Below are positions 1-64,000 of a stretch of DNA of 64,000 nucleotides, piece by piece. Source of the stretch: Naegleria gruberi (taxonomy: Eukaryota); NCBI GenBank assembly GCA_000004985.1, contig GG738928.1. One strand, given 5' to 3'. The notes under the pieces were generated by a model. That model searched no databases. It was not told where the DNA came from and worked only from the letters and a program-made list of their open reading frames with translations. How positions within the stretch are numbered: position 1 is the stretch's first letter; the number at the start of each line of letters is the position of its first letter. The translations under genes and the position numbers were made by a program.

Positions 1-609
1 AAAATGATTGGCAGTTTGACAATCTCCATGCTCGTGTTTTCAATTCTCAGTCAAGTAAATATCAAGGAGAGAAAAGAACTTCTTTGTAAGGTTATTGATT
101 TGAGCTTGGAATTATTCAATTTGAACAACTTTTTTGGAGTGGATTATGTGTTGCAAGCTCTACAGCATTCATCTGTGAAGAGATTGGAGCACACTTGGAA
201 AGAAATTGATAGGAAAAAGATTCAACAATATGAAAAGCTGTGCTATGATATGGAACACGATTATAGGAAAATTACAATACAGCTCGCAAGAAATAATGCA
301 ATCCTCATTCCAGTGTTTATGGAACATTTCAAGGATATTCGATCTGTGGATGAAGCGTTCGAGAATGTCATTCAGGACGAGCAGGGAAATCAACTCATTC
401 ATTGGAAGAAAGTATCATTCCTCTATTCAACCATTATTGAACCACTCTCATACAAATGTTATCCACCCTTACTCTTTCAAAAAGTTTTTCAAATCCAACA
501 AATTCTTAAACGAGAATACATCCAAAACTTTAACTTTTCCTTTGAATTATTCATGAAAGATAGTTATGCAAGAGAAGGTTCTTCAACTCCAAGAAAGGAT
601 ATTTTATAA
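1..609 (+). CDS. 3' end (partial, continues upstream of the window) of a RasGEF (CDC25-homology) domain protein
   Basis: The frame is open from base 4 and matches the C-terminal half of RasGEF catalytic domains (N.FxxV..AL....V.RL..TW...; IP; KD...V.E; G..LI.W.K; E.L.Y..PY). The stop is at 607-609. Confidence 0.5.
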   Translation, partial: KMIGSLTISMLVFSILSQVNIKERKELLCKVIDLSLELFNLNNFFGVDYVLQALQHSSVKRLEHTWKEIDRKKIQQYEKLCYDMEHDYRKITIQLARNNAILIPVFMEHFKDIRSVDEAFENVIQDEQGNQLIHWKKVSFLYSTIIEPLSYKCYPPLLFQKVFQIQQILKREYIQNFNFSFELFMKDSYAREGSSTPRKDIL

Positions 610-642
610 AAGTCAATCTATAACAATATGCCACTCAGCTCT

Positions 643-1868
643 TTACATGAAGGCCATCACCAACACTGTAGCACAAGTAACAACCAATAAGGAAATGATA
701 CTGTGGAGAGATTCATTACCGTTAGCTCTAGCACTTGTGGCAGTGGTAGTATTCTTATTATTAATAGTACTGGTGGTTGGGGTGTTTCCTCCATTGTTGT
801 TGTTATTACAGACATAGTTAGGAGTATAAATTAATTGAGTGGATTGACCATTGCATGAATCAGTGGCAGTTGTCCAATCCCTCATAATCTTTCCAGCTCT
901 TCGAACCATTTCAAATGCAGTGCCTGGAACTTTCTTCAATTGATTCAAATCATCACTGTCCCATTTATCATTTGGTTCTCCAGTAATGAAATAACTGGAT
1001 CCTTGATCAGCAAAAATCATTCCATACTTTTTCAATGCTTTCAAAATGATCAATGATTGACCAGTGTAAGTTGATAAATCAAAAGAAGCTTTCAATCTGA
1101 ATCTAGCTCCATAAGGAAGATAGGATGCATCTTTGGTTGAACCATAATGTTTGGCAGGTGGAATATAAGCTCTCTGAGCAGTTGGGAGTGTGAAACGAAC
1201 TGCATGAGTGATATTACCAGCAGCAACTTCAGAATATCTCACCAAACCAGGGAAAATTGGCAATCCAGCTGCATCAGCTGAAGTGATTGACAATTCATTT
1301 GGATAACGGAACATACTGGCATTTCTCATATTTAAATCAAATTTAGCATTGGATCCACATGTCCAAGAATCACTTCCTGCAACAGAGGCAAACATTTCAT
1401 AGAGAATACAATTATCTGTATCAACTACAATAACATGTCTATATATTGAAATTCATTTAACATTTCAATAAATAGATATACTACTTACGAATCTGTTGGG
1501 CCTTCAACCTTACTATTCAATGGAATTGGTGCTGATGTGAAATCTGATTCGTCTGGAGCACCATCAGCAGAGAATTTAATTGGAACCTTAGCAACAGAAT
1601 TGCCCTTAACAATATTCCAAGGAATACCTGCACTAACTGTTTGTGTTCCATCAAAATATGGACCACTGAAATCTGCCTTCAAATTACCTGAATATTTGGC
1701 AATGTAACATGAACTCATATAGTCGACTGGGTCATTGGAAATCTCACGATTCCATTCGTCATCTGGTGGAAAGATGTTGCAATTGCCAACCTTTGGTGGA
1801 TTACATGCATGGGTAACACTAGTAGCCAGTGTGAGAACTAGCATCACACAAATTACTTGTTTAAACAT
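643..1868 (-). CDS. Secreted protein of unknown family with Ser/Thr/Asn-rich stalk and hydrophobic C-terminus (GPI-anchor-like). Two exons (1489..1868, 643..1438) with a 50-nt intron (1439..1488).
   Basis: ATG at 1868 is preceded by an A-run. An N-terminal signal peptide (MFKQVICVMLVLTLATSVTHA) is present. The donor GTAAGT and acceptor ATAG join two ORFs in phase. The C-terminus is NNNNNGGNTPTTST... followed by a hydrophobic tail. Confidence 0.55.
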
Positions 1869-1886
1869 TTTTTTCTTCTCTAACAA

Positions 1887-1952
1887 GATCTATTAATGAA
1901 TGACAGATCTGGTTATTCATAAACTTGATCTATTAATGAATGACAGATCTGG
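1887..1952. promoter_or_regulatory. Two copies of a 26-bp direct repeat (gatctattaatgaatgacagatctgg; 1887-1912 and 1927-1952), each flanked by AGATCT palindromes, in the leader just upstream of the ATG at 1868
   Basis: The repeat is exact and read directly from the sequence. The copies start 40 bp apart. The position is 19-85 bp 5' of the minus-strand start codon. Confidence 0.6.
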
Positions 1953-2809
1953 TCAGATTATTTCCATGAACTTTGAAAGTTGAAAAGAGATCTCCCATAA
2001 AATTTAATGATATTGCTAGGTTATCAGATGAAGAATGTAAGAACTGTTTAGATGTTGTTTCAAAAGGCTACTAGATTAACAATACTACCAAATTGAGGAG
2101 AACAAGATCATAGTTAATGCCCAACAGGAGTAATTTGCTACTGATAATATGATGTTTAAAAGATGATGAAAGGATTCCTTCGGATTGTCTAAAATACAAC
2201 AAAATCGCCAGGCTGTTTGCATAACAATATTTTCTTCAACATGGTGCCGAGTAGATGTGTAGGCTATTTTTTTTCTTAATAATTAAGAAAAAAATTATTT
2301 CTGGTTGGTTTAAAATATAAAAATGTAACGGTAAATTTTGGAGCGTTCAACACTACAAATCAATCATCTTACTAACTTGAACTTCAATCCATTCAAGGTT
2401 CATCAATATCAATCTCTTTGATTTTCCTCAATGAACAAGGAATATCAAATTTGCGCCAAGAAACAAAACCCTTTACTGTGTCTTTCCCTTCTTCTCTAGC
2501 GTTGAACCTGCAGAACTCGCGTCCAAAAATAGCGCCCTACGAAAAATCGAAGAACAACACGAAAAGAATCAAGTGCAATGAAACGTTGAGCGGCAAATGA
2601 CGATAATCCATTTAATAGTAGAAAAAAAGAAAACAACATCAAAGCCTCTCTTTCCTCATCGTTACGTACACACAAACGTTTGCGCTCGCAGCGAAATCAA
2701 ATTCTCTCTTCTCAATCATTTTTTTTTTACAGTGCTACACAACCTTCTACAAGTTCTAGGCTTGTTCCAAACAATAATTTATTAAAACCTTCTTCCAACA
2801 CACAACAAA

Positions 2810-4057
2810 ATGAATGATAATCAAATCATGATGAATTTCCAAGTTGAAGAGTTTTCAAAGAGCTTGCAAACTTTCAATAATTGTCCTGATAATGAAGATT
2901 ATTCTAATAGTTTCTTATCAATATTTTTGGGAAGTGAAACAAGAGATCAAATTATTCAAGAAATTTTGAAACATGTCAGAGTGAAAGTTGAATGTTTACC
3001 AACTGGTTTTCAAGAAAATCAATTCTTCTCACCAGCACAGACAAAATACTCTTGTTATGTGAACGATCAAATCAGAATATCAGTTAATTTTGATGACAAA
3101 TATTTAGATTCTCTTTCACAAGGACAAAATGTTTGCGATTCAAGTAATTCACCTAATTATTTCTGTTCCATGTTAATGGAAAAGTGTAATATTCAACTTG
3201 TTTCCTTCGTTGAAGGAACAAACTTCGAGAATACAGTCACCGAGTTGACTACAGAACTATCCAAGCTGGGAATGAATAGTGATAGCAATCAAAGAGTTGT
3301 TACTTTCCATATTCCAAGACCTCTTCAGAAAAGAGGAAAGAAAAAGGAAAGAGCCAGTTCTGTTTCAAAAAAGATTGGGTTTATTCAAGTCATCCACTCT
3401 GATTCCAAGAAGATTGTCTGTAGATCTGATAATATTTGGATACGGTCAAAATCTAGAGAGGAAATGGAAACAAAGAAAAGAAGAGCTAACAATACCCTTT
3501 CTAAAAAGGTTAAAAAGAGAAAGATCAAATCAGATAATGATGAGAATCAAGATTCTAACAAACCAGACTCTACTAAACCAGATCTTTCCAAACCATCCCT
3601 CCAAGCACCTGCTCCAGCTCCAACAACCTCCAAACCAGCTCAAGAAATTCCAGATCTCAAACCTAAACTTGAATTCCCTTTCCTTCCAGTCATGCCAACT
3701 TACTTACCTAACTTTATGAATCCTAACCTTCTTTCAATGATTCCAGTCAATCCATGTTGTAGTCTAATTCCTGTGCAGACATATTTTGATCCTTCCCTTT
3801 CCAATCAATTCTCCACCACTGTAAATTATTTCTGCCAAGCTAATGCTGATATTCTTGAATTAACACAACCAAACACAGATGAATTTGATTTTGATTTCGA
3901 TTTTGAAAAGGGTGAGGAGCTGAAAAGTCCTCTTTCTGATATTTCATCAAAGCAATGTGAAATCAATGATAATTTATGGGGAGAGGTTTCTCCTCTTTCA
4001 GATTCAATTTTTGGTGCTGAAGATGATGTCTTTGGAGCTAACATATTTGAATTTTAA
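2810..4057 (+). CDS. Hypothetical protein (415 aa) with a basic NLS-like stretch (KKRRANNTLSKKVKKRKIK), Pro/Ser-rich linker and acidic FDFDFDF C-terminus; possibly nuclear
   Basis: Intact ATG-initiated ORF with an A-rich leader. No recognisable catalytic domain. Confidence 0.45.
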   Translation: MNDNQIMMNFQVEEFSKSLQTFNNCPDNEDYSNSFLSIFLGSETRDQIIQEILKHVRVKVECLPTGFQENQFFSPAQTKYSCYVNDQIRISVNFDDKYLDSLSQGQNVCDSSNSPNYFCSMLMEKCNIQLVSFVEGTNFENTVTELTTELSKLGMNSDSNQRVVTFHIPRPLQKRGKKKERASSVSKKIGFIQVIHSDSKKIVCRSDNIWIRSKSREEMETKKRRANNTLSKKVKKRKIKSDNDENQDSNKPDSTKPDLSKPSLQAPAPAPTTSKPAQEIPDLKPKLEFPFLPVMPTYLPNFMNPNLLSMIPVNPCCSLIPVQTYFDPSLSNQFSTTVNYFCQANADILELTQPNTDEFDFDFDFEKGEELKSPLSDISSKQCEINDNLWGEVSPLSDSIFGAEDDVFGANIFEF

Positions 4058-4386
4058 TATTTACAAATTATTTATTTTCAATATTACAAAAACTGATAAT
4101 CAATATCTGCGTTTTGAGAATAAAAATTAGATAGGATGCTTCACGCAAACAGAAGTCAGTGAAAAATGAGAGAACGTGTTTTTTCAAGAGAATTGAATAA
4201 TTTTTCAGTTTTATTTGAAAACTATTAAGATTGGAGAAATCAAAAAAAACAAGAAAACGCTCTCAAATATGATAACCACCAAGATTTCAAATCTTAAAGC
4301 CAAAAAAAATAGCAATTATCAAGAAAATTCCTACAGAAATAAAAAAAATCATATTCTTCGTTCCAATCTTTGAGTAACCTGGTAAT

Positions 4387-7245
4387 TCAATCTTCATTAA
4401 TTCCAAATTGAAAGTCTTTTGAGGAACTATCTTTTGGTAGTGTGTCGAANNNNNNNNNNNNNNNNNNNNNNNNNNNNNNNNNNNNNNNNNNNNNNNNNNT
4501 TGAATATCTGAATAGGTTTGATAAAAATGTAGTATCACATGGACAACCACTGAGATTCAACTCATCCAGTGTCTGGAAGTACATGTACATAATATTAGAA
4601 AAAATTTTAGGAAATTCAATATTTGAAAGATCCAATGTTTTCAAACATGCAAATTCCTGTAAAAATGTTCTAAACGAATCACTGTAAATTGGATTGATAT
4701 CTGTACTCATATCACCTGTTATATTGTTCAATTTGACATTCTCAATGGAAGGGGAATAACTCAATGAATGAGCAATTGAAAAAAGAGCAGGTGGTGACTT
4801 GTTTCCAGTGAATTTGAATGTCTTCAGATTCTTCTTAGCTAGTAAGCTATCTCCAATTCTTTGTGTCCCTCTTTCTCCAATATCACAATGAGAAAGATCT
4901 AAATAGGTTAGATTAGGGCAGTTTTTCAATTTTTTCAAAAAATCGGCAAGATATGAGACACCGTTATCCCCAATCTTGTTGTTGCTAAAGTCTAATATTT
5001 TCAATGATGGAAAGTTAATATAGAATGAAGAGAGATCTGATCCTGTAATCTTTGAATCATGAAATATCAAGCTCTCTATTAATGCTCTTCTAGAATAATC
5101 ACTCTTAATAGAATAAAAGAATGTCTCAAAGTCTGCTCCTTTATCCTTTTCCTGATACTCGATATTCCAATGTTTGAGAATTATTGTACTAATTGGAAGG
5201 GATGATAATATTTTCGTCAAAACATCTTGGCAACCATTGAACCAACAAGTCTCCAAACATTTGCATTTAGAATATCTGCTAATCATTCCAGAAAGGAGAA
5301 TGAAATTATTTCTTTCAGCCATTTCACGAAGAGTTCTGCTCATCGACTTTTGTAAATATAATTGCATCCATGCGTCTTTCATCTCCTTTAAATAGTAAGG
5401 AAGTTTTGAAATTCTCCATTTTGAATTGCAAGCAATTTTCCATTCTTGTTCTGATGTAAGTTTTGGCAAATCTTCTAGAACTATGTGTTTTCTAAAATTT
5501 GTTGGAGGTTTTCCATGGTAGCCTTTTTGTAAACTACTCTGAATGCAGGATTTGAGTAGTTCAATAACACTATCATGAGTTTCAAATACATGGAGAGATG
5601 ACATTTCATTCAGTAACTTGAAGAAGGTTTTAAAGTCATTCATCTTTTCAATTTGGTTCAATTTTTCTATGAACGAATCTATGGATTGATAAGGCAATAT
5701 TCCACAATTTTCATTCATAAATTTAGAAATACTTTCAATAGAGTTAAAATCGGAAAAGATCTGGATAAAGTAAATGTGTAATGTGAGTTCTTTCAACCTC
5801 TTTCTGATACTTTTGAAAGAATAGGACACTCTGTCGTCATCAGTTACTTCAGCACATTGAAAATCTGCAATTTCCTTGTAGCTCTTCAAAATATTCTTAA
5901 CATATCTTGTCAAGAATTCTCTAACATAGATATCATACAAATCTTTCCAATCAAATTTTGAAAATGGAATTAGCATTACAAAGTTTAACAAATCTCCAAC
6001 TTTTTCTTTTGATCTTTCTTCACTTCTAATAAAGGAATCAATAGAGCTATTAATCAATTCACTAATCTCTGGAATTTCCTTAATCGCCTCGATCATCAAT
6101 CTGAAAAATCTCAAGCAAGCCATAAATGCATTGGTGGTCTTTTCTCTCTGATCAACCATTTGAAGCAAACAATTAGACATCAATCGAGGAAGAATTTCAA
6201 TAACTTGTTCTGGTGAAAAATCTATCTTTTTCGAATGGGAACTGGACAAATTAGCTAATGAAGATTTGGTAACGTGAAGAACCTTCTTGATATGAATTTC
6301 ATCATTTGTTTCTGTAAGGATTGGTATCCAGTGTGTAAATGAAGTTTTCTCTCTTGACATTCCTCTCACATTATAATTCATGAACGCTCTCAATGAAAGA
6401 ATATCCAGAGAGCAATATATAGAACATATTTCCAATGATTTTGCGTTTCTCTTTTTACAGTTAATTCCATAGCCAACAAGATCACTTGTTTTGGTAAAGA
6501 AGCAAACTGAATCTGAGTTGGCTAACACTTTCTCAACTTTACAATTCATTCTTTTGAAACCATCATCTTCCTCTCTAGATACAAATGGAGGAGAAGGTAA
6601 ATGATTAGAATGGCCAACTTTTCTATTAACATATGCTTTGGCATGTGACATTGACCATTCCTGAGCTGACAAGTATTCTTCCTTTTTTTCCTCAAAAGTC
6701 TTTGGATCCTGAATATTTGACAATACTCTAGTCACATCTGCTCCATCATATAAAAACGTTTGCAACTGCATCAAGATTGAATGAACAGAATAAATTGGTT
6801 TCCACTCCTCAAGAAAATCCAAACAAATCCTATCAGAATCGACCACATTAGGATGTTCCATCCTCGTACACAATCGAATAGTGGGCGCCTCCATTGGATA
6901 ATTCTCACTAAACTTGATCACTGCATGAAAAACCACACCATCATACATGGTATCTGAATTTCCTCGAATATTTACGTGCCACATCATGAAATCCCTCTCA
7001 TCATCCACCTGAAAATTCATCTCCCGATAAATATTCATTATTTTCAAATTATCGAGAGCCTTCTTCTTCTTGATCGGAGCTGGACATGCACTCACATGAC
7101 TCAGTGGATTTTCTTGAATGTATTTAAATTCGGAATATAATCTTTTCAAGGCTAAAATTGGAGAAGTTTTACAATGTTTGTAACTATTCGGATCTGAATT
7201 TGCTTTCGAACGTGCATTGGGCTTGATCTTTTGGTGTTGAGACAT
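4387..7245 (-). CDS. Ubiquitin-conjugating enzyme (UBC/E2) domain fused to a long C-terminal region ending in RNI-type leucine-rich repeats. The 3' end is interrupted by a 50-N scaffold gap (4450..4499).
   Basis: The N-terminus has the UBC fold motifs (...GNSDTMYDGVVFHAVIKF..YPMEAPTIRL.TRMEHPNVVDSDRICLDFLEEWKP.YSV.SIL..LQ) with the catalytic Cys retained. The C-terminus has repeated L..LDLS.N.IGD.G...L-type LRRs. ATG at 7245. Confidence 0.6.
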   Translation of the reverse strand: MSQHQKIKPNARSKANSDPNSYKHCKTSPILALKRLYSEFKYIQENPLSHVSACPAPIKKKKALDNLKIMNIYREMNFQVDDERDFMMWHVNIRGNSDTMYDGVVFHAVIKFSENYPMEAPTIRLCTRMEHPNVVDSDRICLDFLEEWKPIYSVHSILMQLQTFLYDGADVTRVLSNIQDPKTFEEKKEEYLSAQEWSMSHAKAYVNRKVGHSNHLPSPPFVSREEDDGFKRMNCKVEKVLANSDSVCFFTKTSDLVGYGINCKKRNAKSLEICSIYCSLDILSLRAFMNYNVRGMSREKTSFTHWIPILTETNDEIHIKKVLHVTKSSLANLSSSHSKKIDFSPEQVIEILPRLMSNCLLQMVDQREKTTNAFMACLRFFRLMIEAIKEIPEISELINSSIDSFIRSEERSKEKVGDLLNFVMLIPFSKFDWKDLYDIYVREFLTRYVKNILKSYKEIADFQCAEVTDDDRVSYSFKSIRKRLKELTLHIYFIQIFSDFNSIESISKFMNENCGILPYQSIDSFIEKLNQIEKMNDFKTFFKLLNEMSSLHVFETHDSVIELLKSCIQSSLQKGYHGKPPTNFRKHIVLEDLPKLTSEQEWKIACNSKWRISKLPYYLKEMKDAWMQLYLQKSMSRTLREMAERNNFILLSGMISRYSKCKCLETCWFNGCQDVLTKILSSLPISTIILKHWNIEYQEKDKGADFETFFYSIKSDYSRRALIESLIFHDSKITGSDLSSFYINFPSLKILDFSNNKIGDNGVSYLADFLKKLKNCPNLTYLDLSHCDIGERGTQRIGDSLLAKKNLKTFKFTGNKSPPALFSIAHSLSYSPSIENVKLNNITGDMSTDINPIYSDSFRTFLQEFACLKTLDLSNIEFPKIFSNIMYMYFQTLDELNLSGCPCDTTFLSNLFRYSXXXXXXXXXXXXXXXXXFDTLPKDSSSKDFQFGINED
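4450..4499. other. Assembly gap (50 N)
   Basis: Run of N. Confidence 1.
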
Positions 7246-7607
7246 TTTTTTGAATGTTTTTAGCGGAAATTAAGATTTTTGAAAATTTTATAAATTGAGT
7301 TGAACTTTGAAATATAATTGAAATGATTTTAATGGAATTTCCATCTTTACAAAAAGACACGAAAATATTGAGACGTTGGAGAGTGTCACTGTGGGTCATG
7401 ATCGATGAAATTTGAAATGGAATCTTCAAATTGTAATGTTTAAAGAGAGATGGTTTCACTAGTGAATTTTGATTTACTCTTTTTTTTCAATCTTGTTTTT
7501 TAATATTTCTGAATTTTAGGTTAAAATGAGTTTTGGCGGGAAAATAAAGATTATTCACTTGAAACTTTGTAAAATAATTTAATGTACCTTGGAAATTATT
7601 TGAAACA

Positions 7608-8318
7608 TTATTTGGAAAGACCATCTTTGAGGAGTTTTTCCATCTTTTCGTCAAATTCTTTTTGAAGTTTATCCTTGTCTTGTTGTTCTTTTCTGGTAGA
7701 AACATATCCATTGACTCCTTCACGAATTATAACTTCAGTTTCTAATAGAATAGTTTCGTCTTGTTTCACAAATTTAGATTTGAATTGAATGGAGCTTCTG
7801 TTATTTTGCAAAACATTTTCTTCAATATTTTCAAAAATCAGAATTGATTCGAATAAAGCATTTCCATTTTCATTTCTAATAATCAACTTGACATTTTTAC
7901 ATTCAATATTCGAAATGATAGATAAATCCGAACAAAAACTCTTTAAAAATTCTTCATTATTAACATTTTCATCAGAAATGTTAAAAATAATTTCACAATC
8001 CTGCACAGCATCCAATTGTAAAGTGTTAATTTTGTGTGAACAATTTGATTCCAGCAAAATTTTGCTAGATTTACATTTCATCACTTCTACAAATCCTGTT
8101 GTGATGGAATTTACATTAAAAGTAATAGTAGAATCATTATTAGAATCTAGAATAATCTTCATGCATCGGGTTCCAGTTAATTTAATATTGGAATTTGTGC
8201 TGTTGGAAACATAGAGAAGATCATTTGATTGGAAGGAAGTTTCTTCTACTGTTGTATTGTTGTGAGTGATAAATTGTTGAGTTCTTCTAGCAAATGGTGA
8301 TTGAGGAATAAATGTCAT
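7608..8318 (-). CDS. TBCC/CARP (C-CAP/cofactor C-like beta-helix) domain protein, 236 aa
   Basis: Repeated I.L.NC....I.....V.V..C.. beta-helix rungs typical of tubulin cofactor C / RP2 / CAP C-terminal domains. ATG at 8318. Confidence 0.45.
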   Translation of the reverse strand: MTFIPQSPFARRTQQFITHNNTTVEETSFQSNDLLYVSNSTNSNIKLTGTRCMKIILDSNNDSTITFNVNSITTGFVEVMKCKSSKILLESNCSHKINTLQLDAVQDCEIIFNISDENVNNEEFLKSFCSDLSIISNIECKNVKLIIRNENGNALFESILIFENIEENVLQNNRSSIQFKSKFVKQDETILLETEVIIREGVNGYVSTRKEQQDKDKLQKEFDEKMEKLLKDGLSK

Positions 8319-8508
8319 TTTTTTTTAACTGCTCGAAAGTTGACAGCTTTAATGACAAGTTTATTTTCTATTTAAAATCAATTGATTTCCTCAAGTTAAA
8401 TGAAGGATTTGTCACTAAATCATACTTTTCATTCAAAGGTAAAATGAACAAATAGATTTGCCGACTAATTTGGAAGTAATAGCGTCTTAGTTTTTACTCA
8501 TAGTTGAC

Positions 8509-8581
8509 AAGCGCATAGCTCAGTCGGGAGAGCAGCAGACCCATAAGCTGCAGGTCAGAGGTTCAATTCCTCTTGTTGTTT
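8509..8581 (+). tRNA. tRNA-Met (anticodon CAT)-like; possibly a pseudogene or a diverged initiator-like tRNA
   Basis: A box (TAGCTCAGTCGGGAGAGC) and B box (GGTTCAATTCC) are good. The anticodon loop is CCCATAA and the 1:72 pair is A:T, both initiator-like. The acceptor stem has 2 mismatches (AAGCGCA/TGTTGTT) and the anticodon stem has an A:G mismatch. Confidence 0.5.
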
Positions 8582-8766
8582 GTCTTTTCTCAATCTAGTT
8601 CTTCGATCTTTCAATAAACATAAAGGGAATTTTGCAACTAAAGATTAAACTCCAATTAAAGGAAAAACAACGCTGGTTTACTAATAATTCTAACAAAATG
8701 ATTTATTTAACATTCCAATATGTTAGGATTCAGAATCAATTTCATAATAACAATCCTTGTCTCTTC

Positions 8767-11700
8767 TTAAATCAATTTCGAATCATTCAACAAATTTTCT
8801 CTGGTTTTACCAGAATTTTCATAAAAAACAAACTCATCTGTTGTAGTAAATCTGGAAAAGGTATCATTCAAGTTGATAATAATCTGATCTTGTAGTGAGC
8901 TGATTGATTGTTGCAATTTTTCATGGAATGCTTCTGGTATTTCCTTTTCATTCTTTGATTTCATTTCTTGATTGTTCTTGGCAGAGTTGACCAATTCACT
9001 AAGTGATTTTCTCATTTGTTTGAATTCGTTTCTAGTTTCGGATGGAATGTTAACTTCCTTAATGGAGCCACTTTCAATATAATTGGTAAATAATTCTTCA
9101 ATCAATGAATTCACAGAGTCAATTCTGTCATTTGCTTTGATTAACTCTTGGAGTTGTTTCAGTTCCAAATATAAATGCAAGTTTTCTAATGAATATTCCT
9201 TTTTACAGAATGATTCGAATAGTTTCAGACCTTCTCTATTCGATAGTAATTGTTCCAATTCATCCTTTTCTTCATTACTCGATTGGTTTCTAAAATTCTT
9301 TTGTTTGATGAAATGAACTAATCTCACAATAAGTGCAAATCCTCCAAATACCAACAAGTAACTAAACAAGTACAATATTTCAAATAGCAATGAAATTGAA
9401 TCGTTCACTCTTGAATTTACATCACCTCTCTTGTAACTCAAACCTGACAATCCAATAATTTGTGAAATTACCAAAAATGTAAAGCAAACAATAAATAAAA
9501 TCATTTCCACTCTAAAGTATAATGGAGTATCGAGTTGAATGAACCAATCATAAGCTCTCTTGATTGGAACTTTTGCCATTTTCTTGGCAGTTTCCTTATC
9601 AAACTTTTGTAAAGCTTCCTTGTTAAACGAAAGTGAACTATTTGATAAATTACTTGTTGATTTTTCATTACTATCCACAAGCATTTCAGATTCATTTCTA
9701 GAATTCAAAAGTGACATGATCACATCTAACAAAATCAATGCACATATAAGAAATCCCAATGATAAAATCATAATTGTAAACGAAATTGAAACAATGTAAG
9801 AATATTCGATTCCTGTAATGACACTCGTTCTCACAAGAATTACCCACAACGTCCAATACATTAGGTTCACGGTCATAAAGATTCCCATGATGGAAATCAT
9901 TGCTCTTGTGGAGAGGAAAATTCTAATCACTCTCAAAATTTTGTCTCCCTTTTGGTACAATTGACTAGTTCTATCATTTTGGTTCAATGAGAATTTAATG
10001 GATAATCTATGATAGAAATATTTGAGAATGTGAAATCTTGATGTCTGATACAAGTATGAAAACATTGCTGTCAAAGTCAAAGTGTTTACAATAATTGTAA
10101 TAACATTCGAAACAATATTCGATGCCAAATTACCATTTTCCAATTGAATCACCGTCGACTCTGTCAATCCCTCACTCTTCAATGATAATATCAACCCATT
10201 TCTAGTAGTATCCAACAAAATACTCCTCTGAACTATCAGAAATAGTCCACTTTCCACCACCAATGCAAACATTCCAATAAACGGAGTTACAAATCGACTC
10301 GCCAATGGTTGAGATTTTCGCATCACAATCAAGGCAACGAGAATTGAACTCGACAAGATGAAAAATAAAACACCAAATGAAATTTGTGCAATGTACAATT
10401 CGGATAATTGTTCGGCAGCCCTTAATGAATCAGTTGCGGTGTTATTAAGGGAGTTTTCGATAAAGGCAGCGAAGAGTGTGGTGTGCGTACATTTACAAAT
10501 TAAATCTCCGTTTGATTGTAAAGTGGAAAGCGAGCAGCCGCTGGAATCCCATTGTAAAGTTGTTTCATTCCAGAATTTACAAGTGATTTGAGATGAATTG
10601 AGAGAATTGATTGTTTGATTCAATATTGTAAAGTTAATTGAAATTGGTTGAGTCAATTCTGAAAGTGGTAATGTTTTACCTCCTAAATAAAGAGTGAAAT
10701 CTTTAGAGTTGGTCAATTGAGTTTGATTTGAAGTAAATAGAGGATTAGTATAGGTTATGAGTGATAATCCAACTTCCTTATTGTAGCCATCGTATTTTGT
10801 TAGAATGTAATCCGAATCTAAACTAATGTCGGAGAATTTTTCTAATTTAGTGCTGTTAGAATTCTTAATAAATGTTGAAACTGTTACATTAATCAAATCT
10901 GATGAATAAACTGTGGAAATAATAGATTCGGATAATAATTTGACCGATTGCTGCAATAATAGAACAGATGTCAATTGAGTACAAGTATTCGAAACATTTG
11001 AGAAACCAAAAGAAAGTAAATTACTTGCACTTGTCAAGGTTGTTTGTAAATCAGAATCTGAAATTCTTTGCTTTGTAACGTAGCCAAGAGTTTCCTTTTC
11101 TTTTTTGTAAATTTCATTAACTTGATTCAAATAATTTCCTAATTTGTCATTAATTGCTGTAGCAACCTCATTGGAAGAAGCTGATAAAGTAATTTGTTTC
11201 AGATTTTCCAAAGCAGTGGACGGATTGGAAATGTCAATTGTCATCTTATTGACAGACTCTACAAGTACTGAACTAGTTACTTCCTTTCTCAATTTTAAAC
11301 TTGTATCATATGGAAATACAGTTGCAATACTACCCATTCTTGCTTTCAAAACTTCTGAAGAATCGTCCAAATTTGCACTAATCGAAACTGAACTAATCGA
11401 TTGAGAATATTCAGTCCCCAACGCATCCAAACAAATTACAAACAATTCCAAACTTTGACTTGTAGCCAAACTTGTTTCATTCAAATAGGGAAGATACACA
11501 GAATCTCTTCCACTTGTCAAAAATTCTGAAATTCTAATCATTGAATTCTTAAATTTAAATCCAAAAGCAAATTTGAGAGGAGAAAGAAACAATCGACTCG
11601 CATTCGAATCTGTAAAATTCCAAGCACCTACAACTTCCTCAATAATAAAACTTGTTTTCAGTGCAACACCTGACAATGGTTGAATATTAACAATTGCCAT

Positions 11701-13604
11701 TGGATTTCGAATTGGTGGTGCGACGAGAATTACTTGTTGTGAAATGGCGATGATTTGATCCTTAATTGGCTTAATAAGGAGTGTGAAGGTGAGATTTCCA
11801 GAGGATTGGATGGTTGGTTGGATTTTGATGGAAATGATGGGATTGAAGGTCAATGTGAATAAGTTGGCGTTGTTTTTTGGTTTCGTCAAGATTCCAATAA
11901 CATTTTCATCTGCTGAAATAACTTCAGAACCAAACATGAATGAATATTTCAATGAAATGGTACAATTTGCAGTAGCACACTCATCCCTTGTTAATTTCAA
12001 ATCTGAACTAGTTCTCAATTCAACGCTCACAATATTGAAATCAACATTGTTTTTCACACCATTCACAAGTACTTGTGGAATTCCAATAGCATTCAGTGAT
12101 CTTTCCACTAAAAGTGAACAATCTATACCTAAATATCCTCCAGTACAAGTACAAAAGTCAGGTTGTAGACAATTGCCATTTCCAGAACAAACATTCGGTG
12201 AATTAGCCGAAACTCCAAAACAAATTGGAATGAAACAATTAGGTCCAGTATATCCAGGTGAACAAGTACAATTATTTGAAGAAGCACAAATACCATTTCC
12301 TGAACAAACTCTATTATCATTTGCAGCAATTCCAAAACAACCAATCGAGCCACAATTATTTCCATAAAAACCTGGTTGACATTGACACTTGTTCATTTCA
12401 ATGCATTCACCCCTTCCTGAGCAAACACTGCTACTGTTAGTACTCTCAATTCCAAAACACCAATTTGTAACACACATTGTTTTGAACTCATTCAAATAAT
12501 AACCACTTTCACATGATGGAGTTAGTGATCTAATTCTCTTTTTCAAAAATTCTGAAATATAAATTACACCACTTGTCTCATTAAATACTAAACCTCTTGC
12601 ATCACTCACTGAACTATCCAGAGCATCAGTGTTTTCATATGAAGTTGTGCTATTTCCAGCAATCATTGTAAGAGTTCCATTCTTGTCAATTCTGAAAATT
12701 CTTCCCTTATATGTTTCTGTTACAAAGACAGTTTCGTCCTTGGTAACGAATAAAGCACCACCTCCAATTGGGGAACCAGTGAATGCTAGTGTTGAAATAT
12801 ATCCAGTTTCGTTTATCACTCTAACACCTTTCGTATCTGATAGGAAAATCTTTCCATTCCTAACAAAAATATCAAAAGGAGACTGAAGAATAGCACTAGT
12901 AGCTAGAACACCCTCTCCAGAATACGAAGAATCCAAATCACTTCCTGCTATTAATGAAATTATTCCATTCTTGACTAATCTAACTCTCGACTTGTCTATC
13001 AGGTAAAATTCATTCTCTGAAATTGCAAAGATTGAATTTGGACCTTTCAGAGCACTAAAAGCAGATCCATTTTCAGTGAAGGAAGACAAGGAGAAATCAG
13101 AATAGTTTCCAGCAACTGTGGAGACGAAACTATTCGGCCAATCACGAAGAGAAAGTTTTCTGACAATTCTATGTATTCTAATGATTAAAGATAATGATGA
13201 AATTGTTATATTGTGATATTGTGTGAAAATGTCATGTTATTAGCTTACCTGTCAACGTAAAAGAGGGTGTCATTGAAAATACTCGAGTCAGCCACAGTTG
13301 ACATACAAATAGTGTTCTGATTACCATCAGGAGTGTATATTGAAGTGTTGTTTCCAATCTTGTTAGGAGAAAAACTTTCACTTTCCAATGAAAAGATTCG
13401 AATAGTACGGTTTAAACCATCAGAAACGATTAGTTCGTTGTTGTATAAGGAAATTCCATACATTCCAATATCTGGTGTAGAAATTGGACCAATAGTCTTG
13501 ATAATGTATTTAACACTAGCTTGTTTTTGTTCTTGTCCATCAACAGCCACAAACAGTAACAACACAATTGACAACAACAACCATGTATGACAGTTGACTT
13601 TCAT
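8767..13604 (-). CDS. Giant adhesion-GPCR-like receptor. Domain order: signal peptide, NHL-like repeats, 3-4 EGF-like Cys repeats, long extracellular region, GAIN/GPS motif, 7TM, cytoplasmic tail, C-terminal RGS domain. Two exons (13249..13604; 8767..13177), intron about 71 nt with an alternative acceptor at 13160.
   Basis: ATG at 13604 with signal peptide MKVNCHTWLLLSIVLLLFVAV. The donor GTAAGC follows ...LFYVDR and the acceptor is in phase. EGF-like CSGNGICASSNNCTCSPGYTGPNC repeats are present. The GPS motif is CKFWNETTLQWDSSGCSLSTLQSNGDLICKCTHTTLFAAF. It is followed by 7 hydrophobic helices. The RGS-like block is FESFCKKEYSLENLHLYLELKQLQELI. Confidence 0.7.
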
Positions 13605-14452
13605 TTCAATATTTTTTTTGCAAAGTCTAGAGCTGTTGGATTTTCTTTGGTTATAAGCTGCGAGACTTTTCCTGCCAAGGGTGGAAAGGAACTAACAGGA
13701 ACCTTTCGAATAGATTGCAACATATTATTTGATTCTTGGAAACAGAATACCTGACTGGTTTCCGTTCTAGGAAGATTATAACTGCAAGGTAATTTCCAGT
13801 TGCCCCCACACACGGGTCGACTAATAATTTCTGATTCATGTTTTAGAATGAATCCGTGTTTTCTCAAAGTATTAGAAATAGTTTTGTATGTAGGAGAACA
13901 TTGTTTTCTTGCAAGAAGTGATGTGAAATTTTATTGGATTTTGAAAGTTTTGCAGATTGTTACTCCGTTCTTTTTAATTTACTCATCAAACACCACAACA
14001 TGAAATTCATATATTAATAACAATGTTATGCCAACACTTTAAATAGTTTGAAAGTTTGAAATATTCGAAACATCAAAAAAAGATGTTATCAAGATCAACT
14101 ACTCCAATTACTAGAAGTATAATTAAAGCTTCTTCAACAGCTCCCATTGTCAACTTTATCAAGAGACTATCCTCAATGGACAAAAAGGAAAATGGACTAA
14201 ACCAATTCCTCACAACCTTTCATTCACTAACACTAACAGTGGATCATCCACATTCAGATCCTATCACAATTATTCAATGCCAGATTATATGGTAAAGGAA
14301 ATATCGAACTGAGACAACAAAACAATGATGCTGCAAACTCTTTTGGTTTCTACTCTTTCAAAAACAATAATCAGCTTGCTCTATTTATACAGTTTAGTAG
14401 TGTTAGATACAAAGCAACTATTTCCTGTAAGATTGAATTTAAGGCTAAAATT

Positions 14453-14525
14453 TGCCGACACCAGGGATCGAACCAGGGACCTTAAGATCTTCAGTCTTAC
14501 GCTCTCCCAACTGAGCTATGTCGGC
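14453..14525 (-). tRNA. tRNA-Phe (GAA)
   Basis: The reverse complement GCCGACATAGCTCAGTTGGGAGAGCGTAAGACTGAAGATCTTAAGGTCCCTGGTTCGATCCCTGGTGTCGGC folds as a canonical cloverleaf. The acceptor stem is perfect, the anticodon loop is CTGAAGA, and the T-loop is TTCGATC. Confidence 0.9.
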
Positions 14526-14776
14526 TTCTTATTAAGAAATAAACCTCGTCATAATTCCTTAACTTCACAACAAATAAAATCTACTGAATGTGTATTGAAA
14601 GTTCACTTTTCCTGATTTTATTTTGAAAGTGTGTGTTTGGTAGAGAAAGGTCGTCTCTTCTTCAAATTTTCGTTGAAGATACCTGTTTTTTTCCAAAGTA
14701 CCAATCATGTCATATCAGTATGGATGTCCAAGGTCGTACAAGTCAAAAATTAGCCAAAGCCAAGGCGTCTCCGATC

Positions 14777-15880
14777 CTATTGCAAAGAACAATTCTGTTT
14801 TTTTGAGGCAAAACTAGTGTGAAATCTGAAAGCCATGGCAGATCTGTAAACTTCATCAAAGACTGATTTGAGCCCCTCTTGTGTTAAGCTTGAACAGTAA
14901 CCTATTTTTACGAGATGTGGAAAGCTATGAAGTTTTCTTTCCAGAGTATGTTGTCCTACTAGTGAAAAGGTATCCAAATCCTTTCCTGTTATTATAATAT
15001 GAATTGGAATAAGGGGAAAAGTCATGGCAAGTTTTCTCAAATTCTGAAGAATACGTTTCTCAAATAATTGTTCATCATTCACAAAATTATTCAGTTCTGT
15101 ACATTTACAAGTAAAAGCCACAACATTGAAAGGTTGCTTGATAACTTCTTGAACAATCTTCTCATTTGATAGAGACATGCACTGCATTGTGCACATTATC
15201 ATACATCCATCAATCATAATATTTGCTTCAAACAATGACTCCTTTTCCATCATACCCTCTTCTGCGAAGAAATTAGTACAATAAGTACAGAGTAAACTTG
15301 ATTTTCCACTTTTAGGAAGCCCTACAATTCCAATATTCAGCCGTAAAGGTGTTGATATTGAACTACCCGCTCGTCCCAAGACAACATAAGGTGATTTACC
15401 ATCATATTTTGGTAGAGAACTTTCTAATAATTCTCTTTCAAAATTAATCATTTCTCTAAAGATGTGAAATATTGTCTTGACAGAGTTTAATCTCAGCCCT
15501 AACAATTCTAATTGGTAAATGATAAAAGTCTTGTTCTCTTCCAAACTATTCTCTTTCAATTCTTCAAATTTCGGTAAATTCCTATATAATTGCAATAACT
15601 TTCTGTATTGATTTACATCTACAATCCAATTAGACTTTGATCCTTCCTCTAAAATCATTCCTTCAATACAATTTACTACTCTCCTATAAATTTCCATTCT
15701 GCTCTTCATCAATTCCATTCCGAAACGATTTAAAATTTCATCAACTTGTTCTTCATCTCTCAGAGAAACTGAGAGAAAATAAAGTAAATAATACCGATCA
15801 GCATAGCCCAGAAATTTAATGATCTCATTGAAACAATCATGTTGCTCTGAATACAACTGAGCAAGGAGGCAACTCGACAT
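14777..15880 (-). CDS. P-loop NTPase/GTPase-like protein (Walker A GLPKSGKSS) with an N-terminal alpha-helical domain, 367 aa
   Basis: ATG at 15880. The motif LNIGIVGLPKSGKSSLL is present, with a possible NKxD-like TGKD downstream. Family not assignable. Confidence 0.45.
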   Translation of the reverse strand: MSSCLLAQLYSEQHDCFNEIIKFLGYADRYYLLYFLSVSLRDEEQVDEILNRFGMELMKSRMEIYRRVVNCIEGMILEEGSKSNWIVDVNQYRKLLQLYRNLPKFEELKENSLEENKTFIIYQLELLGLRLNSVKTIFHIFREMINFERELLESSLPKYDGKSPYVVLGRAGSSISTPLRLNIGIVGLPKSGKSSLLCTYCTNFFAEEGMMEKESLFEANIMIDGCMIMCTMQCMSLSNEKIVQEVIKQPFNVVAFTCKCTELNNFVNDEQLFEKRILQNLRKLAMTFPLIPIHIIITGKDLDTFSLVGQHTLERKLHSFPHLVKIGYCSSLTQEGLKSVFDEVYRSAMAFRFHTSFASKKQNCSLQ

Positions 15881-16255
15881 TTTTTAAAAGGCTTGCATAT
15901 TTATATTTATTTTATTATTTTGTGGTTTTATAAATATCATCCACATGGTGTAAGAACTTTTGCCACCAATTACGTACTTGACTTTAGACATTTTAGGTTA
16001 TTTTTGCCTGTTTTTCTGAAAAACAGATTTTGTAATGATGGCTGATTTCTGACGGTTCTGCCACTACAGATCTGCCATCCTTTTTTTCTTACAGAGCTTT
16101 CCACCAAATTCTTAATAAACTAACTTTTAGCCTTAAGCAAACTAATTTTCAAGAATAAACTCAATAAACAATAAAACCATCCACTACGGAGCCAACCTCC
16201 AATAGAATTAAATTAGAATCTCGAGATATTTGGTAATAATCAAAATATTTGCGAT

Positions 16256-19200
16256 ATGGCAAATCCAGCCAAATTAAAAAAAATGCGAACTTTATTATCT
16301 TTCGTAATCTTGCTCTATTTATTCACTATTGTGGTCACAGGTGAGGTGAAATCCATTCAGCAACAACAGCAACGAGAATCCTCATTCACTTTCTTCCTGG
16401 ATTCTTATCAAGGAACGGAAACAAATGTTTCATGTCTTGATGAATCCATTCCATGTGTTTACATGTCTCAAGTTATAGACTCGGCACGATCAATATTACA
16501 GCTGGGAAACAATTCCTCAACATTATCTTTAGAGATGAATATTCTAGTAAGAGGAGAAGTAATTGACTGCGATATTCTAATTGACTTTACTAATTTTACA
16601 TCAAATTTTAAATTGAATATTGTTGGGTGGGATGATGACGACTATTTCCTATCATCATGTTATCCTTTTCTACATGTAAATAGTAAAATAGATGAGTTGA
16701 CCATTGTAAAGGGGTATTCAATTCGAATAATAATTGTATTTAATTATGAAATGAAGAATTTATCCATTTCTAAATGTAAAGGAAGTCTTACTATTCAAAC
16801 TTCAATTGAAAATGCAAACATCTTGGAAAGCGAATTTAATTCATTAGAAATTACAAGTCAGATTCAAAATCTTGTTATACTAAACGATTCGATTACTTAC
16901 TTACAAGGAAATTTGAAAGCTAAACAAGTGAAAATGGAAACTATTAATATTTCCAATTTTAAATTAGTGGAAATTAAGAATTGTCATTGGAGTTCATTCT
17001 CAGGGACAAGTTTATTTCATGGCGGAGAGAAATTCTCAATTCTTTCAAGTATTATTACAGGCCCAATGATGTTTGAAGTTGTGAGTGTTTTGGAAATAAT
17101 CAACGTCACTGTTAGCAGGGTTAATTTTGAGCCAGAGAATGGAAATTTTTTTGGAATAGCCACAGTTGACCAAGTGACAATTGAAAGATGTAATTTTGTG
17201 GATAATACTATTGGTGGAAGTATGATTTCAGTACAACGTTGTAAAAATTTACTTATTGTTAATTGTAAACATTCCAATAATTTATCCAAGTTTATTACAA
17301 TCCTGTCATCTAGTAGGAATCGAATTACAATTCAAGATTCTGAATTTTTCAATAATCAGGCAAGTGATGCCTTAATTGTTTTTGATTCCAATTATGTTGT
17401 AGATAGCACTATATTACTATTAGATAATTGTAATTTTGTGAATAATATTGGAGGATTGACTGGATCCGCTCTGAAAATAACTAAAGCTAATGTTCTCATT
17501 TCGAGTTGTAACTTTTCATTTAATAAGGCAGGTTATGGAGGAGCTGTCTATATGATAAGTCAACTTTCTACTGTTATCGAATATTCAAATTTCACTAACA
17601 ATGAAGCAACTCAATCAGGCGGTGCAATTTATGTGGGAGATGTTTCAAATCTACGACAATGGGAAACAGTAGAAACAATTTGTGATTCTAATAACGCATT
17701 GGAAGCTGGAGGATGTTTATATATGAAAGGTAAATCAAAGATTGATGTGGTGTATAATTTTGCTGGAATCAATAAGGCAATTTGTTATGGTAACAATATT
17801 GCTACAGAACTCACAAAAAAGAAGTTTGAATTTAGACTCAATGGATTCGAATATCAATTGATTACCAATCAGAGTATTCAAATTTATCCAGGAGAATCCC
17901 TGGATTTGAGAATTATATTATCAGATAGATACAATCAGAAAAGTGTAATGCTTCCTGAAAATCAAATGTCTATGAAAATCAATTCTAATAATTTAGTTTT
18001 ACAAACACAAGGTTTTACAAGCGGAAATGATAGCATACTTTCGAATAATATTCAAATACTTCTTAAAGAATATCAATATGCCAACTTCCATGAAGAAACA
18101 ACTTTTTCATTCATATTGAAAGATATCGAACATTCGATTAGAATGAAATTGGTTGATTGTCCACCAGGATATACCATTTCTAAAAATTATGGAAATGTCA
18201 AATGTGAATACATTCCAATAGAAATCATTCTTCCAGCTGCTATTGTTGGTGCTATTTCCTTAATTATTATATTTGTGACTGTAATTTTGGTGGGAATTTA
18301 TATTGTTAAAAAACTCAAAAAATTGAGAAGACAAGAAAGAGCAGAAAAGGAAATTCAAAAGAAATTTATTGATAATTCTTTTGTTTTCAATAATGGCAGC
18401 AATGGTTCAGATTTGAGTGTTCCACTGGTTGAAAAATCTTTCAACTCTGAGGATTCTATTCGATACACTATTCCAATTGCAGAAATTGATATATTATCTA
18501 AAATTGGAGAAGGATCTAACGGATTAGTATATAAAGCAAAGTGGAACAGGACAGATGTTGCCATAAAACAATTGAAAACTTTAGGAGAAGAGGATGATGA
18601 AGAGTTTGAAAGAGAAGCTCTTTTAATGAGCTCATTAAGACATCCGTCAGTTGTTAGTTGCTACGGAGTTTCAATAACCAACGACAGCAAGTATATGGTT
18701 GTAAGTACTTACTTTTGAGAAATAATTTGAATTTATTGTATATTAGGTGGAATACTTGGAAAATGGAAGTCTTGAGAAGGCACTCTACAAGTCTAAAATT
18801 GGAAAAGAAAAATTGTCATTCGAAACTAAATTGAATATTCTCTTGGATGTTGGAAAGGGTATGACCTATCTCCATTCGATAAGACCTAACAAGATTATTC
18901 ATAGGTAAGTTTAGTTTCTATTTACTTTGGAGAGTTAACAATTTTCAGAGATTTGAAACCGGGAAATATTTTGCTTACCAAAAATTTAAATGCCAAAGTG
19001 AGTGACTTTGGGCTCAGTAAGATGGTTTCGAATAATACAGCCACAATGACCACAAATGTTGGAACCTTATTATACATTGTAAGTTTTTCACAATATTCCA
19101 TTTAACTAATTTAGCAATTTCCATCTTTAGGCACCAGTAAGTTTTAACAACAAATTAATCATTGATTTATTATTTAATATTTTAGGAATTATTATCTAAT

Positions 19201-19578
19201 TATCACAAAGGACAAACAACAAAATTGGATGTTTATTCATTTGGACTAATCATGTGGGAAGTTCTATTTGAAATGGTTCCATTTTCCAATGAACTATCTG
19301 ATGCAACAACACCATTCTCTATTTTATTACAAGTAACCAATGGATTAAGACCTTCTCTTTCTGTTATGGGAGAACATTTCGAATATATTCAAGAATGGAT
19401 TGAAGATCACTTTACAATGAGAGAAATTCAAAAAATTGGAAAGCAAACCATTGAAAAATGTTTAAAAGATTATATTGAAGTGATGAAACTCTGTTGGTAT
19501 AAGGAACCAAGCAATAGACCAGAATTTATTGAAATTACAGAAAGTTTAGAATTAATTATTGAACAAATAAGGAAATGA
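16256..19578 (+). CDS. Receptor-type protein kinase (TKL-like). Extracellular region with Pmp-type / parallel beta-helix repeats (FxxN...GGAIY), single TM, cytoplasmic kinase. Five exons: 16256..18700, 18747..18904, 18949..19078, 19131..19136 (6-nt microexon), 19186..19578.
   Basis: Kinase motifs: GEGSNGLVYKAKW, VAIKQLK, HRDLKPGNILL, DFG, APE. The introns all have GTAAGT donors and T-rich ...AG acceptors in phase. TM segment is ILPAAIVGAISLIIIFVTVILVGIYIV. The GGAVYM / GGAIYV repeats are typical of beta-helix Pmp-like repeats. Confidence 0.75.
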
Positions 19579-19977
19579 TGATAATATTTTGACACTCATT
19601 CCAATTTTTCCAACATTCATTGATGGATTATTATCACCCAACTGAACAAGTATTTTAACATTTTCTTCAAGAATAATAAAATTTTGTAATCTTGCACCTT
19701 GTACAAGGTGCCTAATTAGCAACATGGATCAAAATCCAAAAATAAAAAATACAAAATAAAACACATTAAAAAAAACCAATAACAAATACCGTAGTAGCCG
19801 CATTATCTTTTTTTTTGCAAATACAACAACAACACTAGCTACGAATTAATCATCAACAATAACAACAACTACCCTAGCAATAATAATAACTACGCGTTAA
19901 CAAAATCTATCTTTTTCGGATATGCCTCTCTTCTTGTAAAATATTAAAACTATAATAATTAAACCCTAGAATATATA

Positions 19978-20547
19978 ATGAACCGTATTTCTGAACCTAA
20001 TCATACATTACATAATACATGGACCTTATGGTATCACAGTCCTAGAAGTAAAATTAATGAACAAAATTATAAGGCTTTTTTCACCAAAGTTAAAGCTTTT
20101 ACTACAATAGAGGATTTTTGGCGATTATTTAATAATGTTCGTTCACCATCATGTTTACCAATCGGAACAACATATTATTTAATGAAGGATGCTATTAAAC
20201 CAGAGTGGGAAGATCCAAATTGTATCAATGGAGGAGAAATGGTTTTTAGTTTTGCTAAAAAATCAAGACAAGAAGCTGATCAATGGTGGTTGTTCTCTTG
20301 TATTATGTGTATCGGAGAAAACTTTATTGGATTGGGAGATCATATTTGTGGATGTACAGTTGCAAACAGAAAGAGTATGATTAGAATTAGTTTTTGGCTT
20401 GATACTGATGAGGATGAATACGTCAAACGTTTGGAAGACCAATGCAAAGGTGCATTTGACATTCTCAGTGCTGGCTCAACCTTGTTCAAATTCGATTTTC
20501 GATCATTTAGAGCCAATTTGTCCAAGATATCGAAAGCTGATGATTAA
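19978..20547 (+). CDS. Translation initiation factor eIF4E family member (intronless copy, 189 aa)
   Basis: Has the W-rich cap-binding core (TWTLWYH..., W..F, EDP.C.NGG, W, CTVANRK...). Confidence 0.85.
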   Translation: MNRISEPNHTLHNTWTLWYHSPRSKINEQNYKAFFTKVKAFTTIEDFWRLFNNVRSPSCLPIGTTYYLMKDAIKPEWEDPNCINGGEMVFSFAKKSRQEADQWWLFSCIMCIGENFIGLGDHICGCTVANRKSMIRISFWLDTDEDEYVKRLEDQCKGAFDILSAGSTLFKFDFRSFRANLSKISKADD

Positions 20548-21032
20548 TAAATATTGGCAAATCATCATGGACTATTAAGAATTCAATTTTTATTACTTTC
20601 AGAATATCTTACAAGGTTTTTATGTATTCAACAATATCTCACTTGACAATCACTGTTGTTGTAAGGTTGTGTGAACAATAAGAGACCTGTTTAAAGATTT
20701 TTAATAGACATGAGCATGAGTAAATGAAGGAACCACCTAAAAGGGAATATTCAAATTAATAACAATACATCTCAATTCCAATTCCAATCACATCTTCTTA
20801 ATTGTTTTGTAAAATTATTTTTCAAAAACATCAAATGATGTAATAATTTTTATTAGGCTTGAAGACAAACTCGAAAATGTAAAATTAAAAATAATTATAA
20901 AAAAAAAATAAAAGAGTAGTAATCTAGACGTACCTCGCACTCTTTTACCTTCATCATCAAGCCTTGTTTTATTTAATAATAATAATACATTATCATCAAG
21001 CAACAACAATATTACTAGAATAGTACGATACT

Positions 21033-21703
21033 ATGAGCAGCGAAAAGAAGGTAATTGATCAAGAAGAAATTGAAAATGACACTGAAGCCGAAGTTAATGA
21101 AGAAGTAGCAGAAAGGCCTATTTTAGAAAATACTTGGACATTATGGTATCATAACCCTCAAGCTAAACTTAACGAGCAAAACTATTCTCACTTTTACAAT
21201 GAAGTCTATACATTCTCGGATGTTGAAACATTTTGGAGTGTTTTTAATCACATTAGAGGACCTAGTGAAATATCGACCGGTACAACTTACTTTTTATTGA
21301 AGGAAGGTATAAAACCAGAATGGGAAGATCCAAAATGTATTGGTGGTGGTGAATGGGTTTATAGTTTCCCTAAAAAGCACGTTCCAGCTGATCAATACTG
21401 GTTAGATTTAGTGATGTTTTGTGTAGGAGAGTCATTTACTTATTCGGATAATTTGCTTGGATGTTGTGTTGCCAACAGAAAGAATCAAGTATGTAATATT
21501 TAAATAATTAATTTATAATAACTTTAATATAGATTCGTATCAATTTGTGGGTAGATACATTGGATGAAACAATAGCAAAGAGATTTGGAGAGCAATTCAA
21601 ATTTGAAGCCTTAAAAATAGGAGCAAATACAAATATCAAAATAGACTTTAAATCTTTCAAAGATCAATTGGACGGTAAAAAGACAGTTTTACAAGTAGTG
21701 TAA
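21033..21703 (+). CDS. Second eIF4E family member, two exons (21033..21488, 21533..21703) with a 44-nt intron
   Basis: TWTLWYHNP... core. The donor GTATGT comes after ...CVANRKNQ and the acceptor ATAG is in phase. The downstream exon IRINLWVDTLDE... aligns with the paralog's IRISFWLDTDEDE. Confidence 0.8.
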
Positions 21704-21831
21704 ATTCCTTTTTAAAATGAATTTCAAAACGAACTCGACTGAAAAGGAGCTCATTATCGTTCGATTCAGAAAATCTTAAATAAATAACAAAAAAACAATA
21801 TAAAATTTATCTAAATTTAGGTAAATAATAT

Positions 21832-23310
21832 TTATATAGCCTCAATTAAATGATAATTCTTCTTTCCTAATCTCAATACAGCAATTGATCCATTACCTGC
21901 CACAAGATCAGCTTCTGTCATGACATATTTTGGATCTATTTGTCTCTTGTAATTAATGTAAAAACCTCCACTCTTGATCAATTTACCCAATTCAGATTTG
22001 GATGGTCCAAGCTTGAGAGCTAAAGCAATATCTATAATTGGCTTAGATAAAAGATCTTCCTTTGGTACTTGTCCACCAACAGAATCCTTCATTAGTGATG
22101 TAATATCTTTCTTTGATAAGGTCTTTAAAATTTCAATTGCTTCCTCACTGCTAGCTCCAAATAATAAATTTGTACATTTTTGTACCTTTTCCAATTGTTC
22201 CTTTCCGTGAATTTGTGTTGTTAATTCTTCAGCAAGTCTTTGTTGAGCAATTCTCTTTTCTGGTTGCTGATTGTGTTCTTGTAAGATTTGGTCAATATCT
22301 TCCAAGCTAACAAATGTTAACATTTTCAATAATTTCTCCACATCAGCATCTTGAACTCTGAGGAAATATTGATAAAAATCAAAGACAGAAGTCATTTCAG
22401 GATTGAGCCAGACAGCATTACCCATAGATTTACCAAATTTAACTCCATCAGCAGTTGTGAGTAAAGGAATTGTCATACCACTGCATACTGATTGACAACT
22501 TTCTGGCATGGCTGTTTGCTTTTTCTTTATGAATTCCAATCCACTTGTAATATTTCCCCATTGATCAGATCCTCCAATTTGAAGTCTTACGTTATTTGAG
22601 TTCAATAAATGGAAAAAATCATAACTTTGGAAAAGTGAGTAGGAAAATTCAGTAAAAGTCATACCACCATTATCAGCATCAGCATTTTCAACTCTAGATT
22701 TAACACTGTCCAATCTTAACATGTTAGCAATTTGGAAATATTTTCCAACATTTCTCAATAAATCAATCATTTTCATTTCTCCCAACCAATCAGCATTATT
22801 GACAACTGTGACATTGTTCTTAGAGGAGAAGAAAGAATTCATTTCTCTCTTCAATCCTTCAATATTATTATTAATTGTTGATTCATCCAAGAGAGGTCTC
22901 TCTGTTTTTCTGCCACTTGGATCACCAATTCTACCAGTTGCACCACCAACAAGACAATAAATATGAACATTCTTTGGATTAAAAGCCAATTGGAATCTCT
23001 TCAAAGTTTGAAGAACAAGCAAATTGCCAACATGAAGCCCCGAAGCTGTAGGATCAAAACCAGCATAAATACCAATAGACTTGGCCAATTCACTACCACT
23101 GTTCATTTCTTGCATTAAATTATCAAATCCCGAAGTAGCATCATTATAAATTCCTCTCTTTTTTAAATCGGAAATAAATTCATTATTATTTGATGATGAA
23201 GTTTGATTAAATCTCCTTTGAATATTGTTTCCTCCGATTAAATACTTTCTGTTCTTTAAAAAAAGGCCCGAGTCAACAAGGCTTGTTTGACGAAGAAGGC
23301 TTCGTTGCAT
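21832..23310 (-). CDS. Tyrosyl-tRNA synthetase, bacterial/mitochondrial type (class I aaRS with C-terminal S4-like domain)
   Basis: HIGH motif (HVGNLL), KMSKS-like KFGKS, the class Ic TyrRS core, a C-terminal S4-type RNA-binding region, and an N-terminal presequence-like extension. ATG at 23310. Confidence 0.85.
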   Translation of the reverse strand: MQRSLLRQTSLVDSGLFLKNRKYLIGGNNIQRRFNQTSSSNNNEFISDLKKRGIYNDATSGFDNLMQEMNSGSELAKSIGIYAGFDPTASGLHVGNLLVLQTLKRFQLAFNPKNVHIYCLVGGATGRIGDPSGRKTERPLLDESTINNNIEGLKREMNSFFSSKNNVTVVNNADWLGEMKMIDLLRNVGKYFQIANMLRLDSVKSRVENADADNGGMTFTEFSYSLFQSYDFFHLLNSNNVRLQIGGSDQWGNITSGLEFIKKKQTAMPESCQSVCSGMTIPLLTTADGVKFGKSMGNAVWLNPEMTSVFDFYQYFLRVQDADVEKLLKMLTFVSLEDIDQILQEHNQQPEKRIAQQRLAEELTTQIHGKEQLEKVQKCTNLLFGASSEEAIEILKTLSKKDITSLMKDSVGGQVPKEDLLSKPIIDIALALKLGPSKSELGKLIKSGGFYINYKRQIDPKYVMTEADLVAGNGSIAVLRLGKKNYHLIEAI

Positions 23311-23491
23311 TTTTTTTCAAAAATTCAATCAAAATTAATTATCCTAAATTGGATATTTTAAATAATTATTTTCATATGTTTTTAACTATTAAATATTAAG
23401 CTAATTTTATTAAATTATGAGTATTGAATTAATTCTCGCAGTCAACTTGATATTTAATGTTGTAAAAAATATTTAAAAACATTTAAAAAAA

Positions 23492-24253
23492 ATGACTCGA
23501 GTAAAGATTGCAATTCTCGACGTTTCCGATCACGTCCAACTCTTTGAAGACGATCTATTCAAAAAGTACATGTTCACCGATGATATTTCCGAGTGCACTT
23601 CGTATCATGTTGCTAAAAATCAGTGGCCATCCGAAACTCTAAATTCTCATCAAATTGTTCAATTTATTGTACAAAATTATGATGCTGTATTAATTCCTGG
23701 TAGTGAGGATTGTTGTATGGATGATTCTCTGTGCTACATTGAAGTTCTATGTAATGTTATTAGAGAATTAATTGATCGGGATTTTCCAATATTTGCTGTT
23801 TGCTTTGGTGCACAAGCAGTTTCGAGAGCCTTGAATGGAAATGATGGAGTTTCCAAGTTGAAGAATTTGAATGAGAAACCAGAGTTTGGAATTGTTTTAA
23901 TTGATTTTGTGGATGAGGATGCAAGAGGGAATTTGCTGTTCAGAGGAATTGAGAAGGGTTTCTATTCATCCTCTTCACATTCAGATTGTTTCTTATTGAA
24001 TGAAAAGTGTGAGCATTTACTCAAATCAAGACATTGGAAGAATCAAGCTTATCAAGTTAAGGATAAATTAACATTTGGCTTACAATTTCATCCAGAGATG
24101 GATCTTGTCACATCAGAAGAAATATTCAAGACTCTTAAAGATATTCCAGTTCTTTATGATGACAATGAAAAACAGGTAGATATGACTGTTGGTAAAATTA
24201 TGGCTAAAAACTTTTGTGAAATGGTTATCAAGCACAAAGAAACAAAATTGTAG
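23492..24253 (+). CDS. Class I glutamine amidotransferase-like (GATase1) domain protein
   Basis: Nucleophile-elbow AVCFGAQ and a downstream FHPE His motif, typical of GATase1 / GMP-synthase-N-like folds. Diverges from the TyrRS gene by about 180 bp. Confidence 0.55.
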   Translation: MTRVKIAILDVSDHVQLFEDDLFKKYMFTDDISECTSYHVAKNQWPSETLNSHQIVQFIVQNYDAVLIPGSEDCCMDDSLCYIEVLCNVIRELIDRDFPIFAVCFGAQAVSRALNGNDGVSKLKNLNEKPEFGIVLIDFVDEDARGNLLFRGIEKGFYSSSSHSDCFLLNEKCEHLLKSRHWKNQAYQVKDKLTFGLQFHPEMDLVTSEEIFKTLKDIPVLYDDNEKQVDMTVGKIMAKNFCEMVIKHKETKL

Positions 24254-24333
24254 AGAAATCCAACTGGTCAATTGTAATATTTCATTAATTATTAAAAATA
24301 TCTTATAAAATTGAAGATTTTCTCTATTTAATA

Positions 24334-25761
24334 TTAATAGCCAACATAGGATGGAGTGTGAACGGTGAATTTGGCATTATGGAAATCTCTCTTCAATAAG
24401 CTATCGCTACTGATGGAGTAAATAAAGTGAGTAAGGAATTGAGTAGTGGGATAGATTGCATTGGTTGAGAAGAGAATAATATCATCCTTTTCAGATTTGA
24501 AATTATTGGTGTAGTTTCCATAATATTGTCCAAGGAAATGAGAGTCAAATGATGGAGAGAATGCTTCTAATTCATAGTAGGTGTAATCATCATACCTCTC
24601 CCTGCTGGAATTGATGAATATTCTAGTGTCTGCTGAGATACCTAATTTCAGTGAGTGGTTATGGAGTTTGACAACCTGAGATTCACTACCATCCAGTTGA
24701 GCAAGCGGAACAGTTGAGTTATCTTTGTAATCTTGATATACAACATATCCATCAATAGCATCAATTTTTGCTTCATTTAACTCAACTCGAATGTTTTCCA
24801 TTTTGACAAAAAAGTATAAAAACCCAGATTTTGGAATTTGATAATTAATCAATGAACCAAGTTCAGAGCAGTCAAGTTGACCAACAAATACATATCCTTT
24901 TCTCCAAATAGCTGATTTGTTTGTCGTATTTGGAGAACCTCCAATCTTTGTTTTAGAGCCATCATTTGGCTTATTGGAATCAAAATAATCTGGATACAAA
25001 TTGTAGGATAAGGAAACAGCATTATTTAAAATCTCCTCAGAACTATTATCTACAGATTCTGATTTCATAAAACTTGAAATAATTGATTTCTTTGAGTTTA
25101 AATGAGGAAATAAATCAGAAAAGAATTTAGTTTTCCATCCTTTTGATTCATCGTTTCTAATTTGTGAAAGTGTAGAACTGGTTGCATAGGTGAAGAATAA
25201 TGGATCTTCAATCATTGTTAAATGATAACAGTATTTCCAAATTTCATCATTTTCAACAATTAAACAATTCCAATATTTGCAGACAATTCTCATCCTCAAT
25301 AGTTCATTAAAATTTCCAATAAATTTCAAAATATTTGAGTGAACATCTGGTACCAGAGCTGATAGACTAGCTCCCTCTCTAATAGAGACTTGGGATGAGT
25401 CAGTATGTTGATTGAACCAATTGTTCACAAGTACCAATGTAATGTTCGAAAAATAACTCGAAACCCCTGGAAGTGAGTTGTTCAACTCTTGATCATTCTT
25501 AATTGCACACTCAATTGCATATTGTCCAATTGAGGAACAGTGAAAAGTAAGTGTGTAATTCAAAGAAAGCTCAAGAATTTCTCCCAACACAAACTTGATA
25601 ATTCTCTTCAAACAAACAGCAAGCACCTTCTCTTGGTTTTCAATTTGATGCTTTAAACTTCCAAAATTGAGTGTAAAATACTTTCCAATAAATCTTTCAA
25701 CACTCAAACTCTCTGCAGCATCATCCACCATCACATGTTCAATCTGAAGTAAATTCTTCAT
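24334..25761 (-). CDS. F-box domain protein (start placed at first ATG, MKNLL...). An upstream ORF (to 26114) overlaps in another frame.
   Basis: F-box-like motif SALVPDVHSNILKFIGNFNELLRMRIVCKYWNCLI. The track's start is TTG. The upstream 118-aa ORF is offset by one base and has no intron signal to join it. Confidence 0.45.
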   Translation of the reverse strand: MKNLLQIEHVMVDDAAESLSVERFIGKYFTLNFGSLKHQIENQEKVLAVCLKRIIKFVLGEILELSLNYTLTFHCSSIGQYAIECAIKNDQELNNSLPGVSSYFSNITLVLVNNWFNQHTDSSQVSIREGASLSALVPDVHSNILKFIGNFNELLRMRIVCKYWNCLIVENDEIWKYCYHLTMIEDPLFFTYATSSTLSQIRNDESKGWKTKFFSDLFPHLNSKKSIISSFMKSESVDNSSEEILNNAVSLSYNLYPDYFDSNKPNDGSKTKIGGSPNTTNKSAIWRKGYVFVGQLDCSELGSLINYQIPKSGFLYFFVKMENIRVELNEAKIDAIDGYVVYQDYKDNSTVPLAQLDGSESQVVKLHNHSLKLGISADTRIFINSSRERYDDYTYYELEAFSPSFDSHFLGQYYGNYTNNFKSEKDDIILFSTNAIYPTTQFLTHFIYSISSDSLLKRDFHNAKFTVHTPSYVGY

Positions 25762-26583
25762 TGGAAAGGCAGCCAATTGTCCTTCCAAATTCTTATACTG
25801 GTTTCCGAATGCTCTTTACTATCCATCGAATTTTCATCCACAAAACCTTTCAACAATTCCTTGATTGGACCATCAACAGCACTCTTATATTCTTCTTTCA
25901 TCAAGATATAGGGTTTCAAATCATCAATTAATTTCCAGAATAAAACCAAACCAATAGAAGCCAAACTTTTATAACCACAACTAGCAATAAAAATCTTCTT
26001 TTCCAATTTTGACGCCTTTTCCTCCAATTGGTCGGCATTGAAATCGATTGGAACAGTGAGAGGGAACCCATATCTATCTAGACGGTGGGCAGTACCCTGT
26101 ATTCGTTGTTCCAACCAAATTTTTTTAGAGTCGAGCCAATTTTATAAATATTTTAATATTATTTATTCTTCGGATGATATTTCGTCGCCACTTTATTCAT
26201 CACTTCCACTTTGTGGATTCTGATGCATCATCTTCCTCATATTCTGATCTGCTGGTAGTATCGTCTTGGTAAATTCTTGGAAAGCTTTTGGAGTTTATGG
26301 TTGATGGTTGGTATTTCATCATCAACAGGATTTCCTCTTTTTGTTGCCAATTTCTTGGTTTCTTTGTTGTTGGAGATTTAGATGTAAGAAGAAGATTCCA
26401 GTCAAAGAAACTTCCTGATGATGGGTTGTTGTATTAATTTTCTAGCCAACTGCCATGTTGTTCAGTTGCTTCCAAATACCAGCTTGTGATTGGACATTGT
26501 GGCCAGTAGACAAAATCTCTTAATTTTTTTAAATTTTAATTTAACGGTTTTTATCAACCAAATGTCAAAGCAACGGATCTTCT

Positions 26584-26756
26584 GTGGCTCGACTTTGAAA
26601 TTTTTTTGTCTGACCCGGCTCGACTTGTAAAAATTTTTGTCTGACCCGGCTTGACTTGTAAATTTTTTAGCCTGACCCGGCTCGACTTCGAAATTTCGCA
26701 AGTTCTGCATAAAATGCCTCTGGCTCGACTTTGAAATTTTTACTCCCTGACCCGGC
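26584..26756. repeat. Intergenic minisatellite: about 5 tandem units of 31-33 bp (ctgacccggctcgacttgtaaaaatttttgt-like)
   Basis: The GGCTCGACTT core recurs at 26586, 26618, 26648 (variant), 26679 and 26722. It lies between divergently oriented genes. The overlapping 98-aa minus ORF is an artifact. Confidence 0.7.
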
Positions 26757-26943
26757 ATTTTACATCACTGACCACCGTCTATATCAGAGCATTATTTCTT
26801 TCCATTTTTTTGTGATTTTGTTATTGAGCGATTACAAAAACAGTAAAGCCACATGAGAGTGTCATCTAAAGGGTGTAATACACATTAAGAAATATCTACG
26901 GTAGAATGTTGTTGAATTCTGAAACTGCATTCATTGAAAATCA

Positions 26944-28958
26944 ATGATGTTCTTTAGGAAAGAGTATTACAATATTTATTATTTTGTTTTTTGTAATCCA
27001 CTCTTCGGTATCTTCTTTCCATTTAACCATGAAGGAACTTTAAGTTCTTCAAAATTCCACAATTATTGGACGTCTTTATCCGCTCAACAATCACAAAAAA
27101 AAATGGCTCAATACTATTTACTTCGGGAGCTTGACGATTTGTCCCTAGAGGATTTGCACAAGTCTGTAAAGCCTACAAAAAAAGAGAAGACAAGCAAGGA
27201 TGATAAACCAAGAAACAAAGATCAGCCAAGTAATGATGTAATACCACAAAAACTGGTGGTGTTGAACAAGTCTCACCAAATAAAACAACGCAAAGTCTAT
27301 GAACGAACAAAGAAGGAGGAGACTCGTTTTATCAAACCTAAACGTAATATTGACCATTATAATGTTGCACCAACCTCACATTTTGAACAGTTGCCGACCG
27401 ATTGTTTTCTTCATATTTTTGAATTTATGGAATTGACAGAAATTAAAAGGCTAGCCTACAGAATGAGTCCTTGTATTACTTTACAATTACTAGAGACGGA
27501 ATCAAATCAGGGTTTTTATAGATTATTGTGCCAAGAACAGATGAGAATGGATTTGAATTGTGCTATTGATTCCATAAATGAAAGAGGGAAAGTGAGAGGA
27601 AACTCAAGGATACGAAGATACAATAGGCGTGTTGAAGATTCATCCAATCGAACAATATTGGGTCCGATTAAGGATTTGAGAGAGAATTTAAGAGTTTGTG
27701 TTCTGAAAGCAAAGAGTTTGTTTCCGTATTGGTTTAATGAGAATTCTGCATTGAATAAGTCAGTTTATGAAGCTGTTAAACATTCTTACTCAATTAATGA
27801 AACTCCTGTTTATCATAATTTATCAGAACATCATCAGTCCATTTCTGATCAATATAAAGAGAAGGAAGAGAAGGAAGCAGTAGAGAAAACAAATTCATTC
27901 CTGGAAAAACTTGAGAAACAAGTGGAAAAACAATCGAAAAGACCATCTAAATGGAAGCAAATATGGAATGGATGTTTTCTTCAAAATTTAGTGAACAGTA
28001 CTATAAATGCAACAGTAGAATTTGAGAAACGAGCTCAGAAAGATTCACCACTAATTAGTGAATTAGCCAGTTACCTTAAAACAATGAGTGGCTTATTAAC
28101 TTTGGAAAATACGCAACTAAGAAGAAAGATAATGTTTGAAACTTTAACTAGAAGACGAGTACTCACACGTACTGTATTTTTTGCTAAATTAGTTGGAATT
28201 TTATACTCGTTTAGAGATCAATATCTTCCTGAACAAATAGAACAACAATTTGAAAAATTATTAGATTTTTTCATAGAAGAATCGATTGCTCATGGTGTAG
28301 AAACTTGTCCTCTTGTTGATTGTAAGTTTGTTATTGACTTAATCTAACTTTTTCAGGTTTCATTGAAAATAATTCGCCAATTCACATGATATTAAGATCT
28401 GGACATACTCCTTTGAGTGTCAATATCATCACCAAGCATTGGAAAATTATTAAGCGCACTTCCAGAGATTTCAGATTCTATTTATTTGTAAAATGCATTT
28501 GGCAGCTGGTTGACTTTAAAGTTATACACGCCCTCTTTAAGTTTGGTATTGTTGATTCCTCTATTTTGACACATAACTTTACTAATAGAGGATCTAGATC
28601 AGTAGATATTTATTTCATGACAACCATCGATAAATGGAATATGAATGATAATCACATTACATACTTTGGAAACATCTTCAACTTGATGGTTACCACTTTG
28701 GATGAAAGAGGGACAGAACATTACAAAAAGCGTGAAATTAGAAGCCATAGTAGTTTATTTTCATCATCTAATCCAAGTGTTATGCTATTCTTACATAGGA
28801 TATCACAATACCGTCCAAGCACTAAAGGAAACGTTGCCGACTTTTTTGCAGAGGCAATTCAAAAGTTGAAGGACAAAGTGATAACCTCATCTTTGGCAGA
28901 TGATAGACCAACTTTTGAATATGTGAATTTTGGAAAAAACAAATTTGCCACGCTGTAA
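26944..28958 (+). CDS. Hypothetical protein with an F-box-like motif, two exons (26944..28321, 28357..28958), 35-nt intron. Alternative start at 27103 (MAQYY, A-rich leader).
   Basis: The donor GTAAGT and acceptor TTTTTCAG link the 467-aa and 190-aa ORFs in phase. The F-box-like motif is LPTDCFLHIFEFMELTEIKRLAYRMS. Confidence 0.45.
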
Positions 28959-29149
28959 AATAAATCAACTGTAGATGACAGCAAATCTCAACTGCGTGTA
29001 TTCAAGGCCTCGCTCATTTGTTAGTTCAAATGGTGCATTATCGTAGAATTTTAAAACTATATTAATACCATCGCATCTCCAAATATCTCAACACCTTTGT
29101 TTGGTCCCTTAATCATTGTGTCTGTTCCCCATTTGAAAAGAGATTAAAA

Positions 29150-31427
29150 ATGCCTTTAAATGCATCGAATGTATCCAACAGAAGTAAGGATGATGTGATC
29201 ATCGAGGATGGGTATACAGCATCTTCATCGTTATCGTCATCCTCATTATCGTTATTAAGGGCAGGTGATAGTAAAAGCTGCAGTAGCTGTTCAATAGAAG
29301 CAGCAACTCCATGGAAACAAGATACATCCTCATCATCAACATCAGATGACTTCATAATTCCTATTCGGAATGGTAGGAGCAACTCTCGCCAATTCATAAA
29401 AACACCATCCTTTTCATCCCTTTCAACAATAATAGATTCTTCACTTCCATCAACGCCTAAATCATTGCCTTCATCACCATCATCATTACAAAATCATCAA
29501 GAAGGAACAGAACCACCTCTTACTGATACTCTCCTAGTTAAATCGATGAGCGAATGTAAGAATGACATGGAGAGGGGCATGTTGAACATGTTGGCTGATA
29601 AGAAGAATCTTCAGAGATTGGTCGGAATTCTCTTCATCTTTGCCACTCTACAAAGTGTTCAACAAATGACACTCTATGAAAATTTATTGAATATTGCCTT
29701 TTTCCTTGTTCAGTGCCTTAATAATTATTTAAGACAAACTAATAATGATACAGCTCTCACCTATGAGGAATCATTCAAACATTTGGATAAAAGAGAAATT
29801 ATAAGAACTGTTTTTTCAATGGTCATGTACACTTTGAGAATGATGTATCTTCCCAAACACAAGATGATTTTCCTTCCAGTGCTTTTTATTTGGTTTGCAG
29901 GAGCTAACAAACTATATATCTACTCTACATTTTGGGGATTACTACCCACTTACTATGCTTCAGTGATGTATATATCGTTGGCTTGCTATTTTGGATTTTA
30001 TGAATTGTTAGAGAATGGGTACACTGAGACATTTCTAAATTTAATGATGGATTACTTTATTTTGGTGGCTGTGGTGTGGATGTGGACATATTATCTGGTT
30101 AATGTAACTGGATTCTTGAAACACAAAGTGGACAAACTGAAGGAAACAAGGAAACGTTTGGAAAGTGCTTTGGAAGCACGAAGTAGATTCATTGCACATG
30201 TGAGTCATGAATTCCGTTGTCCAATCATGTCCAGCATTGGGTGTTTAGAATTGTTGAAAGAAACTCCTCTGAATGAGAAACAAAATGATCTCGTAGATAC
30301 AATAGTTTCATCGAATAGTGTCATTCTTCTATTGATTGAAGACATTTTACAAATTGTTAAAATTGAACATGAAAGTAAGGGTGCAAAGAAGGAAGATACA
30401 AATATTCAACCTTTCAATATTTTCGAATCATTGAAATCGCTGAAAGGAATAATTTCTGGTTATGCTTCGAATTTTAAGGTTAAGCTTAATTTGGAAATTG
30501 ATGAAGGAATTAAGAACTTGACAGTTTTATCAAATCCTTCAAAGATCCATCAAATACTTTCTAATTTGCTGACGAATGCAGTGAAAGCATCAAAGAAAGA
30601 TGATGATGTTTGGCTTAAATGCAATATTTTGGAAAAGAAAGATGATGAAACTGTAAAGATTAGATTTACTTGTCAAGATTTTGGATGTGGAATTCCTCCT
30701 AATTTGTTGGAATCTATATTTGAACCCTTTGTACAATTGCAAAATAATTCACAATCAAAAGTACCTAGCTCTGGGCTAGGATTGACTACAGTATCTCATT
30801 TAATCAAGACATTGAATGGAACTATTAACGTTGAATCACAGGTTGGAATAGGAAGCTCATTTACAGTTGACTTGGCTTTTAAAATTGTTCCAAACGAGGT
30901 AAAATATAAAGTTCAAGAAAATGTTGTTGTAGAAGAAAAGAGATCGAAACTACACTTGAACGTTCACAAGAATTACTTGAACCTGATGTCACATTTAGAA
31001 GAAGGTGAAAAGGAAATGGAAGAAACTCCAAAATTCAATTCCAATGTTTTGATAGCTGAAGATAATCCAATCAATAGAAAAGTTATTGTAAAGATGATTA
31101 ATAGTATGGGAAGTGAAACTGATTTTGTTTGTGATGGAAAGGAATTGGTTGAAAAGTTTAATCCAAGCACTCACAAAGTTGTATTTACTGATATGGTAGG
31201 TAGCTCAAATTTCGTTTTTTAAGGTCTAATAACAATAATAGAATATGCCAAATATGAACGGATTAGAAGCAGCCAAGAAATTAAGAGAAAAATTTGGAAA
31301 TACTTTCAGGATTTATCTCTTGACAGGAAATGTCACAATTTCATTATCTGATGAAATTGGTGTGTTTGATGGAGTGTTAACTAAACCTTGTTCTAAACAG
31401 GATTTGAAAAAATGTTTGGAAAATTAG
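29150..31427 (+). CDS. Hybrid sensor histidine kinase. Domain order: Ser-rich N-terminus, polytopic membrane region, HisKA, HATPase_c, receiver. Two exons (29150..31195, 31242..31427); the 46-nt intron splits the receiver domain.
   Basis: H-box HVSHEFRCPIMSSIGCLELL. N/G boxes (LSNLLTNAVKAS; DFGCGIPP; GLGLTTVSHLIKTLNGT). Receiver motifs IAEDNPINRKV... and VVFTDM|NMPNMNGLEAAKKLRE span the GTAGGT...ATAG intron. Confidence 0.8.
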
Positions 31428-32147
31428 AAATTAGGATCCAACCTGTTGCTAAATAGTTTTAGATTTTCACAGTCTGTTTCATCCAATGCTGAACTGTACT
31501 ACGTAGTCACAATTCGACAGCCCTGATATTTCAAACTGATACTAAATGGATGTTTAACATCATGAGATAATTAATATAATAAATAATCCAAATAAAATTG
31601 AAATTGAAAAAGTGGAATATAATAATAATAATTTAATACTTTATATTAATATTTGTATTGAAGTACACAACTTGTGGACATTATCGAAATCATAAGTAAA
31701 TCTTCCACTTTCCAAATTAAAAGTTGTCTGCTAACTTCTTGAAACCAATCTATTGATGTTAATAGTGACTATAATCAATTACCACAGAACTTTCGTTTAC
31801 AATTTTCTATGGATTGTTGTTGATAACATGTTCTATTAATTGGTAAAAAGTTTTGTTGTATGTGATATTTGTAACATTTCAATTATTAATTTTGGACGGG
31901 AAGCCTGCCAGGAATATGGCGACTATCCCGCTACTTTGACTGTATGAACAGTGAAGGCAAGAGTTCTGGACGAATCTTGTTGTGTTCAAATAACAGGTTG
32001 TTGAAGAATTAAACAGGTTTGATCACCCCCTATTTATTGAACATTCGACATGTTGAATTACTTGATGCAAATTTTGGTTTGATAATTTTAGATCAAATCG
32101 AAATTGAAACTTCTGATTTTATTTACAATATTATATCGATTTGGTAT

Positions 32148-32381
32148 TTAACAACCTCCTCTCAGTCTCAACACTAAATGCACAGTTGAATCCTTTTGAA
32201 GATTGTAATCACTAACTGTTCTTCCATCTTCCAATTGTTTTCCTGCATAAATCAATCGTTGTTGATCTGATGGAATTCCCTCCTTATCAAATATCTTTTG
32301 TTTCAAATGTTCAACAGTATCATTCGATTCCATTTCAATTGTAATTGTCTTTCCAGTTAGGGTTTTTACAAAAAGTTGCAT
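32148..32381 (-). CDS. Divergent ubiquitin-like monomer (77 aa, ends RLRGGC)
   Basis: [76 protein letters not shown] has about 15 substitutions relative to canonical ubiquitin. ATG at 32381. Confidence 0.6.
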
Positions 32382-32582
32382 TCCTCCTCTCAATCTCAAT
32401 ACCAAATGAAGTGTTGAATCTTTTTGAATGCTATAATCATTAATAGTTCTTCCATCTTCTAATTGTTTACCTGCAAAGATGAGTCTTTGTTGATCGGATG
32501 GAATTCCTTCCTTATCTTGAACTTTTCTCTTGACATTTTCAATTGAGTCATTATGGAATTTCCCTTGAAAATCTTCAACAAT
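32382..32582 (-). pseudogene. In-frame, 5'-truncated second ubiquitin-like repeat directly upstream (relic of a polyubiquitin unit; no start codon, preceded by a stop)
   Basis: It translates to ...[67 protein letters not shown], fused in frame to the downstream MQLFVKT... unit. The first ~10 residues of the ubiquitin fold (MQIFVKTLTG) are missing. Confidence 0.5.
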
Positions 32583-33518
32583 TTAACTGAAACAATTCGA
32601 AGTATTTTTAGAAAAGTGTTCAAGTGTTGCTAACTTTTTTTAAGGACATGTTGAACAACTTTGTTTCACGACGCAAATTGTTGACTTGCTGTTCATTCAT
32701 TGTAACTGCAACCAGCAAAAAGCATCAAGAATTATCCTCTATGAATTTTCTTGATAGAAAGTGTTGATTTTCCTTCAAGTTTACTCGAATTGTTCTTTTC
32801 AGCATGCATCGTGTGATAAACAAGCTAGCACTTTTCGCTTGTGAAATCTATTTCCTGTTGTTCTTGTTCGAAATTAGTGATATTTTAAACTATTACAAAC
32901 TAACCATACAACCTCATTCCCATTTCATCATCAAGTAGTAAAGCGAGTGAAGTTTTTCTTGAATTCCACCATTAAGAACAAGGTAGGAAGGTAATCAATT
33001 CGAAGTACATGTTGTTTCAAATATTGGGGATTGGTTTAATCTGCATGTAAACTCGTATTCAAATCATATATGATGATTGTCCATGTGTACATGTCCACAT
33101 GAAGTGGTAATTTTTTAGTCAGTTATCAATTTATTAATCACACAAGTTTCAATGAGTTCCCATTCAATGGATTGAAGCTGATGTGATCATGACGGTTAAA
33201 AGAGAATATTGTAAACTAAATATCCTCCCTATTACAATAATCCCACTTTTGCTGTATCCTATTCGATAGTAAGATGCATTGGAAGAAACTGAGGTGTTAC
33301 CATTCCTCTTACTGACTTCTCAATAAGGTTGTTCCACAAATGTTCAACCAATTCAATTCTCAGAAAACCATTGAACTCTATTAAACTCCATTGTAACTGT
33401 TGTAATCTTATTCTTTAAAAATTGCTATAAATTCATATTACCATTCATTCAATCATTAAACAAATCAAAAAACAAATTCAACAGCTGAATAACTCAAAAA
33501 CTATTAAAATCTTAAGAA

Positions 33519-34055
33519 ATGACTGAACAAACTCACGAAGAATTATTCAACCAAAACATGTGTGGAAGTGGTTTGGCATTCAAGAAGGTAGTTCGTGAAT
33601 TATTCAACAATCGAATTGTTCCTGCTACTAAGAATCTTCAACAAGTCAATCCAAAGATGATCATCTTGTTGGATTGGGCTTCTCTTGCTGCATTGCCAAC
33701 TGAAACCAAGTACAAGTATGGTGATAGATTTGCTGAAGATACCTTGTTGAATAATTGTATCAAATTCTTAACCGAATGTCCAAGATTGAGCAATATGGGT
33801 GAAATTGGAAAGGTTTTCATCAAGGATCCTGATTGTAAGGATGCTTTCATGGGATTGGAAAAGTTGATTTTCAGAGTTGTTCACAATGCTGATAGTAAGG
33901 ATTCTTCTGGTTTCCTTGGCTATTCTTACAAGGTTAATGGTTCTGATTTCGTTGTCACTTTGGAATGCAATTTGACTCTTGTTATGAAGGTTGCCAATGA
34001 AAGACAAAGTCCATCTGCTGATTCAGAAGCTAAAAAGTTGATTAATGCTTTCTAA
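33519..34055 (+). CDS. Hypothetical protein, 178 aa
   Basis: Clean ATG ORF in a gene-like context. No recognisable family. Confidence 0.35.
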   Translation: MTEQTHEELFNQNMCGSGLAFKKVVRELFNNRIVPATKNLQQVNPKMIILLDWASLAALPTETKYKYGDRFAEDTLLNNCIKFLTECPRLSNMGEIGKVFIKDPDCKDAFMGLEKLIFRVVHNADSKDSSGFLGYSYKVNGSDFVVTLECNLTLVMKVANERQSPSADSEAKKLINAF

Positions 34056-35065
34056 TGATTTTTTAAATGGCATTACTTAATGAATCAATATTGATATCAA
34101 TAAAAACAAGCTTCTTTGTTGAATTTGTATTAAAGTGTAAAATCTGCAACAAAAGACTACAGCACCACAGGTTCCCAAGTTGTCTCCAACCTCAGCACTG
34201 ATGTGGCTCGACGATGCTTAACTTCTCAAATCGGACGGGATGAGGTGCATTCATCGTGATATGGCCGTAGCCATTCACATCCTTAATATTAAAGTTTATT
34301 AATATTGTAAAACGTATAATTCTATAATTGGAAATTTCATTCATTTGACTATCAGAAATTATTAACTTCGACATATATTGAATTTGCAATATTATTATCC
34401 TAAAAAAGAAAAGAATGATAGAAAGTTGTGTAATCTATTTTTAAAACTAGAGTGTTGAAGTCTTAATTTCCATATTGAAACTGTTGGTTAATTTAGAAAC
34501 CAATAAAACCACAATAACAAATACAATTTCTCTTTTCTCCTTTCCAAAACTATATTTTAGAGCTAATTATATTGAGTATTACAAATAGTTACCATTTAAT
34601 GGAACAACAGACCACTAAGTCAGTGAATCTCCCTAAGTAACTGGAAGATCCACTTACTACTGGTAAAGTAGTTGGGAATCGAGAGAGAGGATTTCTTAAA
34701 AAAGAAGTCAGCTCTCAACATATCCCGATAAGATGAACTGTATGTAATTCTTTTGCATATTTTGATAAGGAAATTAAAATTGTCTGACGTAATTTGTACG
34801 AAACCTGCAATTTTGAAATTCTTCAATAAGATTCCAATTCAAGAGCTGCCACAAAATGAAAAACAACCTGTTGAAAATAAATTTCTCTTTTAAAATCAAA
34901 TAAAAATTAAGAACTATCATATTTTATTAACACAGCTTCTTATGATAAAGGTTGTGTTAATAAAATTAGCTTAAACTGCAATAGCTCATAATAAATTAGT
35001 AAAAGATTTAATTTGAATTATCTTTATGAACTTTAGAGTATAAATTATAGTTTAATAAATTAATC

Positions 35066-36181
35066 TTAGTGTCTTGGACCGTAGTCTCTACTGTCTCTAG
35101 GACGAGATTCAAACTCATTACGAGATGATCCTTGATTGTTGTTCTTATTTGAATCATTGGTTGTTCTTCCATATGAAGGTCTATCAGAATAATTTCCATA
35201 AGATTGATGTCTGTCATAATATGCTCCTCCTCTATTGTTGTTGTTATTGTAAGAACGAGGTGGTGGAATTTCAATTTGATTTGAATTATCAGACACTCTA
35301 CCATAAGAAGATGTTGGACCATAATAGGATGAAGAATTATTTCTTGAATCAACTCTTCCATAGTGAGGTGAATTATTTTGTGGAGGAGGGTAAGGTTGAT
35401 ATCTATTATTATTATTGTTGGAATAGTGATAATCACGAGTTGATCGTGGATTTCTGTATGGTGATGATGGCCTAGAAGATGACGATCCATATCGATCTCG
35501 ATCATCTCGGAATGGAGGAGAAGGTGGAGAATAATTATCAGAGTGACGATGATGATCTGATCCATTGTTTCCTCCACGATGATAGTCATTATTATAGGAT
35601 GATGATCTGCTACTATCACGATCATTATCATAAGATCTTCTACCAGACATTGAACCTCCTCCTCTTGGTTCTCTTCCACCTCTTGGTCCTCGTTTCTTTA
35701 GCATCTTTATATAATCATCTCTCTTCATACCACCATCTTTTCCTCTTCCGTATTGTCTCCCTTCTACGAAACCTGTATCGATGGCAATTTTAAGAGCACG
35801 ATTATTTAATTTACATCCTCTACAATATTTAACGCATTCCTCTGCATCGGATCTGTGATAGAACTCAACAAAACAAAATCCACAAGGTGTTAACGTATTT
35901 CTATTTAAACCCATTACAACTCGCTTAACTTCTCCACATTTTTCAAACAATTCGTATATTTGCTCCTCCTTGGTATAAAAACTTAGATTTTCTACATAGA
36001 TTGTTGAAGATTGAGAAAGTGCCCTCTCGAAATCCTCTTCATTTCCGCCCTCATTTACATAGTGTTTTAATAAATATTCATATTCTCTCTTGCTTCCGTG
36101 AAAAAATTTTAAAGGATGATGAGCTTCGAGAAGATGAGCCATTTTTTTTGTATCTAAATTTTTATTCTTCCCCTTCAACAT
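35066..36181 (-). CDS. Nuclear cap-binding protein subunit 2 (CBP20/NCBP2) with a long RG/RS/Tyr/Asn-rich C-terminal extension. Alternative start at 36142 (MAHLL, A-rich leader).
   Basis: RRM block [52 protein letters not shown]....Y..G..L..R...[12 protein letters not shown] aligns to CBP20. The track's first codon is GTG. Confidence 0.8.
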
Positions 36182-36473
36182 TAATTCATCGAGCCTTCTT
36201 TGCACAAAGGAATATCAACACCACAAACATAGCTTAGCATAGCAGACAAAGAGGCTTTGACAGAGTTGTGGATTCTTTGCCATCACCCTTGACTAGACAT
36301 GGTACAAGAAAACATTTTGCACAACATTGGAATGCCCTTTGAAATGAATTATCATAACATACACACCATTAATACCTTACTGCCCTCTTATTGTGACAGG
36401 TCCATTTATCTATTGTTTATTGTCACAGCACAGTATGAGGACACAGTAATGAATTAACATCTTCTTTTAAAAA

Positions 36474-39400
36474 ATGCCTCAAGATAGAAGGGCCAACCTC
36501 TTGCTCTTGATTATCACAGTTATTTTGTGTTTCGCAGCAACGGCCGACTTGTCTAAGGGAATTTTAACGGAGGCAGAATATCAAACCTACATCTCCAATT
36601 CATGCCCTTCTAAGCCTCTCTCCACTGATGCTTGGTACTCTGAGGAAAGTAACTTGATAAATATTATTCTTGCGGGTGATAATTCAAAGCTTCCTCTGAT
36701 CTACCCTCAGGAGTATTCGACGAATAACACTATTGTAAGGGATGATATTCTCAATACAACTACAACAAGCAACTCTTCACCAGCAACAACAATATTACAA
36801 TCAGGAAACAATACAACAGTGAACAACTCCTCCTCAACAAGCAACACAACTATTACCATTATTCAAGGGTGGGATGATCTTCTCAAAGTTCTTAATGAGA
36901 CTTTGAAACCCAACGCTACCCTCGCTGATAACTCAACAAGTGGAAATAATAGTTCTCTAGGATCGAATGGTTCAATCATTTTTAATTCCACCAATTCACA
37001 AACAACTACTAATGGAAATGTACCTCTGTTGAATACTACCCTTAACTCAACCACAAACTCTAGCCCTTCTGTTGGAACAAATACAACAAATACTCAGTTA
37101 TCCTCCAATACAACCCCTAGTGTTATTTCGAATAGTACTGGTACAGCTTCGACAATCAATTCCACTAATGCTAACCTGAACACAGTGAATGGAACAAGCG
37201 GAAGTACAGAAATTGGTTCGACCTATGGATCCAACAGCACTTCTGGTCAAGGTAATAGCACAACCACGAACACGCCATTTGGTTCTAACTCTAATTCCAT
37301 AGGATCAACAATAGTAACTAACGGAACTGTTGCAGCCGGTGCAATTTCTAGTTCAACAGTAACCTCAAACGGTGGGTATGTTGGCTCCAATACCTCTGGT
37401 TCAATAAGCACAACTTCAACTGGATCTAATAGCCAAGGATTAGGATCTAGCTCCTCCACAAATGTCTCTGCTAATAATACTGCAACTGTTAGTGGACCTT
37501 CAAGTGGATTTAATTCTACTTCTGGGGCAACTTCTGGGGCAAACAACGGTTCCGTTACAACAAGTACTGGAACAAATGGTCAATCAACTACTGGAACAAG
37601 CTTAGGATCGACCTCCTCTAATGGTTCAAACAGTGGTTCAACTAATGGAACAAATACAGGTTCCGTTTCCACAAGTACTGGAACAAGTGGTTCCTCTTCA
37701 AGTGTTTCAACAAACTCAGGATCAACAAGCTCTTCTAACTCTGGTTCAACTAATGGAGCAAACACCGGATCAATTGGCGTTTCTAACTCTGGATCTTCTA
37801 TTGGAACAAATACTGGTTCTGGTTCAACAATCACTGGAACCAGTTCAGGTTCTTCAACTAGTTCTAACACCAATACAGGAAACAATAATGTCTCCAATTC
37901 TGGATTAAATGGTCAAGGAACAAATTCTACTTCAAGCTCCTCAGCTACTAACATTTCAGGTTCAAATAATACTGGATCAAGTAATCAAGGAAGTAATTCA
38001 GGATCCAGTTCTACTGGAACAAGTAGCACTTCAAGTACTGGATTAAATGGTAGCGTTTCTTCAGGTGGTTCTAACACTGGAACAAATGGAGTATCAAATA
38101 ATGGATCAGCAACTGGCATTGCTCCCAATGTCTCTGGAACAAGTGGTAGTTCCTCTTCAAGTGTTTCAAACACTGTCTCCTCAAACTCAGGTTCGAGTGC
38201 TAATAATACTTCAACTGTTAGTGGACCTTCAGCAGGATCTAATTCTACTTCTGGAACAACTTCTGGAGCAAACAGCGGTTCCGTTACAACAAGTACTGGA
38301 ACAAACGGTCAATCAAATTCTGGAGCTAGCTCAGGATCTACCTCCTCTGGCTCTTCAAGTGGTTCGAACAGTGGTCCTGGCTCTAATACTGGTACAAGTG
38401 ATACTAATACAGGGTCAACAAGCTCTTCTAACTCTGGTTCTTCGAGTGGAGCAAGTACTGGTTCAGGTTCTTCAACAAATTCTAACACTAATCCAGGAAA
38501 CAACAATGTCTCCAATTCTGGATTAAATGGTCAAGGAACAAATTCTGCTTTAGGCTCCTCAGCTACTAACATTTCAGGAGCAAGTAATACTGGACAAGTT
38601 CTACATCTCAAGCTCTGGATTAAGTAATTCAGGATCCAGTTCTACTGGATCAAGTAGCACTTCAAGTACTGGATTAAATGGTGGCTCTTCTACAGGTGGT
38701 TCTAACACTGGAACAAATGGAGTATCAAATAATGGATCAGCAACTGGCATTGCTCCCAATGTCTCTGGAACAAGTGGTAGTTCCTCTTCAAGTGTTTCAA
38801 ACACTGTCTCCGCAAGCTCAGGTTCGAGTGCTAATACTTCAACTGTTAGTGGACCTTCAGCAGGATCTAATTCTACTTCTGGAACAACTTCTGGAGCAAA
38901 CAGCGGTTCCGTTACAACAAGTACTGGAACAAACGGTCAATCAAATTCTGGAGCTAGCTCAGGATCTACCTCCTTTGGCTCTTCAAGTGGTTCTACCAAT
39001 GCTGGACCCAATTCTAGTAGTAATTCAACGGTCAGTGGTGGTTCTTCAAATGCATCTGGTTTTACAAGTACTGGACCGAATACTCAAGGTGGTTCATTAT
39101 CTGACTCCTCAAATACTGGAACTGCTAGCACTCCAAGTGCTGGATTAAGTAGTGGATCTTCTTCAGGTGGTTCTAACACTGGGACAAATGGAGCATCAAA
39201 TAATGTTTCTGGAACAAATGGTGGTTCATCTTCTAGTGTAACAAACAGTGGTTCTGGTTCTAATACTGGTATTAATACTGGAACAATTGGCGTTTCTAAC
39301 TCTGGATCTTCTATAGGAACTGGGGTAAATACTGGTGCTGGAGCAAGTTCAGGATCTTCAACAAATTCTAACATCAATACAGGAACCAATAGTGTCTCCA

Positions 39401-42130
39401 ATTCTGGATTAAATGGTCAAGGAACAAATTCTACTTCAAGCTCCTCAGCTACTAACATTTCAGGTTCAAGTTATACTGGTACAGGAGGTACTACCTCTTC
39501 AAGTTCTGGATTAAGTGGTGGTTCTTCGTCAGGTAATGCTATTACTGGATCAACAACTGGCAACACTGCAAATGTCTATGGAGGAAATGGTGTTATCAAT
39601 ACAGGATCAACCAGCACTGGAGCAAATACTGGTTTACCAAGCACAGGACCTTCAACTACTCAATCACTGGAACAATTGGTGTTATCAATTCAGGATCAAC
39701 GAGCTCTTCTAACTCTGGATCTTCGCCTGGAGCAAATACTGGTTCTGGTACAACAATCACTGGAACTAGTTCAGGATCTTCAACAAATTCTAACACTAAT
39801 ACAGGAACCAATAGTGTATCAGGTTCAAATACTAGTGGCTCTATCACAAGCCCATCCACTGTATCCACTAGCTCTTCTAACATTGGAACAAATACTGGTT
39901 CCGGTTCGAGTAATACTGGAACTTCTAGTAATGGATCAATTGTTTCAAATAGTGGCTCCACAAGTACTGAAACTACTAGCACCCCAAATACTGGATTAAA
40001 TGGTGGTTTTTATTCAGGTGGTTCCAACACTGGAACAAATGGAGTATCAAATAATGAATCAACAACTGGTATCACTACAAATGTTTCTGGAACAATTGGG
40101 GGTTCATCTTCTAGTGTATCAAATAGTGGTTCTGGTTCTAATACTGGTATTAATACTGGAACAATTGGCGCTTCTAACTCTGGATCTTCTATTGGAACAA
40201 ATAATGGTTCTGGTTCAACAATCACTGGAACCAGTTCAGGATCTTCAACTAGTTCTAACATCAATACAGGAAACAATAATGTCTCCAATTCTGGATTAAA
40301 TGGTCAAGGAACAAATTCTACTTCAAGCTCTTCAGCTACTAACATTTCGGGTTCAAGTAATACTGGTACAGGAGGTACTACCTCTTCAAGTTCTGGATTA
40401 AGTGGTGGTTCTTCTTCTGGTGGTTCTAACACTGGAACAACTGAATCAACAATTGGCAACACTGCAAATGTCTATGGAGGAAATGGTGTTATCAATACAG
40501 GATCAACCATTTCTGGAACAAACACTGGTTTACCAAGCACAGGAGCATCAACTACTTCAACAGGCAATCCTGGTTCTGGTTCAGCAAACACTGGAACCAC
40601 TTCAAACGGTTCTACCAATACAGGTACCACAATTAATAGTGGTTCAGGATCTACCAATACAGGTACCACAATTAATAGTGGTTCAGTATCTGGTTCTTCA
40701 ACAGGTTTAAACAACTCTGGTTCTTCAACAAATAACAGTAGCTCAACAATTTCTACCACAACAAACCCAGCCACTTCCAGTGGTTCAGGATCTTCAACAA
40801 ATTCTAACACTAATACAGGAAACAATAATGTCTCCAATTCTGGATCAAATGGTCAAGGAACAAATTCTGCTTCAAGCTCTTCAGCTACTAACATTTCAGG
40901 TTCAAATACTAGTGGTTCAAGCTCATCTTCTGGTTCTTCTAACACTGGAGCAAATACTGGATTAACAAGCACAGGACCATCCAATACTCCAACCAATAAT
41001 GGGGGTTCCTCTAATTCTGGGTCAAGCTCTAGTGGAACTAGTGGTTCAACTTCAGTTATTTTTGGAGCAACAAGCTCCTCCAATCCTAACTCTGGCTCTA
41101 ATACTGGTACAAGTGGTGATACCAATACAGGATCAACGAGCTCTTCTAACTCTGGATCTTCGACTGGGGCAAATACTGCTTCAAGCAATGCTGGATCAGG
41201 TACAAACAATGGAAACAATGGATCAACAAGTTCAAATAGCAATTCAACAAGTTATAGTGCTCTTGATACTCTTCGTAAAGAAATAGAACGATTAGTTACA
41301 GATATTATTGGGCGACCTGATCCAAACCTGCCAACACCAGATCTTCAAAAAGGAATAGACACACTTAAAAATGACATTCTTGGTGTCAAACCTGCCTCAC
41401 CGACTACTACTAGTCTACCACCAACTCAACAAACTCTAACAGCTCAATTAACAACTCACCAACATCAAACAATAATGTTACAAAACCTTCTAACAATACA
41501 AACACAACCACAACCCTTAACGCCTCAAAAAGCACAACCCCAACAAGGAACTCAACCACTACTTCGACTAGTGTATCAACCACAACAACCGATAGTACTT
41601 CCAATGCTATTCAGTCAAGTAATAGAAACAACAATGCTGGAAGTCCAATCAGATGTAAACAGAAATGTCCTGTTAGGTATGAACAGAAAGTGTGTATAAC
41701 CAAAAGAAAAACCAGTAGTTCTTCTTCTGTTGTTGCATCCAATATTGTTGCAGTCATGGCAGAGAACATTGCCACCATTAAGAATGGATCACCTGATGGG
41801 TTAATAATTGGTTTATCTGTTGCAGGAGGTGTGTTAGCAATTCTGTGTTGTACAGGATCGTCTATCATTGGATGTGTTCTGTACGCTAAGAGAAAGAGAA
41901 ATAATTTCTGGAATCTTTATGAAGATAAAAATGTCAGAATGCTTATGGAGGGTCACATTGATGAAAGTGCATATGCAGATGTTGAATTAGAGGATGATGA
42001 AGAATTTGATCCACTAGAAGCAAAATCTTCTTACTCTGGCTCTAATGAAGATGATTTCAAGTTTGACGAAGAATCAGAAGAATCTTCAGAATCAGATAAA
42101 CAAGAAGAAGAAATTGAATTTGAATATTAA
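36474..42130 (+). CDS. Giant mucin-like type I membrane protein. Domain order: signal peptide, ~1800 aa Ser/Thr/Gly/Asn-rich region built from higher-order tandem repeats, TM helix, acidic cytoplasmic tail. The reading frame breaks at about 38595, 39655 and 41400-41460 (indels or unrecognised introns).
   Basis: Signal peptide MPQDRRANLLLLIITVILCFAATA. The conserved block aattctggattaaatggtcaaggaacaaattct...gctactaacatttcagg recurs at about 37893, 38514, 39393, 40283 and 40833. The terminal segment 41690..42130 encodes the TM (GLIIGLSVAGGVLAILCCTGSSIIGCVLYA) and a D/E-rich tail in a frame that connects back through S/T/N-rich sequence. Confidence 0.5.
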
Positions 42131-42253
42131 AAAACTAGTAATAAATTTAATATCAAATTATATGAGTTTTAATTCCTTAAATCGTTGGAGCGGGATTGAA
42201 AGCCATTGAAATAGAAACACGAAAACTTCAGCTTGGAAACTAAAAATAAAAAA

Positions 42254-43567
42254 ATGTACAACAATAATAATAATTCATCCTTCTACTCTTCGGGTACAGG
42301 ATTTGTACCACCAACTCAGGGTTATTCCTATCAACAACCTCCTCCTATCAATACACAACCTCCTATCAATAATATGAATTCATCTTTTTCCAATCTTCCA
42401 AAAACATCCTATTATTCAGGTACAACAACAACAACAACAGCAGATCAAGCACAAAGAATTAGACAATTACAAGCTGATTCTATAATTAAAAGATTTCATA
42501 ATGCTAAAATTGTTTCTACATTAGATAATAATGTACTTGATGTTCCTATTACATTAAAGAATGGACAACAAATTACTTTCCGTGTTTTAATGCAACAAGC
42601 CTTCCCACAACAACCACCTCTAATTACTACTCTCTGTACAATTAAACATGCAAATGTTGATTTAAGTGGTTACGTTGTTCATCCACAATTAAGACAATGG
42701 ACTCAACAATCAAGTCTTGGAGATGTTTTGACAATAGTTTTTAGAGATTTTATCAACACTCCTCCAAACTATATTTCTGATGAATTACCAAAGAATCATA
42801 TCACAAAAACAACAGCAAATATTGGTATGATTACTCCTCCAATCGGATCTACTCCTCCTCCTGGTTTAAATCAAACATCTCCATTGATGTTTAATCAACC
42901 TCCAATTAATCAACCTCCAATGACAAGTTCAACTTATCCTCCAAATAATACAATTCCATCCATGACAAATCCAATGACTAATTCAATGACAAGTACTGTC
43001 CCAACAAATACTCAACCAACTTTCCAAGATTCCTCTTGTATGATTCCTTTACCAAATATTCCAACAAACTTTTCTGAAATTTCTTTACTTGAAGGAGTTG
43101 ATGCCGTTCAAAAATTACTTGATAGTGAAGAATTATTCAAGCAGTTTATTGAAAACTTATCATTTACAAGAGAAGCAAAGAATATTTATCAAGATTTGAG
43201 AAATGCCAATATGGATATTGCCAAGAGAAGTGTAGAAAAAGATGAACAAATCAATAACACTCTCAAAGAACAAATTACTCAAAAAAAGGCAGAAGTTGAC
43301 AGACTTTTGGATCAAGTTCAATTTTTACAAAATAAGCAACAACAACTTTCTCAAAGATATGCACCAACTCAATTATTAATTATGTTAAATGAAAAGATTG
43401 ATGAAGTTGACAATGAAAGTGAACAAGTAGGAGATTTGTTCCTTGATAGTCCAACAGCTGAACCACATCAAGTGAAAGAATTTATTGACAAGTATTTGGA
43501 AAAGAGAACACTTTATTACTTGAGAAGACAAAAACGTGATCGTTTCAAGGATACCTATATTAAATAA
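42254..43567 (+). CDS. ESCRT-I subunit Vps37-like (Mod(r) domain) with an N-terminal UEV-like domain and Q/N/P-rich linker
   Basis: The C-terminus has coiled coils and ...EFIDKYLEKRTLYYLRRQKRDRF, matching the Vps37 Mod(r) end motif (FLE.FLEKR...HLRR...EKL). The N-terminal beta-rich domain (ITFRVLMQQAFPQQPPLITTLCTIKH) resembles the UEV fold. ATG at 42254; the track start is TTG. Confidence 0.55.
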   Translation: MYNNNNNSSFYSSGTGFVPPTQGYSYQQPPPINTQPPINNMNSSFSNLPKTSYYSGTTTTTTADQAQRIRQLQADSIIKRFHNAKIVSTLDNNVLDVPITLKNGQQITFRVLMQQAFPQQPPLITTLCTIKHANVDLSGYVVHPQLRQWTQQSSLGDVLTIVFRDFINTPPNYISDELPKNHITKTTANIGMITPPIGSTPPPGLNQTSPLMFNQPPINQPPMTSSTYPPNNTIPSMTNPMTNSMTSTVPTNTQPTFQDSSCMIPLPNIPTNFSEISLLEGVDAVQKLLDSEELFKQFIENLSFTREAKNIYQDLRNANMDIAKRSVEKDEQINNTLKEQITQKKAEVDRLLDQVQFLQNKQQQLSQRYAPTQLLIMLNEKIDEVDNESEQVGDLFLDSPTAEPHQVKEFIDKYLEKRTLYYLRRQKRDRFKDTYIK

Positions 43568-43754
43568 ATTCTAATTTGTATTATTAAATTATTTCAATAT
43601 TTAAATTTTAAATATTTTCACAATTTTGATTTTTAACACATCAAATTTGACAGGTGTTGGTTGGCTTTAAATAATACAGGACTAATAATTTATTAATAGG
43701 AGGGAAGATAGATTATCTTTTACAATTGTACAAGATGGAGATTGGGAAATTAAA

Positions 43755-44906
43755 TTAAAGAGTGAATCCAAGATTCTTTTGAATGTCAGCAACATTCCAG
43801 AACAAAACTTTGCCGTCCAAACCAGCGGTAACAAACTTGCTAACCTTACCACCTTCAACCTTGAAAGCTTCAATACAGTTAATAACATTGTGGTGACGAG
43901 TTTGTGGAGCATCGCTCTTTTCAGCATTTTGAGAACCAACAGTTGAAGTAGCTTGGAATTTTAAGAAAGCACTTCTGACACCAACACCTTGAGCCGCACC
44001 AGTCTTCTTCATTTCATCACAAGATCCCTTCAAAACCCACTTGTTTCCTTCCAAAGCAAAAGCATATGGAGCAAAATCATAACCAGCAGCAACAAAGACC
44101 TTGTCGGAAAGGAACAAACCACAATAGAATGGTAACTTTTCATGACGAACAACTTGAGATTCAATTGGTTGAGCATCAGCAACAGATTGATCTTGTGAAG
44201 CATAATCAACAAATTGAACAGTAGAATCGTGTCCAATGAAAGCTAACCATTTACCATTTGGTGAGAATTGAACAGAGTGAACCCATCCCTTTGATGTATA
44301 TTCAACAAAGACATCACCAAACTTTAACTTGTTATCGGCACTTCTCTTACCGTCCACTTCCTTGAGGTATGTATTAAAAGTACGAGCTTTCATGTCACTA
44401 CTACCAGTAGCTAATGTGTTAATAGTTGGATGCCAAGCAACAGATTTGATGGTTGATTTGTGTTTCTTAATCATCTTTGAAATGTACCACTTGTTTTCAG
44501 CTTCATAGAAACAAACAGCAATCATCTTGGAAGCACTACCAACAGCAAACTTTTCTTCGTTTGGAGACCACTTACAACAAGTAGCTGCTTTAGTAAGACG
44601 AAGTAAAACAAGTGTTGGATTCCATTTCTTTTCCTTTTCATTATATTCCCATACGTAGGCATTACGATCTTGAGCACAAGATAAAATCTTGTTAGATTTT
44701 GGTGCCCAATCAATACCAGTTACATAGTGGTCATGATCAGTCAATGTATGTTCTCTTTCCCACTTTTCGAAATCTTCACTACCATTAGTCTTATAGATGT
44801 GAATTTCACTGTTTCCTGGCGAGACAGCAACTCTTGATTTATCACCATTCCAAGCCATACAGCTGATAGCTTGAGCGAGGACTTTTTGGGTGTTGAGCAA
44901 GGACAT
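43755..44906 (-). CDS. Arp2/3 complex subunit 1 (ARPC1/p41-ARC), WD40
   Basis: The full length is alignable to ARPC1 (ISCMAWNGDKSRVAV...HDHYVTGIDWAP.SN.I.SC.QDRNAYVW..., the WD repeats and the C-terminal LDGKVLFWNV). ATG at 44906 after a poly-A leader. Confidence 0.85.
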   Translation of the reverse strand: MSLLNTQKVLAQAISCMAWNGDKSRVAVSPGNSEIHIYKTNGSEDFEKWEREHTLTDHDHYVTGIDWAPKSNKILSCAQDRNAYVWEYNEKEKKWNPTLVLLRLTKAATCCKWSPNEEKFAVGSASKMIAVCFYEAENKWYISKMIKKHKSTIKSVAWHPTINTLATGSSDMKARTFNTYLKEVDGKRSADNKLKFGDVFVEYTSKGWVHSVQFSPNGKWLAFIGHDSTVQFVDYASQDQSVADAQPIESQVVRHEKLPFYCGLFLSDKVFVAAGYDFAPYAFALEGNKWVLKGSCDEMKKTGAAQGVGVRSAFLKFQATSTVGSQNAEKSDAPQTRHHNVINCIEAFKVEGGKVSKFVTAGLDGKVLFWNVADIQKNLGFTL

Positions 44907-45812
44907 TTTTTTTTTTTAATAAATTATTAAATTATTTAAATTTTTAATCGATGTGATGATGGCTTGATTTTTTCAAAGGCTTTAAAGTTTTGCAAAGAAG
45001 GCTTGTGTGATGACGCTCTGCTTTGCCGATCTAATCAGTGAAATCAATGATTGGAATTTTTTTTGAAAAGTGAATCGTGACGACTTGTTGATTGCTGATG
45101 GTAGTAGGATTGATATTAACAAAATAATGATTCAAATCAGTTTTTTACAGGGTTCTCCACATTCATTTACATTGTGAATGTCAAACAAGAATAGATACGA
45201 CAATCGACAAACATGAAAATAATAAATGTGAAACGACTAACCGTTACGAATAAAATTTAAAAAAAACATCATGATGATGTTTATTGTTTGCAACATAACA
45301 ACACCCTTCCACATTATTTTCACATAAACAACCATTAAACCTGATAATGTTTCAAACAATAACATTACAACCTCAAGCTTCCGAAGATATTCAGTATTGG
45401 CTGCCAAGACTTACGCTTGTTTCTATTTGATATCCAAAGCGCAGGTGACAATGTAAACCGATGTGAAAACACACCAATTTAATTAACACTACCGAAACTA
45501 ATAAATTTAACCCAAATTAAGAGTGACAATATGAATGAATCTTTTCTATGTCAATGATGAAAAAAGAAGTTTATTTTATTTCCATTTTCGAATTTCACGT
45601 GGAGAACCNCTGGTTTTTTAAAAGATGGGGATACAATACAGATGGATCGGTGGCGGTTCTGATTATCAGATCTTAATATTTGTTGTTAACTATTTAGAAA
45701 CTTTCATCAAATTCTGGTTAGAATTATAAAGTTCCATGTTCCGAAAACTATTTCTAAGGATTAATTCATCAAACAAGAGTTTCCGATACTTTTATCATTG
45801 ATTCCAATTATT

Positions 45813-48128
45813 ATGGACAAAAGTTTATTCATCTCTTTCATTGAATGTCGATGGACGAAACTAAGGTCAATTCTTGTCTCTACAACCTTTCCAAAAAACA
45901 ATAGTTATGGAAATATAGAATTTTCAAAGATGCAAAAAATGCTCACACCTTCTCATTCACTATCACTTCTCCATTTGATGCTCACTAGTTGGTTTCTAAC
46001 AATCTTGTTATTCTATACGAAACCTATCGTCTCATTATCCTCCTCTTCTTCTTCATCTTTTATTCAATACATTTCCAGCAACAAAATTAATGAATTAAAT
46101 TCCTCTACCATTATTATCGGAGCAAATAATTTCATCAATTTATATCTATGGAAAGATTTAGAAATTTATTCGATAGGTCAATTACTTAATTCCACTAATT
46201 CTCAGAAAGAATTAAACTTTTTTTCATATGACACGAATGGAATTTCAGAAAATGATATGATTAGAATGATTCGAATACTTCAATCTAATAATTTTGCACT
46301 CATTCCATCCAAATGGAAGTTTAAACAAGTTGTCATGCAGAAAAACACCGAATGTCTCTATGGAAGTTTATTCGAAAGGTTTGATATTCTAATTGGGACT
46401 GCTGATGAGTTTGCTGAGAGAGTGAGATTGAGTAGAGGTCATCAACAGAGGAGAAAGAAATCTTTCGAATATTTAAATCCTAATGATTTTTATATCATTC
46501 CACTTTTTCCTAGAAATTTCTATATTGTTACAATGGAAAATTACAATCATTTGAATTTATTCGAAAGTGAATTTTACAATTATTTCATTTCGAATAGTAG
46601 ATACAATCAAACAAATTGTCTAGAAAGTATCAAACATGATTCGTCCATTATCGAACATTTACATGGAATTCTCTATTTCACATCTTTACAAATTGACTGG
46701 AGTTTACAATATTTCAATATTTCACACATTCCTTACAATAATTCAATAATTTCCAACTTTATATTTTCAAATCTCTTTGAAAGTAATGACTATATTTGGA
46801 ATTATTCCAAAGTTTCACAACACTTGTGGGAATCCACTTGTTATCATTGCACAACCACTTCATGTGTGGCTGAGAATTGGACATGGGGTGATTCATTGGA
46901 TTTGACAGTTGTGTGTAGCGGAGTTTTATTCTATGCAATTCTATTAATTTCTGGAGCTTTTAAATCTCCGGTTGTGTATAGAAAATATGGAATTATATTT
47001 TTGTCACCATTTCTAAATATGGGATTATTTACAGCCTTGTTGAATGCATTTAATAATTCATGTATTTCTCTGGGAACTATATTTTCAAATTATGCTGCTT
47101 GTTTGATGAATATTATTTATATTTGTACTGTTTTGAGATATTTCTATTTAAGGAATTTATATAATTTTGTTAAGAGTTCAAAATATCCATCTTTGTACAA
47201 ATATTTGGCTGGTGAAATGTTTGGATTCTTCTTTACAATTATCATTCCAATGATTTTTACTTTAATATTTCCAATTACTATAATTGTACTTGTTGGCGAT
47301 TACAATGCTGATTTATTTAATTTGGCAAATAATTTAATAATTGCAATTTTGGCAGCTGTTTCATGCATTGCTGGATTTTCAACTTTAATTTTTGATGCTA
47401 TTAAGAATAGAAAGATAATTTCCAAATTTGGATTTTCAAGATTTTTCATATTTGAAGATCCTTACTTTTTTAGAATTGACTTGTTATCACTTCCAATAAT
47501 TTTCTTATTACTTGTTTTATTGGCAATTATTTTCATGATTGCACCAATTTATGTTCTAATTGTCAGATTCCTAATTGGGATGACATTATATCTCTTATTT
47601 GGAACAAGTTTAGTAATGTTAATTGTTGAACAGTTGAAATTTAAAACATTTAGAATTAAATCAGCAAATGATGAAGTTATTGACAAGAATCAACAAGAAG
47701 ATATTACTAAGGAATATATTGAAATGATTAAGGAAAATAAGAATGAAGATTTGTGTCAACTTTTTAAATTATACTGTCAAAAGTCATTGGCATTGGAAAA
47801 TTTAATGTTGATGGATGTATTGATTGAAAAAAAGAGAAAATCAACAAGTATTTCAGTAGAGGATATGAAACATATTAAGGAAGAATTTTTAATTTCCTAT
47901 TCTGCGTATGAAGTTAACATTTCCTCACAAGTGAGACAAAATTTCGAACAAAACTTGCAAGATGCTTTATCGAAGAATGAAGCAAAGGTCAACAATGAAA
48001 TTCTCACAGATTTAATGGTGGAAATTGAGACAAATATCAAGTCAACATTTATGCGTTTTGCCAAGACAAGTGAATTTTTGGAATGGCAAGAAATTTACTC
48101 TTTACAAAAAGAAAGAGCAGTTTTGTAA
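45813..48128 (+). CDS. 7TM receptor with a Cys-containing extracellular N-terminal domain and a C-terminal RGS domain (7TM-RGS architecture)
   Basis: Seven hydrophobic helices between residues ~370 and 600. The C-terminus matches the RGS-box pattern (LFKLYCQKSLALENLMLMDVLIEKKR...EEFLISYSAYEVNISSQVRQN...IETNIKSTFMRFAKTSEFL). ATG at 45813; the track start is TTG. Confidence 0.6.
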   Translation: MDKSLFISFIECRWTKLRSILVSTTFPKNNSYGNIEFSKMQKMLTPSHSLSLLHLMLTSWFLTILLFYTKPIVSLSSSSSSSFIQYISSNKINELNSSTIIIGANNFINLYLWKDLEIYSIGQLLNSTNSQKELNFFSYDTNGISENDMIRMIRILQSNNFALIPSKWKFKQVVMQKNTECLYGSLFERFDILIGTADEFAERVRLSRGHQQRRKKSFEYLNPNDFYIIPLFPRNFYIVTMENYNHLNLFESEFYNYFISNSRYNQTNCLESIKHDSSIIEHLHGILYFTSLQIDWSLQYFNISHIPYNNSIISNFIFSNLFESNDYIWNYSKVSQHLWESTCYHCTTTSCVAENWTWGDSLDLTVVCSGVLFYAILLISGAFKSPVVYRKYGIIFLSPFLNMGLFTALLNAFNNSCISLGTIFSNYAACLMNIIYICTVLRYFYLRNLYNFVKSSKYPSLYKYLAGEMFGFFFTIIIPMIFTLIFPITIIVLVGDYNADLFNLANNLIIAILAAVSCIAGFSTLIFDAIKNRKIISKFGFSRFFIFEDPYFFRIDLLSLPIIFLLLVLLAIIFMIAPIYVLIVRFLIGMTLYLLFGTSLVMLIVEQLKFKTFRIKSANDEVIDKNQQEDITKEYIEMIKENKNEDLCQLFKLYCQKSLALENLMLMDVLIEKKRKSTSISVEDMKHIKEEFLISYSAYEVNISSQVRQNFEQNLQDALSKNEAKVNNEILTDLMVEIETNIKSTFMRFAKTSEFLEWQEIYSLQKERAVL

Positions 48129-48204
48129 ATTTCCATTTCAATTTCCATCAAATTCTTTCACTAGCTTACAATAAATTTCCATTTCAAGTTCATCATAGAT
48201 TTTA

Positions 48205-49852
48205 TTAGCAAGTAAAATAGGAAAAGTTTGGAACTTCCCACAATCCAATAAAATTCTCTTCAAATACTTCTGCTTCCTCTTCATCATCGCTTGAATCATC
48301 ATCATCACTCATTGCATCATTTGAGTACATTCTCTTGTACTTTCGTTCTCCAGTGGAAAATGCAATATAAGGAAGATAGGGATGAAGATTAACAGAATTC
48401 ACCACCAATTGATTCATTGAGGAAGTAGCAGCGAGTTCTACAACTTCTGAACCACTTTTCACCATGTCAAATACTTTAATTTTACCGTCACATGTACCAG
48501 CACATGTGAATTGTGTGAAAATGTCAGTGTCAAAATTAATTTTCTGATTCGTGTTGAAATTCCTTGAAAAATCAAAAATTTTGATTGGTTCGAATAAATT
48601 TCTCAAATCCCAACAAACAATTTTATCACTCTTTCTAGACGAAACTAGTAAATAATTTCCATCTGATGAAAATTTAACACAATTCACACCAGTTCCATAT
48701 TCACATTCAATCACATGTTGAACTGAATCAAGATTTTGATCATAAACTCCAATTGTGTTATTGTAACATCCAGCAACATATATATTTTCCTCAATTGGAT
48801 TAAAATCAAAACAGGAAATAAAACCAGTTTGTCCAAATCTTTTTGTTTTCTTTTTTGATCCACTTCCACGAATTGACTGTTTTTCCATGGTGTGAATTTC
48901 TGAATATTCTGATGAACTACCAACTTGTGCATCAAATACACAAATTCTCTGATCCAATCCACAATATATTCTAATTATTATTATTATCATTAAAATTCAT
49001 TAAATTCATTGAATTTTCAAATAATTTTCCTTAATATTCATCATTCAAAATATTGAAATAAAACTTACTTGTTACCTTGTGATAATTTTCCATTAAAAGA
49101 AACTGATATAATATTATCAGTTTCTCCCATTTTATCTCTAACCATGAATGAATTTAATAAATTTCCATTAAAAGCATCCCACATATGAACAGGTTGTTTT
49201 GAACTCACTGTCAGAAAATTACAAAAACTCAAAGAAGAGGAAGACATTAATGGATTCCAACAAAAATCATTAATACATCCACCTTCTTTCACTGATAGAC
49301 ATGGACTCCATTCAATATGTGAAAAATTGGCATTTTCACTGAAATTTCTTCCAAGAATTTCTTGTGGTCTTTCAATGATTAATTTCACACATTCGAGTTG
49401 ACTTACAATTCAAATAATCTTACAATATTATCATTACTATTACTTAATAGACATAATCCATCAGGTGACCATTTAATTCCTTTCGTATAAATTGGAATTT
49501 CATCTTTGGAAAATCCAAATTCTCCCTTTTTAGATTTTAACACAACATTTCCTTGATTTTCCAAAGATTTATCAAAATTTAATTTTAAATATGAAATTAA
49601 TGATGAATTTGTTACTACTTCTTCTTTGAGAATTACTTGTTCATTGTCATCATGATGCTGATGATTAATTATTGCTTGTTCAATTTGTTCTTCTTCTTCA
49701 TGATGATCGGAAGTAATATTCATCATCATCATTATTGGTTGTTGTTGATTTAATTCTTCCGAAATTTTCGAATCTTTTGAATCTTTTTCTGTGGCTTGCA
49801 TTTCTGCAGTGATGGTGTTGATAGTTGTGGTTGTGGTTGTATCTTCCATCAT
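48205..49852 (-). CDS. WD40-repeat protein (possibly WRAP53/TCAB1-like) with a Thr/His/Glu-rich N-terminus and acidic C-terminus. Three exons (49407..49852, 49069..49368, 48205..48970); introns 38 and 99 nt.
   Basis: The two GTAAGT donors and the AG acceptors join three ORFs in phase. WD repeats are present (KGIKWSPDGLCLLSNSNDNIVRLFEL ..., GVNCVKFSSDGNYLLVSSRKSDKIVCWDL). The first ATG is MMEDTTT. Confidence 0.55.
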
Positions 49853-50101
49853 AAAGTCAAAATGCAATCTTTCAATATATTGTACGTTGAAGAGACAATT
49901 TTTTTTTAAATTCAAACAATTTTTGACCTTTTTCAATTATTATAAAAAATCAATTGAATAAGTGACTTGCTAAATTTGGGTTAAAATTACAATTTATACA
50001 CTTTAAAATTCATCACCATCATTAAGGTACTAAAATAATATTCAAAAATTTAATTCTTCTTCAATCAATTCGAAATATCAAAAAAGCCTAAAACAAAAAA
50101 A

Positions 50102-53100
50102 ATGTTCAAAGGTACACCTTCAACAAAGGAACAACAACAACAATTGGAAGAATCAGCTGCCAACAAACGTAAACGGTCATCCTTTGATGATGATTCCGAT
50201 TCTGATTCATCATCTTCGGATGAAGAAACTTTTGCATCATCATCATTAGCCTTTAATAATCATAATAATTTAATGAATGATGAACAAGTTAATGAACAAT
50301 CAAAAGCCTCCTCTTCATCAATTATTGATAATGATCAGAAAGAAGATGAAGAGAATACAATGAAATTATCGGAATTTAAAAAGACACTTCTCTCTAAATT
50401 ATCTAAACAATATACAACAATTATTACACAGAATGAATTGGATATTCTTGAACAACAACTTCTTTCTAATCCATTTGCATTTTCATCATCAGAATGGGAT
50501 GAATTAATTGGTCAATATCAATATAGATCCTACATTGGACAATTTAATCATCAAATTGATAAAAGAAATACTGATTTACCATCACAATATTCAGTTTTAT
50601 TAAATAATCAATATATTAATGTGAATGCATTGGAAAAAACAAGACATTTGAGATGGAAACGATCAGAATTTTTGAAATTAGGAGAAGAATCATGGTTAGA
50701 TTGGATTAGAGAGGAGGAATTACATTTTATGGAAGGAAAATACTCAGATCATCAACAACGAGATGTTATTAAATGTATATATGAAAGAGCACTTTTATGG
50801 GAAAATTATTCTTGTAAGTTGTTATATAGTAATTAATTGTTTGATATTTATTCCATTGTTGATTATTCATGTTCTATTAAATAGACAAGACATTAAGAGC
50901 TAATTATTGTAAATTCATGTTAAAATATTATGAAAGTAATAGTAGTATTATTGATGATAGTTTCAATCTGGTATTTAATTTAGTGGGATATGATGAGGAA
51001 ATTTGTAATTTATATTTGAAATATTTAAAGCAATATGAAAAAAATCATTCCAAAATTAGAAATATCTATGCAAACTTGTTAAAACATCCAAATCATCAAT
51101 CTGTTTTCACAATTTGGAAGGAATATAATCAATGGGAAAAGAATCCATCAGATGATGAAATGAAAGCCAGATATATTCACGCACTCAAACAAGTTGAAGA
51201 GAGAATTTCACTTCAAAAACAAACACAAGATGAATCTTCATATTTGGAACAAATTAATTTTGAAATGAAAAAGTACAATAATTGTAAAGAATTACTAAAA
51301 TCAAAGGAATTTAATGAAATGTCTTTGGAGGATTTGAATGAAATTGGTTCTATTTTAAAGGAGAGAATTACATTACTTTTAAAGAAAGTAGCAAGTGAGA
51401 GTAATAATTCTGAAACTCTATGGAATATGCTATTGAACTTTTTAATAAGTGAAAAGGATGAATTTATTTCAACTAATAATGAAACATTGTCCTCTTCAAA
51501 TGGAATATTCAATACTATTAAGACTTTACATGAAATAATCAAGACAAATTTCAAGTACTTGGATAATAGTCATCTTTCAATTTACTTGCAAAATATTGAA
51601 CAAGTGGATGATAATTTATTGAACGCTCTTCATCTTCACATGACTTGTTGGGTTGCCTTTAAGAATCTTTCATGGAATTCTGAAATGCACAAGTACTTGA
51701 TACTAAGTTTGGAGATTTTACATGAATTATCTTCCAGCAAGTTGGAATATTCTTCAAGTTATTTGAAACTTATCAATGATATCATGTTTAACAAATCAAT
51801 GCATGCTCTCAATTCATTTGCCAATGATTTGACATTTAATGATTACTATCAAGTATTCTCAACCTTCTGTTCATGTCTTACTAGACTCAATAGAAAGCTA
51901 TACTTCAATATCAGTACCAGATCGGAACCAAATGAAAATTTAAATTCTGCACTGGTAGAAGTATCACAAGCAGCTGATCAATCATTCCAAACATTCTCCG
52001 ATTACTTGGATCAATACTTTAAAATGGACACATCTCGTGTGCATTATTTTGAACTTCAATATGCTGAATTTTTATTGGAGAATGGACAATCTCAGAGAGC
52101 TTTAGAATTCTTTGAAAATGTTCTAATGAATAATGAAATATTCAAGAAGGAACTTAGAGCATGGCAAGATTTTATTCAATTCATGGAGAAAATTAATTGG
52201 TTTGAAATTAATAATGAAAATCCACTCGAAACTAAACATGAGAAGATATCAGCTACCTACGATCTTGGAATTCGTTCAATGGATAATCCAAGCACTAAAC
52301 AAATTCTTGCCAAATTGTGGTTGTACTATGAAAAGGTCAATTCCAATTCTGTACATTCCATTATTAAGGCTGAAAATATTTTGAAACAATTTAAAGATTC
52401 ACAAAAGAAAAAGATGAAGGAAAAATCCAACACTAAGGAAAAGTCAAATATTAAGGAAAAATCCATCATCAAGGAAAAATCAAATGATGATAAGGGAAAG
52501 ACTGAAAAGAAACCAAAGGAAGAAAAGAAAACAAAGGTAAAAGAAGATAGACCAAAGAAGAAGGTTAAATTCGCTACTACTGAAGAAGAATTAGTGGAAC
52601 AAGTACCAAGTGAAAATACCAACATTATCAGCAGTGAAATCTCAAATGTTGAACAACAATTGGATCATGATGTTGAAATGAAAGAATTGGAAAATATCAA
52701 ATCATCAACAGAAAAAACAATGGAAACAAAATCAACAAGTAATGAAACAAATCAACCACAAACAGAACCACCAAAGAAAATCAAGAAGGAATCATCTGAT
52801 GAAAAGCCTTGTTTAAATGTTGTTGTTTGGAATTTACCATTCAGTATGAAAGAACAAGATATACGTGAGCTATTCCAACAACATTCAATTCAAGCAAAGA
52901 GAATAACTCTCATCACTCGTGAGAATGGATCCTCTAAGGGAATGGCATTTGTTGAATTGGAAAGTCATGAAATTATTCAACAAGCCATTGAAAAACTTAA
53001 TAATTATGGAATTGATAAAGAAGGAAATTTACTTAAAGTAGCTCAAGCAGAAACAGCCAAAATGAAAAAATTATTGAAAAAGCAAAAAGATATTACTAAT

Positions 53101-53373
53101 AAGAAGTTTGTACACAATTCAACTCCTAAATTACATATTAAGGAATCAGATACAAGACAAAAGAAGCCAAACATGTTTAAACCAAGATCAGTTCCAAAGA
53201 GAAATGAAACAATTTCATCATCATCATCATCAAGTGGTAATAATAATCAACAAACAGCAAGTGGCAGTGGCAGTGATTCAGTAGTTACTAATAACACTGA
53301 AAATCAATCACAACCATCAGCTGCTGCAGTGGGTGGTTTGAGTAATGATGATTTTAAAAAGTTTTTAAGATAA
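50102..53373 (+). CDS. HAT/TPR-like repeat protein with a C-terminal RRM (SART3/Prp24-like?) and a Lys/Glu-rich linker. Two exons (50102..50813, 50885..53373), 71-nt intron.
   Basis: The donor GTAAGT follows ...LWENYS and the acceptor AATAG is in phase, linking the 244-aa and 818-aa ORFs. The RRM reads LNVVVWNLPFSMKEQDIRELF...KGMAFVELESHE. Confidence 0.5.
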
Positions 53374-53596
53374 ACAAGTACTCATTCTTGATCAGTCTAT
53401 TCTTTAAGCAAATGTTGTTGTACTTAAATACGAATATTTCCGTAGCCTCGGAAACATTACAAAAAAAAAATAGTCGCACATCATACCCACATTTACTGTA
53501 CATCATGATGTACATCATGAATACACACTTATAATAGTTTCAAGAAGAATAAATGTTGAATGACATTATGAAGGTGATGTTGATCATACTAAAAAA

Positions 53597-54919
53597 ATGG
53601 ACAAACGACAAAGACAAGATTTTGAAAATCCTCAATTAATTAATTCGGAAGAGAAAGCAAAAAAGGTTGCAAAAGTCCAACAAGATGTATTTTCAGATGA
53701 TATTTGTTTTGAAATAATTTCAATGCTTGATGATTCGTGGTTTATTTTAAATACTTGTTCATTAATTTCAAAACAATTCTTTAAGGTGATCAAGGAACGT
53801 TCAAAACTTGCTATTCAATTTCAAAAGAAATTTACAGAGAAACGAGTTAAATTATTCATGAAAAGTCAATTTATGAATAGTATTGTTAAAGTTAAATTTT
53901 CTAGTCGGTTGCTTCAAGCCATAGAAACCCCCAAATTGATAAGTGCAATGAAACAATTAACATCACTTAATATTTATGACAATGGAATTGGTGATGAAGA
54001 AATCAAATACATCAGTGAAATGAAACAATTAACATCACTTAATATTGGTTACAATAGAGTTGGGGATGAAGGAGCCAAATATTTAAGTGAAATGAAACAA
54101 TTAACATCGCTTAATATTGGTTACAATAGAGTTGGTATAGAAGGAGCCAAATATTTAAGTGAAATGGAACAATTAACATCACTTAATATTGGTTACAGTA
54201 GAATTGGTATAGAAGGAGTCAAATACATCAGTGAAATGAAACAATTAACGTCACTTAATATTTCTAAAAATGAAGTTAGCAATGAAGGAGCCAAATATTT
54301 AAGTGAAATGAAACAATTGAGATTACTTAATATTTATCACAATGAAATTGGTGATGAAGGAGTCAAATATTTAAGTGAAATGAAACAATTAACATCACTT
54401 CATATTGGTTACAATAGAATTGGTCTAGAAGGAGTCAAATTGATAAGTGAAATGGAACAATTGACATCACTTGATATTTCTGAAAATGAAATTAGTGATG
54501 AAGGAGCAAAATATTTAAGTGAAATGGAACAATTAACATCACTTAATATTGATTACAGTAGAATTGGTCTAGAAGGGGTCAAATACATCAGTGAAATGAA
54601 GCAATTAACATCACTTACTATTGCTTACAATAGAATTGGTATAAAAGGAGCTAAATTGATAAGTGAAATGAAACAATTGAGATTACTTGATATTTCTAAC
54701 AATGAAATTAGTGATGAAGGAGCCAAATATCTAAGTGAAATGAAACAATTGATATCACTTTATATTTCTGAAATTGGAATTGGTATAAAAGGAGTCAAAT
54801 ACATCAGTGAAATGAAACAATTGAGATTACTTGATATTACTCGCAATAGAATTGGAAAAGAAGGAGCTAAATTGTTAAGTGAAATGAAACAATTGACACC
54901 ACTCTGTTTGGAATTGTAA
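53597..54919 (+). CDS. F-box-like / RNI-type LRR protein with about 16 near-identical 24-aa leucine-rich repeats
   Basis: N-terminal DICFEIISMLDDSWFILNTCSLISKQFFKVIKE, then repeated MKQLTSLNIGYNRIGDEGAKYLSE units, which are 72-bp tandem units at the DNA level. Confidence 0.6.
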   Translation: MDKRQRQDFENPQLINSEEKAKKVAKVQQDVFSDDICFEIISMLDDSWFILNTCSLISKQFFKVIKERSKLAIQFQKKFTEKRVKLFMKSQFMNSIVKVKFSSRLLQAIETPKLISAMKQLTSLNIYDNGIGDEEIKYISEMKQLTSLNIGYNRVGDEGAKYLSEMKQLTSLNIGYNRVGIEGAKYLSEMEQLTSLNIGYSRIGIEGVKYISEMKQLTSLNISKNEVSNEGAKYLSEMKQLRLLNIYHNEIGDEGVKYLSEMKQLTSLHIGYNRIGLEGVKLISEMEQLTSLDISENEISDEGAKYLSEMEQLTSLNIDYSRIGLEGVKYISEMKQLTSLTIAYNRIGIKGAKLISEMKQLRLLDISNNEISDEGAKYLSEMKQLISLYISEIGIGIKGVKYISEMKQLRLLDITRNRIGKEGAKLLSEMKQLTPLCLEL

Positions 54920-55318
54920 AACAAATAAAACACAAATAAAAGCTTACTGATATTCTTCATCTAAAATTATGAGATAGCAACGATGCTTAGAAATCTTGAA
55001 TGAACTAGAAAACTCCAAAGAAGAAACAACAAAATGAGTCTGGTAATACTTGTTTTTCTTTTCTATCGTTCTTTTGATTCAAGTTTGAGTTGAAATCTTC
55101 TATTGTTGTATGTGTTTGGATCAATTTTTGAAAGTGGCAATTCCTAAAAATATAAATAGATGAAGAATTTTGAATGGAATGAAATTGTCTCTTGGTCAAT
55201 TAAAAAAAAAGAAACCTACTGCAATAAATCCTATGATCGTCATGTACATTGATTTATTGAGCCCTCTTGTCTTTTGATAGTTATACAACATTGGCAAGAG
55301 GGCATTTGTTACAAAGTC

Positions 55319-55368
55319 NNNNNNNNNNNNNNNNNNNNNNNNNNNNNNNNNNNNNNNNNNNNNNNNNN
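55319..55368. other. Assembly gap (50 N)
   Basis: Run of N; isolated N at 45609 and 55391. Confidence 1.
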
Positions 55369-56216
55369 CACCTAAATGGATTAGTAGTTTNTGATATGTT
55401 CAATAAAAATCAAACTTTCTACATTTTTCTTACAATATTAGACTTAATATATGGAATTTGTTAAAAGAAATAATGACTGTTTCAAATAATTGCATTCAAT
55501 ATTAAAATTACAATTGAAGAAATGTAAAATCACAATAAGACATTCACAATTCAAGCTCACCAACAAGTAACATTGTGAAAGTCAAAGAGAGTTGAGTTAC
55601 TAATTTCCCTATTTATAAAGGTGGAAAACAAGGTTTTTAATTGATACTTAGTATCAATTTTGATATAATTTCTCACAAGTTGGAAAATTACAGTTCTATT
55701 CATCTATTTTTCTATTTATGATACTAATATCCGGGAATGATGTATTTAAATTGTTGTACTGAAATTGGCACATAGGGTAGCTTACAATCGCTTGTAAAAC
55801 ATTCCACTCACTCGCAAGCAATTAAAACCAAATGAATCACTTCACAACTTTTTCAAAGAAATCAATTCAAATAAGCTCCATAATTTAAAAAACATCTTTC
55901 CTATGTGAAATTCTCCTACTCCTAGCTCTCATAGGATGAGTTCCAATATTTGGTCAAGTGGTTGTTGTCCTTAGTGAGAAGAAGGTTATTACTAATTTAG
56001 TTTATTGGTTATTGAAATTGTAATTTAACAATATTAAATATAAATATTATGATCTACTAAATCCACTACAAATACCAATTTTAGAATATAATTTCATTGC
56101 TCTAACCAATTATATCCACAACCCTTACATATTGAAATAACAAATATAAACACATTTACACACATGTTAAAATAGTTCAATAATAATTTCATCATGAAAA
56201 ACAATTATAGAACAAA

Positions 56217-56711
56217 TTATTTATTTTTTTTAAATAATTCTAAAATATTTTTAAAATAATAAAAAATTATTAAAATTAAATTTGGTAATAAAGATAATTT
56301 TACAAATATATTATTATTATAAACAGTTAAAAATAATAAATTATAAACATATAAATAACTAATTAAAGTAAATAAACCAATAAATAAATTTAAAATAAAT
56401 TTCTTATTAAAATAAAAAATATAAAATAATAAAATTAAAATTGAAATTATAAAATAAATAAAACTTTCAAGATGAAATTGTCTAACAAGTATTTTATCCA
56501 AACTTGGTAATAATTTTAAATTCATTGGTAATGGTTTTGTAAAATAAATTCCCAAAGTAAAAAATAAACTTGTAAAAAAGTGTAAAATCATGAATAAATA
56601 TTCTTTCATTAATATTTTTGTATTTCCTATTAAAAGATATAAAAATAATGTTAAATATATTAAAATAAATGATGAAAATGTAAATATTGAAAGACTTGTT
56701 ATGGAAAACAT
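56217..56711 (-). CDS. Putative small polytopic membrane protein (164 aa) encoded in an extremely AT-rich block (~10% GC); may be spurious
   Basis: ATG ORF made of very hydrophobic Phe/Leu/Ile/Tyr-rich segments. Composition alone can generate such ORFs. Confidence 0.25.
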   Translation of the reverse strand: MFSITSLSIFTFSSFILIYLTLFLYLLIGNTKILMKEYLFMILHFFTSLFFTLGIYFTKPLPMNLKLLPSLDKILVRQFHLESFIYFIISILILLFYIFYFNKKFILNLFIGLFTLISYLYVYNLLFLTVYNNNIFVKLSLLPNLILIIFYYFKNILELFKKNK

Positions 56712-57124
56712 TTTAAAAGATTATGATAATTATATATTATTAATGATGATGATGGTAATGATGGTATGAATGATATGATAACGATGGTGATGATTGTATT
56801 TTAATACTATAATAATTTAATCAGTGATGAAGTATGATGATTGTATAAATTATCTTTAGAGTCAAAGATGATATGATGTTCCGAATTTTTTTTAATATTA
56901 TTTTCATCAACAATCAAATTTTTCCATTTCATACAACAAACTTGAACCTTAATAATACTACAACAACAACTAGTGGCACAACAATCAAACATTCAATTTG
57001 TAATTCATTCATATTCTATCGATTGATTGATTAATTAATTCATACTATTTTATTATCATTTTACAAATATATACTACTACTACTATATATATATTAACTT
57101 GTTTACCATATATTTCCATTATAA

Positions 57125-58862
57125 TTAAAGATATTCTTGTAAAATAGATGGTTTAAAACGTATAACAATAACCGAAATATTATCAGTACTACCCTTATCA
57201 TAGGCTAATTCACGTAAAGTAATAGAGGCTTGAACAGGATCATTTTCATATCTGACACTTGTTACAACTTCCTCCTCACTAACATAATCCCATAAACCAT
57301 CACAAGCTACAACAATAAATTCATCTCTATCAAACATAAAATCCATAACCATTGTACTTGCATCTGATATAATATAGGGATGAAGTGATTTATCACCAAT
57401 TGCTCTCGTAATTGCTAAACATGCATTAACACGATTACCATATATAGTACCACCTGCATCTTTAACTCTTCTACGTTCATCAATTTCACTTGGTCTATGA
57501 TCAACTGTTAATCTAATAGGTTCACCACTTCTACATAATACAATTCTAGAATCACCTACATTACCAATATAGGCTATTTTTTCATCTATATATGGTATAT
57601 ATATAATTGAGGCTGTACTTCCATCTCTATCATTTCCTTTACATACATTTTCATTAATTTCTAAAAATGTTTCACGTATTAAAAGTGGAATTACTTCACG
57701 TTTTGAAAGTGAATGTAAACAAATTTCATCAATTGATTCTTCTGTTGTTTTTTGTTCTCTTTCTTTATATTTTAAATGTTCTCTCAATTTACATAATAAT
57801 AAATTACTCTTTTCAATAGCTAATTCAATCAATTCTGAATATCTCATTGTATATATTTCTTCTCTTTCTTTTTCATTTAATAATCCATAATAACTTTCTA
57901 TATTTATATTATTTAATATTGAACTTAAATCATATGAATCATTATATCCATTCTTATGAGAATTATTAGAATTATACATATTATGAGAATGATTCATATT
58001 AGAATTATTCATATTAACATCTAAATCTTGTAATAATTTCTTAATATCTAAAAATTGTTCATAAATATTTAATTTTTCCTTAAATAAAACATGTAAATGT
58101 TCAGAAACATATTTAGAAGTATTTGAACCAACATGTCCATCACTTGTTATCTAATTGAGCATAATCATGTTGTCTAAATGTTAATTCACATACAAGTGCA
58201 TCTTCCATTGTTGATCTTCTTCCTTGTTTTTCAGCATAACCTGATAATAACCAATCATTTTCTAATAATTCAGATTGAATAGGTTCAACACGTTGTTGAT
58301 TACCTTTGTTTTTTTGTGCACGTCTATCAGCCTTTCTTTGATTCCTTTGTGAAGCCATTCTTTCTATAGCTTCATAGGTTTGACTACTTGGTGATGATGA
58401 TTGTAATGTTGTATTATTACTACTAATCACTGTTATTGTTTGTGAATGTGTTGTTGTTGTTGGTGATGATGAAGAGGATGAAGAGGATGAAGAGGATGAT
58501 GAAGTAGATGAAGATGATGAGGCTACTGATGATAATGATAGATTTATATTTTTAGGCTTTGTTTTAGGTGAATCATCGGAAATTGTTGGTGAATCAATGA
58601 GTGGTGAATCACTATCCATTAATGATGATGATGAAGAAGAAGATGAATTAGTATCAATAGTTGTAACTGATGGAGAATCATCAGTAATAATAACATTATT
58701 TGGTGATTGATCAAATATTTCCTCATTATTATTCTTGTTATTAACTCCTTCCATTATATTAATAATGAGTGGTGATTTTGCATCGGCAGAATCTTCTATC
58801 AGTTGATTAAAATTTAAATTAATATTATCATTGTTGGGTCCTTTCTTTTTGCTTTCATTCAT
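57125..58862 (-). CDS. Protein phosphatase 2C (PP2C/PPM) with a long Ser-rich N-terminal extension. There is an apparent +1 frame break near 58140 between the ...RRSTMEDA... and DGHVG motifs.
   Basis: The upstream ORF ends ...GYAEKQGRRSTMEDALVCELTFRQHDYAQLDNK*. The downstream ORF, re-translated here in the +1 frame, begins DGHVGSNTSKYVSEHL... and continues through GNVGDSR and DG..D to the stop. The two ORFs are the two halves of one PP2C domain. Confidence 0.65.
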
Positions 58863-58981
58863 TTTTTTATTTTGAATTTAATTTTTATATTTGATTTATC
58901 TCGTTAACACAATTCGAACAATTCTAAGTACGACGATGAGCAAATAAGAAAATCATTTTAATAAACAAAAATTGTAAAAAT

Positions 58982-60541
58982 TTACAAAGATTCATAGGCA
59001 CTACCAGTAGTACTACTTGTTGGATCGACTGTAGATAATTGGAAGTACTTTCTTGCCAATTGATACCACAAAGCAATGAACATGACAAGATATGAAATCA
59101 AGTCAATTGAAAGAGATAAACCTTCAATCCATTTAGCTCTATGTGAAACTGGAATAGCAAATGAAATTGAAACAATGAGTGGTAAACTAATGAACCATAA
59201 ACTATATAATAAACCAATAACCTTATAGAATACCTTCTTCAATTTGTTAGTTTCTTCTTGATGAGTCTTGAATAAAACAAAGATAAAGAAAGCCATAGCA
59301 GGAATTCTCATAACACTAATAATAATACCTGGAATAGTATCATAAATATAATCTTCAGTATTAACAACAAATATTAATTCAATTTGAGCCCAAGCATATA
59401 AAGCAATATAGAAAACACCAAAGAAAATCCAAACACCAACAGTTTGTTTAAAGTAACGAATATATGAAGTAGTAATAGTCCAACCAGAAGCAAGTAAATA
59501 TAACAAGACTAACATTAAAAAGTCACCTAATAATTTAAGACCAACTGCCAAATCATCAAAGAATGGAATACCAACACCATCAGCTCCATAAACAAACAAG
59601 TGAATCATTTCAACAACTCTACCCAACCAATAAACAACTAAACTTGAATAAAAAACTCTAATAATTAAATGGAATGATTTGTGTCTAATCAATTGAACAA
59701 TTGAAATAATATAAGCAAATACCATAATTGTATAAAATGGAACAAAAGCAATATGAACTTCAAGAATACCTTGTCTATCCTTAGAGAATTGCTTAGTAAA
59801 GAAACCACCTGGATTAGTCCATTTGAAATCCAATTCAATATATTCTGGACCAGAATCTGTAACTTCTCTTTCACAAGCATCCAAAGCCATATACCATGTG
59901 TGAATACTAGCTGATTCATCAATCAAAATACTAAATTCAGGATAAGTATCAAGTGGGAATGTTTGTTTAGCAAACTTTCTCAGATGTGTGCAATTAACCT
60001 TTCCATTGTTTGAATTAATATAATTTTGCAAGGCTGGCCAATAACCAGATTCATCATCATATAACGAAACATAGAGATTTTTAAGAGCAGTTGGATCTTG
60101 TTTCTTAATATTATTTCTATTCAATTGTTATTATTATTATTGTTATGGTGATGATAGTAAAAAGAATTATGGTCGGTGGTAAGTGTTTGATCAAAAGGAA
60201 TTAGATTTTTTGATGAACCGAGATTTATAATCGGATGATGATGATGACGATAATAATTAACATATAAATTCGAATACAGCAGAGCGGAAGGTTAAATGAT
60301 GAAATAATATTAATAGTAAACATATTTGTGAGTTTAAATATACTTACAATTGCCAAGTAATATAACCTGGTTCCTTCATACCCATGTTATCAAAAACAAA
60401 TGAATCCAACCAAATCCATTGATGATTCAATGATTGTTTTTCAAAAGTAAAAGTGGTGAGTTTACCTTCAACAACACTATAAATTTGCAACAAAACCACA
60501 AGCGCTAAAAACACGCCAATAATCTTTGAGGCTGGTTTCAT
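58982..60541 (-). CDS. 7TM protein with a cleavable signal peptide and ~150-aa luminal N-domain (LUSTR/GPR107/GPR180-like topology). Two exons (60348..60541, 58982..60116), 231-nt intron.
   Basis: The signal peptide exon is MKPASKIIGVFLALVVLLQIYSVVEG. The donor CAATT|GTAAGT and acceptor AATAG are in phase. Seven predicted TM helices follow. Confidence 0.5.
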
Positions 60542-61319
60542 TTTTTTTCTAATTCACAAAGGAGGTCACACAGCAACAACTCCTCACAACAGCGCTGAAA
60601 CTCACAAGTAAGCGAGAAATGGAAAGCTTATTTGTTGTTATCATTTCAAACATCAACAATATGACCTTCCGTTTACAAGATCATTTAGGAACAATATCAA
60701 TGGTACATGCAATATCTTTCCTAAATGATGATAATAACAAAAGGTGTGAAAATTAAAGAATCTTTTTATCAACCATACGATAGTCGTTGATGGAATATTA
60801 CAAAAATTTTTGATAAGGGGCGATATCTTGCATGTTTTGATTCCATTAAGGATACATGGAATGTTCCACATTGTTATTAAAAACAATAATTAACCAAACT
60901 TCTCAAAATATTTATATTAACCTATATTCCTTGTAGTGTTAACAGATTTTCATTGTAGAAATCAAATAGAAATTGAATGGGGCAAAGATTCTCTCTGTTA
61001 TAATAATAACTATCAACATCAATAGAGTACAAAACTTCATGAAATCAAATCTCCTCATGTATTCATGTAAAAATTATATATTCTCATCTCTCATAATAGT
61101 AATCATAAAGAAATCATCTCCTCAATTCAATCATAGTCTACACTCCTCTTAAAGATAAACTTTCCCGCCAAAATCTTGTGTAGGAGTTTGATTAAAAAAA
61201 AATCTAAACATCACCTGCTCTGTTACACGTGACAGTTTTTTAATTACTACCATATCCATGTATGTGTTTTTTAAAGATATCCTATTATTTATACAATCAA
61301 TATGAATAGATAACACAAA

Positions 61320-62552
61320 ATGGCTAAAAAGAAGAATAATAATAAGAATAAGAATTCAGCCTCTTCGGCAACAACACCAGTTTCACCAGTGAGTGAAGTC
61401 AGTGAGGATAATAGTATTGAAGAAACTGTTACATCATCAACAACAATGGAAGAGGAACAAACAGTATCAACAACAACTCAAGAATCTACAATTGATGAAG
61501 CCTCCACAATAACTTCTACCACTGAACAACAAGAAGAAGAAGAAGCCTCTGATAAAATTCAACAACCTGAAGAAGTAAATTCATCATCTACAACAACAGC
61601 CATTGTTACTGAAGGAATACCAACAACTAACACTGTTGAAACATCTGATTCTATTACTACTACTAATACTAATACTACTACTATTGATAATAACATTCCA
61701 ACAAGTAGTACAACAACAACAACAATTGAAGAAGAAGAAGAAAAAACAAATCAAAAAAGTGAAGAAGAAATTATAACAGAAGAAATTGAAAAATTAAAAG
61801 AAGATTTAACTGATCGTGTTAAAGTAGTAAGAGAAGAATTAGAATTACAATATGAAATTGAAATTAAAAAATTACAAATTGATCATCAAGAATCTTTAAA
61901 AAAACAATTAGATTTATATGAAAATAAGATTAATTCACTTGTTGAAACTCATAAATATGAAATTGAACAATTAAATGCTCAATTAAAACAAAAAGATGAA
62001 GAAAATTTAAATGAATTGGAAAATATTAAATTATTAGAAATTAAATTACAAGATCAATTAAATGAAAATAATTCTAAAGATTTAATAATTAATAATTTAA
62101 ATAATAATATTGAAAATTTAAATAATAATATTAATAATTTAAAAAATGAAATTGAAATTAAAAAATCTGAATTAAAAGAAAAAAATGAAAATTCAAATGA
62201 ATTAAATGAAACTATTAAAAAACATTTAGAAAAAATTCAAAATTTAGAAAGAGAAGAATTAAATTCATTACAAAAAATTAATCATTTAAATCAACAATTA
62301 AAAACAACAAGTGAAAAGAATTCTGAATATGAAAATAGAATTTTACAATTAGAAGAAGAATTAAAATCACAAAAAGAAAATGAAACAATTATTTTACATA
62401 AATATTATCATCATGCTTTATTAGCTGTAAAATTAACTTTATCAAATATTAATTTTTCAGTTCCAGATTTGTTAGATGATTGTATTAAAGAACAAGTTAA
62501 AGAAGAAGATTTAGATTCTTGGATTACAAAGAAATTAGAATTACAAAATTAA
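61320..62552 (+). CDS. Coiled-coil protein with a Ser/Thr/Glu-rich N-terminus, 410 aa
   Basis: ATG ORF. Long heptad-rich ELKEK/NNLNN segment. Extreme A/T third-position codon usage. Confidence 0.5.
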   Translation: MAKKKNNNKNKNSASSATTPVSPVSEVSEDNSIEETVTSSTTMEEEQTVSTTTQESTIDEASTITSTTEQQEEEEASDKIQQPEEVNSSSTTTAIVTEGIPTTNTVETSDSITTTNTNTTTIDNNIPTSSTTTTTIEEEEEKTNQKSEEEIITEEIEKLKEDLTDRVKVVREELELQYEIEIKKLQIDHQESLKKQLDLYENKINSLVETHKYEIEQLNAQLKQKDEENLNELENIKLLEIKLQDQLNENNSKDLIINNLNNNIENLNNNINNLKNEIEIKKSELKEKNENSNELNETIKKHLEKIQNLEREELNSLQKINHLNQQLKTTSEKNSEYENRILQLEEELKSQKENETIILHKYYHHALLAVKLTLSNINFSVPDLLDDCIKEQVKEEDLDSWITKKLELQN

Positions 62553-63144
62553 ATATTTTAATATTTATAATTATAAATAAAAAAAAACAATTTAAATTAT
62601 TAAATCATAATGTGTTTTAAATTGTTGTTGATGAAGAAGAATATTTCAAAAGTTTAAATTATTATTAAATAAATTATTAATCAATTTTATCGTTCATTTA
62701 TTTGATCATCAGATTCATAACCAGATAATTGATTTAATTGATTATTATTATTTGGAAGTATAATTTCATTTAAAATTGTATTTAATTGATATTTTAATTC
62801 ATCTTTAAATTGTTGTTGATTTATAATATTTGAATTATTATTTAAATTATTATTTAAATTATTTAATTTAAATTCAATTAAATGATTTAAAATATTTTTT
62901 AAAAAAGCATGATCATTTCCATGTAAAGAAATAAATAAATTATTAAATAATTCTAATAAATTATTATTTAAATCAATATTACTATATATATTAATTAAAG
63001 TACGTAACCATAAATCTAATTCATCTTGAGATGAACAACTCCATTCACTAATTTCACCATTTATAGTTTTAATTTCAAATCTAAATTTTAAATCATTATT
63101 TTCATTTTGTAATCTTTTTATACTTGTTATACTATTTATATCTA

Positions 63145-63990
63145 TTATATTATATTTGGAATTTGAATCATTTCTATAATATAATTTACTTCTTTTAATT
63201 TTAACTTTGGTTTTTTGATATCCAATTCCATTTTTACGTTTTTTAAATAAATTCCTTTTAAATCATATTTAATTATATTTTCATTTTTTTTAAAATTATT
63301 AAAATTATTATTATTTAAATTATTACTATTTATATTATTATTATTTATATTAATAATTGTATTTCTTGTTTGTTGTAAATTATTATCACTAATAGTTTGT
63401 CTATGAGTATTAAATTCATTATTTTTAATTTCCGTAATTGGAGATTGTGGTGATAAATTTTCAATTTTTAAAATTGCATTTGATCTTTTTTTAACTATTT
63501 TTTTATGTTCCTGTATTATCTTGTTATCTACTGCTTCATTTCCTATATTTGTAGATGAAGAAGATGGTGGTGATGAATATTCTTCTTCTTCTTCTTCTTC
63601 TTTTTGATTTAAATTTAAATAACTTGGTAAATTAGATGGAAAACTAGCAGATAAACGTGAATTATTTAAATTATTATTTAAAGATGATGATGATGGTAGT
63701 GATGAATTATTATGAATAACAGAAAGTACTTTTTTAACTTTTCTAATAATAATTGGATTATTACTTGTTGATGTTGATGATGATGTTATTAAATTAGTAT
63801 TAGTATTATTATCTATTGTATCATCATCATCATTATCTAATATTATTGTAGATGATGTTGTTATATTATTAGTATTATTTATATTATCATAATGTTGATT
63901 GTTATTATCATTGTTACTAGAAGAATGAGAATCTGTATGTTCTTCTTCTTCTTGTGTTATTAATTGTCTTGTTGTAATTGTATCATTCAT
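63145..63990 (-). CDS. Asn/Ser-rich low-complexity protein (281 aa); gene possibly incomplete or with further exons
   Basis: ATG at 63990. Poly-N/poly-E tracts; no recognisable domain. Confidence 0.35.
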   Translation of the reverse strand: MNDTITTRQLITQEEEEHTDSHSSSNNDNNNQHYDNINNTNNITTSSTIILDNDDDDTIDNNTNTNLITSSSTSTSNNPIIIRKVKKVLSVIHNNSSLPSSSSLNNNLNNSRLSASFPSNLPSYLNLNQKEEEEEEEYSSPPSSSSTNIGNEAVDNKIIQEHKKIVKKRSNAILKIENLSPQSPITEIKNNEFNTHRQTISDNNLQQTRNTIININNNNINSNNLNNNNFNNFKKNENIIKYDLKGIYLKNVKMELDIKKPKLKLKEVNYIIEMIQIPNII

Positions 63991-64000
63991 TTGTGTGTTT

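Follow-up and report, generated by a model that had tools for sequence, protein, structure and literature searches.

A Naegleria gruberi open reading frame uniting a RAD6-like E2 domain, a module folded like the UBR4 hemiRING-UZI region and leucine-rich repeats: a candidate single-chain E2-E3 hybrid ubiquitin ligase

An open reading frame on the minus strand of a 64,000-nucleotide stretch of Naegleria gruberi DNA (the window) encodes, in a single polypeptide, an N-terminal RAD6/UBE2A-like ubiquitin-conjugating (UBC) domain, a conserved central module of about 350 residues that in structural models has the fold of the hemiRING-UZI E3 module of UBR4, and a region of ribonuclease inhibitor (RNI)-type leucine-rich repeats (LRRs) (Table 1). 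The interpretation we favor, at slightly better than even odds, is that this protein is a single-chain E2-E3 hybrid ubiquitin ligase. An initial annotation made from the sequence had described an E2 carrying its own LRR domain; both of those domains stand, but the 350 residues between them, which it left unexplained, constitute the hemiRING-UZI-like module. Recognition of this conserved module moves the reading from an E2 plus adaptor to an E2 plus E3 module plus receptor.

Table 1. Features of the open reading frame and its surroundings, with positions in the window
Feature	Position	Strand	Remarks
Dependable part of the ORF, 915 codons	4501..7245	-	ATG at 7245 down to gap edge
Basic N-terminal extension, aa 1-25, predicted disordered	7171..7245	-	pLDDT <50; relatives have similar basic extensions
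UBC/E2 domain, aa 26-204, RAD6/UBE2A-like	6634..7170	-	
Insert of ~25 aa (aa 58-82) between UBC strands 1 and 2	7000..7074	-	Modelled helix 60-75, pLDDT 64-72
HPN motif, aa 131-133	6847..6855	-	Aligns with HPN of UBE2D2 and RAD6
Predicted catalytic Cys141 codon (TGT), in RICLDFL	6823..6825	-	Aligns with active-site Cys of UBE2D2 and RAD6
Conserved post-UBC motif, aa 205-221 (YVNRKVGHSNHLPSPPF)	6583..6633	-	Degenerate family motif C-x2-C-x-H-x4-6-P-x-P
HemiRING-like subdomain of mid domain, aa 244-335	6241..6516	-	
UZI-like helical bundle of mid domain, aa 336-580	5506..6240	-	Conserved KGYH at its end
Helical linker or LRR N-terminal cap, aa 581-659	5269..5505	-	Modelled helices 599-657
RNI-type LRRs, aa 660-915, at least 9 repeats	4501..5268	-	Ended by gap
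Assembly gap, 50 N	4450..4499	.	Conceals the gene's true 3' end
Apparent final 20 codons and stop, read across gap	4387..4449	-	No similarity to relatives' C-terminal parts

The UBC domain is matched by the Pfam model UQ_con over aa 78-191 at a score above the curated threshold (E 4e-25; 88 bits, cut-off 27), and the HPN motif and the cysteine of RICLDFL can be read from the sequence, in agreement with the initial annotation. Its designation of the domain as a canonical E2 is apt for HPN and Cys141, but does not extend to a lineage-specific insert of about 25 residues following strand 1, which is missing in all aligned relatives as well as in UBE2D2 and RAD6. An unspliced in-frame intron at this site (7092..7006, minus strand, 87 nt, GTGAGT...TTTTCAG) was considered and rejected, since its excision would remove a conserved strand, VSACPA, aligned in relatives with ISASPI/VSALPL. 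Real introns of the Naegleria genome, that of an AT-rich microbial eukaryote, are 44-52 nt in length, AT-rich and full of stops, and begin with GTAAGT; the 87-nt stretch is probably a true insert.

The domain most resembles RAD6-type E2s. Its best PDB matches are all RAD6/UBC2/UBE2A/B (60-73 bits, versus about 57 for UBE2D), and for the UBCs of three distant family members (from Naegleria, Acrasis and a diatom) the best match is in each case RAD6, UBE2A or UBE2B. Binding of UBE2A to UBR4 is specified by the helix-1 arginine trio R7, R8 and R11, together with R95/S97 (PMC10873205). At the trio's positions helix 1 of the Naegleria protein reads K34, R35 and S38, and the loop-2 position reads E-W-K-P, so that the set as a whole is not conserved. 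On these grounds, with R7 and R11 replaced by Lys and Ser, we classify the UBC as RAD6-like and not as a RAD6 orthologue. Retention of HPN and Cys141 argues for a catalytically competent domain, a prediction that shares the somewhat-above-even standing of the hybrid reading to which it belongs.

Immediately downstream of the UBC lies a degenerate form of a motif found in 63 of 157 family proteins; H212 and P219 (pLDDT 93-94) are near-invariant across 44 members. It is followed by the mid domain, which matches the overall fold of the UBR4 module, that of a cross-brace-derived N-terminal subdomain packed against an 11-helix UZI bundle; the full-length structure model has a pTM of 0.64. The N-terminal, hemiRING-like subdomain contains an invariant Cys248, a beta hairpin (257-284), His305, an invariant Pro308 and a helix (316-334). 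The hemiRING-UZI module was first described in 2024, in UBR4, and is said to be unrecognisable from sequence. No Pfam model matched any of 34 mid-domain members even at E<=10, and a search of PDB sequences with a mid-domain profile was likewise empty at E<=10. The C2HC zinc site of the UBR4 hemiRING is formed by Cys4838, Cys4841, His4887 and Cys4890 (PMC10873205). By order and spacing in the sequence, the apparent Naegleria counterparts are Cys248-x2-Thr251 and His305-x2-Pro308, so that two of the four ligands seem to be kept, with Thr251 and Pro308 in the places of Cys4841 and Cys4890. With only these two ligands apparently retained, the zinc knuckle that binds the E2 may have been lost or remodelled. 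The upstream C-x2-C-x-H motif could supply zinc ligands in other members; the Naegleria copy lacks its cysteines. More speculatively, the invariant Cys248, having lost its zinc partners, could serve as a relay cysteine that accepts ubiquitin from Cys141.

Exhaustive searching with the mid domain revealed a large, widespread family, in which 1863 clusters reach E<=1e-3 and 432 reach E<=1e-30. A word-index protein search, which returned two proteins for the whole query, two for a three-sequence profile and none for a profile of 34 sequences, had evidently missed it. A UBC lies upstream of the mid domain in 83 of the 152 best hits, and Pfam detects UQ_con in most of the members sampled (38 of 44). 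C-terminal partners vary across the family and include LRR, WD40, SPRY, RRM, S1 and ankyrin domains. The UBC-mid-LRR order is colinear in proteins of Willaertia, Acrasis, Percolomonas and Anaeramoeba; aa 31-899 of the Naegleria protein align to aa 23-888 of one such relative, P0153 (31% identity, E about 2e-122), and three others (P0035, P0068 and P0081) align similarly. These relatives, of about 1320 aa, derive from complete transcripts (Percolomonas MMETSP0759, Anaeramoeba ignava) or from genomes (Willaertia, Acrasis), and define a UBC-mid-LRR-RRM subfamily (Willaertia KAL9641706.1, Acrasis KAL0483244.1, Anaeramoeba KAJ5071803.1 and Percolomonas MMETSP0759). The closest are heterolobosean, at only about 30% identity, and no synteny with the Willaertia locus was apparent. 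The architecture, initially thought unusual, is recurrent, being common to at least seven clusters at 50% identity. A literature search found no UBC fused to a hemiRING/UZI-like domain and no UBC-LRR-RRM proteins; the E2 survey of Burroughs et al. (2008) lay outside its scope.

The C-terminal region conforms to its proposed identity as RNI-type LRRs. LRR_6 exceeds its Pfam threshold (E 3e-10; 39.9 bits versus 23.4), as do LRR_4 and LRR_1, at about aa 723-795; the best PDB match is ribonuclease inhibitor (E 3e-13), and the full-length model places nine LRR strands within aa 663-897. The repeats, of about 28 residues with strand and helix alternating, fit the ribonuclease-inhibitor type. The region measures about 255 residues before the gap, in place of the 300 first estimated. 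The linker preceding it is conserved in UBC-mid-LRR relatives, with the phmmer match beginning at query aa 602. No F-box or F-box-like domain was matched by Pfam in the Naegleria protein at E<=1, and none was detectable within aa 195-245, a possible location considered; relative P0001 has SPRY and F-box domains where the Naegleria protein has a linker of about 35 residues.

In the mechanism we propose, ubiquitin would be loaded onto Cys141 by E1, and the fused hemiRING-UZI-like module would engage the loaded UBC, whether of its own chain (in cis) or of another chain in an oligomer (in trans), in a manner favoring ubiquitin discharge. The LRR region, with the RRM in relatives, would hold a protein or ribonucleoprotein target, to which ubiquitin could pass directly with no need for a separate E3. 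The three domains, their order and conservation, the fold match and the kept HPN and Cys are established here; the E3-like activity of the mid domain, its engagement of the UBC in cis and the role of the LRRs as substrate receptor are inferred. The hybrid reading draws on the gap-free reading frame, the co-occurrence of UBC and mid domain, the pairing of a RAD6-like UBC with a UBR4-type fold, the kept HPN and Cys, and the receptor-like variation of C-terminal partners. Precedents also enter this reading. The UBR4 module is specific for UBE2A/UBE2B, which it binds and mildly activates, and these E2s have a high intrinsic lysine reactivity (PMC10873205); engineered E2-binder chimeras are described in one account as capable of degrading targets (PMC11415077); and E2-RING fusion constructs are represented in the PDB (8v0d, 8uq9). 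Counted against the hybrid reading are the lack of a sequence link to UBR4, the two missing zinc ligands, the changes at R7 and R11, the modest pTM of the model, the truncated C-terminus and the existence of relatives whose catalytic Cys is replaced by Ser.

Another reading, to which we assign a rather low likelihood, is that of a tethered E2 dependent on an outside E3, with the mid domain acting as a scaffold or docking platform devoid of an activating role, and the substrate-bound E2 being delivered to RING or cullin ligases. An F-box occurs directly upstream of the mid domain in 11 of 44 family members, implying docking to Skp1/SCF; in addition, the zinc site that forms the E2-binding face of the hemiRING is apparently half lost, and UBR4's own module is a weak activator (PMC10873205). 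However, the Naegleria protein and its seven closest relatives are without an F-box, the pairing of UBC and mid domain is far more regular than that of any other two domains, and the mid domain has a single fold relative, an E3 module whose partner is of this very RAD6 type of E2.

Still less probable is a mainly non-catalytic role, with the UBC serving as a UEV-like module for binding ubiquitin or an E3, and the LRR-RRM portion residing in an RNP or axoneme-type complex. In two Anaeramoeba relatives (P0081 and P0113) Ser occupies the position of the catalytic Cys and the Asn of HPN is gone, indicating that catalysis is not universally required within the subfamily, and the LRRs most resemble RanGAP1 and structural LRR proteins from the axonemal N-DRC. 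Set against this, HPN, Cys141 and the consensus around them are intact in the Naegleria protein, and HPN...C is present in 44 of the 64 family proteins whose active-site motif was recognised by a regular expression.

The integrity of the reading frame bears on all of these interpretations. As listed, the ORF (4387..7245) comprises 952 aa, of which 17 are X contributed by the 50-N gap; since 50 is not divisible by three, the frame across the gap is arbitrary, including the final 20 residues and stop, and the sequence beyond it probably lies outside the true protein, as 3' UTR or intergenic DNA. The presence of UBC and RNI-type LRRs within one ORF, as initially reported, is borne out, the interval joining them having no gap, stop or frameshift. 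The concern that the gap might hide a gene boundary, or a stop or frameshift separating the LRR part, does not hold for the UBC-LRR junction: the gap is placed 3' of the UBC, mid domain and LRRs, truncating the C-terminus without parting the UBC from the LRRs, and a boundary within it is ruled out as a source of the fusion. A gene-model or assembly artefact, in which two or three adjacent genes are read as one or a chimeric join occurs at the gap, might be entertained from the contact of the gap with the ORF, and from the absence of proteins of this window from the collection searched (leaving no independent gene model), but we judge it highly unlikely in view of 915 codons free of stops and N, the colinearity with four relatives, some from complete transcripts, and the short, stop-filled introns usual in this genome. 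Relatives extend about 430 residues past the gap point, with further LRRs and an RRM. The post-gap sequence showed no match to these tails, and a search of the 64-kb window for the missing C-terminus yielded only generic similarity, in an unrelated LRR ORF (53597-54919) and in RRM ORFs; a metagenome scan for close relatives bridging the gap found none. The second LRR block and RRM may be concealed by the gap, or genuinely absent from the Naegleria gene.

E2/E3 hybrids are generally regarded as very rare. Here a large protist-wide family joins a look-alike of the UBR4 module to that module's own type of E2, and the Naegleria protein resembles a complete ubiquitin-tagging machine within one chain. 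The family is independent evolutionary evidence that RAD6-type E2s pair with the UBR4 module, and offers soluble single-chain models of 600-1300 aa, easier to handle than the 574-kDa UBR4, in which E2 activation and the need for the zinc site can be studied. Its members can also be viewed as natural counterparts of the E2-binder chimeras engineered for targeted protein degradation. Should the mid domain prove inactive, it would still be a clearly delimited domain, so far without annotation and worthy of a profile model. More tentatively, and with the balance of probability against it, the family could constitute an ancient, widespread and undescribed class in which a RAD6-type E2 is fused to a zinc-poor hemiRING-UZI-like activator and interchangeable receptors (LRR-RRM, WD40, SPRY, F-box, S1), which would join UBE2O and BIRC6 as a third type of E2/E3 hybrid and would be related by evolution to the UBR4-UBE2A pair.

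Like UBE2O and BIRC6, which ubiquitinate without a separate E3, the Naegleria protein is a large multidomain chain uniting a UBC with regions presumed to bind substrates. It differs in having an N-terminal UBC of the RAD6-like subfamily and in lacking the BIR and CR1/CR2/coiled-coil regions of those proteins; it also has a recognisable RING-related E3 module, whereas none is known in UBE2O or BIRC6. These two are called the only E2/E3 hybrid E2s in a 2025 article (PMC12818219). As in the F-box/LRR (FBXL) receptors of SCF ligases, an LRR solenoid is the presumed recognition module, and some family paralogues carry F-boxes; the Naegleria protein, unlike FBXL proteins, lacks the Skp1-binding F-box. 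The match to the RING and cap-helical domain of yeast Ubr1 with Ubc2/Rad6 (PDB 7MEY) is far weaker than that to UBR4, and Ubr1 differs in its full RING, separate E2-binding elements and unfused E2. The closest parallel is the UBR4 hemiRING-UZI module with UBE2A/UBE2B (PDB 8B5W, 8BTL; PMC10873205). UBR4 recruits a free E2, whereas in Naegleria the E2 and module form one polypeptide, with no detectable sequence similarity to UBR4 and, by position, Thr251 and Pro308 replacing two zinc ligands. The Naegleria protein has neither the UBR box nor the giant scaffold of UBR4, and its substrates would be recognized by LRRs, together with an RRM in relatives, rather than by N-degron binding.

The fusion of a UBC domain and RNI-type LRRs in one ORF, reported by the initial annotation, is real but was under-interpreted. 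Pfam places UQ_con at residues 78-191 of the window protein (E 4e-25, 88 bits, cut-off 27) and LRR_6, LRR_4 and LRR_1 at about residues 723-795, and both the HPN motif (residues 131-133) and the Cys of RICLDFL (residue 141) are located. The possibility that the assembly gap hides a gene boundary between the two parts does not hold, as on the coding strand the gap comes only after the UBC domain, the middle domain and nine LRR strands; what it conceals is the C-terminus. Because 50 is not divisible by three, the 17 X, 20 trailing residues and stop of the full ORF are a read-through artefact. Downstream of the gap all three frames reach a stop in 6-53 codons, and only 392 bases separate the gap region from the stop of a convergent neighbour at 4057. 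The intron-like stretch within the UBC domain, at 87 nt against 44-52 nt for real introns nearby, is probably coding, with possible alternative splicing, and specifies VSACPA, a conserved strand, together with a 25-aa insert unique to the window protein. The window's own proteins were not found in the protein collection searched.

Coordinates of the features discussed, as positions in the window
Feature	Position	Strand	Remarks
Full ORF	7245..4387	minus	952 aa (ORF listing)
Reliable product	7245..4501	minus	915 aa, without stop or N
Assembly gap	4450-4499		exactly 50 N, read from window sequence
Intron-like stretch in UBC	7006-7092	minus	87 nt, in frame; GTGAGT start, TTTTCAG/G end
Post-UBC motif, degenerate	6583-6633	minus	aa 205-221; NRKVGHSNHLPSPP
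Receptor-like ORF	8767-13089	minus	1440 aa; NHL/teneurin-like EGF repeats, GPS motif, multi-pass membrane region, C-terminal RGS
tRNA-Phe(GAA)	14453-14525	minus	single tRNA
Kinase gene	16256-19300	plus	four or more very short introns (44-52 nt; GTAAGT...TAG/CAG)
DUF1963 ORF	24334-25788	minus	weak F-box-like match, 23.2 bits, under 24.3 cut-off
Hybrid histidine kinase	29150-31222	plus	HisKA, HATPase_c, start of receiver domain
Second UBC-fold protein	42233-43567	plus	weak UQ_con match, then Mod_r
RRM protein	50917-53373		818 aa; just upstream of LRR ORF
LRR ORF	53597-54919	plus	440 aa, nearly all RNI-type LRRs (LRR_6, E 2e-53); adjoins gaps at 55319-55368 and 55391

A word-indexed search returned two relatives only, P0001 and P0002, each on a transcript-sized contig, which share with the window protein (BLASTP) two common regions, the UBC domain and a middle domain of about 340 aa (window residues 240-580). 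A profile of the latter, searched exhaustively against 1.84 billion representatives, matched 1863 clusters at E<=1e-3, of which 432 reached E<=1e-30; among the 152 best matches, a UBC domain is recognisable upstream in 83, and seven also match the LRR part of the window protein. Those of the seven named by exact look-up are Willaertia magna KAL9641706.1, Acrasis kona KAL0483244.1, Anaeramoeba ignava KAJ5071803.1 (also a complete transcript model) and a complete Percolomonas transcript, MMETSP0759. These relatives, of about 1320 aa, align colinearly with residues 31-899 of the window protein (Percolomonas, 31% identity, E 2e-122), so Heterolobosea and Anaeramoeba share the UBC-middle-LRR order, which in relatives is carried by a single mRNA.

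The relatives' additional C-terminal residues, about 430, comprise further LRRs and an RRM, with RRM_1 matched by Pfam in four of the seven and a YAFVEF motif visible in all. No counterpart of this tail follows the gap, and elsewhere in the window only generic LRR or RRM likeness to other ORFs was found. The LRR ORF at 53597-54919 weakly resembles the relatives' second LRR block; no sign was seen in the window that it, or the RRM protein beside it, is the missing C-terminus. The deposited Willaertia protein lacks a segment after the catalytic Cys that is present in all relatives, and its gene span (JBEGDK010000166.1, L003 10001-14066) exceeds the CDS by about 100 nt, which suggests an intron mis-placed inside the UBC domain. 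In two members, P0081 (the Anaeramoeba ignava protein) and P0113 (MMETSP0168), the catalytic Cys is replaced by Ser and the HPN Asn is also replaced (HPC...IS-I and HPF...VS-M); judged from these substitutions, some of this subfamily may be catalytically dead or serine-using.

The middle domain has no Pfam match in the window protein, nor, with the threshold relaxed to E<=10, in any of 34 diverse members, and its profile matched no PDB sequence. An AlphaFold2 model built from a 34-sequence alignment is confident (pLDDT 89.5, pTM 0.88) and predicts a small N-terminal subdomain (long beta hairpin, short helix, strand, long helix) with about eleven helices after it. Independently, Foldseek ranks the UBR4 hemiRING-UZI entries 8b5w and 8btl_A first (TM 0.57-0.60, probability 1.00), a comparison that sets predicted models against two crystal structures of a single protein; the next matches have TM near 0.15.

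UBE2A and UBE2B are RAD6 orthologues, and the partner E2 of Ubr1 is Ubc2/Rad6. In the PDB, the UBC domain of the window protein is closest to RAD6-type E2s (60-73 bits; UBE2D scores about 57), and such E2s are also what the UBC of the Acrasis member and that of a diatom member match best. The partners of UBR4 are specifically UBE2A and UBE2B (PMC10873205), and on sequence grounds we regard the RAD6-type match as a second, independent line of evidence beside the fold match. Of the UBE2A residues read by UBR4, R8 is kept in the window protein, whereas Lys replaces R7 and Ser replaces R11.

The likeness to UBR4 is also limited at the zinc site. By order and spacing, the UBR4 ligands Cys4838-x2-Cys4841 and His4887-x2-Cys4890 (PMC10873205) would correspond to Cys248-x2-Thr251 and His305-x2-Pro308; the family shows no variation at Cys248 or Pro308, and none of the aligned members has Cys at the Thr251 or Pro308 position. 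A C-x2-C-x-H-x4-6-P-x-P motif directly follows the UBC domain in 63 of 157 family proteins and might contribute metal ligands, as a putative zinc knuckle completing a hemiRING-like site. Its cysteines are missing from the window protein (NRKVGHSNHLPSPP) and other heterolobosean members; the window segment is still modelled at high confidence. In F-box-bearing members, SPRY and F-box domains stand between this motif and the middle domain.

The family extends to forams, Arcellinida, Pellita, the diatom Seminavis and the fungus Geosiphon. Pfam searches of 44 sampled members gave UQ_con in 38, RRM and F-box in 11 each, LRR_6 in nine, SPRY in seven, S1 in four, VWA in three, and TerD, CCCH and ankyrin in smaller numbers; P0002 carries WD40 repeats. 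Pfam found no F-box in the window protein, which has only a short linker where P0001 has SPRY and F-box. Members appear in public databases under generic names ('hypothetical protein', 'ubiquitin conjugating enzyme E2', 'leucine rich repeat family protein').

The surrounding window is eukaryotic, gene-dense and about 31% G+C, reaching 0.39-0.42 at 36-42 kb and falling to 0.17 at 62-64 kb. The introns of its kinase gene help to calibrate gene models in this genome. By domain content, the receptor-like ORF is an adhesion-GPCR-like receptor that carries an RGS domain itself, and the second UBC-fold protein has the apparent architecture of ESCRT-I Vps23/TSG101 (UEV domain).

The best-supported reading, towards which we lean, is that the window protein is a single-chain E2-E3 hybrid. 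In the mechanism we infer, E1 would load the RAD6-like UBC domain; the fused hemiRING-UZI-like module, with E3-like activity, would engage and activate the loaded UBC in cis or in trans; and the LRR, with the RRM in full-length relatives, would act as receptor for a target, possibly RNA-associated. Published findings make such a hybrid plausible: UBE2O and BIRC6 are established E2/E3 hybrids, described as the only two (PMC12818219), targets can be degraded by engineered E2-binder chimeras (PMC11415077), and the lysine reactivity of UBE2A is intrinsically high (PMC10873205). That the UBC is a tethered E2 still dependent on an external E3 is rather unlikely, and a largely non-catalytic scaffold is improbable. 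An assembly artefact is effectively excluded, being contradicted by the colinear homologues.

No description of the family was found in the literature searched, a 2008 survey of E2 architectures lying outside its reach; we would place the family with the E2/E3 hybrids, an already known class. UBR4 and Ubr1 work with RAD6-type E2s as separate proteins, whereas this family combines an E2 of that type and a module resembling the E3 partner's in one chain.

Follow-up and report, generated by a model that had tools for sequence, protein, structure and literature searches.

Two questions meet at this locus: whether 7TM-RGS proteins are ligand-regulated GAPs, and whether the tethered-agonist switch of GAIN domains is older than animals. 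Family members of this kind join the two in one polypeptide, since they place a readable enzymatic output, the expected GAP activity on known and partly self-activating G-alpha subunits, behind a GAIN domain. The gene lies in a stretch of 64,000 nucleotides of Naegleria gruberi contig GG738928.1 (hereafter the window), and the original prediction, made from the DNA letters, described an adhesion-GPCR-like receptor with an RGS domain at its C terminus. Our analysis suggests that the product is probably a type-I-oriented surface receptor-GAP of the Naegleria "7TM RGS" family, regulated by adhesion or by a ligand.

The coding sequence corresponded exactly to positions 8767..13604 of the minus strand. 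Its spliced length of 4767 nt encodes 1588 aa with one terminal stop, in agreement with the two exons and about 1590 aa initially proposed:

13249..13604, minus strand: coding exon 1, which begins at the ATG at 13604 and holds codons 1-118 and 2 further nt
13178..13248, minus strand: intron of 71 nt, GT..AG, phase 2
8767..13177, minus strand: coding exon 2, reaching residue 1588 and closed by a TAA stop (8769..8767)

This product is identical to that of N. gruberi NAEGRDRAFT_75738 (EFC36621.1, XP_002669365.1, UniProt D2W2W7), labeled "predicted protein" in the databases, and the 71-nt intron is therefore also that of the public gene model. An intron of either 71 or 89 nt had been considered. 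The alignment with the paralog P0001 crosses the exon junction free of gaps, and so the comparison of sequences favors the 71-nt model. The 89-nt alternative is in frame, but it drops six residues (IHRIVR) matching an NHL blade of P0001 and is absent from the public model. The representative of the 90% cluster holding D2W2W7 is a 119-aa fragment from exon 1, and a literature search with the locus tag or the accession gave no match. NAEGRDRAFT_75738 is thus a real gene, already annotated and unstudied; it is interesting, yet the kind of receptor is not new. The combination of domains had gone unrecognized in the original prediction, but a "7TM RGS" family was described in N. fowleri in 2022 (PMC9283941), and 7TM-RGS proteins are widespread (PMC3971589).

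The model could be an artefact in which a neighboring adhesion gene and a separate RGS gene were merged, as Naegleria is rich in stand-alone RGS genes, one of them within the window at 45765..48125. However, a single unbroken frame of 1440 codons runs from the NHL domain through the RGS domain without a stop or any need for splicing, and the chance origin of such a frame in a genome of 31% GC is far too improbable. In addition, the 7TM-then-RGS chain recurs in 125 of the 144 sequences sharing the 7TM core, in several species. Because the frame is uninterrupted and the architecture recurs, we reject this fusion and regard its probability as negligible.

Relatives with a like order of parts were found in the survey: besides the RGS box in 125 sequences, a CxCxH motif was present shortly upstream of the core in 87 of the 144. 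An exhaustive profile search with the family 7TM profile retrieved 139 proteins, and the core family comprises about 140 clusters worldwide. A word-index search gave one match for the 7TM-RGS part and none for the 7TM alignment; the low-complexity TM sequence defeats the index, so that these misses are not evidence of absence, and the exhaustive profile search was used instead. The N. fowleri protein P0002, a relative that we do not equate with any of the named Nf 7TM RGS1-4, matched the GPS-7TM-RGS part with 1123 bits and 35% identity (phmmer E 4e-107) and the family 7TM profile with 476.9 bits. Judged by its sequence, D2W2W7 belongs to the Naegleria "7TM RGS" family.

The tools support an arrangement that begins with a signal peptide and continues with the NHL propeller, the three EGF domains, a REJ-like module, GAIN/GPS, the 7TM core and the RGS box. 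The parts upstream of the GAIN domain were located as follows:

13536..13604, minus strand: signal peptide, residues 1-23, with hydropathy peaking at 2.22 across residues 3-21
12514..13517, minus strand: teneurin-type NHL beta-propeller, residues ~30-340, with the intron inside its span
12118..12459, minus strand: three EGF-like domains, residues 359-394, 399-433 and 438-472, from Pfam and the Cys pattern
11374..12117, minus strand: middle ectodomain, residues 473-720, REJ-like in its C-terminal part
11374..11718, minus strand: REJ-like part, residues about 606-720, from the REJ matches of relatives and hhalign

The N terminus of P0001 begins like the signal peptide of D2W2W7, and the NHL domains of the two paralogs share 30% identity (E 2e-51). 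Against a cutoff of 27.1 bits, Pfam TEN_NHL reached 26.5 bits when the entire protein was scanned and 34.6 bits, in three stretches, when the N-terminal domain was scanned alone, and the teneurin-like protein 9pt5_A was the PDB match of this region (E 8e-19, four stretches). The EGF region matched EGF_2 (51.8 bits, E 9.9e-14, three stretches) and EGF_Teneurin (E 7e-13). Both modules had been expected upstream of the GAIN domain. An NHL+EGF ectodomain of like kind precedes kinase domains in other Naegleria proteins, suggesting a portable binding module. The ectodomain contains 26 N-x-S/T sequons and 29 Cys.

The REJ-like module was overlooked initially, as was the non-canonical triad described below. 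A Pfam REJ scan of D2W2W7, middle ectodomain included, gave zero direct matches, and the assignment is therefore based on the Pfam scores of relatives and on hhalign. The equivalent region of P0001, P0002, P0003 and P0005 scored 33-40 bits with Pfam REJ (cutoff 25), and a jackhmmer profile seeded with residues 473-720 aligned to these four proteins with E<=1e-73. The hhalign comparison with the REJ regions gave a probability of 94.5% (E 7.7e-8, 103 columns; reversed control 0.1%). The similarity is limited to the C-terminal part of the REJ model.

The GAIN domain and its GPS motif lie directly before the seven helices, as had been proposed:

10459..11274, minus strand: GAIN domain, with a helical subdomain A (~754-865) and a beta-sandwich subdomain B (~873-1025)
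10468..10584, minus strand: GPS motif, residues 984-1022 (Pfam GPS 35.4-36.8 bits, cutoff 22.5)
10477..10485, minus strand: codons of the H-T-T triad (H1017-T1018-T1019), the predicted cleavage site

The AlphaFold model of this domain has 5 helices followed by 13 strands, with H-T-T in the turn between strands 12 and 13. Foldseek matched it to the GAIN domains of ADGRB2 (8oek, E 2.5e-8), CD97 (8ikj), CELSR1, BAI3, Gpr126, latrophilin and GPR56 in the PDB (E 2.5e-8 to 8e-4 overall). With four Cys and two Trp the GPS motif is complete (C985-x2-W988-x6-W995-x4-C1000-x12-C1013-x-C1015-x-H1017-T1018-T1019), and C985, W995, C1000, C1013, C1015, H1017, T1018, T1019 and F1021 are identical across 12 of 12 family members. 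The last Thr of the triad is the first residue of a Stachel-like strand, TLFAAFIE (residues 1019-1026), whose form as a synthetic peptide is TLFAAFIENSLNN. A search of the literature for "GAIN domain" together with Naegleria gave no match.

The consensus of the cleavage triad is His-Leu/Ile-Ser/Thr (PMC13197933), with Leu or Ile at P-1, whereas D2W2W7 and 83 of the 87 GPS-bearing family members carry Thr at this position, within H-T-T. The P+1 Thr is present in 86 of the 87, at overall identities reaching down to about 22%; all 87 have His at P-2, as the CxCxH motif search requires it. Retention of the P-2 His and the P+1 Thr across such divergent members fits a retained catalytic function. 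H-T|T autoproteolysis is unproven, as the P-1 Thr departs from Leu/Ile. The residues of the Stachel-like strand double as the core of the GAIN sandwich, so that their conservation alone is no proof of tethered agonism.

Downstream of the GPS motif we located the membrane domain:

9301..10413, minus strand: seven-helix core, residues 1041-1411, from hydropathy and AlphaFold

Hydropathy gave seven segments within residues 1046-1411, where AlphaFold predicted seven long helices (TM1 1048-1072, TM2 1083-1105, TM3 1138-1161, TM4 1205-1232, TM5 1246-1272, TM6 1338-1362 and TM7 1382-1406), with a long ICL3 at 1273-1337. Lys and Arg numbered 21 in the predicted cytoplasmic loops versus 6 in the predicted outer loops, a bias that, with the sequons and Cys of the ectodomain, fits an N-out/C-in topology. 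The tools support a GPCR fold of the core. The AlphaFold models had an alignment depth of only 12 sequences, a mean pLDDT of 73-74 and a pTM of 0.51, and their relative domain placement is unreliable.

The adhesion-GPCR-like character originally proposed stood for the GAIN domain next to TM1 and the adhesion modules upstream of it, but not for the core, in which Pfam 7tm_2 (secretin/adhesion type) was undetected by every test applied. We considered the core as a divergent secretin/adhesion 7TM and rejected this, as preferential similarity to that class was absent. The 7TM core is a separate family, for which the label class B2 is inappropriate. The motifs R..QP..SR after TM1 and D.PL.FR.E before TM6, on the cytoplasmic face, are invariant, and so is GG in TM7.

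Such a core could still belong to a true GEF receptor with an RGS box in cis, in which an exposed tethered peptide would activate the core and the RGS box would sharpen and shorten the signal, resembling the GPR158-RGS7 complexes of animals, but in a single chain. We consider this unlikely: no sequence relation was detected between the core and the GPCR families known to couple to G proteins, the core almost never occurs without an RGS box (125 of 144 sequences carry it), and AtRGS1 is a GAP, not a GEF, in the work cited in PMC9283941.

Beyond the membrane, the C-terminal RGS domain originally proposed was recovered in sequence and structure:

8809..9258, minus strand: RGS box, residues ~1426-1575, from Pfam, PDB sequence matches and Foldseek

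Pfam RGS scored 40.3 bits (cutoff 23.9) at 1426-1519, and the remainder of the box follows an insert of ~27 aa (1508-1534) between helices 6 and 7. The RGS and GPS models, which could both have failed, thus matched above their cutoffs, and structure prediction gave the GAIN domain, the seven helices and the RGS fold. The sequence matches of the box in the PDB were RGS3, RGS16, RGS10 and RGS4 (E 1e-7 to 2e-5), and Foldseek returned RGS1, RGS8 and RGS16 (target TM-score 0.6-0.76). In the alignment with RGS4, whose numbering reproduced the known key residues, S85, E87, N88 and N128 correspond to S1448, E1450, N1451 and N1495, and D163, S164 and R167 to D1557, T1558 and R1561, with S164 to T1558 the sole substitution. 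By this alignment, the predicted G-alpha contact residues of the RGS box are intact.

An intact box may also sit on a constitutive membrane-anchored GAP that is at the same time an adhesion molecule, with the GAIN domain as an uncleaved stalk, the 7TM helices as a mere anchor and the RGS box free of allosteric control. The off-consensus P-1 Thr would agree with this, as would the several GAIN-bearing animal adhesion GPCRs that stay uncleaved and the NHL+EGF modules found on kinases of Naegleria. Nevertheless, the P-2 His and the P+1 Thr are kept in >80 divergent members, and invariant core motifs (R..QP..SR, D.PL.FR.E and GG) are unexpected in a passive anchor. We therefore regard a constitutive GAP as distinctly improbable.

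The receptor-GAP regulated by adhesion or ligand is the reading that we prefer. In the resting state, the receptor would keep G-alpha-GTP low at the membrane. The NHL/EGF/REJ ectodomain could then engage a ligand on a surface or in the matrix, or be pulled mechanically, and the signal would be relayed via the GAIN domain into the 7TM core; cleavage at H1017-T1018|T1019 may take part, with TLFAAFI becoming exposed as a tethered peptide. The altered core may change where the RGS box lies, how accessible it is or how long it stays at the surface, and hence the local lifetime of G-alpha-GTP. The proposed mechanism resembles the regulation of AtRGS1 by glucose in plants. Points against it are the P-1 Thr, the 27-aa insert in the RGS box and the conservation of the Stachel-like strand, explicable by the GAIN core. 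A more specific form, in which the invariant H-T|T is indeed cleaved and the otherwise buried TLFAAFI, as a tethered peptide, works on a GPCR-fold core with GAP instead of GEF output, would make D2W2W7 an "off-switch receptor" gated by force or adhesion; we put it forward tentatively, as a possibility that is rather doubtful at present.

If H-T|T were cleaved in this REJ-like+GAIN stalk, the membrane-adjacent GAIN switch of adhesion GPCRs and polycystin-1 would be an ancient eukaryotic device. N. gruberi is non-pathogenic and culturable, so that D2W2W7 offers a convenient stand-in for those N. fowleri proteins that have been put forward as drug targets. The annotation should be corrected in three respects: the core is not class B2, the stalk consists of a REJ(-like) and a GAIN module, and the triad of the family is H-T-T rather than H-L-T/S. 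The 7TM core of its own family, the H-T-T triad and the REJ-like+GAIN stalk are also what this analysis adds to the known family.

The closest known system is that of N. fowleri, for which Bosch, Jeck and Siderovski (J Biol Chem 2022, PMC9283941) described 28 "7TM RGS" proteins, Nf 7TM RGS1-4 and 24 more, several of which combine a GPS motif with an ectodomain of EGF or lectin type. The RGS domains of Nf 7TM RGS2 and RGS4 were convincing GAPs in vitro for Naegleria G-alpha subunits, while the activity of Nf 7TM RGS3 on G-alpha3 was doubtful; the N. fowleri domains were G-alpha selective, and activity was lost with the switch-1 G-to-S mutation (PMC9283941). D2W2W7 shares with these proteins the genus, an EGF-rich ectodomain, the GPS motif, seven TM helices and the C-terminal RGS box. 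It differs in having an NHL propeller and only three EGF domains, where lectin domains are mentioned for Nf 7TM RGS2-4, and the 2022 paper makes no mention of a REJ-like module, a GAIN fold or an H-T-T triad (PMC9283941).

7TM-RGS architectures also occur in many bikonts, chytrids, filastereans and ichthyosporeans (PMC3971589). AtRGS1, the best-studied 7TM-RGS protein, and its plant and protist counterparts resemble D2W2W7 in joining seven TM helices to a C-terminal RGS box in one chain, in an organism whose G-alpha is self-activating, and probably in working as a receptor-GAP, but AtRGS1 lacks the big ectodomain and the GAIN domain. In the inspected part of the weak tail of the family profile search, the matches were protist-like, with motifs R..QP..SR and DP..FR.E, and nothing plant-like appeared.

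Polycystin-1, PKDREJ and the sea-urchin REJ proteins likewise carry REJ followed by a membrane-adjacent GAIN/GPS, although the module of D2W2W7 is only REJ-like. According to a preprint, polycystin-1 is linked to heterotrimeric G proteins and a tethered peptide (bioRxiv 10.1101/2021.08.20.457171). It has eleven TM helices, with PLAT placed after TM1 and a C terminus resembling a channel, whereas D2W2W7 has seven TM helices, and its Pfam scan gave zero matches to PLAT and PKD_channel or TRP-like channels.

With the adhesion (class B2) GPCRs, such as latrophilin/ADGRL, BAI/ADGRB and CD97/ADGRE5, D2W2W7 shares a big modular ectodomain, in which teneurin-type NHL and EGF modules occur, and a GAIN domain whose complete GPS directly precedes TM1, the triad lying about 22-29 residues from the membrane. 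Its last strand, T-L-F-A-A-F-I, resembles their tethered agonist TxFxxLM. Unlike them, it has neither 7tm_2 nor HormR, carries Thr at P-1 and ends in an RGS box, so that deactivation of G proteins is the expected output. In the GPR158/GPR179-RGS7-Gbeta5 complexes the RGS protein is a separate polypeptide bound non-covalently to a class C receptor without a GAIN domain, while in D2W2W7 the RGS box is fused to the receptor itself.

The receptor is encoded by a single minus-strand gene (8767..13604), whose first exon of 356 nt runs from the ATG at 13604 to the donor AG|GTAAGC; after an intron of 71 nt (acceptor TTAG| at 13178), the frame of the second exon stays open for 4411 nt up to a TAA at 8769..8767. 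The alignment with P0001, a near paralog, showed no gap at the splice junction, which favours the 71-nt intron over the in-frame alternative of 89 nt. The spliced product has 1588 aa, compared with the about 1590 aa first claimed, and this two-exon model is identical to the public prediction found by exact-sequence look-up (EFC36621.1 / XP_002669365.1 / UniProt D2W2W7 / NAEGRDRAFT_75738), a "predicted protein" of N. gruberi already annotated on a 160,583-bp scaffold. Ahead of its membrane core, the receptor carries the following parts:

Residues 1-23, signal peptide
Residues ~30-340, teneurin-type NHL propeller (Pfam TEN_NHL, PDB and paralog matches)
Residues 359-472, three EGF domains
Residues ~754-1025, GAIN domain (five helices, then thirteen strands, in the AlphaFold model)

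The original prediction of upstream NHL and EGF modules, a GPS motif and an RGS domain was supported by Pfam (TEN_NHL, 34.6 bits with the NHL domain scanned alone, cutoff 27.1; the three EGF domains; GPS, 35.4 bits; RGS, 40.3 bits) and, for the last two, by the folds recovered with Foldseek. The NHL domain also matched teneurin-like proteins of the PDB in four stretches (E 8e-19) and the NHL of P0001 (30% identity, E 2e-51). Other Naegleria proteins (P0022, P0039, P0042, P0050, and P0055) combine a similar NHL and EGF ectodomain with protein kinase domains, so a single type of ectodomain seems to be exchanged in Naegleria between receptor kinases and receptors of the GAIN-7TM-RGS kind. No Pfam family matched residues 473-720 directly. 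Nevertheless, a jackhmmer profile seeded with them aligned the corresponding stretches of the four closest paralogs (E<=1e-73), all of which exceed the Pfam REJ threshold (33-40 bits), and in P0015, a more remote member of the family, a REJ domain scoring 99.9 bits precedes the GPS-7TM-RGS part. Because the window-led alignment also matched REJ regions in hhalign (probability 94.5%, E 7.7e-8, 103 columns; reversed control, 0.1%), we call residues ~606-720 REJ-like, on evidence that is transitive via the paralogs.

The model containing the GAIN domain (899 aa, alignment of 12 sequences, pLDDT 73.2, pTM 0.51) matched adhesion-GPCR GAIN domains at the top of the Foldseek search against the PDB: ADGRB2 (8oek, E 2.5e-8) and CD97 (8ikj, E 2.8e-8 over 709 columns), followed by CELSR1, BAI3, Gpr126, and latrophilin. 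The GPS motif is complete (C985-x2-W988-x6-W995-x4-C1000-x12-C1013-x-C1015-x-H1017-T1018-T1019), with the H-T-T triad placed by the model in the turn joining the last two strands. In our local tally, CxCxH occurs just upstream of the 7TM core in 87 of 144 family sequences, and the triad of these 87 is HTT in 83, HAT in 3, and HTG in 1, making H-T-T a signature across the whole family. The P-2 His is found in all GPS-bearing members, as the CxCxH search requires, and the P+1 Thr in 86/87, at identities down to about 22%, a degree of conservation that speaks for a chemistry still in place. His-Leu/Ile-Ser/Thr is the consensus for cleavage, and TxFxxLM that of the adhesion-GPCR agonist (PMC13197933); cleavage of the receptor at H-T|T is unproven, P-1 being Thr.

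Seven hydrophobic segments lie within residues 1046-1411, and the core modelled alone formed seven long helices (pTM 0.71). The predicted cytoplasmic loops hold 21 K+R versus 6 in the outer loops, which, with the 26 sequons and 29 cysteines of the ectodomain, fits an N-out/C-in topology. Seven helices thus follow the GPS as first read, but neither 7tm_2 nor any other Pfam family matched the core at E<=10. Foldseek returned nothing under E 0.07 (ADGRG2 was at rank 22), and the PDB sequences matched by the family profile included no GPCR. When 1.84 billion cluster representatives were searched exhaustively with the profile, only 139 proteins matching the core were recovered. Of the family members that carry a name, at least nine genes are from N. 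gruberi and the others from N. fowleri, N. lovaniensis, and Willaertia magna; the remainder are metagenome contigs and EukProt-derived sequences. The conserved motifs on the cytoplasmic face of the core are R..QP..SR after TM1, D.PL.FR.E before TM6, and GG in TM7. The family RGS box is present in 125 of the 144 core-bearing sequences (all those collected; local tally), a count that speaks against one rival reading, in which the receptor gene is a fusion artefact. Even among the weakest core matches, 23/34 have RGS; some show an alpha/beta-hydrolase N-terminus, and none fits a known GPCR Pfam family. The core therefore forms a GPCR-fold family of its own outside class B2, tightly coupled to RGS.

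The RGS box matched the solved structures of RGS3, RGS16, RGS10, RGS2, and RGS4 by sequence (E 1e-7 to 2e-5) and RGS1, RGS8, and RGS16 by Foldseek (target TM-scores 0.6-0.76), with an insert of ~27 residues between helices 6 and 7. In an alignment with what we take to be the RGS4 sequence, whose numbering reproduced S85, E87, N88, N128, D163, S164, and R167, these residues correspond to S1448, E1450, N1451, N1495, D1557, T1558, and R1561 of the receptor.

The rest of the window contains the following features:

4390..7269, minus strand, ORF with ubiquitin-conjugating domain and leucine-rich repeats, ordinary
7608..8318, ORF NAEGRDRAFT_75737, next after the receptor gene
8509..8581, plus strand, tRNA gene (Rfam tRNA, 45.8 bits; not reported by ARAGORN), 186 nt downstream of the receptor stop codon
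14453..14525, minus strand, tRNA-Phe(GAA), between the receptor gene and the minus-strand ORF 14777..15880
16217..18715, plus strand, ORF with a protein kinase start at its end, ordinary
29066..31219, plus strand, hybrid histidine kinase ORF (HisKA, HATPase_c, start of a receiver domain)
34154..34272, minus strand, chromosomal 5S rRNA, full length (Rfam, 100.8 bits)
45765..48125, plus strand, second ORF with an RGS box (787 aa, box at residues ~654-782)

This second ORF (family RGS HMM, domain E 7e-10; Pfam RGS 21.7 bits, just below the 23.9 cutoff) is without a 7TM core and is probably a stand-alone RGS protein, like many in Naegleria. The region 36000..42000 has a GC content of 39-42%, versus about 31% elsewhere in the window, and three long, partly overlapping ORFs in different frames (36471..38624, 38554..39996, and 39537..41696) with no Pfam match; this may be a single large gene with introns, or else a foreign element or a repeat. 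The stretches 56000..58000 (21% GC) and 62000..64000 (17% GC) are very AT-rich.

The analysis establishes the domain order, topology, folds, and intact catalytic-interface residues of the receptor. Its GAP activity is suggested by the N. fowleri homologs, and its action as a receptor-GAP by its anatomy and the precedent of AtRGS1 and adhesion GPCRs. Engaging or pulling the NHL/EGF/REJ ectodomain would modulate GAP output, the signal passing via the GAIN domain, possibly with H-T|T cleaved and TLFAAFI exposed. The same anatomy could be that of a true GEF receptor with an RGS in cis, or of a constitutive anchored GAP and adhesin.

The architecture had been read essentially correctly, but the combination, first thought unrecognised, belongs to a described family: the proteins expressed by N. 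fowleri include 28 that join seven transmembrane segments to a C-terminal RGS (Bosch, Jeck and Siderovski, PMC9283941), and 7TM-RGS architectures occur in many bikonts and some opisthokont protists (de Mendoza et al., PMC3971589). The N. fowleri 7TM RGS1-4 carry EGF-like repeats, and RGS2-4 domains of the lectin or putatively carbohydrate-binding type. Convincing GAP activity on Naegleria G-alpha subunits came from the RGS domains of 7TM RGS2 and RGS4; that of 7TM RGS3 acted on G-alpha5, but what it seemed to do to G-alpha3 was judged a likely assay artefact, and GAP activity is lost with the switch-1 G-to-S mutation (PMC9283941). Its authors left open a receptor role and the control of GAP activity by extracellular cues (PMC9283941). 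Our literature search found no paper mentioning the NAEGRDRAFT_75738 locus, and none mentioning a Naegleria GAIN domain. The receptor is an NHL-bearing addition to this family, known from the sister species; what is new here is the core as a separate GPCR-fold family, the REJ-like and GAIN stalk, the H-T-T signature, and the counts of family size and spread. A demonstration that cleavage takes place and that the GAP is under tethered control would make it more interesting. A stalk of REJ and GAIN is also found in polycystin-1, which the REJ-like plus GAIN stalk of the receptor resembles.

Follow-up and report, generated by a model that had tools for sequence, protein, structure and literature searches.

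A 6-nt coding exon between two short introns very probably encodes the first two residues, Ala-Pro, of the APE motif in a putative receptor-like kinase gene of Naegleria gruberi

Plants and animals offer well-documented examples of microexons of 1-15 nt and of their misannotation. The neuronal microexons of animals (3-27 nt) are cassettes regulated by SRRM4/nSR100 or PRP-40, with long flanking introns and dedicated enhancers and factors. In plants, coding microexons of 15 nt or less were found to be missed by reference annotations (Yu et al. 2022, Nat Commun; PMC8831610), and it was proposed that the introns flanking them are removed consecutively (PMC8831610). In Chlamydomonas, Pkinase and PK_Tyr_Ser-Thr lead the list of domains with microexons (PMC8831610). 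The classic plant case that was dissected experimentally is the constitutive 9-nt microexon of potato invertase (cited in PMC8831610), the splicing of which depends, in the account cited there, on signals of flanking introns that are longer than those considered here, U-rich, and endowed with defined enhancer requirements.

Here we examine a comparable structure in a window of 64,000 nt (the whole stretch of DNA analyzed) from contig GG738928.1 of Naegleria gruberi. The interval 19079-19185, judged from its sequence and that of related genes, very probably consists of two short spliceosomal introns around a 6-nt coding exon, and the public gene model is then a misannotation. Like plant microexons, the hexamer would be a tiny internal coding exon between canonical GT-AG introns with strong GTRAGT donors, would form part of a conserved protein motif, and is missing from the reference annotation while being recoverable by homology. 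Unlike them, its host is a heterolobosean amoeboflagellate and the two introns beside it are very short, at 52 and 49 nt; moreover, plant microexons were validated by RNA-seq and RT-PCR, whereas the Naegleria case is known from sequence alone. With the potato mini-exon it shares the encoding of residues of a conserved catalytic-domain motif, in 6 nt instead of 9. With the neuronal microexons of animals it shares very short length, preservation of the reading frame and a contribution of few residues to a functional protein surface, but it differs in its tiny introns, in showing no sign of regulation, and in specifying core residues of a catalytic domain rather than a modulatory surface.

The host gene is NAEGRDRAFT_75740 (public protein XP_002669332.1, UniProt D2W2W9), and its predicted product is a putative receptor-like kinase, with a candidate signal peptide and transmembrane segment and an ectodomain that resembles a beta-helix (Table 1). 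A hydrophobic N-terminus and the segment IILPAAIVGAISLIIIFVTVILVGIYIV are visible in the translation, by reading rather than by predictor. Exon 1, which ends ...SKYMV, lies within a continuous open reading frame of 820 codons, and the translation of exon 2 is identical to the public protein (P0001). The match of the ectodomain to Chlam_PMP is weak (15.2 bits, E = 0.025, below the cut-off of 20.6); a faint Chlam_PMP match lies upstream of the kinase in the relative L038, and the matches of a full-length protein search bear PF02415 and PF13229. With the microexon included, the kinase domain scores 184.9 bits against PK_Tyr_Ser-Thr (PF07714) and 177.8 bits against Pkinase (PF00069), the curated Pfam cut-offs being 23.1 and 31.7 bits, respectively. 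The motifs GEGSNG, VAIK, HRDLKPGN and DFG are all found in the translation, and APE appears only when positions 19131-19136 are included. The best solved matches (about 210-230 residues, E from 1e-37 to 1e-41) are the Raf-like/TKL kinases CTR1 of Arabidopsis (3ppz and 3p86) and human TAK1, a likeness that denotes best structure matches and not a formal kinase-group classification. CTR1 and TAK1 are cytosolic, whereas the NAEGRDRAFT_75740 product is predicted to be a membrane protein of type I, its ectodomain being Pmp/beta-helix-like. No further kinases and no further double-GTAAGT microexon candidates were found in the 64-kb window.

Table 1. Proposed exon-intron structure of NAEGRDRAFT_75740 and predicted transcript junctions (window coordinates; ^ marks a splice junction)
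Feature	Position	Strand	Description
Exon 1	16256..18700	+	Putative signal peptide, Pmp/beta-helix-like ectodomain, transmembrane segment, juxtamembrane region, kinase N-lobe
Intron 1	18701..18746	+	46 nt, GTAAGT...ATTAG, phase 0
Exon 2	18747..18904	+	VEYLENGSL...NKIIH plus first two bases of Arg codon
Intron 2	18905..18948	+	44 nt, GTAAGT...TTCAG, phase 2; falls within the Arg codon of HRD
Exon 3	18949..19078	+	(R)DLKPGN...DFG...TNVGTLLYI; phase 0 end
Intron 3 (I/AP intron)	19079..19130	+	52 nt, GTAAGT...CTTTAG
Exon 4, proposed microexon GCACCA	19131..19136	+	6 nt; Ala-Pro of APE in kinase subdomain VIII
Intron 4 (AP/E intron)	19137..19185	+	49 nt, GTAAGT...TTTTAG, phase 0
Exon 5	19186..19578	+	ELLSNYHKG...IEQIRK plus stop TGA (19576-19578); kinase C-lobe
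Inclusion mRNA (predicted)			Contains ...TTATACATTGCACCAGAATTATTA... / ...ATTGCACCAGAA...; longer string GGAACCTTATTATACATTGCACCAGAATTATTATCTAATTATC
Skipped-mRNA junction (predicted)			...TTATACATT^GAATTATTA...; longer string GGAACCTTATTATACATTGAATTATTATCTAATTATC
Two half-spliced intermediates (predicted)			...ACATTGCACCAGTAAGTTTTAAC... and ...CATCTTTAGGCACCAGAATTATT...

Exon 3 closes with the codons AAT GTT GGA ACC TTA TTA TAC ATT (NVGTLLYI) and exon 5 opens in phase 0 with GAA TTA TTA TCT AAT TAT CAC AAA GGA (ELLSNYHKG). Between them, the string TTTAG-GCACCA-GTAAGT at 19126-19142 sets a canonical acceptor and a canonical donor directly against the hexamer. Read from the window sequence, intron 3 is GTAAGT...CATCTTTAG and intron 4 is GTAAGT...AATATTTTAG. 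Each is complete, with its GTAAGT donor and TTTAG acceptor, and their lengths of 52 and 49 nt compare with 46 and 44 nt for the other introns of the gene. On direct reading, the coordinates, lengths and splice motifs given in the preliminary description of this locus proved exact. A match to Rfam families was sought in the interval and none was found, leaving a non-coding RNA there unsupported.

The JGI/NCBI model XP_002669332.1 takes out all 107 nt of 19079-19185 as one intron, reading ...LYI-ELL..., and if it were correct the protein would be a kinase or pseudokinase devoid of Ala-Pro. We consider this very unlikely, even though the outer donor and the outer acceptor each match the consensus and a direct junction of 19078 with 19186 maintains the reading frame, so that skipping would not trigger nonsense-mediated decay. 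Inclusion of 19131-19136 likewise preserves the frame. The preliminary description was consequently wrong in holding the hexamer to be the only way of restoring the reading frame; since skipping keeps the frame too, the microexon is needed for the motif only. Among the candidate introns of the window, lengths range from 35 to 231 nt; since 107 nt is not unusual there, intron length was dropped as an argument for the microexon. However, a single intron would have to contain by chance an acceptor, GCNCCN and a GTAAGT donor in direct succession, for which the probability within a 107-nt intron, calculated from intron base composition, is about 1e-7, or about 2e-6 when Ala or Ser and GTWAGT are permitted. 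The 64-kb window has a single AG-GCNCCN-GTAAGT, the one at the microexon site, and 0.03 matches are expected on both strands when one mismatch is allowed. Note also that the public model drops a stop-free, in-frame stretch of 210 nt from exon 1 and is therefore an unreliable guide.

At the protein level, comparison with related kinases supports the assignment of 19131-19136 to the Ala-Pro of APE. An [A/S]-P pair precedes the Glu in 13 of the 14 aligned relatives, the exception being N. lovaniensis P0086 with S-N, and in the alignment of these 14 sequences conservation reaches 90% or more at Pro175 and Glu176. P0204, a further N. gruberi paralogue that lies outside this count, has C-P. None of the relatives examined lacks the two residues before the Glu, as the single-intron model would have it for this gene. 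That model also forfeits 11 to 17 bits against the kinase HMMs: addition of Ala-Pro raised the Pkinase score from 160.8 to 177.8 bits (+17.0) and the PK_Tyr_Ser-Thr score from 174.2 to 184.9 bits (+10.7). We enumerated the in-frame, stop-free GT-AG models of one or two introns in 19040-19230 (n = 11) and ranked them with an HMM of the family from which the query had been left out. At 400.0 bits the microexon model came first, against 384.4 bits for the annotated single intron, and it is the only model besides the latter to have GTAAGT donors and TTTAG acceptors throughout. With Ala-Pro in place, GTLLYIAPELL aligns without gaps to GTPEWMAPEVL (MAPE) of the solved CTR1 structures.

Intron positions in relatives provide a further line of evidence. 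In the relative L001, the sequence ...TAT ATT GCA CCA is followed by GTAAGT...(46 nt)...CACAG and GAA ATT, with hexamer and donor the same as in the window. In the N. lovaniensis paralogue L036, ...ATG TCG AAT is followed by GTAAGT...(67 nt)...AATAG and GAA ATG. Intron 4 thus shares position and phase with an intron in both, and since both show a donor right after the two codons, this donor is a family feature. Under a single-intron model, a chance site in 19079-19185 would have to coincide with the donor position after the same two codons in two relatives.

The structure was recovered in a second strain, represented by the metagenome contig L005 with 98.8% identity to the window. L005 retains AG-GCACCT-GTAAGT, in which the change of CCA to CCT is synonymous (Pro), and it keeps all four splice sites with one substitution within each mini-intron; such retention of sites and of Ala-Pro coding runs against a single intron. 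Intron 1 shows no differences, and 9 of the 12 exonic differences are synonymous. The single substitution in the hexamer is weak evidence by itself, given that about one third of random substitutions there would be synonymous. L005 belongs to an independent metagenome assembly and, together with the Logan contig L006, has the same structure, which excludes an assembly artefact. The full two-intron structure is carried by the window gene and this one close strain, so that the depth of conservation is shallow. Searches of a collection of 15 billion proteins with full-length, kinase-domain and 112-aa junction queries returned only the public model and the genomic open reading frame of the second strain, and no transcript-derived copy of the gene. 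In a separate metagenome scan, 29 loci were retrieved, all of them distant kinases, whose best segments show 26-48% identity and which do not inform on intron positions.

APE closes the activation segment and the P+1 loop of kinases, and the structural effect of deleting Ala-Pro is taken here on a textbook basis. Each mini-intron, with its own GTAAGT donor, T-rich tract and TAG acceptor, would be recognizable by intron definition. Six bases are too few to accommodate the 3' splice-site complex and U1 snRNP simultaneously, and because the hexamer could not hold both complexes, the two introns would most likely be removed in succession. Once either intron was gone, the hexamer would belong to an exon of normal size. 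The mature mRNA would then encode ...GTLLYI-AP-ELLSNYHKG..., with the APE motif restored in an otherwise fully equipped kinase domain. Inclusion of the hexamer is probably constitutive.

A cassette microexon would instead yield appreciable amounts of both an active APE form and a probably inactive form without Ala-Pro. Both isoforms would be in frame, and in other systems exons of very small size tend to be skipped. Transcriptomes of N. gruberi do show exon skipping, though it is rare outside animals (PMC6142364), and intron retention outweighs skipping in non-animal eukaryotes (PMC6142364, PMC8831610). The present analysis gave no sign of regulation, and the mini-introns have complete consensus signals, with short introns favoring the pairing of nearest sites; we therefore hold a cassette to be unlikely. 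The more specific proposal of a regulated cassette in a unicellular excavate, with splicing acting as an on/off switch on the anchor of the activation segment, is decidedly improbable.

With the hexamer taken as a microexon, its omission from the public model amounts to a routine annotation error rather than new biology, and current understanding is unchanged by the find. The error bears out the preliminary description, which had warned that an exon of this size is easily missed: XP_002669332.1 is without the two residues. In kinome surveys, this reference protein would pass for an atypical kinase or a pseudokinase. More generally, the locus suggests that heterolobosean genes whose introns are very short can contain ultra-short exons and that these escaped the 2010 annotation of N. 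gruberi, which justifies a re-scan of the whole genome guided by homology. The locus is also a clean case, in which a pair of complete introns, each about 50 nt long, lie 6 nt apart, and would be a convenient substrate for studying how an intron-definition spliceosome treats adjacent sites that are not occupiable together.

The two introns appear to differ in age. Comparison of gene structures indicates that the AP/E intron occupies an old site in this family of Naegleria kinases. The I/AP intron appears specific to NAEGRDRAFT_75740, being absent from the seven relatives checked in DNA (L001, L002, L003, L036, L037, L038 and L004), of which L004 is silent on the AP/E intron because it ends or frameshifts just after ...YMSPE. 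Tentatively, the microexon was probably born when a second intron landed 6 nt upstream of an existing one, and the locus may thus exemplify microexon creation by intron gain beside an old intron. That the I/AP intron is a recent, lineage-specific gain 6 nt from an ancient intron has about an even chance of being right, the underlying tree being poorly supported (bootstrap 30-86%); if true, the birth of a microexon would have been caught in the act. The Naegleria lineage is usually described as a keeper of ancestral introns. Other origins for the I/AP intron were considered. Duplication of intron 4 was rejected, as pairwise intron alignments were no better than shuffles (z = 0.67), and a repeated 'introner' was rejected with no further copies in the window; intronization of coding sequence is unlikely, since its length of 52 nt is not divisible by 3. 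Within the same intron, a candidate branch site, CTAAT, was read by eye at 19106-19110.

Searching with the full-length gene model returned a single close match (P0001), the public protein model annotated as 'predicted protein [Naegleria gruberi]' (EFC36588.1, XP_002669332.1, NAEGRDRAFT_75740, UniProt D2W2W9). The translation of the gene model comprises a hydrophobic N-terminus, an ectodomain of ~650 aa, one hydrophobic transmembrane stretch and a C-terminal protein kinase domain (Pfam PK_Tyr_Ser-Thr, 179.7 bits; Pkinase, 173.6 bits), to which the Raf-like kinase CTR1 and TAK1 are the nearest solved structures. No second kinase was found in the 64-kb window. The ectodomain repeats resemble Chlamydia Pmp or parallel beta-helix repeats; the score against Pfam Chlam_PMP (15.2 bits) lies below threshold, and PF02415 and PF13229 are present in related full-length matches.

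Layout of the kinase gene, as read from the DNA, and RNA genes of the window
Feature	Position	Strand	Remarks
Kinase gene	16256-19578	+	DNA reading
Exon 1	16256-18700	+	
Intron 1	18701-18746	+	46 nt
Exon 2	18747-18904	+	
Intron 2	18905-18948	+	44 nt
Exon 3	18949-19078	+	terminates ...TNVGTLLYI, phase 0
Intron 3	19079-19130	+	GTAAGT...CTTTAG, 52 nt
Microexon	19131-19136	+	GCACCA, Ala-Pro
Intron 4	19137-19185	+	GTAAGT...TTTTAG, 49 nt
Exon 5	19186-19578	+	ELLSNYHKG...IEQIRK, then stop
tRNA	8509-8581	+	Rfam 45.8 bits; not reported by ARAGORN
tRNA-Phe(GAA)	14453-14525	-	sole tRNA found by ARAGORN
5S rRNA gene	34154-34272	-	100.8 bits

The hexamer lies between two complete short introns, each with consensus signals, and encodes the residues expected at this point of the kinase. 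The preliminary description had proposed this 6-nt exon, and its coordinates and motifs all proved correct. It had also held the exon to be the only way of restoring both the APE motif and the reading frame. The join of 19078 to 19186 is likewise in frame, so that the motif depends on the microexon and the frame does not. As had been anticipated for so small an exon, annotation missed it: the public protein reads ...GTLLYI--ELLSNYHKG... as a result of the excision of all 107 nt as one intron. The APE motif (Hanks-Hunter subdomain VIII) anchors the activation segment and P+1 loop at the C-terminal side, and its Glu forms a salt bridge with the conserved Arg of subdomain XI.

Several lines of evidence suggest that Ala-Pro belongs in the protein. 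Pro175 and Glu176 reach at least 90% conservation when the protein is aligned with 14 relatives, 13 of which have [A/S]-P before Glu; the N. lovaniensis paralogue P0086 has S-N there, and C-P occurs in another N. gruberi paralogue (P0204). The two-residue gap before Glu is absent from all relatives examined. Adding Ala-Pro raised the Pfam scores from 160.8 to 177.8 bits (Pkinase) and from 174.2 to 184.9 bits (PK_Tyr_Ser-Thr), and GTLLYIAPELL aligns without gaps to GTPEWMAPEVL of CTR1. With GEGSNG, VAIK, HRDLKPGN and DFG all intact, the translation looks like that of an active enzyme whose sole 'defect' would come from annotation. All models of 19040-19230 that stay in frame, contain no stop and use one or two GT-AG introns (minimum length 30 nt) were enumerated and scored with an HMM of the relatives from which the query was left out. 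The microexon model ranked first of the 11 (400.0 bits); nine others (352.8-384.6 bits) depend on weak sites such as GTTTTA or GTTGGA. Intron length cannot separate the models, since lengths between 35 and 231 nt occur among the candidate introns of the window. That the annotated skipping model is correct, its join being in frame and its score 384.4 bits, we consider highly improbable.

The arrangement of splice motifs is also difficult to attribute to chance. The pattern AG-GCNCCN-GTAAGT is found a single time in the 64 kb, at the microexon; when one mismatch is tolerated, the number of matches expected over both strands of the window is 0.03. Given the base composition of the introns of the kinase gene, the probability of encountering the pattern anywhere within a 107-nt intron is ~1e-7, rising to ~2e-6 when Ala or Ser and GTWAGT are permitted and to ~2e-5 for the bare AG-GCNCCN-GT. 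Only ten GTAAGT hexamers exist on the + strand of the window, four of them donors of the kinase gene, and within the window two donors surround a short potential exon at this site only. No Rfam family matched the microexon interval.

The comparison with orthologous kinases that the preliminary description had called for supported the exon, with two residues before Glu in every relative examined and a donor at the AP/E junction (that of intron 4) common to two loci. The first (L001), a metagenome contig from JGI whose encoded relative is 58-64% identical, reads ...TTT TAT ATT GCA CCA/GTAAGTAGC...(46 nt)...TTCACAG/GAA ATT CTA...; it shares with the window gene the hexamer GCACCA and the directly adjoining GTAAGT donor, in phase 0, and lacks an intron between Ile and Ala. 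The second, the N. lovaniensis locus of P0086 (L036), reads ...TAC ATG TCG AAT/GTAAGTACG...(67 nt)...CAAAATAG/GAA ATG ATC..., with an intron matching the AP/E intron in position and phase. These donors mark a donor right behind the two pre-Glu codons as a family feature, of which the donor at 19137 is the homologue. Both introns are absent in four other kinase relatives (L002, L003, L037, L038) and in several metagenomic ORFs whose products read through APE, and among the relatives checked the I/AP intron (19079-19130) was seen only in the N. gruberi gene. A metagenome scan for relatives yielded distant kinases only. Relatives also have mini-introns elsewhere in the kinase domain: L038 has one after NILL (~2380-2500), and L002 has one after GEG (2051-2090; 40 nt, GTAAGT...GTTAG). 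Intron turnover within the family is fast.

The same two-intron structure is carried by a second strain, represented by an ENA metagenome contig from ERR1078381 (L005; also assembled by Logan as L006) that is 98.8% identical to window 18497-23326, which rules out an assembly artefact. Its hexamer is GCACCT, a synonymous change of Pro CCA to CCT, and all four splice sites of the mini-introns are unchanged, with one substitution in each (19093 and 19150). Of the 12 exonic differences within the portion of the gene present in both sequences, 9 are synonymous. These differences are consistent with coding constraint, the lone hexamer substitution being weak evidence by itself. Intron 2 of this strain has the donor GTTAGT in place of GTAAGT (window 18907; L005 412) and is shorter by 2 nt (window 18930-18931; L005 about 435); GTWAGT donors and small changes in mini-intron length are evidently tolerated in Naegleria.

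A neighbour-joining tree of ~130 aligned residues grouped the window gene with L001, L002, L003, L038 and L036, with bootstrap values of only 30-86%. Within this subclade the AP/E intron has a scattered distribution, occurring in the window gene, L001 and L036, and the window gene alone carries the I/AP intron. The simplest reading, for which the chances appear evenly balanced, would be an old AP/E intron with several losses and a later gain of the I/AP intron 6 nt upstream. Duplication or an introner origin is unsupported because the two mini-introns have no detectable similarity (z = 0.67 versus shuffles) and neither has further copies in the window. Intronisation of coding sequence is disfavored by the length of 52 nt, which is no multiple of three.

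Each intron would be recognized across its own ~50 nt (intron definition), with candidate branch sites, picked by eye, at 19106-19110 (CTAAT) and in intron 4 (TTAAT or TTGAT). The introns would be removed consecutively because a 6-nt exon is too small to hold acceptor-side and donor-side complexes at once, the first excision joining the hexamer to a normal exon. Consecutive removal has been proposed for the microexons of plants, in which half-spliced intermediates were observed (PMC8831610). We conclude that the hexamer is very probably included in the main mRNA; appreciable alternative skipping, which would use the same in-frame join and forgo the conserved residues, seems unlikely. Queries of differing length found no transcript-derived product of the gene in the protein collection; RNA-seq of N. 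gruberi has been published (PRJEB23822; PMC6142364).

Ultra-short coding microexons (1-15 nt) flanked by canonical introns are well documented in plants, where they encode portions of conserved motifs and pervasively escape annotation, and kinase domains are among their top hosts in Chlamydomonas (PMC8831610). The window gene is like them in its tiny exon, canonical introns, conserved motif and omission from the annotation. Microexons are also known from animals, and a specialist would not be surprised by one here. A full-text literature search found no papers tying microexons substantively to Naegleria; this microexon of known type is therefore a new instance, in a lineage where none had been pointed out. 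It provides a correction of XP_002669332.1 and a motive for microexon-aware re-annotation of Naegleria, and is of mild interest to the study of intron evolution and of how two introns 6 nt apart are spliced.

XP_002669332.1 also excises 210 nt of exon 1 (16547-16756; GTAAGA...GAAG, 70 codons) as an intron and starts at Met10 (16283), not Met1 (16256). The excised segment is in frame and stop-free inside an 820-codon ORF (16256-18718) in an AT-rich genome. This intron is probably an erroneous prediction, which makes 1043 aa, and not 962, the likely length of the true protein.

Upstream, a 1440-aa ORF (8767-13089, - strand) resembles an adhesion-GPCR-like RGS fusion: its product has a C-terminal RGS domain together with teneurin-like EGF repeats, a GPS motif and several hydrophobic segments. 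RGS or DEP-RGS genes adjoin two kinase relatives on other heterolobosean contigs (L003 1088-2356 and L038 4111-5378, both - strand), which may reflect a recurrent neighbourhood or the mere abundance of RGS genes. Directly 3' of the kinase lie two tandem eIF4E-family genes (Pfam IF4E; from 19978-20547, + strand; first E = 1e-41) and, on the opposite strand, a tyrosyl-tRNA synthetase gene, the region extending to about 23300; gene order is the same in L005 (1486-4813). The 5S rRNA gene and two tRNA genes are interspersed with the protein-coding genes. Finally, window 36000-42000, with a G+C of 0.39-0.42 versus about 0.30 elsewhere, GTTAGTGGACCT... units repeated ~630-730 nt apart (37488, 38217, 38845) and short coding tandem repeats rich in Ser/Thr/Gly, is probably a repetitive surface-protein gene.

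Follow-up and report, generated by a model that had tools for sequence, protein, structure and literature searches.

The feature at positions 32148-32585 of the window, a 64,000-nucleotide stretch of Naegleria gruberi contig GG738928.1, is a 5'-truncated copy of a diverged di-ubiquitin paralogue. An incomplete first ubiquitin unit is followed directly by an intact second unit, and we lean slightly toward the reading that this second unit is still able to yield a processed, conjugatable ubiquitin variant. By sequence comparison the locus belongs to a family of diverged polyubiquitin-like genes specific to Naegleria; its members are built from non-identical repeats and in N. gruberi are di-ubiquitins.

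Layout of the locus and identity of its ubiquitin units

The locus is encoded on the minus strand, and its span in minus-strand translation is exactly a stop-to-stop open frame bounded by a TAA at 32585..32583 and a second TAA at 32150..32148. Its parts, with the method by which each was recognized, are as follows:

32585..32553, minus: breakpoint region of 10 open codons that are not ubiquitin-like, with an in-frame TAA (32585..32583) at its 5' end (translation)
32552..32382, minus: unit 1 remnant, ubiquitin residues 20-76, open and without a start codon (translation, tblastn, Pfam)
32381..32151, minus: unit 2, an intact diverged ubiquitin of 76 residues plus a capping Cys77 (translation, tblastn, Pfam, exact-sequence look-up)
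32381..32379, minus: the ATG of unit 2 itself (translation)
32150..32148, minus: TAA stop after Cys77 (translation)
32123..32118, minus: AATAAA hexamer 25 nt past the stop, a possible polyadenylation signal (motif scan; weak evidence)

The remnant and unit 2 are contiguous and in frame, meeting at RLRGG/MQLF with no spacer, and the frame closes with GGC and the stop codon. There is no in-frame ATG between the stop at 32585..32583 and Met1 of unit 2, which agrees with the initial annotation of the upstream unit as in frame and lacking a start codon. An exact-sequence look-up identified unit 2 plus its Cys as the 77-aa annotated protein XP_002669369.1 (NAEGRDRAFT_44874, "predicted protein"), encoded on a 160,583-bp scaffold of N. 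gruberi NEG-M. Neighbouring ORFs of 690 and 178 aa also match N. gruberi entries exactly, and no mention was found in a literature search with the identifiers XP_002669369.1 and NAEGRDRAFT_44874.

Several other features surround the locus. The 178-aa ORF (33519-34055, plus strand, no Pfam match) is arranged head-to-head with the ubiquitin locus and clusters at 90% identity with five other N. gruberi proteins, the six being encoded on six different scaffolds. A complete 5S rRNA gene (34154-34272, minus strand; Rfam RF00001, 100.8 bits, model positions 1-120 of 120) is located upstream of the ubiquitin remnant, at a distance of 1.6 kb, and about 100 nt past the end of this ORF; the ORF and the rRNA gene may belong to one dispersed repeat unit. 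On the other side, a hybrid histidine kinase with HisKA, HATPase_c and receiver domains occupies 29150-31427 on the plus strand. A putative 46-nt phase-0 intron (GTAGGT...ATAG, 31196-31241) interrupts the receiver domain at Pfam profile position 50/51, and the deposited 690-aa kinase XP_002669337.1 is the unspliced ORF running into this intron. Further away, a 379-aa minus-strand ORF (35066-36205) combines one RRM (PF00076, E 2e-16), a region that we take to resemble CBP20, a subunit of the nuclear cap-binding protein, with a long tail rich in Arg, Ser, Gly and Asn. The region 36474-41000 contains a 717-aa Ser/Thr/Asn/Gly-rich plus-strand ORF with no Pfam match and has a raised G+C of 0.39-0.42 versus about 0.31 elsewhere. 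Recurrence of the reverse-strand peptide motif EPEMLVAEELEVEFVP at about 37.9, 39.4 and 40.3 kb suggests that this region contains long repeats, either internal or in tandem. Very low G+C is observed at 56001-58000 (0.21) and 62001-64000 (0.17) versus a window mean of about 0.31.

In sequence comparison both ubiquitin units match ubiquitin far beyond chance. Unit 2 (32381..32154) is 77.6% identical to Dictyostelium ubiquitin over residues 1-76 (tblastn, E 3e-38; 17/76 differences), and its match to PF00240 spans the entire 72-position profile (E 1.5e-31; 108 bits, cut-off 25.4). Relative to human ubiquitin 16 of the 76 positions differ, close to the initial count of about 15 substitutions, with the changes being I3L, L15I, V17M, P19S, S20N, I23V, N25H, V26L, A28Q, Q31F, P38S, F45Y, L56V, I61L, E64D and L67V. 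Unit 2 thus does not share the near-invariance of ubiquitin, which is about 96-100% identical across eukaryotes. The remnant (32552..32382) aligns with residues 20-76 of ubiquitin only (84% identity, E 2e-30, tblastn) and with PF00240 profile positions 18-72 of 72. Consequently, it lacks both beta1 and beta2; the loss of a first beta-strand that had been described is real but larger in extent, with residues 1-19 gone.

Despite these changes, the residues by which ubiquitin is recognized are all present in the sequence of unit 2. It retains all seven lysines (K6, K11, K27, K29, K33, K48 and K63), the L8/I44/H68/V70 and I36/L71/L73 patches, R42, R72, R74 and G75-G76, and the LRLRGG tail. With R72, the tail, the lysines and the patches all kept, unit 2 should be charged by E1 and conjugated like ubiquitin. 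Eight of its 16 substitutions, at positions 3, 15, 17, 23, 26, 56, 61 and 67, are presumably conservative swaps in the buried core. The best matches in a single-unit PDB search were all ubiquitin, and the first of these, 1C3T (named "1D8 ubiquitin"), which we take to be a core-redesigned ubiquitin variant, is consistent with such core swaps.

Other ubiquitin-like modifiers are poorer relatives. NEDD8/RUB1, ISG15 and FAT10 have the beta-grasp fold and a GG tail, with ISG15 and FAT10 each composed of two tandem domains. The comparison with NEDD8 that the initial annotation had proposed gave only 55% identity, against the 77.6% obtained with ubiquitin, and unit 2 has R72 where NEDD8 has A72; NEDD8 or another ubiquitin-like protein is thus ruled out. 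Unlike ISG15 and FAT10, the window locus retains an internal RLRGG/M junction, so its units would be expected to be cleaved apart.

The RLRGGC end of the protein was read correctly at the outset, where the extra Cys was named among its features. In polyubiquitin genes the last repeat is normally followed by one further codon for a variable residue, which is Cys in the polyubiquitin of Plasmodium (Vinckeia) (PMC10457151), and one of the intact N. gruberi paralogues described below likewise ends with GGC. Since an extra codon is usual and is Cys in some lineages, Cys77 is unremarkable and is an ordinary polyubiquitin capping codon.

A family of diverged ubiquitin repeats in Naegleria

XP_002669369.1 shares a 90%-identity cluster with two N. 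gruberi proteins named "polyubiquitin", both complete di-ubiquitins: XP_002678392.1 (152 aa; P0122) and XP_002681079.1 (153 aa, ending GGC; P0123). The window copy has the same unit-1 and unit-2 types as these proteins, at about 89-96% identity. Specifically, unit 2 is 95-96% identical to unit 2 of both, differing by just 3-4 conservative changes (N25H, M26L, I56V), while the remnant is 93% identical to unit 1 of P0122, its closest relative, and 89% identical to that of P0123. In contrast to the window copy, the first unit of both paralogues is complete and has a start codon. Because these diverged unit types are also found in intact paralogues, the substitutions of unit 2 are not local decay. 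The initial description of a decaying polyubiquitin therefore stands for the upstream unit, a 5'-truncated relic with neither a start codon nor a recoverable exon, and fails for unit 2, which is of a type maintained in a constrained family.

The N. gruberi family comprises at least five similar copies. A second homology search added two copies, located on other scaffolds and annotated with products that fall short of two units. These are P0138 (129 aa), in which residues 1-49 of unit 1 are joined to residues 5-76 of unit 2, and P0181 (115 aa). Their short products may reflect either genuine deletions or errors in the gene models.

Diverged genes with three units are present in N. fowleri (FDP41_001718; P0016) and N. 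lovaniensis (C9374_007316; P0004). Both resemble the window locus in being diverged and multi-unit; they differ from it in unit number and in location, with the two three-unit loci syntenic with each other and not with the window. Unit 3 of the N. fowleri gene (VFQX01000027.1, 4457-4790) has been disabled: a 24-nt direct duplication (at 4529 and 4571) shifts the frame, and there is also an in-frame TAA at codon 49, with the remainder of the unit still readable in another frame. The 202-aa N. fowleri product is called identically in two assemblies. In N. lovaniensis unit 3 is intact, with Arg in place of the initial Met and with a YYLL tail. Unit 2 of N. gruberi shares Y45, V56 and L61 with the last unit of the N. 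fowleri and N. lovaniensis genes, which is only suggestive of unit-by-unit orthology, as overall identities give no resolution.

Divergence at synonymous sites is high throughout the family. The window remnant and unit 2 differ with a pS of 0.66 (dS about 1.6) and a dN/dS of 0.083. Between N. fowleri and N. lovaniensis the corresponding values are pS 0.68 and dN/dS 0.037 for unit 1, and pS 0.48 and dN/dS 0.14 for unit 2. All pairs of window units with units of the other species give a pS of 0.5-0.78 and a dN/dS of 0-0.21, with 0 obtained where dS was saturated. Near-saturated synonymous sites together with a dN/dS of about 0.03-0.2 indicate that the family is old and constrained. Thus, long-term purifying selection acts on the family as a whole.

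This family exists beside canonical ubiquitin, which is present in the genus on the evidence of the N. fowleri canonical polyubiquitin (PDB 5VIX), a protein 96% identical to human ubiquitin (PMC7990177). The 5VIX entry ranks 7th in the single-unit PDB search. Canonical polyubiquitin, represented by yeast UBI4, human UBB/UBC and N. fowleri 5VIX, consists of 76-codon head-to-tail units joined as RLRGG/MQ with one cap codon, and the window locus shares this spacer-less arrangement with its single extra C-terminal codon, as well as all of the lysines, the recognition patches and the LRLRGG tail. The two window units are nevertheless 77% identical to each other (76.6% in nucleotides) and 79-84% identical to ubiquitin, versus 96% or more for canonical units, and nothing points to concerted homogenisation between them. 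The repeats of a polyubiquitin gene usually remain identical, whereas the pS between the remnant and unit 2 shows that these are not, and the first unit is incomplete, lacking an initiator Met.

Two other groups of non-canonical ubiquitins can be compared with the window locus. Ubiquitin variants encoded by ubiquitin pseudogenes (human UBBP4/UbKEKS) likewise come from diverged copies outside the canonical genes that keep the GG tail and may yield conjugatable variants (PMC7066184). The UBBP4 variants carry few residue changes, and expression and conjugation of these pseudogene-encoded proteins have been demonstrated experimentally (PMC7066184), whereas the window locus is known from its sequence. 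The UbS27a and UbL40 ubiquitins of protists such as Plasmodium, Giardia and others resemble the window units in diverging by 15% or more while keeping the fold and the hydrophobic patch (PMC10457151). These forms are single ubiquitins fused to ribosomal proteins, whereas the window locus is of the polyubiquitin type, among which diverged ubiquitin is considered rare (PMC10457151).

Origin of the truncation

The feature specific to the window copy is the loss of unit 1 codons 1-19. The nucleotide repeat formed by the two units (32155-32324 and 32383-32552) ends exactly at codon 20, position 32552. The missing codons could in principle be supplied by an upstream exon, which the initial annotation had named as a point to check, and no exon supplying residues 1-19 was found in the minus-strand frames from 32540 to 42000. 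Over these 9.5 kb the three minus-strand frames contain no 19-residue peptide resembling beta1-beta2 (at least 7 matches) and none of the motifs FVK, TLTG or MQ[IL]F. Only two usable AG acceptors (exon starts 32572 and 32563) are available between the in-frame stop and residue 20. Within 2 kb, 40 GT..AG joins would connect an ORF beginning with ATG to the ubiquitin frame; none uses a consensus donor, and all of them encode tiny peptides unrelated to ubiquitin.

An intact di-ubiquitin gene with its first 19 or so codons on an unrecognised exon would account for a remnant that is open and in frame, and Naegleria genes do have short introns, an example being the 46-nt GTAGGT..ATAG intron of the neighbouring kinase. 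This reading is set against the searches just described and against the in-frame TAA only 10 codons upstream of residue 20. Additionally, the annotated products of P0122 and P0123, judged here from proteins and not DNA, run as two complete units and so give no hint of an intron near residue 20. We consider a hidden exon very unlikely.

An assembly artefact, in which a mis-join or collapsed repeat only simulates a truncation, appears less likely still. At least five similar copies exist in this draft assembly and gaps do occur in the window, but the nearest of these are at 4450 and 45609, no N is present within 13 kb of the locus, and the sequence is continuous across the breakpoint with unique genes on both sides.

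The least probable origin that we considered is a processed retrocopy of a di-ubiquitin mRNA. Truncation at the 5' end is typical of such copies, and the fragment is bracketed by a direct repeat matching at 15 of 17 positions (32047-32063, GACATGTTGAAttACTT; 32645-32661, GACATGTTGAAcaACTT). This repeat is not significant relative to random flank pairs (P about 0.08), both of its copies lie some 90 nt beyond the ends of the homology, and no poly(A) tract follows the 3' end of the fragment. The poly(A) tract and target-site duplication expected of a processed retropseudogene are thus not in evidence.

Two further candidates were rejected. In-place decay of the missing 57 nt is not indicated by local alignment of the upstream 100 nt with the first 57 nt of a ubiquitin unit (P about 0.2). 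As for a transposon or other repeat at the breakpoint, self-BLAST and a repeat search show the internal unit repeat only. The simplest reading is that a partial duplication or rearrangement with its 5' boundary inside unit 1 gave rise to the copy.

Coding potential of the surviving unit and its significance

A partial duplication or rearrangement of this kind would have removed the promoter-proximal part of the gene along with the first 19 codons of unit 1. What is left of that unit would then be an untranslatable relic, and unit 2, with its own Met1, would have become a free-standing 77-codon ORF. If a unit 2 transcript is made, its product would be a precursor from which a deubiquitinase would clip the capping Cys77 to expose Gly76. 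The ubiquitin E1 should then charge the mature 76-residue variant, which would be conjugated as ubiquitin is. We infer the expression, processing and conjugation of this copy from its coding sequence, and we regard these as slightly on the probable side. Unit 2 carries no lesion, having its own ATG, a GG-Cys end and an AATAAA 25 nt past its stop, although the hexamer is weak evidence in an AT-rich window where it occurs 1.4 times per kb per strand.

The main competing view, which is a serious possibility although we would wager against it, is that the same 5'-truncated paralogue is a silent pseudogene over its entire length and that unit 2 is open because the truncation is recent. Several observations would fit such a locus. 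The original promoter was presumably lost together with the 5' end. The 170 nt of the remnant that precede the unit 2 ATG contain four out-of-frame ATGs, forming two overlapping pairs of short ORFs, which would impede translation of unit 2 if transcription begins upstream of the remnant. The non-coding remnant is still open over 57 codons, which suggests that there has been too little time for decay. Damage is also frequent in the family, as exemplified by P0138, P0181 and unit 3 of N. fowleri, so the window copy could simply be dead, and its annotation is a gene model only. Against silence, the lesion-free unit 2 has departed from the intact paralogues by no more than the few conservative differences listed above and keeps every functional residue as well as its terminal GG-Cys, with the downstream AATAAA adding weak evidence in the same direction. 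We consequently retain, with some reserve, the reading in which a truncated paralogue has a second unit that may still be productive.

The initial annotation had also raised the possibility of a neofunctionalised ubiquitin-like gene, and for the family such a role is possible. In its boldest and, in our estimate, improbable form, Naegleria would keep a genus-wide precursor of deliberately non-identical ubiquitin variants that are conjugated normally and read differently, constituting a built-in ubiquitin-variant code in which the window locus would be a single-variant gene derived by truncation. The unit 2 changes that would be relevant to such a code are Q31F, P38S, F45Y and E64D, most of them located on the face of the helix or within the core. 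If this were true, the window locus would deliver the distal variant only.

For the window copy itself the significance is mainly a detail of annotation: the remnant is best labelled a relic, and the 77-aa model should be regarded as possibly a pseudogene. In evolutionary terms the family is modestly interesting, as non-identical units are maintained under purifying selection beside canonical ubiquitin while units and copies have been lost repeatedly. Constrained, non-identical units combined with repeated losses make this family a natural test of how much change ubiquitin can tolerate while still being useful.

Follow-up and report, generated by a model that had tools for sequence, protein, structure and literature searches.

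The 64-kb window of Naegleria gruberi DNA analysed here (the window being the whole stretch) contains, at 36474-42130, a Ser/Thr-rich coding region whose reading frame is lost and regained, and raises two questions: does this region represent one gene, and do its frame breaks belong to the organism or to the deposited sequence? On sequence grounds we identify 36474-42130 (plus strand) as one protein-coding gene of N. gruberi, the positional (syntenic) ortholog of Naegleria fowleri FDP41_006272 and Naegleria lovaniensis C9374_008402.

Identity of the gene and its relatives

When the N. fowleri ortholog (XP_044559511.1; 583 aa, single exon) was used in tblastn searches, it matched the 5' end of the gene at 36471-36749 (46% identity, E 3e-18) and the 3' end at 41648-42058 (44% identity, E 4e-27), the two matches falling in different frames; phmmer comparison of the N. 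gruberi C-terminal region with the same protein gave E 4e-24. Both this protein and the N. lovaniensis ortholog (XP_044545521.1; 691 aa) are annotated as uncharacterised. Comparison of N. fowleri contig VFQX01000051.1 with the N. gruberi window showed that a VPS37-like (Mod_r) gene and ARPC1 adjoin the ortholog in the same order and relative orientation in both species. The N. gruberi VPS37-like protein (42254-43567) matches XP_002669340.1 exactly and ARPC1 (43755-44906, minus strand) is identical to XP_002669371.1 at 383/383 residues, these two neighbour proteins being 100% identical to NAEGRDRAFT_82184 and NAEGRDRAFT_75751. Among the public N. gruberi proteins searched, none carries either conserved end of the mucin-like gene, which therefore looks unannotated. 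Searches of Pfam gave no family on the 1,886-aa conceptual protein (E ≤ 0.01) or on four orthologs (E ≤ 0.1). The family appears narrow, with only six matches among 1.84 billion representative proteins and members known to date from Naegleria and metagenome relatives alone; ortholog lengths range from 384 to 691 aa. One of the six matches is an ant protein that aligned in short repeated stretches only and looks spurious.

The region might instead be non-coding repetitive DNA, or belong to a gene on the opposite strand, the Ser/Thr-rich frame being a compositional accident; the repeats do contain many ORFs of 60-130 aa in alternative frames and on the minus strand. The antisense ORFs are, however, by-products of stop-poor repeat codons, and both ends of the gene are orthologous to one plus-strand N. 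fowleri protein. Moreover, a codon-usage model trained on 16 further ORFs from the window gave positive log-likelihoods per codon only in the successive Ser/Thr-rich frames (+0.39, +0.43, +0.41 and +0.34, in order), the other frames being negative. Refuted by the N. fowleri tblastn matches and by codon usage, this reading has a negligible probability.

Predicted architecture

Conceptual translation after four single-base restorations gave 1,886 codons with no in-frame stop. The features are as follows, F0 being the frame of the ATG at 36474.

36474-42130, plus strand: whole gene, Naegleria type I transmembrane mucin-like ortholog (tblastn, synteny, stop-free conceptual translation)
36474-36548, plus strand: predicted signal peptide, ~25 aa, hydrophobic core LLLLIITVILCFAA (hydropathy, AF2, ortholog alignment)
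36558-36758, plus strand: conserved N-terminal module, ILTEAEYQTYISNSCPSKPL…KLPLIYP…DDIL (ortholog alignment)
36759-37474, plus strand: non-repeated S/T/N-rich stalk segment with dense NxS/T sequons (translation)
37475-41246, plus strand: higher-order repeat region, S/G/T/N-rich coding (repeat families D1-D9, unit alignments)
41259-41393, plus strand: conserved membrane-proximal segment ALDTLRKEIERLV…PDLQKGIDTLKNDILGVKP, read in F0 (ortholog alignment)
41414-41638, plus strand: species-specific S/T/N-rich insert, ~75 aa, F2 (translation, ortholog alignment)
41648-41695, plus strand: juxtamembrane Cys motif IRCKQKCPVRYEQKVC, F2 (alignments A5 and A4)
41798-41884, plus strand: transmembrane helix GLIIGLSVAGGVLAILCCTGSSIIGCVLY (hydropathy, AF2, conservation in orthologs)
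41885-42130, plus strand: cytoplasmic tail and stop codon, AKRKRNNFWNLYEDKNVRMLMEGH followed by an acidic Ser-rich region ending …EFEY (alignments)

The family is predicted to consist of uncharacterised type I membrane proteins with an architecture common to N. gruberi and its orthologs: signal peptide, N-terminal module, Ser/Thr-rich stalk, the motif RCxxxCPxRYExxVC, a transmembrane helix, YAKRKRxNF and an acidic tail. The N. gruberi signal peptide, whose cleavage site is placed only putatively, contains the top Kyte-Doolittle window (residues 7-27) and an AF2 helix (residues 3-23), and aligns with the signal peptides of orthologs. The N-terminal module that follows is 34-45% identical to those of the N. 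fowleri, N. lovaniensis and metagenome orthologs and carries the family consensus LTExEYQxYIxNSCPSKPL…KLPLxYP; Pfam and PDB searches with this module gave no matches, and its AF2 model comprises two short helices of low confidence.

At the other end of the protein, the membrane-proximal segment, which is probably helical, aligns with N. fowleri NIDQALKQLEQDIKEQIPSNPKPDFKQSLKILLGDIKG and with a metagenome ortholog. Between it and the Cys motif lies the ~75-aa insert, which is without counterpart in orthologs. The R, C, C, P, R, Y, E, V and C of the Cys motif are invariant in the three-sequence alignment A5, and the motif is also visible in the six-sequence alignment A4. The first-pass annotation had described a transmembrane helix and acidic tail at the end of the gene, and both proved to be real and conserved in orthologs: the helix coincides with a hydropathy peak (residues 1777-1796) and is modelled as a helix by AF2 (pLDDT 86), and in alignments A4 and A5 the tail conserves YAKRKRxNF, Y, KN, L, D..PL and a terminal Y, family tails being acidic and ending in Tyr or Phe. 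The product would thus be a type I membrane glycoprotein with a long stalk, one transmembrane helix and a cytoplasmic tail, in which YAKRKRNNF may serve as basic stop-transfer and juxtamembrane motif. There are 81 NxS/T sequons across the whole conceptual protein, and the stalk is probably heavily N- and O-glycosylated.

Repeats and expansion of the stalk

Description of the locus as a mucin-like gene composed of higher-order repeats of ~0.55-0.9 kb, with a block of ~85 nt occurring five times, is borne out by orthology and synteny with N. fowleri and by the unit alignments. The five copies of the 85-nt core are:

37876-37960, plus strand: copy 1, F0
38494-38578, plus strand: copy 2, F0
39380-39464, plus strand: copy 3, F1 (shifted)
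40267-40351, plus strand: copy 4, F0
40816-40900, plus strand: copy 5, F0

Their pairwise identity is 93-100% (mean 95%) and their spacings, equivalent to unit lengths, are 618, 886, 887 and 549 nt. Further repeat families of 84-236 nt occur within the gene, and one pair of segments, offset by 628-631 nt, shows 97-98% identity. The self-comparison that had been called for gave 2,124 off-diagonal 30-mers (≤3 mismatches) in the gene versus none in each of two equal-length controls. The stalk (residues 96-1600) is 30.7% Ser, 18.6% Thr, 18% Gly and 15% Asn. Internal repeats appear to have enlarged the N. gruberi copy approximately threefold; the stalk would have grown to ~1,600 residues as units of 0.55-0.9 kb sharing the 85-nt core underwent duplication, unequal recombination or gene conversion.

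Position and nature of the three frame breaks

Stop-free spans run from 36474 to 38625 in F0, 38554 to 39997 in F1, 39537 to 41697 in F0 and 41414 to 42128 in F2, and the S/T/G/N-rich sequence is read in that order of frames. Read from the ATG, the first stop is at 38625-38627, giving 717 aa. The breaks are placed as follows.

38594-38617, plus strand: frame break 1, F0 to F1 (unit alignments)
39658-39662, plus strand: frame break 2, F1 to F0 (unit alignments)
41411-41648, plus strand: frame break 3, F0 to F2 (frame and codon-usage analysis)

The positions first given for the loss and recovery of frame, about 38595 and 39655, agree with the first two switches (the second at ~39660); the third is likewise real, the interval of 41400-41460 given for it needing refinement. 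The earliest possible point for break 3 is 41411-41414, and it cannot be placed more closely within 41411-41648 because F0 and F2 are both open there with similar codon-usage scores (0.12 versus 0.20). Break 1 is a mosaic junction, in which sequence resembling units 3 and 4 is followed by sequence resembling unit 1; its net length falls 5 nt short of that of paralogous units 3 and 4, and adding single bases at 38594 and 38614 repairs it. Break 2, where two repeat modules meet, lacks one T relative to its paralog (ACTACT-CAATC here, ACTACTTCAAC in unit 4).

Small unrecognised introns had been proposed as one of three explanations, alongside assembly error and real indels, and it is the only one of the three that we discard. 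GT…AG pairs of fitting length and phase do exist at every break, among them 38584-38632 (49 nt, GTAATA…TTCAG), which is in the size class of true introns. Such pairs are nevertheless abundant by chance, with 21-49 candidates per break. The homology-supported introns of the window have GTAAGT or GTAGGT donors and YAG acceptors, are ~44-47 nt long and 72-83% AT; no candidate has either donor, and the candidates are 48-66% AT. With window criteria of a GTRRGT donor, a YAG acceptor, 35-130 nt and at least 68% AT, no intron was found at the three breaks; the gene has just two donor-like sites, at 36735 and 37372, both far from any break. Each break is spanned by coding sequence that resembles the repeats and is ~58-64% AT, the would-be intron is ordinary in-frame coding sequence in paralogous units, and the N. 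fowleri ortholog has no intron. Spliceosomal introns at the breaks are thus rejected as very unlikely.

We give still less credence to joining of the frames by recoding, whether programmed ribosomal frameshifting, transcriptional slippage or RNA editing. Only the open, conserved downstream frames speak for it, whereas no slippery heptamer or homopolymer tract occurs at the breaks, direction and sequence vary among the three sites, and the orthologs have no need of such a mechanism. We know of no precedent for recoding in Naegleria nuclear genes. The alignments instead identify the three breaks as small indels, equivalent to four single-base losses.

Cause of the breaks

The explanation towards which we incline, with restrained confidence, is that the breaks are errors of consensus or assembly at a draft locus that is heterozygous and rich in repeats. 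The deposited sequence would then combine diverged repeat copies or haplotypes in a mosaic, with sporadic indel errors in the draft assembly, and the gene would be intact in the organism. Breaks 1 and 2 fall where repeat sequences join, and the restored frame is free of stops throughout. All family motifs are intact at both ends of the gene, and the C-terminal 163 aa, 3' of all breaks, are 43% identical to N. fowleri, as well conserved as the N-terminus 5' of the breaks (41-45%). A conserved gene encoding PP2C (57128-58862, minus strand) also contains an apparent single-base frame error, its frame-corrected protein scoring 177.6 bits against Pfam PP2C versus 165.6 bits when spliced through the only candidate intron, and this points to sequence errors in the window. 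Naegleria has been described as mainly heterozygous diploid, and the NEG-M assembly of N. gruberi is given as Sanger-based (PMC9928731). Against artefact, indel errors are normally few in a Sanger-based consensus, yet three to four frame-disrupting events occur within 5.66 kb, the rest of the 64 kb showing PP2C as the one clear candidate and one further, less certain candidate; break 1 is a complex multi-base difference and no simple miscall; and repeat collapse fails for break 3 because the sequence of its interval is unique within the window.

These same observations favour a less probable but serious alternative, that the breaks are real and mark a very recent pseudogene or a truncated allele in the strain or in the assembled haplotype. 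The predicted product would be a 717-aa secreted, anchorless N-terminal mucin fragment; the indels would stem from repeat-mediated slippage or out-of-register recombination, with selection possibly relaxed or altered in axenic laboratory culture. Several independent events crowd into one gene, the junctions at breaks 1 and 2 resemble recombination products of diverged modules, and public N. gruberi protein models are without either conserved end. In addition, the youngest two repeat copies differ by eight non-synonymous versus one synonymous change, an excess compatible with weak constraint. Of the features of a unitary pseudogene, frame-disrupting lesions are present, as the three switches in the deposited sequence; decay past the first lesion is not, since the restored frame has no stops and all C-terminal motifs are kept. 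Three to four neutral indels without nonsense change or motif loss would need very recent or rapid events, and the PP2C frame error also weighs against real lesions here. We further consider it possible, if improbable, that this is a contingency-type gene, in which real repeat-mediated indels switch alleles between a 1,886-aa anchored mucin and the 717-aa secreted fragment; heterozygous amoebae, or laboratory lines in the course of adaptation to axenic growth, would thereby acquire heritable surface-coat variation.

Function and significance

The protein is probably an extended surface mucin that would form a glycocalyx and act as a barrier, anti-adhesive or adhesion-modulating layer, its conserved tail giving sorting or cytoskeletal coupling. 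The N. gruberi catalogue gains an apparently unannotated gene of ~5.7 kb, and a small family is defined with conserved ends and stalks of ~200 to ~1,600 residues. For the brain-eating amoeba, the N. fowleri ortholog is a candidate for a major glycoprotein of the cell surface, which makes the family a sensible choice for work on surface biology or antigens. The locus also flags reference sequence that needs checking, the PP2C gene being a second probable single-base frame error in the window.

Comparison with known proteins

The N. gruberi protein shares its architecture with the N. fowleri and N. lovaniensis orthologs and is 41-46% identical to them at both ends. It differs in a stalk about three times longer, in S/G/T/N higher-order repeats that those orthologs do not have, in the insert before the Cys motif and in its three frame breaks, the deposited sequence lacking the one uninterrupted ORF seen in the N. 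fowleri and N. lovaniensis family. This broken ORF bears on the integrity of the N. gruberi copy and not on its ancestry.

A profile of the C-terminal region gave a marginal match to LYVE-1 residues 190-292 (E 1e-3, 21.9 bits), spanning the membrane-proximal Cys, the transmembrane helix and the basic juxtamembrane segment. Unlike LYVE-1/CD44-type receptors the protein has no Link domain, and the borderline score falls in a transmembrane and low-complexity region; we treat the resemblance as a lead and not as homology.

PTS domains are defined by at least 40% Ser+Thr, and their proline content often exceeds 5% (PMC4948705). The N. gruberi stalk is 49% Ser+Thr; proline makes up 2.4% of the whole protein and is outside the eight commonest stalk residues. 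Unlike canonical mucins, to which it has no sequence homology, the protein has a Gly/Asn-rich stalk and its many predicted N-glycosylation sequons, and Pfam detected none of the SEA, VWD, EGF and NIDO-AMOP domains of canonical mucins in it or in four orthologs.

Membrane-tethered mucins include the animal MUC1 type, the yeast signalling mucins Msb2 and Hkr1, and Cryptosporidium gp900. The N. gruberi protein resembles these in its type I topology, single transmembrane helix and short cytoplasmic tail, and in a very long, repetitive, Ser/Thr-rich and presumably glycosylated ectodomain with fast-evolving repeat number. Membrane mucins that have expanded through repeats and are troublesome to assemble are commonplace, and current understanding is not overturned: the gene is a lineage-specific membrane mucin, ordinary in kind.

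Results

A single gene of an uncharacterised Naegleria family

The mucin-like gene had been outlined at 36474-42130 in the first-pass annotation, and its reading as one gene is upheld by N. fowleri FDP41_006272, a single-exon ORF of 583 aa which adjoins a VPS37-like gene and ARPC1 in the same order and orientation as in the window. The N-terminus of this protein matches 36471-36749 (46% identity, E 3e-18) and its C-terminus 41648-42058 (44% identity, E 4e-27), so that the outline starts and stops where a single gene truly does; the frames of the two matches differ, and the net frame change is therefore real in the deposited sequence. The genes of the window are compact, and also encode a hybrid histidine kinase, an RGS protein and a TKL kinase, a set which, with the base composition, pointed to an amoeboid protist. 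The genes at the locus are as follows.

36474-42130, plus strand: mucin-like gene
42254-43567: VPS37-like gene
43755-44906, minus strand: ARPC1, 81% identical to N. fowleri ARPC1

Synteny between N. gruberi and N. fowleri covers only these three genes (N. fowleri VFQX01000051.1, 426011-447168). At a 21-kb locus of Willaertia magna (JBEGDK010000147.1) the VPS37-like gene and ARPC1 are adjacent and a mucin ortholog was undetectable. A dictyostelid source and Cryptosporidium gp900, early guesses from composition, were both ruled out through the ARPC1 search.

When the C-terminal 163 aa were searched exhaustively with phmmer against 1.84 billion representatives, only six matches were obtained, one of which, an ant protein, was spurious. 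The others were:

N. fowleri protein, 583 aa
N. lovaniensis C9374_008402, 691 aa
one complete protein of 384 aa and two fragmentary ones, of metagenomic or ENA origin

No Pfam domain was found in any family member, and scans of metagenomes with the family alignment and with a 50-nt repeat core gave no matches. All members share a signal peptide, an LTExEYQxYIxNSCPSKPL…KLPLxYP module and a low-complexity stalk, followed on the C-terminal side by a short conserved segment, RCxxxCPxRYExxVC, a TM helix, YAKRKRxNF(F/W)xxYxxKNxxxL and an acidic tail with an aromatic end; the TM helix and acidic tail already recognised in the window gene are thus family characters. Tail peptides of its conceptual product include NNFWNLYEDK and MLMEGHIDESAYADVELEDDEEFDPLEAK. 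Judged by synteny and all sequence motifs, the gene is a member of this uncharacterised Naegleria family, and an uninterrupted ORF is the only family feature that it lacks.

N. gruberi RefSeq proteins exist for both neighbours, ARPC1 being identical at 383/383 residues to XP_002669371.1 (NAEGRDRAFT_82184) and the VPS37-like protein an exact match to XP_002669340.1 (NAEGRDRAFT_75751). Neither a chimeric query joining the N- and C-termini nor the N-terminal 94 aa alone matched anything in an index of 5.8 billion proteins, a result that shows only the absence of an identical or near-identical N. gruberi model, since the word prefilter of this index also failed to recover the true N. fowleri ortholog. 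In the 5.8-billion and 15-billion collections, no protein contained the first 94 aa, the last 163 aa or the 717-aa ORF with which the gene opens. Since neither conserved end occurs in a public N. gruberi protein, the gene is probably unannotated, missing or mis-modelled in the public annotation.

Reading frames and repeats

The S/T-rich frame had been described as lost and regained at three points, and stop-free stretches, translation and codon usage agree on this. With F0 denoting the frame set by the ATG at 36474, the S/T/G/N-rich translation follows F0, F1, F0 and F2, exactly matching the stop-free stretches:

36474-38625, plus strand: F0, from the ATG
38554-39997, plus strand: F1
39537-41697, plus strand: F0 (second)
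41414-42128, plus strand: F2

Log-likelihoods of codon usage, with 16 other long ORFs from the window as training set, were positive only in the frames of this path: +0.39 (F0, 37000-38590), +0.43 (F1, 38620-39650), +0.41 (F0, 39670-41400) and +0.34 (F2, 41640-42127). Four single-base restorations give a conceptual product of 1,886 aa with 0 stops. Each can be achieved by duplicating one base, which is trivial for any minus-1 shift and is no evidence for homopolymer errors. The repeats at 37247-41242 are overlapped, on the minus strand and in alternative plus frames, by many ORFs of 60-160 aa with a high content of L/E/P/V or L/Q/V; with negative codon-usage scores, and orthology lying on the plus-strand S/T frame, they were rejected as genes and are by-products of stop-poor repeat codons.

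The conserved block of about 85 nt, said to recur five times, was located at 37876, 38494, 39380, 40267 and 40816 (pairwise identity 93-100%), the third copy being displaced into F1. Further repeat families, 84-236 nt in length, occupy 37475-41246, and self-comparison bore out the higher-order repeats, with 2,124 near-identical off-diagonal 30-mers in the gene versus 0 in each of two control stretches of equal length. Among the repeat units between successive 85-nt cores, units 1 and 2 have about 370 nt in common at 97-98% identity. Units 2 and 3 (886 and 887 nt) are not collinear; a common 888-nt ancestor was therefore rejected and their near-equal lengths are a coincidence. GC content is 0.39-0.42 in the mucin gene and about 0.30 in the rest of the window, falling to 0.21 at 56001-58000 and 0.17 at 62001-64000.

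The conceptual product contains 27% S, 17% T, 15% G, 14% N and 2.4% P, with 81 NxS/T sequons and a stalk of about 1,600 residues. Between the two youngest repeat copies there are eight non-synonymous codon changes versus one synonymous, and the only two that leave the S/T/G/N/A class are an S-to-F and a V-to-S change, a pattern that fits selection on bulk composition, not on exact sequence. In N. fowleri the stalk is rich in S/T/N/Q, whereas S/P/T/A prevail in that of the metagenome ortholog and S/G/T/N in that of the window gene; on these comparisons stalk length and composition are changing rapidly between species.

Nature of the frame breaks

Break 1 (38594-38617) is a complex change, in which unit 2 starts like units 3 and 4, with 5 nt fewer than these (4 nt + 1 nt), and then turns unit-1-like, differing from unit 1 by -1, +6 and +8 nt. 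Reading from F0 into F2 for seven codons (TSSTSQA) and then into F1 yields repeat-like protein. Break 2 (about 39660) coincides exactly with the junction between two different repeat modules; unit 3 reads ACTACT-CAATC and the paralogous unit 4 ACTACTTCAAC, one T being missing from unit 3. Break 3 falls somewhere in 41411-41648, a sequence unique within the window across which codon usage fails to separate F0 from F2, and opens a 75-aa S/T/N insert without counterpart in the orthologs.

Small unrecognised introns had been offered as one cause of the breaks. Reference introns were anchored by homology in the receiver domain of a histidine kinase and in a TKL kinase domain, and these two genes calibrated the intron signals:

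29150-31435, plus strand: hybrid histidine kinase, with a 46-nt intron within the receiver domain
16256-19200, plus strand: TKL-type kinase, with several introns of 36-49 nt

The anchored introns are 44-47 nt long, start with GTAGGT or GTAAGT, end with YAG and are 72-83% AT. A scan for such elements found 26 in the window, several exactly at ORF junctions, and within the mucin gene the only donor-like strings were at 36735 and 37372, distant from every break. Each break has 21-49 GT…AG pairs in suitable phase, but their donors are non-consensus and they are ordinary repeat coding sequence of 48-66% AT; the N. fowleri ortholog is intronless. Introns were accordingly rejected, and together with recoding, or the stretch not being a gene, they are a most improbable explanation.

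We lean towards an artefact of assembly or consensus, including a mosaic of haplotypes. There are 0 in-frame stops over 1,886 codons, every family motif is preserved, and identity to N. fowleri is 43% for the C-terminus, downstream of all breaks, versus 41-45% for the N-terminus upstream. Two of the breaks are at repeat-module junctions, where a consensus built from diverged copies or haplotypes is likeliest to go wrong, and Naegleria has been described as mainly heterozygous diploid (PMC9928731). That the frameshifts are real and recent is possible, at rather less than an even chance: the assembly of strain NEG-M is Sanger-based (40.9 Mb; PMC9928731), break 1 is complex, break 3 lies in unique sequence, and the breaks are strongly clustered in this gene, the other 58 kb having only one clear and one less clear candidate:

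57128-58862, minus strand: PP2C phosphatase gene, two abutting open frames with a break at 58143-58152
62690-63999, minus strand: two head-to-tail open frames, each 150 codons or longer, overlapping by 115 nt

The PP2C gene itself speaks against real lesions, as it shows another apparent single-base frame error. Its break interrupts the conserved domain between the motifs MED and DGH, and the only intron-like candidate there (58193-58151, 43 nt, GTATGT…TTAG) would take two strands out of the core. When the frame is corrected by one base, the N-terminal part of the domain is regained and the Pfam PP2C score is 177.6 bits, versus 165.6 bits for the spliced form; the split is probably a single-base assembly error or a pseudogene. 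The other stretch is extremely AT-rich and Asn/Lys-rich, with a PH domain in the downstream frame, and its frames may be joined by an intron (candidates 85-88% AT) or separated by a frame error. Nanopore reads of NEG-M, from R9 and R10, are publicly available (BioStudies S-BSST1363; PMC12344493).

Discussion

By analogy with membrane-tethered mucins, an extended, presumably glycosylated stalk may contribute to a glycocalyx and would keep the small N-terminal cap well away from the membrane. Glycosylated mucin domains measure about 0.25 nm per residue, which would give a stalk of 1,600 residues a length of several hundred nanometres. Sorting or a link to the cytoskeleton is suggested by the basic juxtamembrane motif, which is conserved, and by the acidic, Ser-rich tail. 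AlphaFold2 models of the two conserved ends were of low confidence (pLDDT 62.7 and 55.6), only signal-peptide and TM helices being predicted. A PDB profile search with the N-terminus gave no matches, and with the C-terminal region (41648-42127) it gave a marginal match to LYVE-1 (E 1e-3), the sole characterised protein with any similarity found. Only the stalk Cys, the TM helix and the juxtamembrane segment of LYVE-1 are matched, and the similarity is probably compositional and only a lead.

The protein would work like the membrane mucins, although homology to animal, fungal or apicomplexan mucins is absent. Its Ser and Thr content exceeds the 40% or more by which PTS domains are defined (PMC4948705), whereas its proline, at 2.4%, falls short of the usual content and all accessory domains of PTS-domain mucins are absent. 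The gene is thus an extreme case among membrane mucins, within an uncharacterised Naegleria family.

What the first reader, a model, noticed from the sequence alone, without database searches (positions are those of the whole stretch)
53597..58100. Abrupt change in base composition and codon usage across the scaffold gap at 55319-55368
Genes to the left of the gap use mixed codons (CGA, CGG, GGA, GGG, CTG, GTG) and have ~32-35% GC. Genes to the right (PP2C, 7TM, coiled-coil, N-rich) use almost exclusively A/T-ending codons (TTA, AAA, GAA, GGT, AGA). Intergenic DNA there drops to ~10% GC. The switch coincides with an N-gap, so a chimeric join of contigs, even from different genomes, is possible. 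The alternative is a genuine isochore-like boundary.
Basis: seen in the sequence. Interest (0 to 1): 0.55.

Follow-up and report, generated by a model that had tools for sequence, protein, structure and literature searches.

The report
AT-rich patch in Naegleria, not chimera
The drop in GC content near this scaffold gap is real, but it is ordinary local variation within the Naegleria gruberi genome: the step lies about 620 bp to the right of the gap, and genes on both sides have neighbouring counterparts on a single Naegleria fowleri contig.

Summary
The window is a Naegleria gruberi scaffold. The compositional shift exists: GC is 0.327 left of the gap and 0.244 right of it, and synonymous GC3 is 0.254 (far left), 0.200 (near left) and 0.074 (right).

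It is not a step at the gap. The 600 bp on either side are alike (0.295 vs 0.282, p=0.66). The sharp drop is at about 55,990, inside contiguous sequence. The best whole-window change-point is at about 46.5 kb.

The "10% GC intergenic" stretches are mostly coding. One is a conserved small membrane-protein gene at 12% GC.

Foreign DNA is excluded for four of the five right-hand genes. PP2C, GPR180/TMEM145, the N-rich gene and the small membrane protein all have N. fowleri counterparts on one contig. The coiled-coil ORF is an orphan with no relative found.

Left-hand genes (a WD40 gene, a Mod_r gene, a 583-aa gene) map to the same N. fowleri neighbourhood, in the same order and orientation as the small membrane-protein gene right of the gap. 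This supports the join.

The N. fowleri counterparts are not AT-shifted, so the AT drift is specific to the N. gruberi lineage and is local. Its cause is unknown.

Verdict: genuine but ordinary compositional mosaic, low interest.

The parts
55319..55368 (.). 50-N scaffold gap. A second gap of the same length lies at 4450-4499, so the length is probably a placeholder.
   Evidence: The flanking 600 bp have 0.295 and 0.282 GC, so there is no step at the gap.
54920..55990 (.). Spacer of about 29% GC on both sides of the gap. It has no long ORF, no repeats and no Rfam hit.
55991..56740 (.). First very AT-rich segment (GC 0.144). Its left edge is the true sharp compositional step.
   Evidence: Segmentation; Fisher p=7e-9 across position 55,990.
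56217..56711 (-). Conserved small multi-pass membrane-protein gene of 164 aa, with GC 0.121 and GC3 0.061. It is the counterpart of N. fowleri FDP41_006266.
   Evidence: The ORF is longer than in any of 1000 shuffles. Homologues are P0127 (E=2e-10) and P0128 (E=1e-6). Alignment A1 shows the motifs DKILVRQxHxE and TxYxNxIF. No Pfam family matches.
57125..58862 (-). PP2C phosphatase gene (NAEGRDRAFT_75757, C-terminal part), with GC3 of 0.08-0.12. A 23-nt deletion with frameshift near 58137 disrupts it.
58982..60541 (-). GPR180/TMEM145-family 7TM gene (NAEGRDRAFT_75759). Exon 1 is about 60344-60541 and exon 2 is 58982-60124. GC3 is 0.20.
61320..62552 (+). Orphan coiled-coil, low-complexity ORF of 410 aa with GC3 0.061. 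N. fowleri has only a 340-bp spacer at this position, so there is no counterpart.
61741..63430 (.). Second very AT-rich segment (GC 0.150). It is mostly coding.
62762..63990 (-). N-rich gene, the counterpart of the N. fowleri 853-aa gene upstream of GPR180. The exon at 62762-63046 is conserved. GC3 is 0.046.
   Evidence: 38% identity, E=2e-18
53597..54919 (+). Leucine-rich-repeat protein gene, the last gene left of the gap. GC is 0.285 and GC3 is 0.193.
50102..53373 (+). RRM-containing protein gene (NAEGRDRAFT_75755, P0122). GC is 0.29 and GC3 is 0.16-0.25.
43755..44906 (-). WD40 gene, used as a left-hand synteny anchor. It is about 80% identical to the N. fowleri 385-aa gene that lies 5.2 kb from the small membrane-protein gene.
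42254..43567 (+). Mod_r-domain gene (NAEGRDRAFT_75751, exact match to EFC36596). It is a second left-hand synteny anchor.
46470..46470 (.). Best single GC change-point of the whole window (0.335 to 0.265).

Best explanation
Both sides of the gap are authentic, neighbouring Naegleria gruberi chromosome sequence.

The window runs into a local AT-rich patch, which extends at least from 55,990 to 64,000 and is preceded by a milder decline from about 46.5 kb. In this patch, N. gruberi-lineage substitutions have been biased towards A/T at synonymous sites, in spacers and at replacement sites. Low-complexity Asn/Lys/Ile/Glu-rich coding sequence has also expanded there.

The result is a mosaic of about 30% GC gene cores and about 15% GC segments that are themselves mostly coding. 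The gap lies near this patch but is not its boundary.

Shown:
- the identity of the genome;
- the orthology and collinearity with N. fowleri;
- the position of the step;
- the lineage-specific shift in GC3 measured against N. fowleri counterparts.

Inferred:
- the cause. The leading candidate is regionally varying mutation bias, or weaker GC-biased gene conversion in a low-recombination region, rather than selection on codon usage;
- that the gap is small.
For: Identity of the genome:
- ORF 42254-43567 is an exact match to N. gruberi EFC36596 on a 160,583-bp scaffold.
- The PP2C, GPR180 and RRM genes are 100% matches to N. gruberi predicted proteins.

The right-hand genes are heterolobosean:
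- PP2C is 75% identical to N. fowleri, 57% to Willaertia and 55% to Acrasis.
- GPR180 is 71% identical to N. fowleri and 58% to Willaertia.
- The N-rich gene's C-terminal exon matches the N. fowleri 853-aa protein at E=2e-18.
- The small membrane protein matches N. fowleri FDP41_006266.

Synteny on N. fowleri contig VFQX01000051:
- The order there is PP2C, GPR180, 853-aa gene, 269-aa gene, 1870-aa WD gene, small membrane protein, BCNT, BBS7-like, 194-aa gene, WD385, Mod_r, 583-aa gene.
- The window carries the small membrane-protein gene right of the gap. It carries WD385, Mod_r and the 583-aa gene left of it, in the same order and relative orientation.
- The only break next to PP2C is explained by one inversion. 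Its breakpoint, between 56711 and 57125, lies in contiguous sequence.

Position of the step:
- There is no step at the gap, and there is one at 55,990.

Shared codon dialect and dinucleotide biases:
- The preferred codons have the same rank order on both sides.
- Both sides share CpG depletion and CpA/TpG excess.

Lineage-specific shift, measured as GC3 at residues identical between the two species:
- Left genes: 0.215 in N. gruberi against 0.336 in N. fowleri.
- Right genes: 0.112 against 0.280.
- N. gruberi left versus right: p=1.4e-6.
- The small membrane-protein gene has GC 0.121, against 0.320 in N. fowleri and 0.385 in a metagenome relative. Its FYMINK fraction is 0.54 against 0.41-0.42.

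A relative shows a similar mosaic:
- Willaertia loci have 8-14% GC kb-scale stretches carrying long ORFs next to 27-30% GC genes.
Against: - No reads or independent N. gruberi assembly could be examined, and the scaffold is not in the contig index. Continuity across the gap rests on synteny alone.
- The genes between the synteny anchors differ between the species. N. fowleri has BCNT, a BBS7-like gene and a 194-aa gene. The window has LRR, RRM, WD and RGS-7TM genes. Sequence could therefore be missing in the gap.
- Only 8.6 kb of the AT-rich side is visible, so its extent is unknown. Whether such patches recur across the N. gruberi genome is also unknown.
- The N. fowleri counterparts of the right-hand genes are also slightly lower in GC3 than those of the left-hand genes (0.280 vs 0.336, p=0.04). 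Part of the difference may therefore be gene-specific.
- The Gly GGA-to-GGT and Arg CGT shifts on the right are not explained by simple AT pressure.
Confidence: 0.8

Rival explanations
1. Within-genome misassembly: two N. gruberi contigs that are not truly adjacent were scaffolded together, and the gap marks a false join.
For: - A gap lies within 620 bp of the sharp GC step. With two gaps in 64 kb, that proximity has a chance probability of only about 4% (inference).
- The genes immediately flanking the gap in the window (LRR on the left, small membrane protein on the right) are not neighbours in N. fowleri. BCNT, which sits next to the small membrane-protein gene in both N. fowleri and a metagenome contig, is absent from the window.
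Against: - The anchors on the two contigs lie 5.2 kb apart on one N. fowleri contig, in consistent order and orientation. For a random join in a 29.5-Mb genome (size from PMC9928731) this has a probability of roughly 2e-4 (inference).
- The composition of the two contig ends is the same.
- The GC step lies within a contig, so the join cannot have created it.
Confidence: 0.07
2. Cross-species chimera or contaminant: the right-hand contig comes from another AT-rich organism, for example a dictyostelid, whose codon usage it resembles.
For: - GC3 of about 0.07, poly-Asn and poly-Ser tracts, and a TTA/AAA/GAA/GGT/AGA preference resemble Dictyostelium codon usage (plus my own knowledge of Dictyostelium).
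Against: - The best non-self hits for PP2C, GPR180 and the small membrane protein are Naegleria fowleri, followed by Willaertia and Acrasis. No amoebozoan is near the top.
- Four right-hand genes are collinear with one N. fowleri contig.
Confidence: 0.01
3. A foreign insertion, such as an endogenous giant-virus element or a horizontally transferred island with AT-rich codon usage, accounts for the AT-rich block or for part of it (for example the orphan coiled-coil gene).
For: - Viral insertions marked by GC shifts are reported in Acanthamoeba genomes, and mimivirus codon usage is described as a more extreme version of Naegleria's (PMC11702301).
- The coiled-coil ORF 61320-62552 has no counterpart in N. 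fowleri, which has a 340-bp spacer there. It has no Pfam hit either.
Against: - All the other genes in the block are cellular, with syntenic counterparts.
- No relative of the coiled-coil ORF was found in IMG/VR.
- No direct or inverted repeat copies (which would include terminal inverted repeats) turned up in a both-strand self-comparison limited to four query stretches (54920-55318, 55369-56100, 56000-57130 and 61800-63400) against the window.
Confidence: 0.03
4. The difference is gene-specific rather than regional: the right-hand genes happen to be weakly expressed and low-complexity, with no translational selection for C-ending codons.
For: - C-ending two-fold codons (TAC, ATC, AAC, GAC) fall from 14-31% on the left to 1-6% on the right.
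- The N. fowleri counterparts of the right-hand genes are slightly lower in GC3 as well.
- The spacer at 60128-61313 still has 0.293 GC.
Against: - Spacers next to the AT-rich genes are also depleted in GC: 56721-57127 has 0.216, and 55991-56216 lies within the 0.144 segment.
- Six consecutive genes share the shift.
- First and second codon positions and the amino-acid composition shift as well.
Confidence: 0.09

Closest known systems
Intragenomic compositional heterogeneity (isochore-like or GC3-heterogeneous domains) attributed to regional mutation bias or GC-biased gene conversion
   Same: GC3, spacer GC and amino-acid composition move together across several adjacent genes. The shift is lineage-specific relative to counterparts in a sister species.
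   Different: The scale seen here is kilobases, not hundreds of kilobases. The pattern is a mosaic rather than a plateau. The extent beyond 64,000 is unknown. No recombination or expression data are available.
AT-rich low-complexity expansion in AT-biased protist genomes (Dictyostelium, Plasmodium)
   Same: Asn/Lys/Ser/Thr runs encoded by AAT, AAA and TCA. GC3 is below 0.1. Coding regions fall to 12-22% GC.
   Different: Here it affects only a local block within a 33-35% GC genome. In those organisms the whole genome is affected.
Chimeric or contaminated scaffold joins in draft assemblies
   Same: A compositional change lies close to an N-gap in a Sanger-era draft scaffold.
   Different: Both sides belong to the same genus-level lineage and to the same syntenic neighbourhood. 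The step is not at the join.
Kb-scale AT-rich mosaic in Willaertia magna contigs (loci L001 and L003)
   Same: In a related heterolobosean, stretches of 8-14% GC carrying long ORFs sit next to genes of 27-30% GC, including around the PP2C counterpart.
   Different: Willaertia is AT-rich genome-wide (24.7% GC, PMC11702301). N. gruberi is 33-35% GC, so the patch stands out more.

Membership tests
Cross-genome chimeric join / contaminant contig | Genes on the two sides have different taxonomic affinities. | tested here: not met
   The right-hand PP2C, GPR180 and small membrane protein have N. fowleri as best non-self hit, followed by Willaertia and, for PP2C, Acrasis. The N-rich gene matches the syntenic N. 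fowleri 853-aa gene by direct comparison. The left-hand genes are exact N. gruberi proteins.
Cross-genome chimeric join / contaminant contig | The compositional discontinuity is located exactly at the contig junction. | tested here: not met
   The 600-bp flanks have 0.295 and 0.282 GC (p=0.66). The step is at 55,990, inside the right-hand contig.
Within-genome scaffold misjoin | The two sides map to unrelated places in a related genome. | tested here: not met
   Both sides map to N. fowleri VFQX01000051 at about 415-440 kb. The anchors nearest the gap lie 5.2 kb apart there, in matching order and orientation.
Within-genome scaffold misjoin | No read pairs or long reads span the join. | not testable with these tools
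   No read data are available, and the N. gruberi scaffold is absent from the contig index.
Isochore (classical sense) | A compositionally homogeneous segment longer than about 100 kb. | tested here: inconclusive
   Only 8.6 kb lies right of the gap, and it is not homogeneous: it alternates between about 0.15 and about 0.29 GC. The window ends at 64,000.
Isochore (classical sense) | GC3 of genes co-varies with the GC of flanking non-coding DNA. | tested here: inconclusive
   It holds around the small membrane-protein and PP2C genes (spacer 0.216, segment 0.144). It does not hold for the spacer at 60128-61313, which has 0.293 GC.
Endogenous viral element / horizontally acquired island | Foreign (viral or bacterial) gene content, with terminal repeats. 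| tested here: not met
   Four of the five genes have syntenic Naegleria counterparts. The orphan coiled-coil ORF has no IMG/VR relative. A both-strand self-comparison of four query stretches (54920-55318, 55369-56100, 56000-57130 and 61800-63400) against the window found only low-complexity matches and no repeat copies.
RIP-like repeat-induced point mutation | TpA/ApT above 0.89 together with (CpA+TpG)/(ApC+GpT) below 1.03. | tested here: not met
   The second index is 1.18-1.77 in the AT-rich segments, and the sequence is not repeated.
AT-rich regional centromere (Plasmodium or diatom type) | A gene-free, extremely AT-rich island. | tested here: not met
   Both AT-rich segments carry conserved coding sequence.

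The most novel reading that the evidence does not exclude
The block from about 56 kb onward could be the edge of a larger N. gruberi-specific domain of runaway AT drift. Such a domain might be recombination-cold, heterochromatic, or kept from recombining by the inversion seen relative to N. fowleri. Within it, conserved genes are pushed to 12% GC, low-complexity orphan genes arise, and genes begin to decay, as the frameshifted PP2C suggests. That would make it a compact natural experiment on mutation bias versus GC-biased gene conversion in a protist whose sexual cycle has never been observed.
Probability: 0.12. Interest if true: 0.45.

Novelty: new member of a known kind. Interest (0 to 1): 0.18.

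Why it matters
Mainly as quality control. The scaffold join need not be treated as contamination or as a cross-species chimera. The right-hand gene models, apart from the unplaced coiled-coil ORF, are genuine Naegleria genes.

Three secondary points:
- The region shows that N. gruberi can hold conserved protein-coding genes at about 12% GC. Gene finders trained on 35% GC exons may miss these. The 164-aa ORF's exact translation is not in the protein collection searched, and its best hits were N. fowleri and a metagenome protein rather than any N. gruberi model.
- It documents one inversion and turnover of gene content relative to N. fowleri.
- It gives a small, testable example of local AT drift.

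Tried and rejected
- Willaertia synteny. The PP2C locus (L001) and the GPR180 locus (L003) share only the query gene with the window, so they say nothing about the join.
- A homologue search with the left-hand RRM protein returned only the N. gruberi protein itself, because low-complexity words swamped the candidate list.
- Exact look-ups of N. gruberi proteins in the contig index failed. I could not extend beyond 64,000 or find an independent N. gruberi assembly.
- I looked for a gene spanning the gap, or for BCNT or BBS7-like remnants in the gap flanks. There was no ORF and no tblastn hit.
- Self-comparison of the gap flanks and the AT-rich segments found only low-complexity matches.
- I tested whether the AT-rich ORF downstream of PP2C is homologous to the AT-rich gene downstream of Willaertia PP2C. 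It is not. By eye, that Willaertia gene resembles the N. fowleri BBS7-like gene instead; no alignment was run.
- I proposed a 43-nt intron in PP2C and then rejected it. The supposed intron encodes residues conserved in N. fowleri. The real lesion is a 23-nt deletion with a frameshift.
- RIP indices were negative.
- Rfam and tRNA scans found nothing near the gap.
- A literature search found no description of isochore-like structure in N. gruberi.

Full report
**Identity of the window**

ORF 42254-43567 is an exact match to Naegleria gruberi EFC36596 / XP_002669340 on a 160,583-bp scaffold. The RRM gene at 50102-53373, the PP2C gene and the 7TM gene are 100% matches to N. gruberi predicted proteins NAEGRDRAFT_75755, 75757 and 75759. 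The window is therefore part of the Sanger-era N. gruberi NEG-M draft assembly. It contains two 50-N gaps, at 4450-4499 and 55319-55368, and two single Ns.

**Checking the observation**

The shift is real.
- GC is 0.327 left of the gap and 0.244 right of it.
- In the left 55.3 kb no 300-bp window falls below 0.20 GC. On the right, 23% of windows are below 0.18, with a minimum of 0.083.
- Per-gene GC3 has a median of 0.26 on the left (minimum 0.159) and 0.069 on the right (maximum 0.198), with Mann-Whitney p=1.5e-5.
CGA, CGG, GGG and GGC vanish on the right, and CTG (0.6% of Leu codons) and GTG (2.6% of Val codons) nearly do. TTA, GAA, AAT, CAA and GAT reach 76-98% of their amino-acid families.

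Three parts of the description do not hold.

First, the step is not at the gap.
- The 600 bp on either side of it have 0.295 and 0.282 GC (p=0.66).
- The sharp drop is at about 55,990 (0.284 to 0.147, p=7e-9), which is 620 bp inside the right-hand contig.
- The best single change-point for the whole window is at about 46.5 kb (0.335 to 0.265). The likelihood profile is nearly flat from 45 to 56 kb.
- GC3s forms a gradient: 0.254 far left, 0.200 in 42-55 kb and 0.074 on the right.
- The three genes nearest the gap on the left have 28.5-29.6% GC, not 32-35%.

Second, the "10% GC intergenic DNA" is mostly coding.
- The stretch 55,991-56,740 (GC 0.144) carries a 164-aa ORF. It has 167 stop-free codons, against 59 +/- 12 in dinucleotide-preserving shuffles, with 0 of 1000 shuffles reaching the observed value.
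- The stretch 61,741-63,430 (GC 0.150) holds the 3' half of the coiled-coil ORF. It also holds an exon of the N-rich gene that matches an N. fowleri protein at E=2e-18.

Third, the right side is a mosaic rather than a plateau. It alternates between about 0.15 and about 0.29 GC. The spacer at 60128-61313 still has 0.293 GC.

**Is the right side foreign?**

No, at least for four of its five genes.
- The best non-self hits for PP2C are N. fowleri (75%), Willaertia magna (57%) and Acrasis kona (55%), all Heterolobosea.
- GPR180/TMEM145 matches N. fowleri at 71% and Willaertia at 58%.
- On N. fowleri contig VFQX01000051, the 853-aa gene, GPR180 and PP2C are adjacent on one strand. This matches the window's N-rich gene, GPR180 and PP2C on the minus strand.
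- A full HMMER scan of 1.8 billion representative proteins with the 12%-GC ORF found two homologues: a JGI metagenome protein (E=2e-10) and N. fowleri FDP41_006266 (E=1e-6). They align end to end and share the motifs DKILVRQxHxE and TxYxNxIF.
- The preferred codon for each amino acid is the same on both sides, only more extreme on the right.
- CpG depletion and CpA/TpG excess are shared.
- The coiled-coil ORF remains an orphan. It has no Pfam hit, no N. fowleri counterpart and no IMG/VR relative.

**Is the join a misassembly?**

FDP41_006266 lies on the same N. fowleri contig, about 11 kb from GPR180. Comparing that locus (L004) with the window gives the decisive result:
- The small membrane-protein gene matches window 56714-56238, right of the gap.
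- The 385-aa WD40 gene, 5.2 kb further along the N. fowleri contig, matches window 44906-43755, left of the gap, at about 80% identity.
- The Mod_r gene matches 43567-42448.
- The 583-aa gene matches 41846-36501.
- Order and relative orientation are the same in both species.

Genes from both contigs therefore map to one small N. fowleri neighbourhood. For a random join in a 29.5-Mb genome (size from PMC9928731) I estimate the probability at about 2e-4 (inference).

The synteny break I first saw after PP2C is explained by a single inversion of the block from PP2C to the 1870-aa WD gene. Its breakpoint in the window lies between PP2C and the small membrane-protein gene (56711-57125), in contiguous sequence and not at the gap.

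There are caveats.
- N. fowleri has BCNT, a BBS7-like gene and a 194-aa gene between the two anchors. None of them is in the window.
- The window instead has LRR, RRM, WD and RGS-7TM genes there.
- That turnover is partly within contiguous sequence, so it is real. However, the 50-N gap may be a placeholder and could hide sequence.
- No reads or independent N. gruberi assembly were available.

**What the compositional shift is**

The N. fowleri counterparts are not AT-shifted.
- The two N. fowleri loci have 0.30-0.42 GC in every 1-kb window.
- GC3 is 0.375 for the 853-aa gene, 0.332 for GPR180, 0.302 for PP2C and 0.330 for the small membrane-protein gene.

GC3 at residues identical between the two species gives a controlled comparison:

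| Genes | N. gruberi | N. fowleri |
|---|---|---|
| Left (WD385 + Mod_r) | 0.215 | 0.336 |
| Right (small membrane protein, PP2C, GPR180) | 0.112 | 0.280 |

N. gruberi left versus right differs at p=1.4e-6. N. fowleri left versus right differs only at p=0.04.

The small membrane-protein gene has 0.121 GC, against 0.320 in N. fowleri and 0.385 in the metagenome relative. Its FYMINK fraction is 0.54 against 0.41-0.42.

The AT enrichment is therefore specific to the N. gruberi lineage. It affects synonymous sites, replacement sites and some spacers. It is stronger in this block than in the neighbouring genes.

That pattern fits regionally varying mutational pressure, or weak GC-biased gene conversion, better than selection on codon usage. 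C-ending two-fold codons, which I would expect selection for translation efficiency to favour (my own expectation, not tested here), are nearly absent on the right. The cause remains an inference.

There is no RIP signature. Both AT-rich segments are coding, which argues against a centromere-like island. Willaertia loci show the same kind of kb-scale mosaic, so such a structure is not unusual in this group.

**Why a gap is nearby**

The proximity of the gap to the AT-rich segment has a chance probability of about 4% (inference). It may reflect the known difficulty of cloning and sequencing very AT-rich DNA in Sanger libraries, which is established experience from the Plasmodium and Dictyostelium genome projects. 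The immediate gap flanks are about 29% GC, so this is only a suggestion.

**Verdict**

The cross-species chimera reading is rejected for the four right-hand genes with counterparts, and a misjoin is disfavoured by synteny. The "genuine compositional boundary" alternative is supported in a weaker, mosaic form. This is an ordinary feature of an AT-biased protist genome, with modest curiosity value and low interest.

Noticed in passing
window 58125-58150 (minus strand), within the PP2C gene 57125-58862: Compared with N. fowleri and Willaertia, the N. gruberi PP2C lacks 23 nt. These encode the conserved 'YESFVGIY' strand just before the DGHGG metal-binding motif. The frame is shifted, and the motif reads DGHVG. 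Both halves remain long stop-free ORFs, and JGI annotated only the C-terminal 240 aa as one model. This is either a recent pseudogene or split gene, or a consensus error.
   Followed up: partly
window 56217-56711 (-); L004 10001-10681; L006 148-654: An uncharacterised family of small membrane proteins (about 165-225 aa) with no Pfam family is conserved in N. gruberi, N. fowleri and a JGI metagenome eukaryote. In the latter two it sits convergently next to a BCNT-domain gene. The exact translation of the N. gruberi copy (12% GC) is not in the protein collection searched, and its best hits were not an N. gruberi model, so it may be unannotated.
   Followed up: partly
window 56711-57125 and beyond 64000; L002/L004 (N. 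fowleri VFQX01000051, about 415-430 kb): Between N. gruberi and N. fowleri there is one inversion of the block PP2C, GPR180, 853-aa gene (and probably the 269-aa and 1870-aa WD genes). Gene content between the small membrane-protein gene and the WD385 gene has also been completely replaced: BCNT, BBS7-like and 194-aa genes in N. fowleri, against LRR, RRM, WD and RGS-7TM genes in N. gruberi.
   Followed up: partly
L001 12089-13333 (Willaertia) vs L004 11664-14192 (N. fowleri): By eye, the very AT-rich gene (GC 0.157, GC3 0.033) just downstream of Willaertia PP2C resembles the N-terminal part of the N. fowleri BBS7-like gene (for example '...SQIISI..R..F.K.KI.LGVTF'). This hints that PP2C and this gene are old neighbours. 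No alignment was run.
   Followed up: no
window 34154-34272 (-), 14453-14525 (-), 8509-8581 (+): A dispersed 5S rRNA gene (100.8 bits) and two tRNA genes lie among the protein-coding genes. One of the tRNAs is tRNA-Phe(GAA).
   Followed up: no
window 36474-42000: This stretch is a GC-rich excursion (0.39-0.43 GC), caused by a gene with GC2 of 0.65 but GC3 of only 0.26. The amino-acid composition, not the codon bias, is responsible. The gene is the counterpart of the N. fowleri 583-aa gene. It shows that protein composition alone moves local GC by about 0.1 in this genome.
   Followed up: no
window 53950-54900: The LRR gene is a near-perfect array of 24-residue (72-nt) repeats ('ISEMKQLTSLNIgyNrIGdEGAKY'). 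It belongs to a family that is highly expanded in Naegleria, and it is a plausible obstacle to assembly close to the gap.
   Followed up: no
window 61320-62552 (+): An orphan 410-aa ORF has a Thr/Ser/Glu-rich N-terminal half and an Asn/Lys/Glu-rich coiled-coil C-terminal half. It sits where N. fowleri has only a 340-bp spacer. It has no Pfam hit and no IMG/VR relative.
   Followed up: partly
right-hand genes 56217-63990: Gly codon choice switches from GGA (55%) to GGT (68%), and Arg CGT rises from 9% to 22%. Simple AT pressure does not predict this.
   Followed up: no
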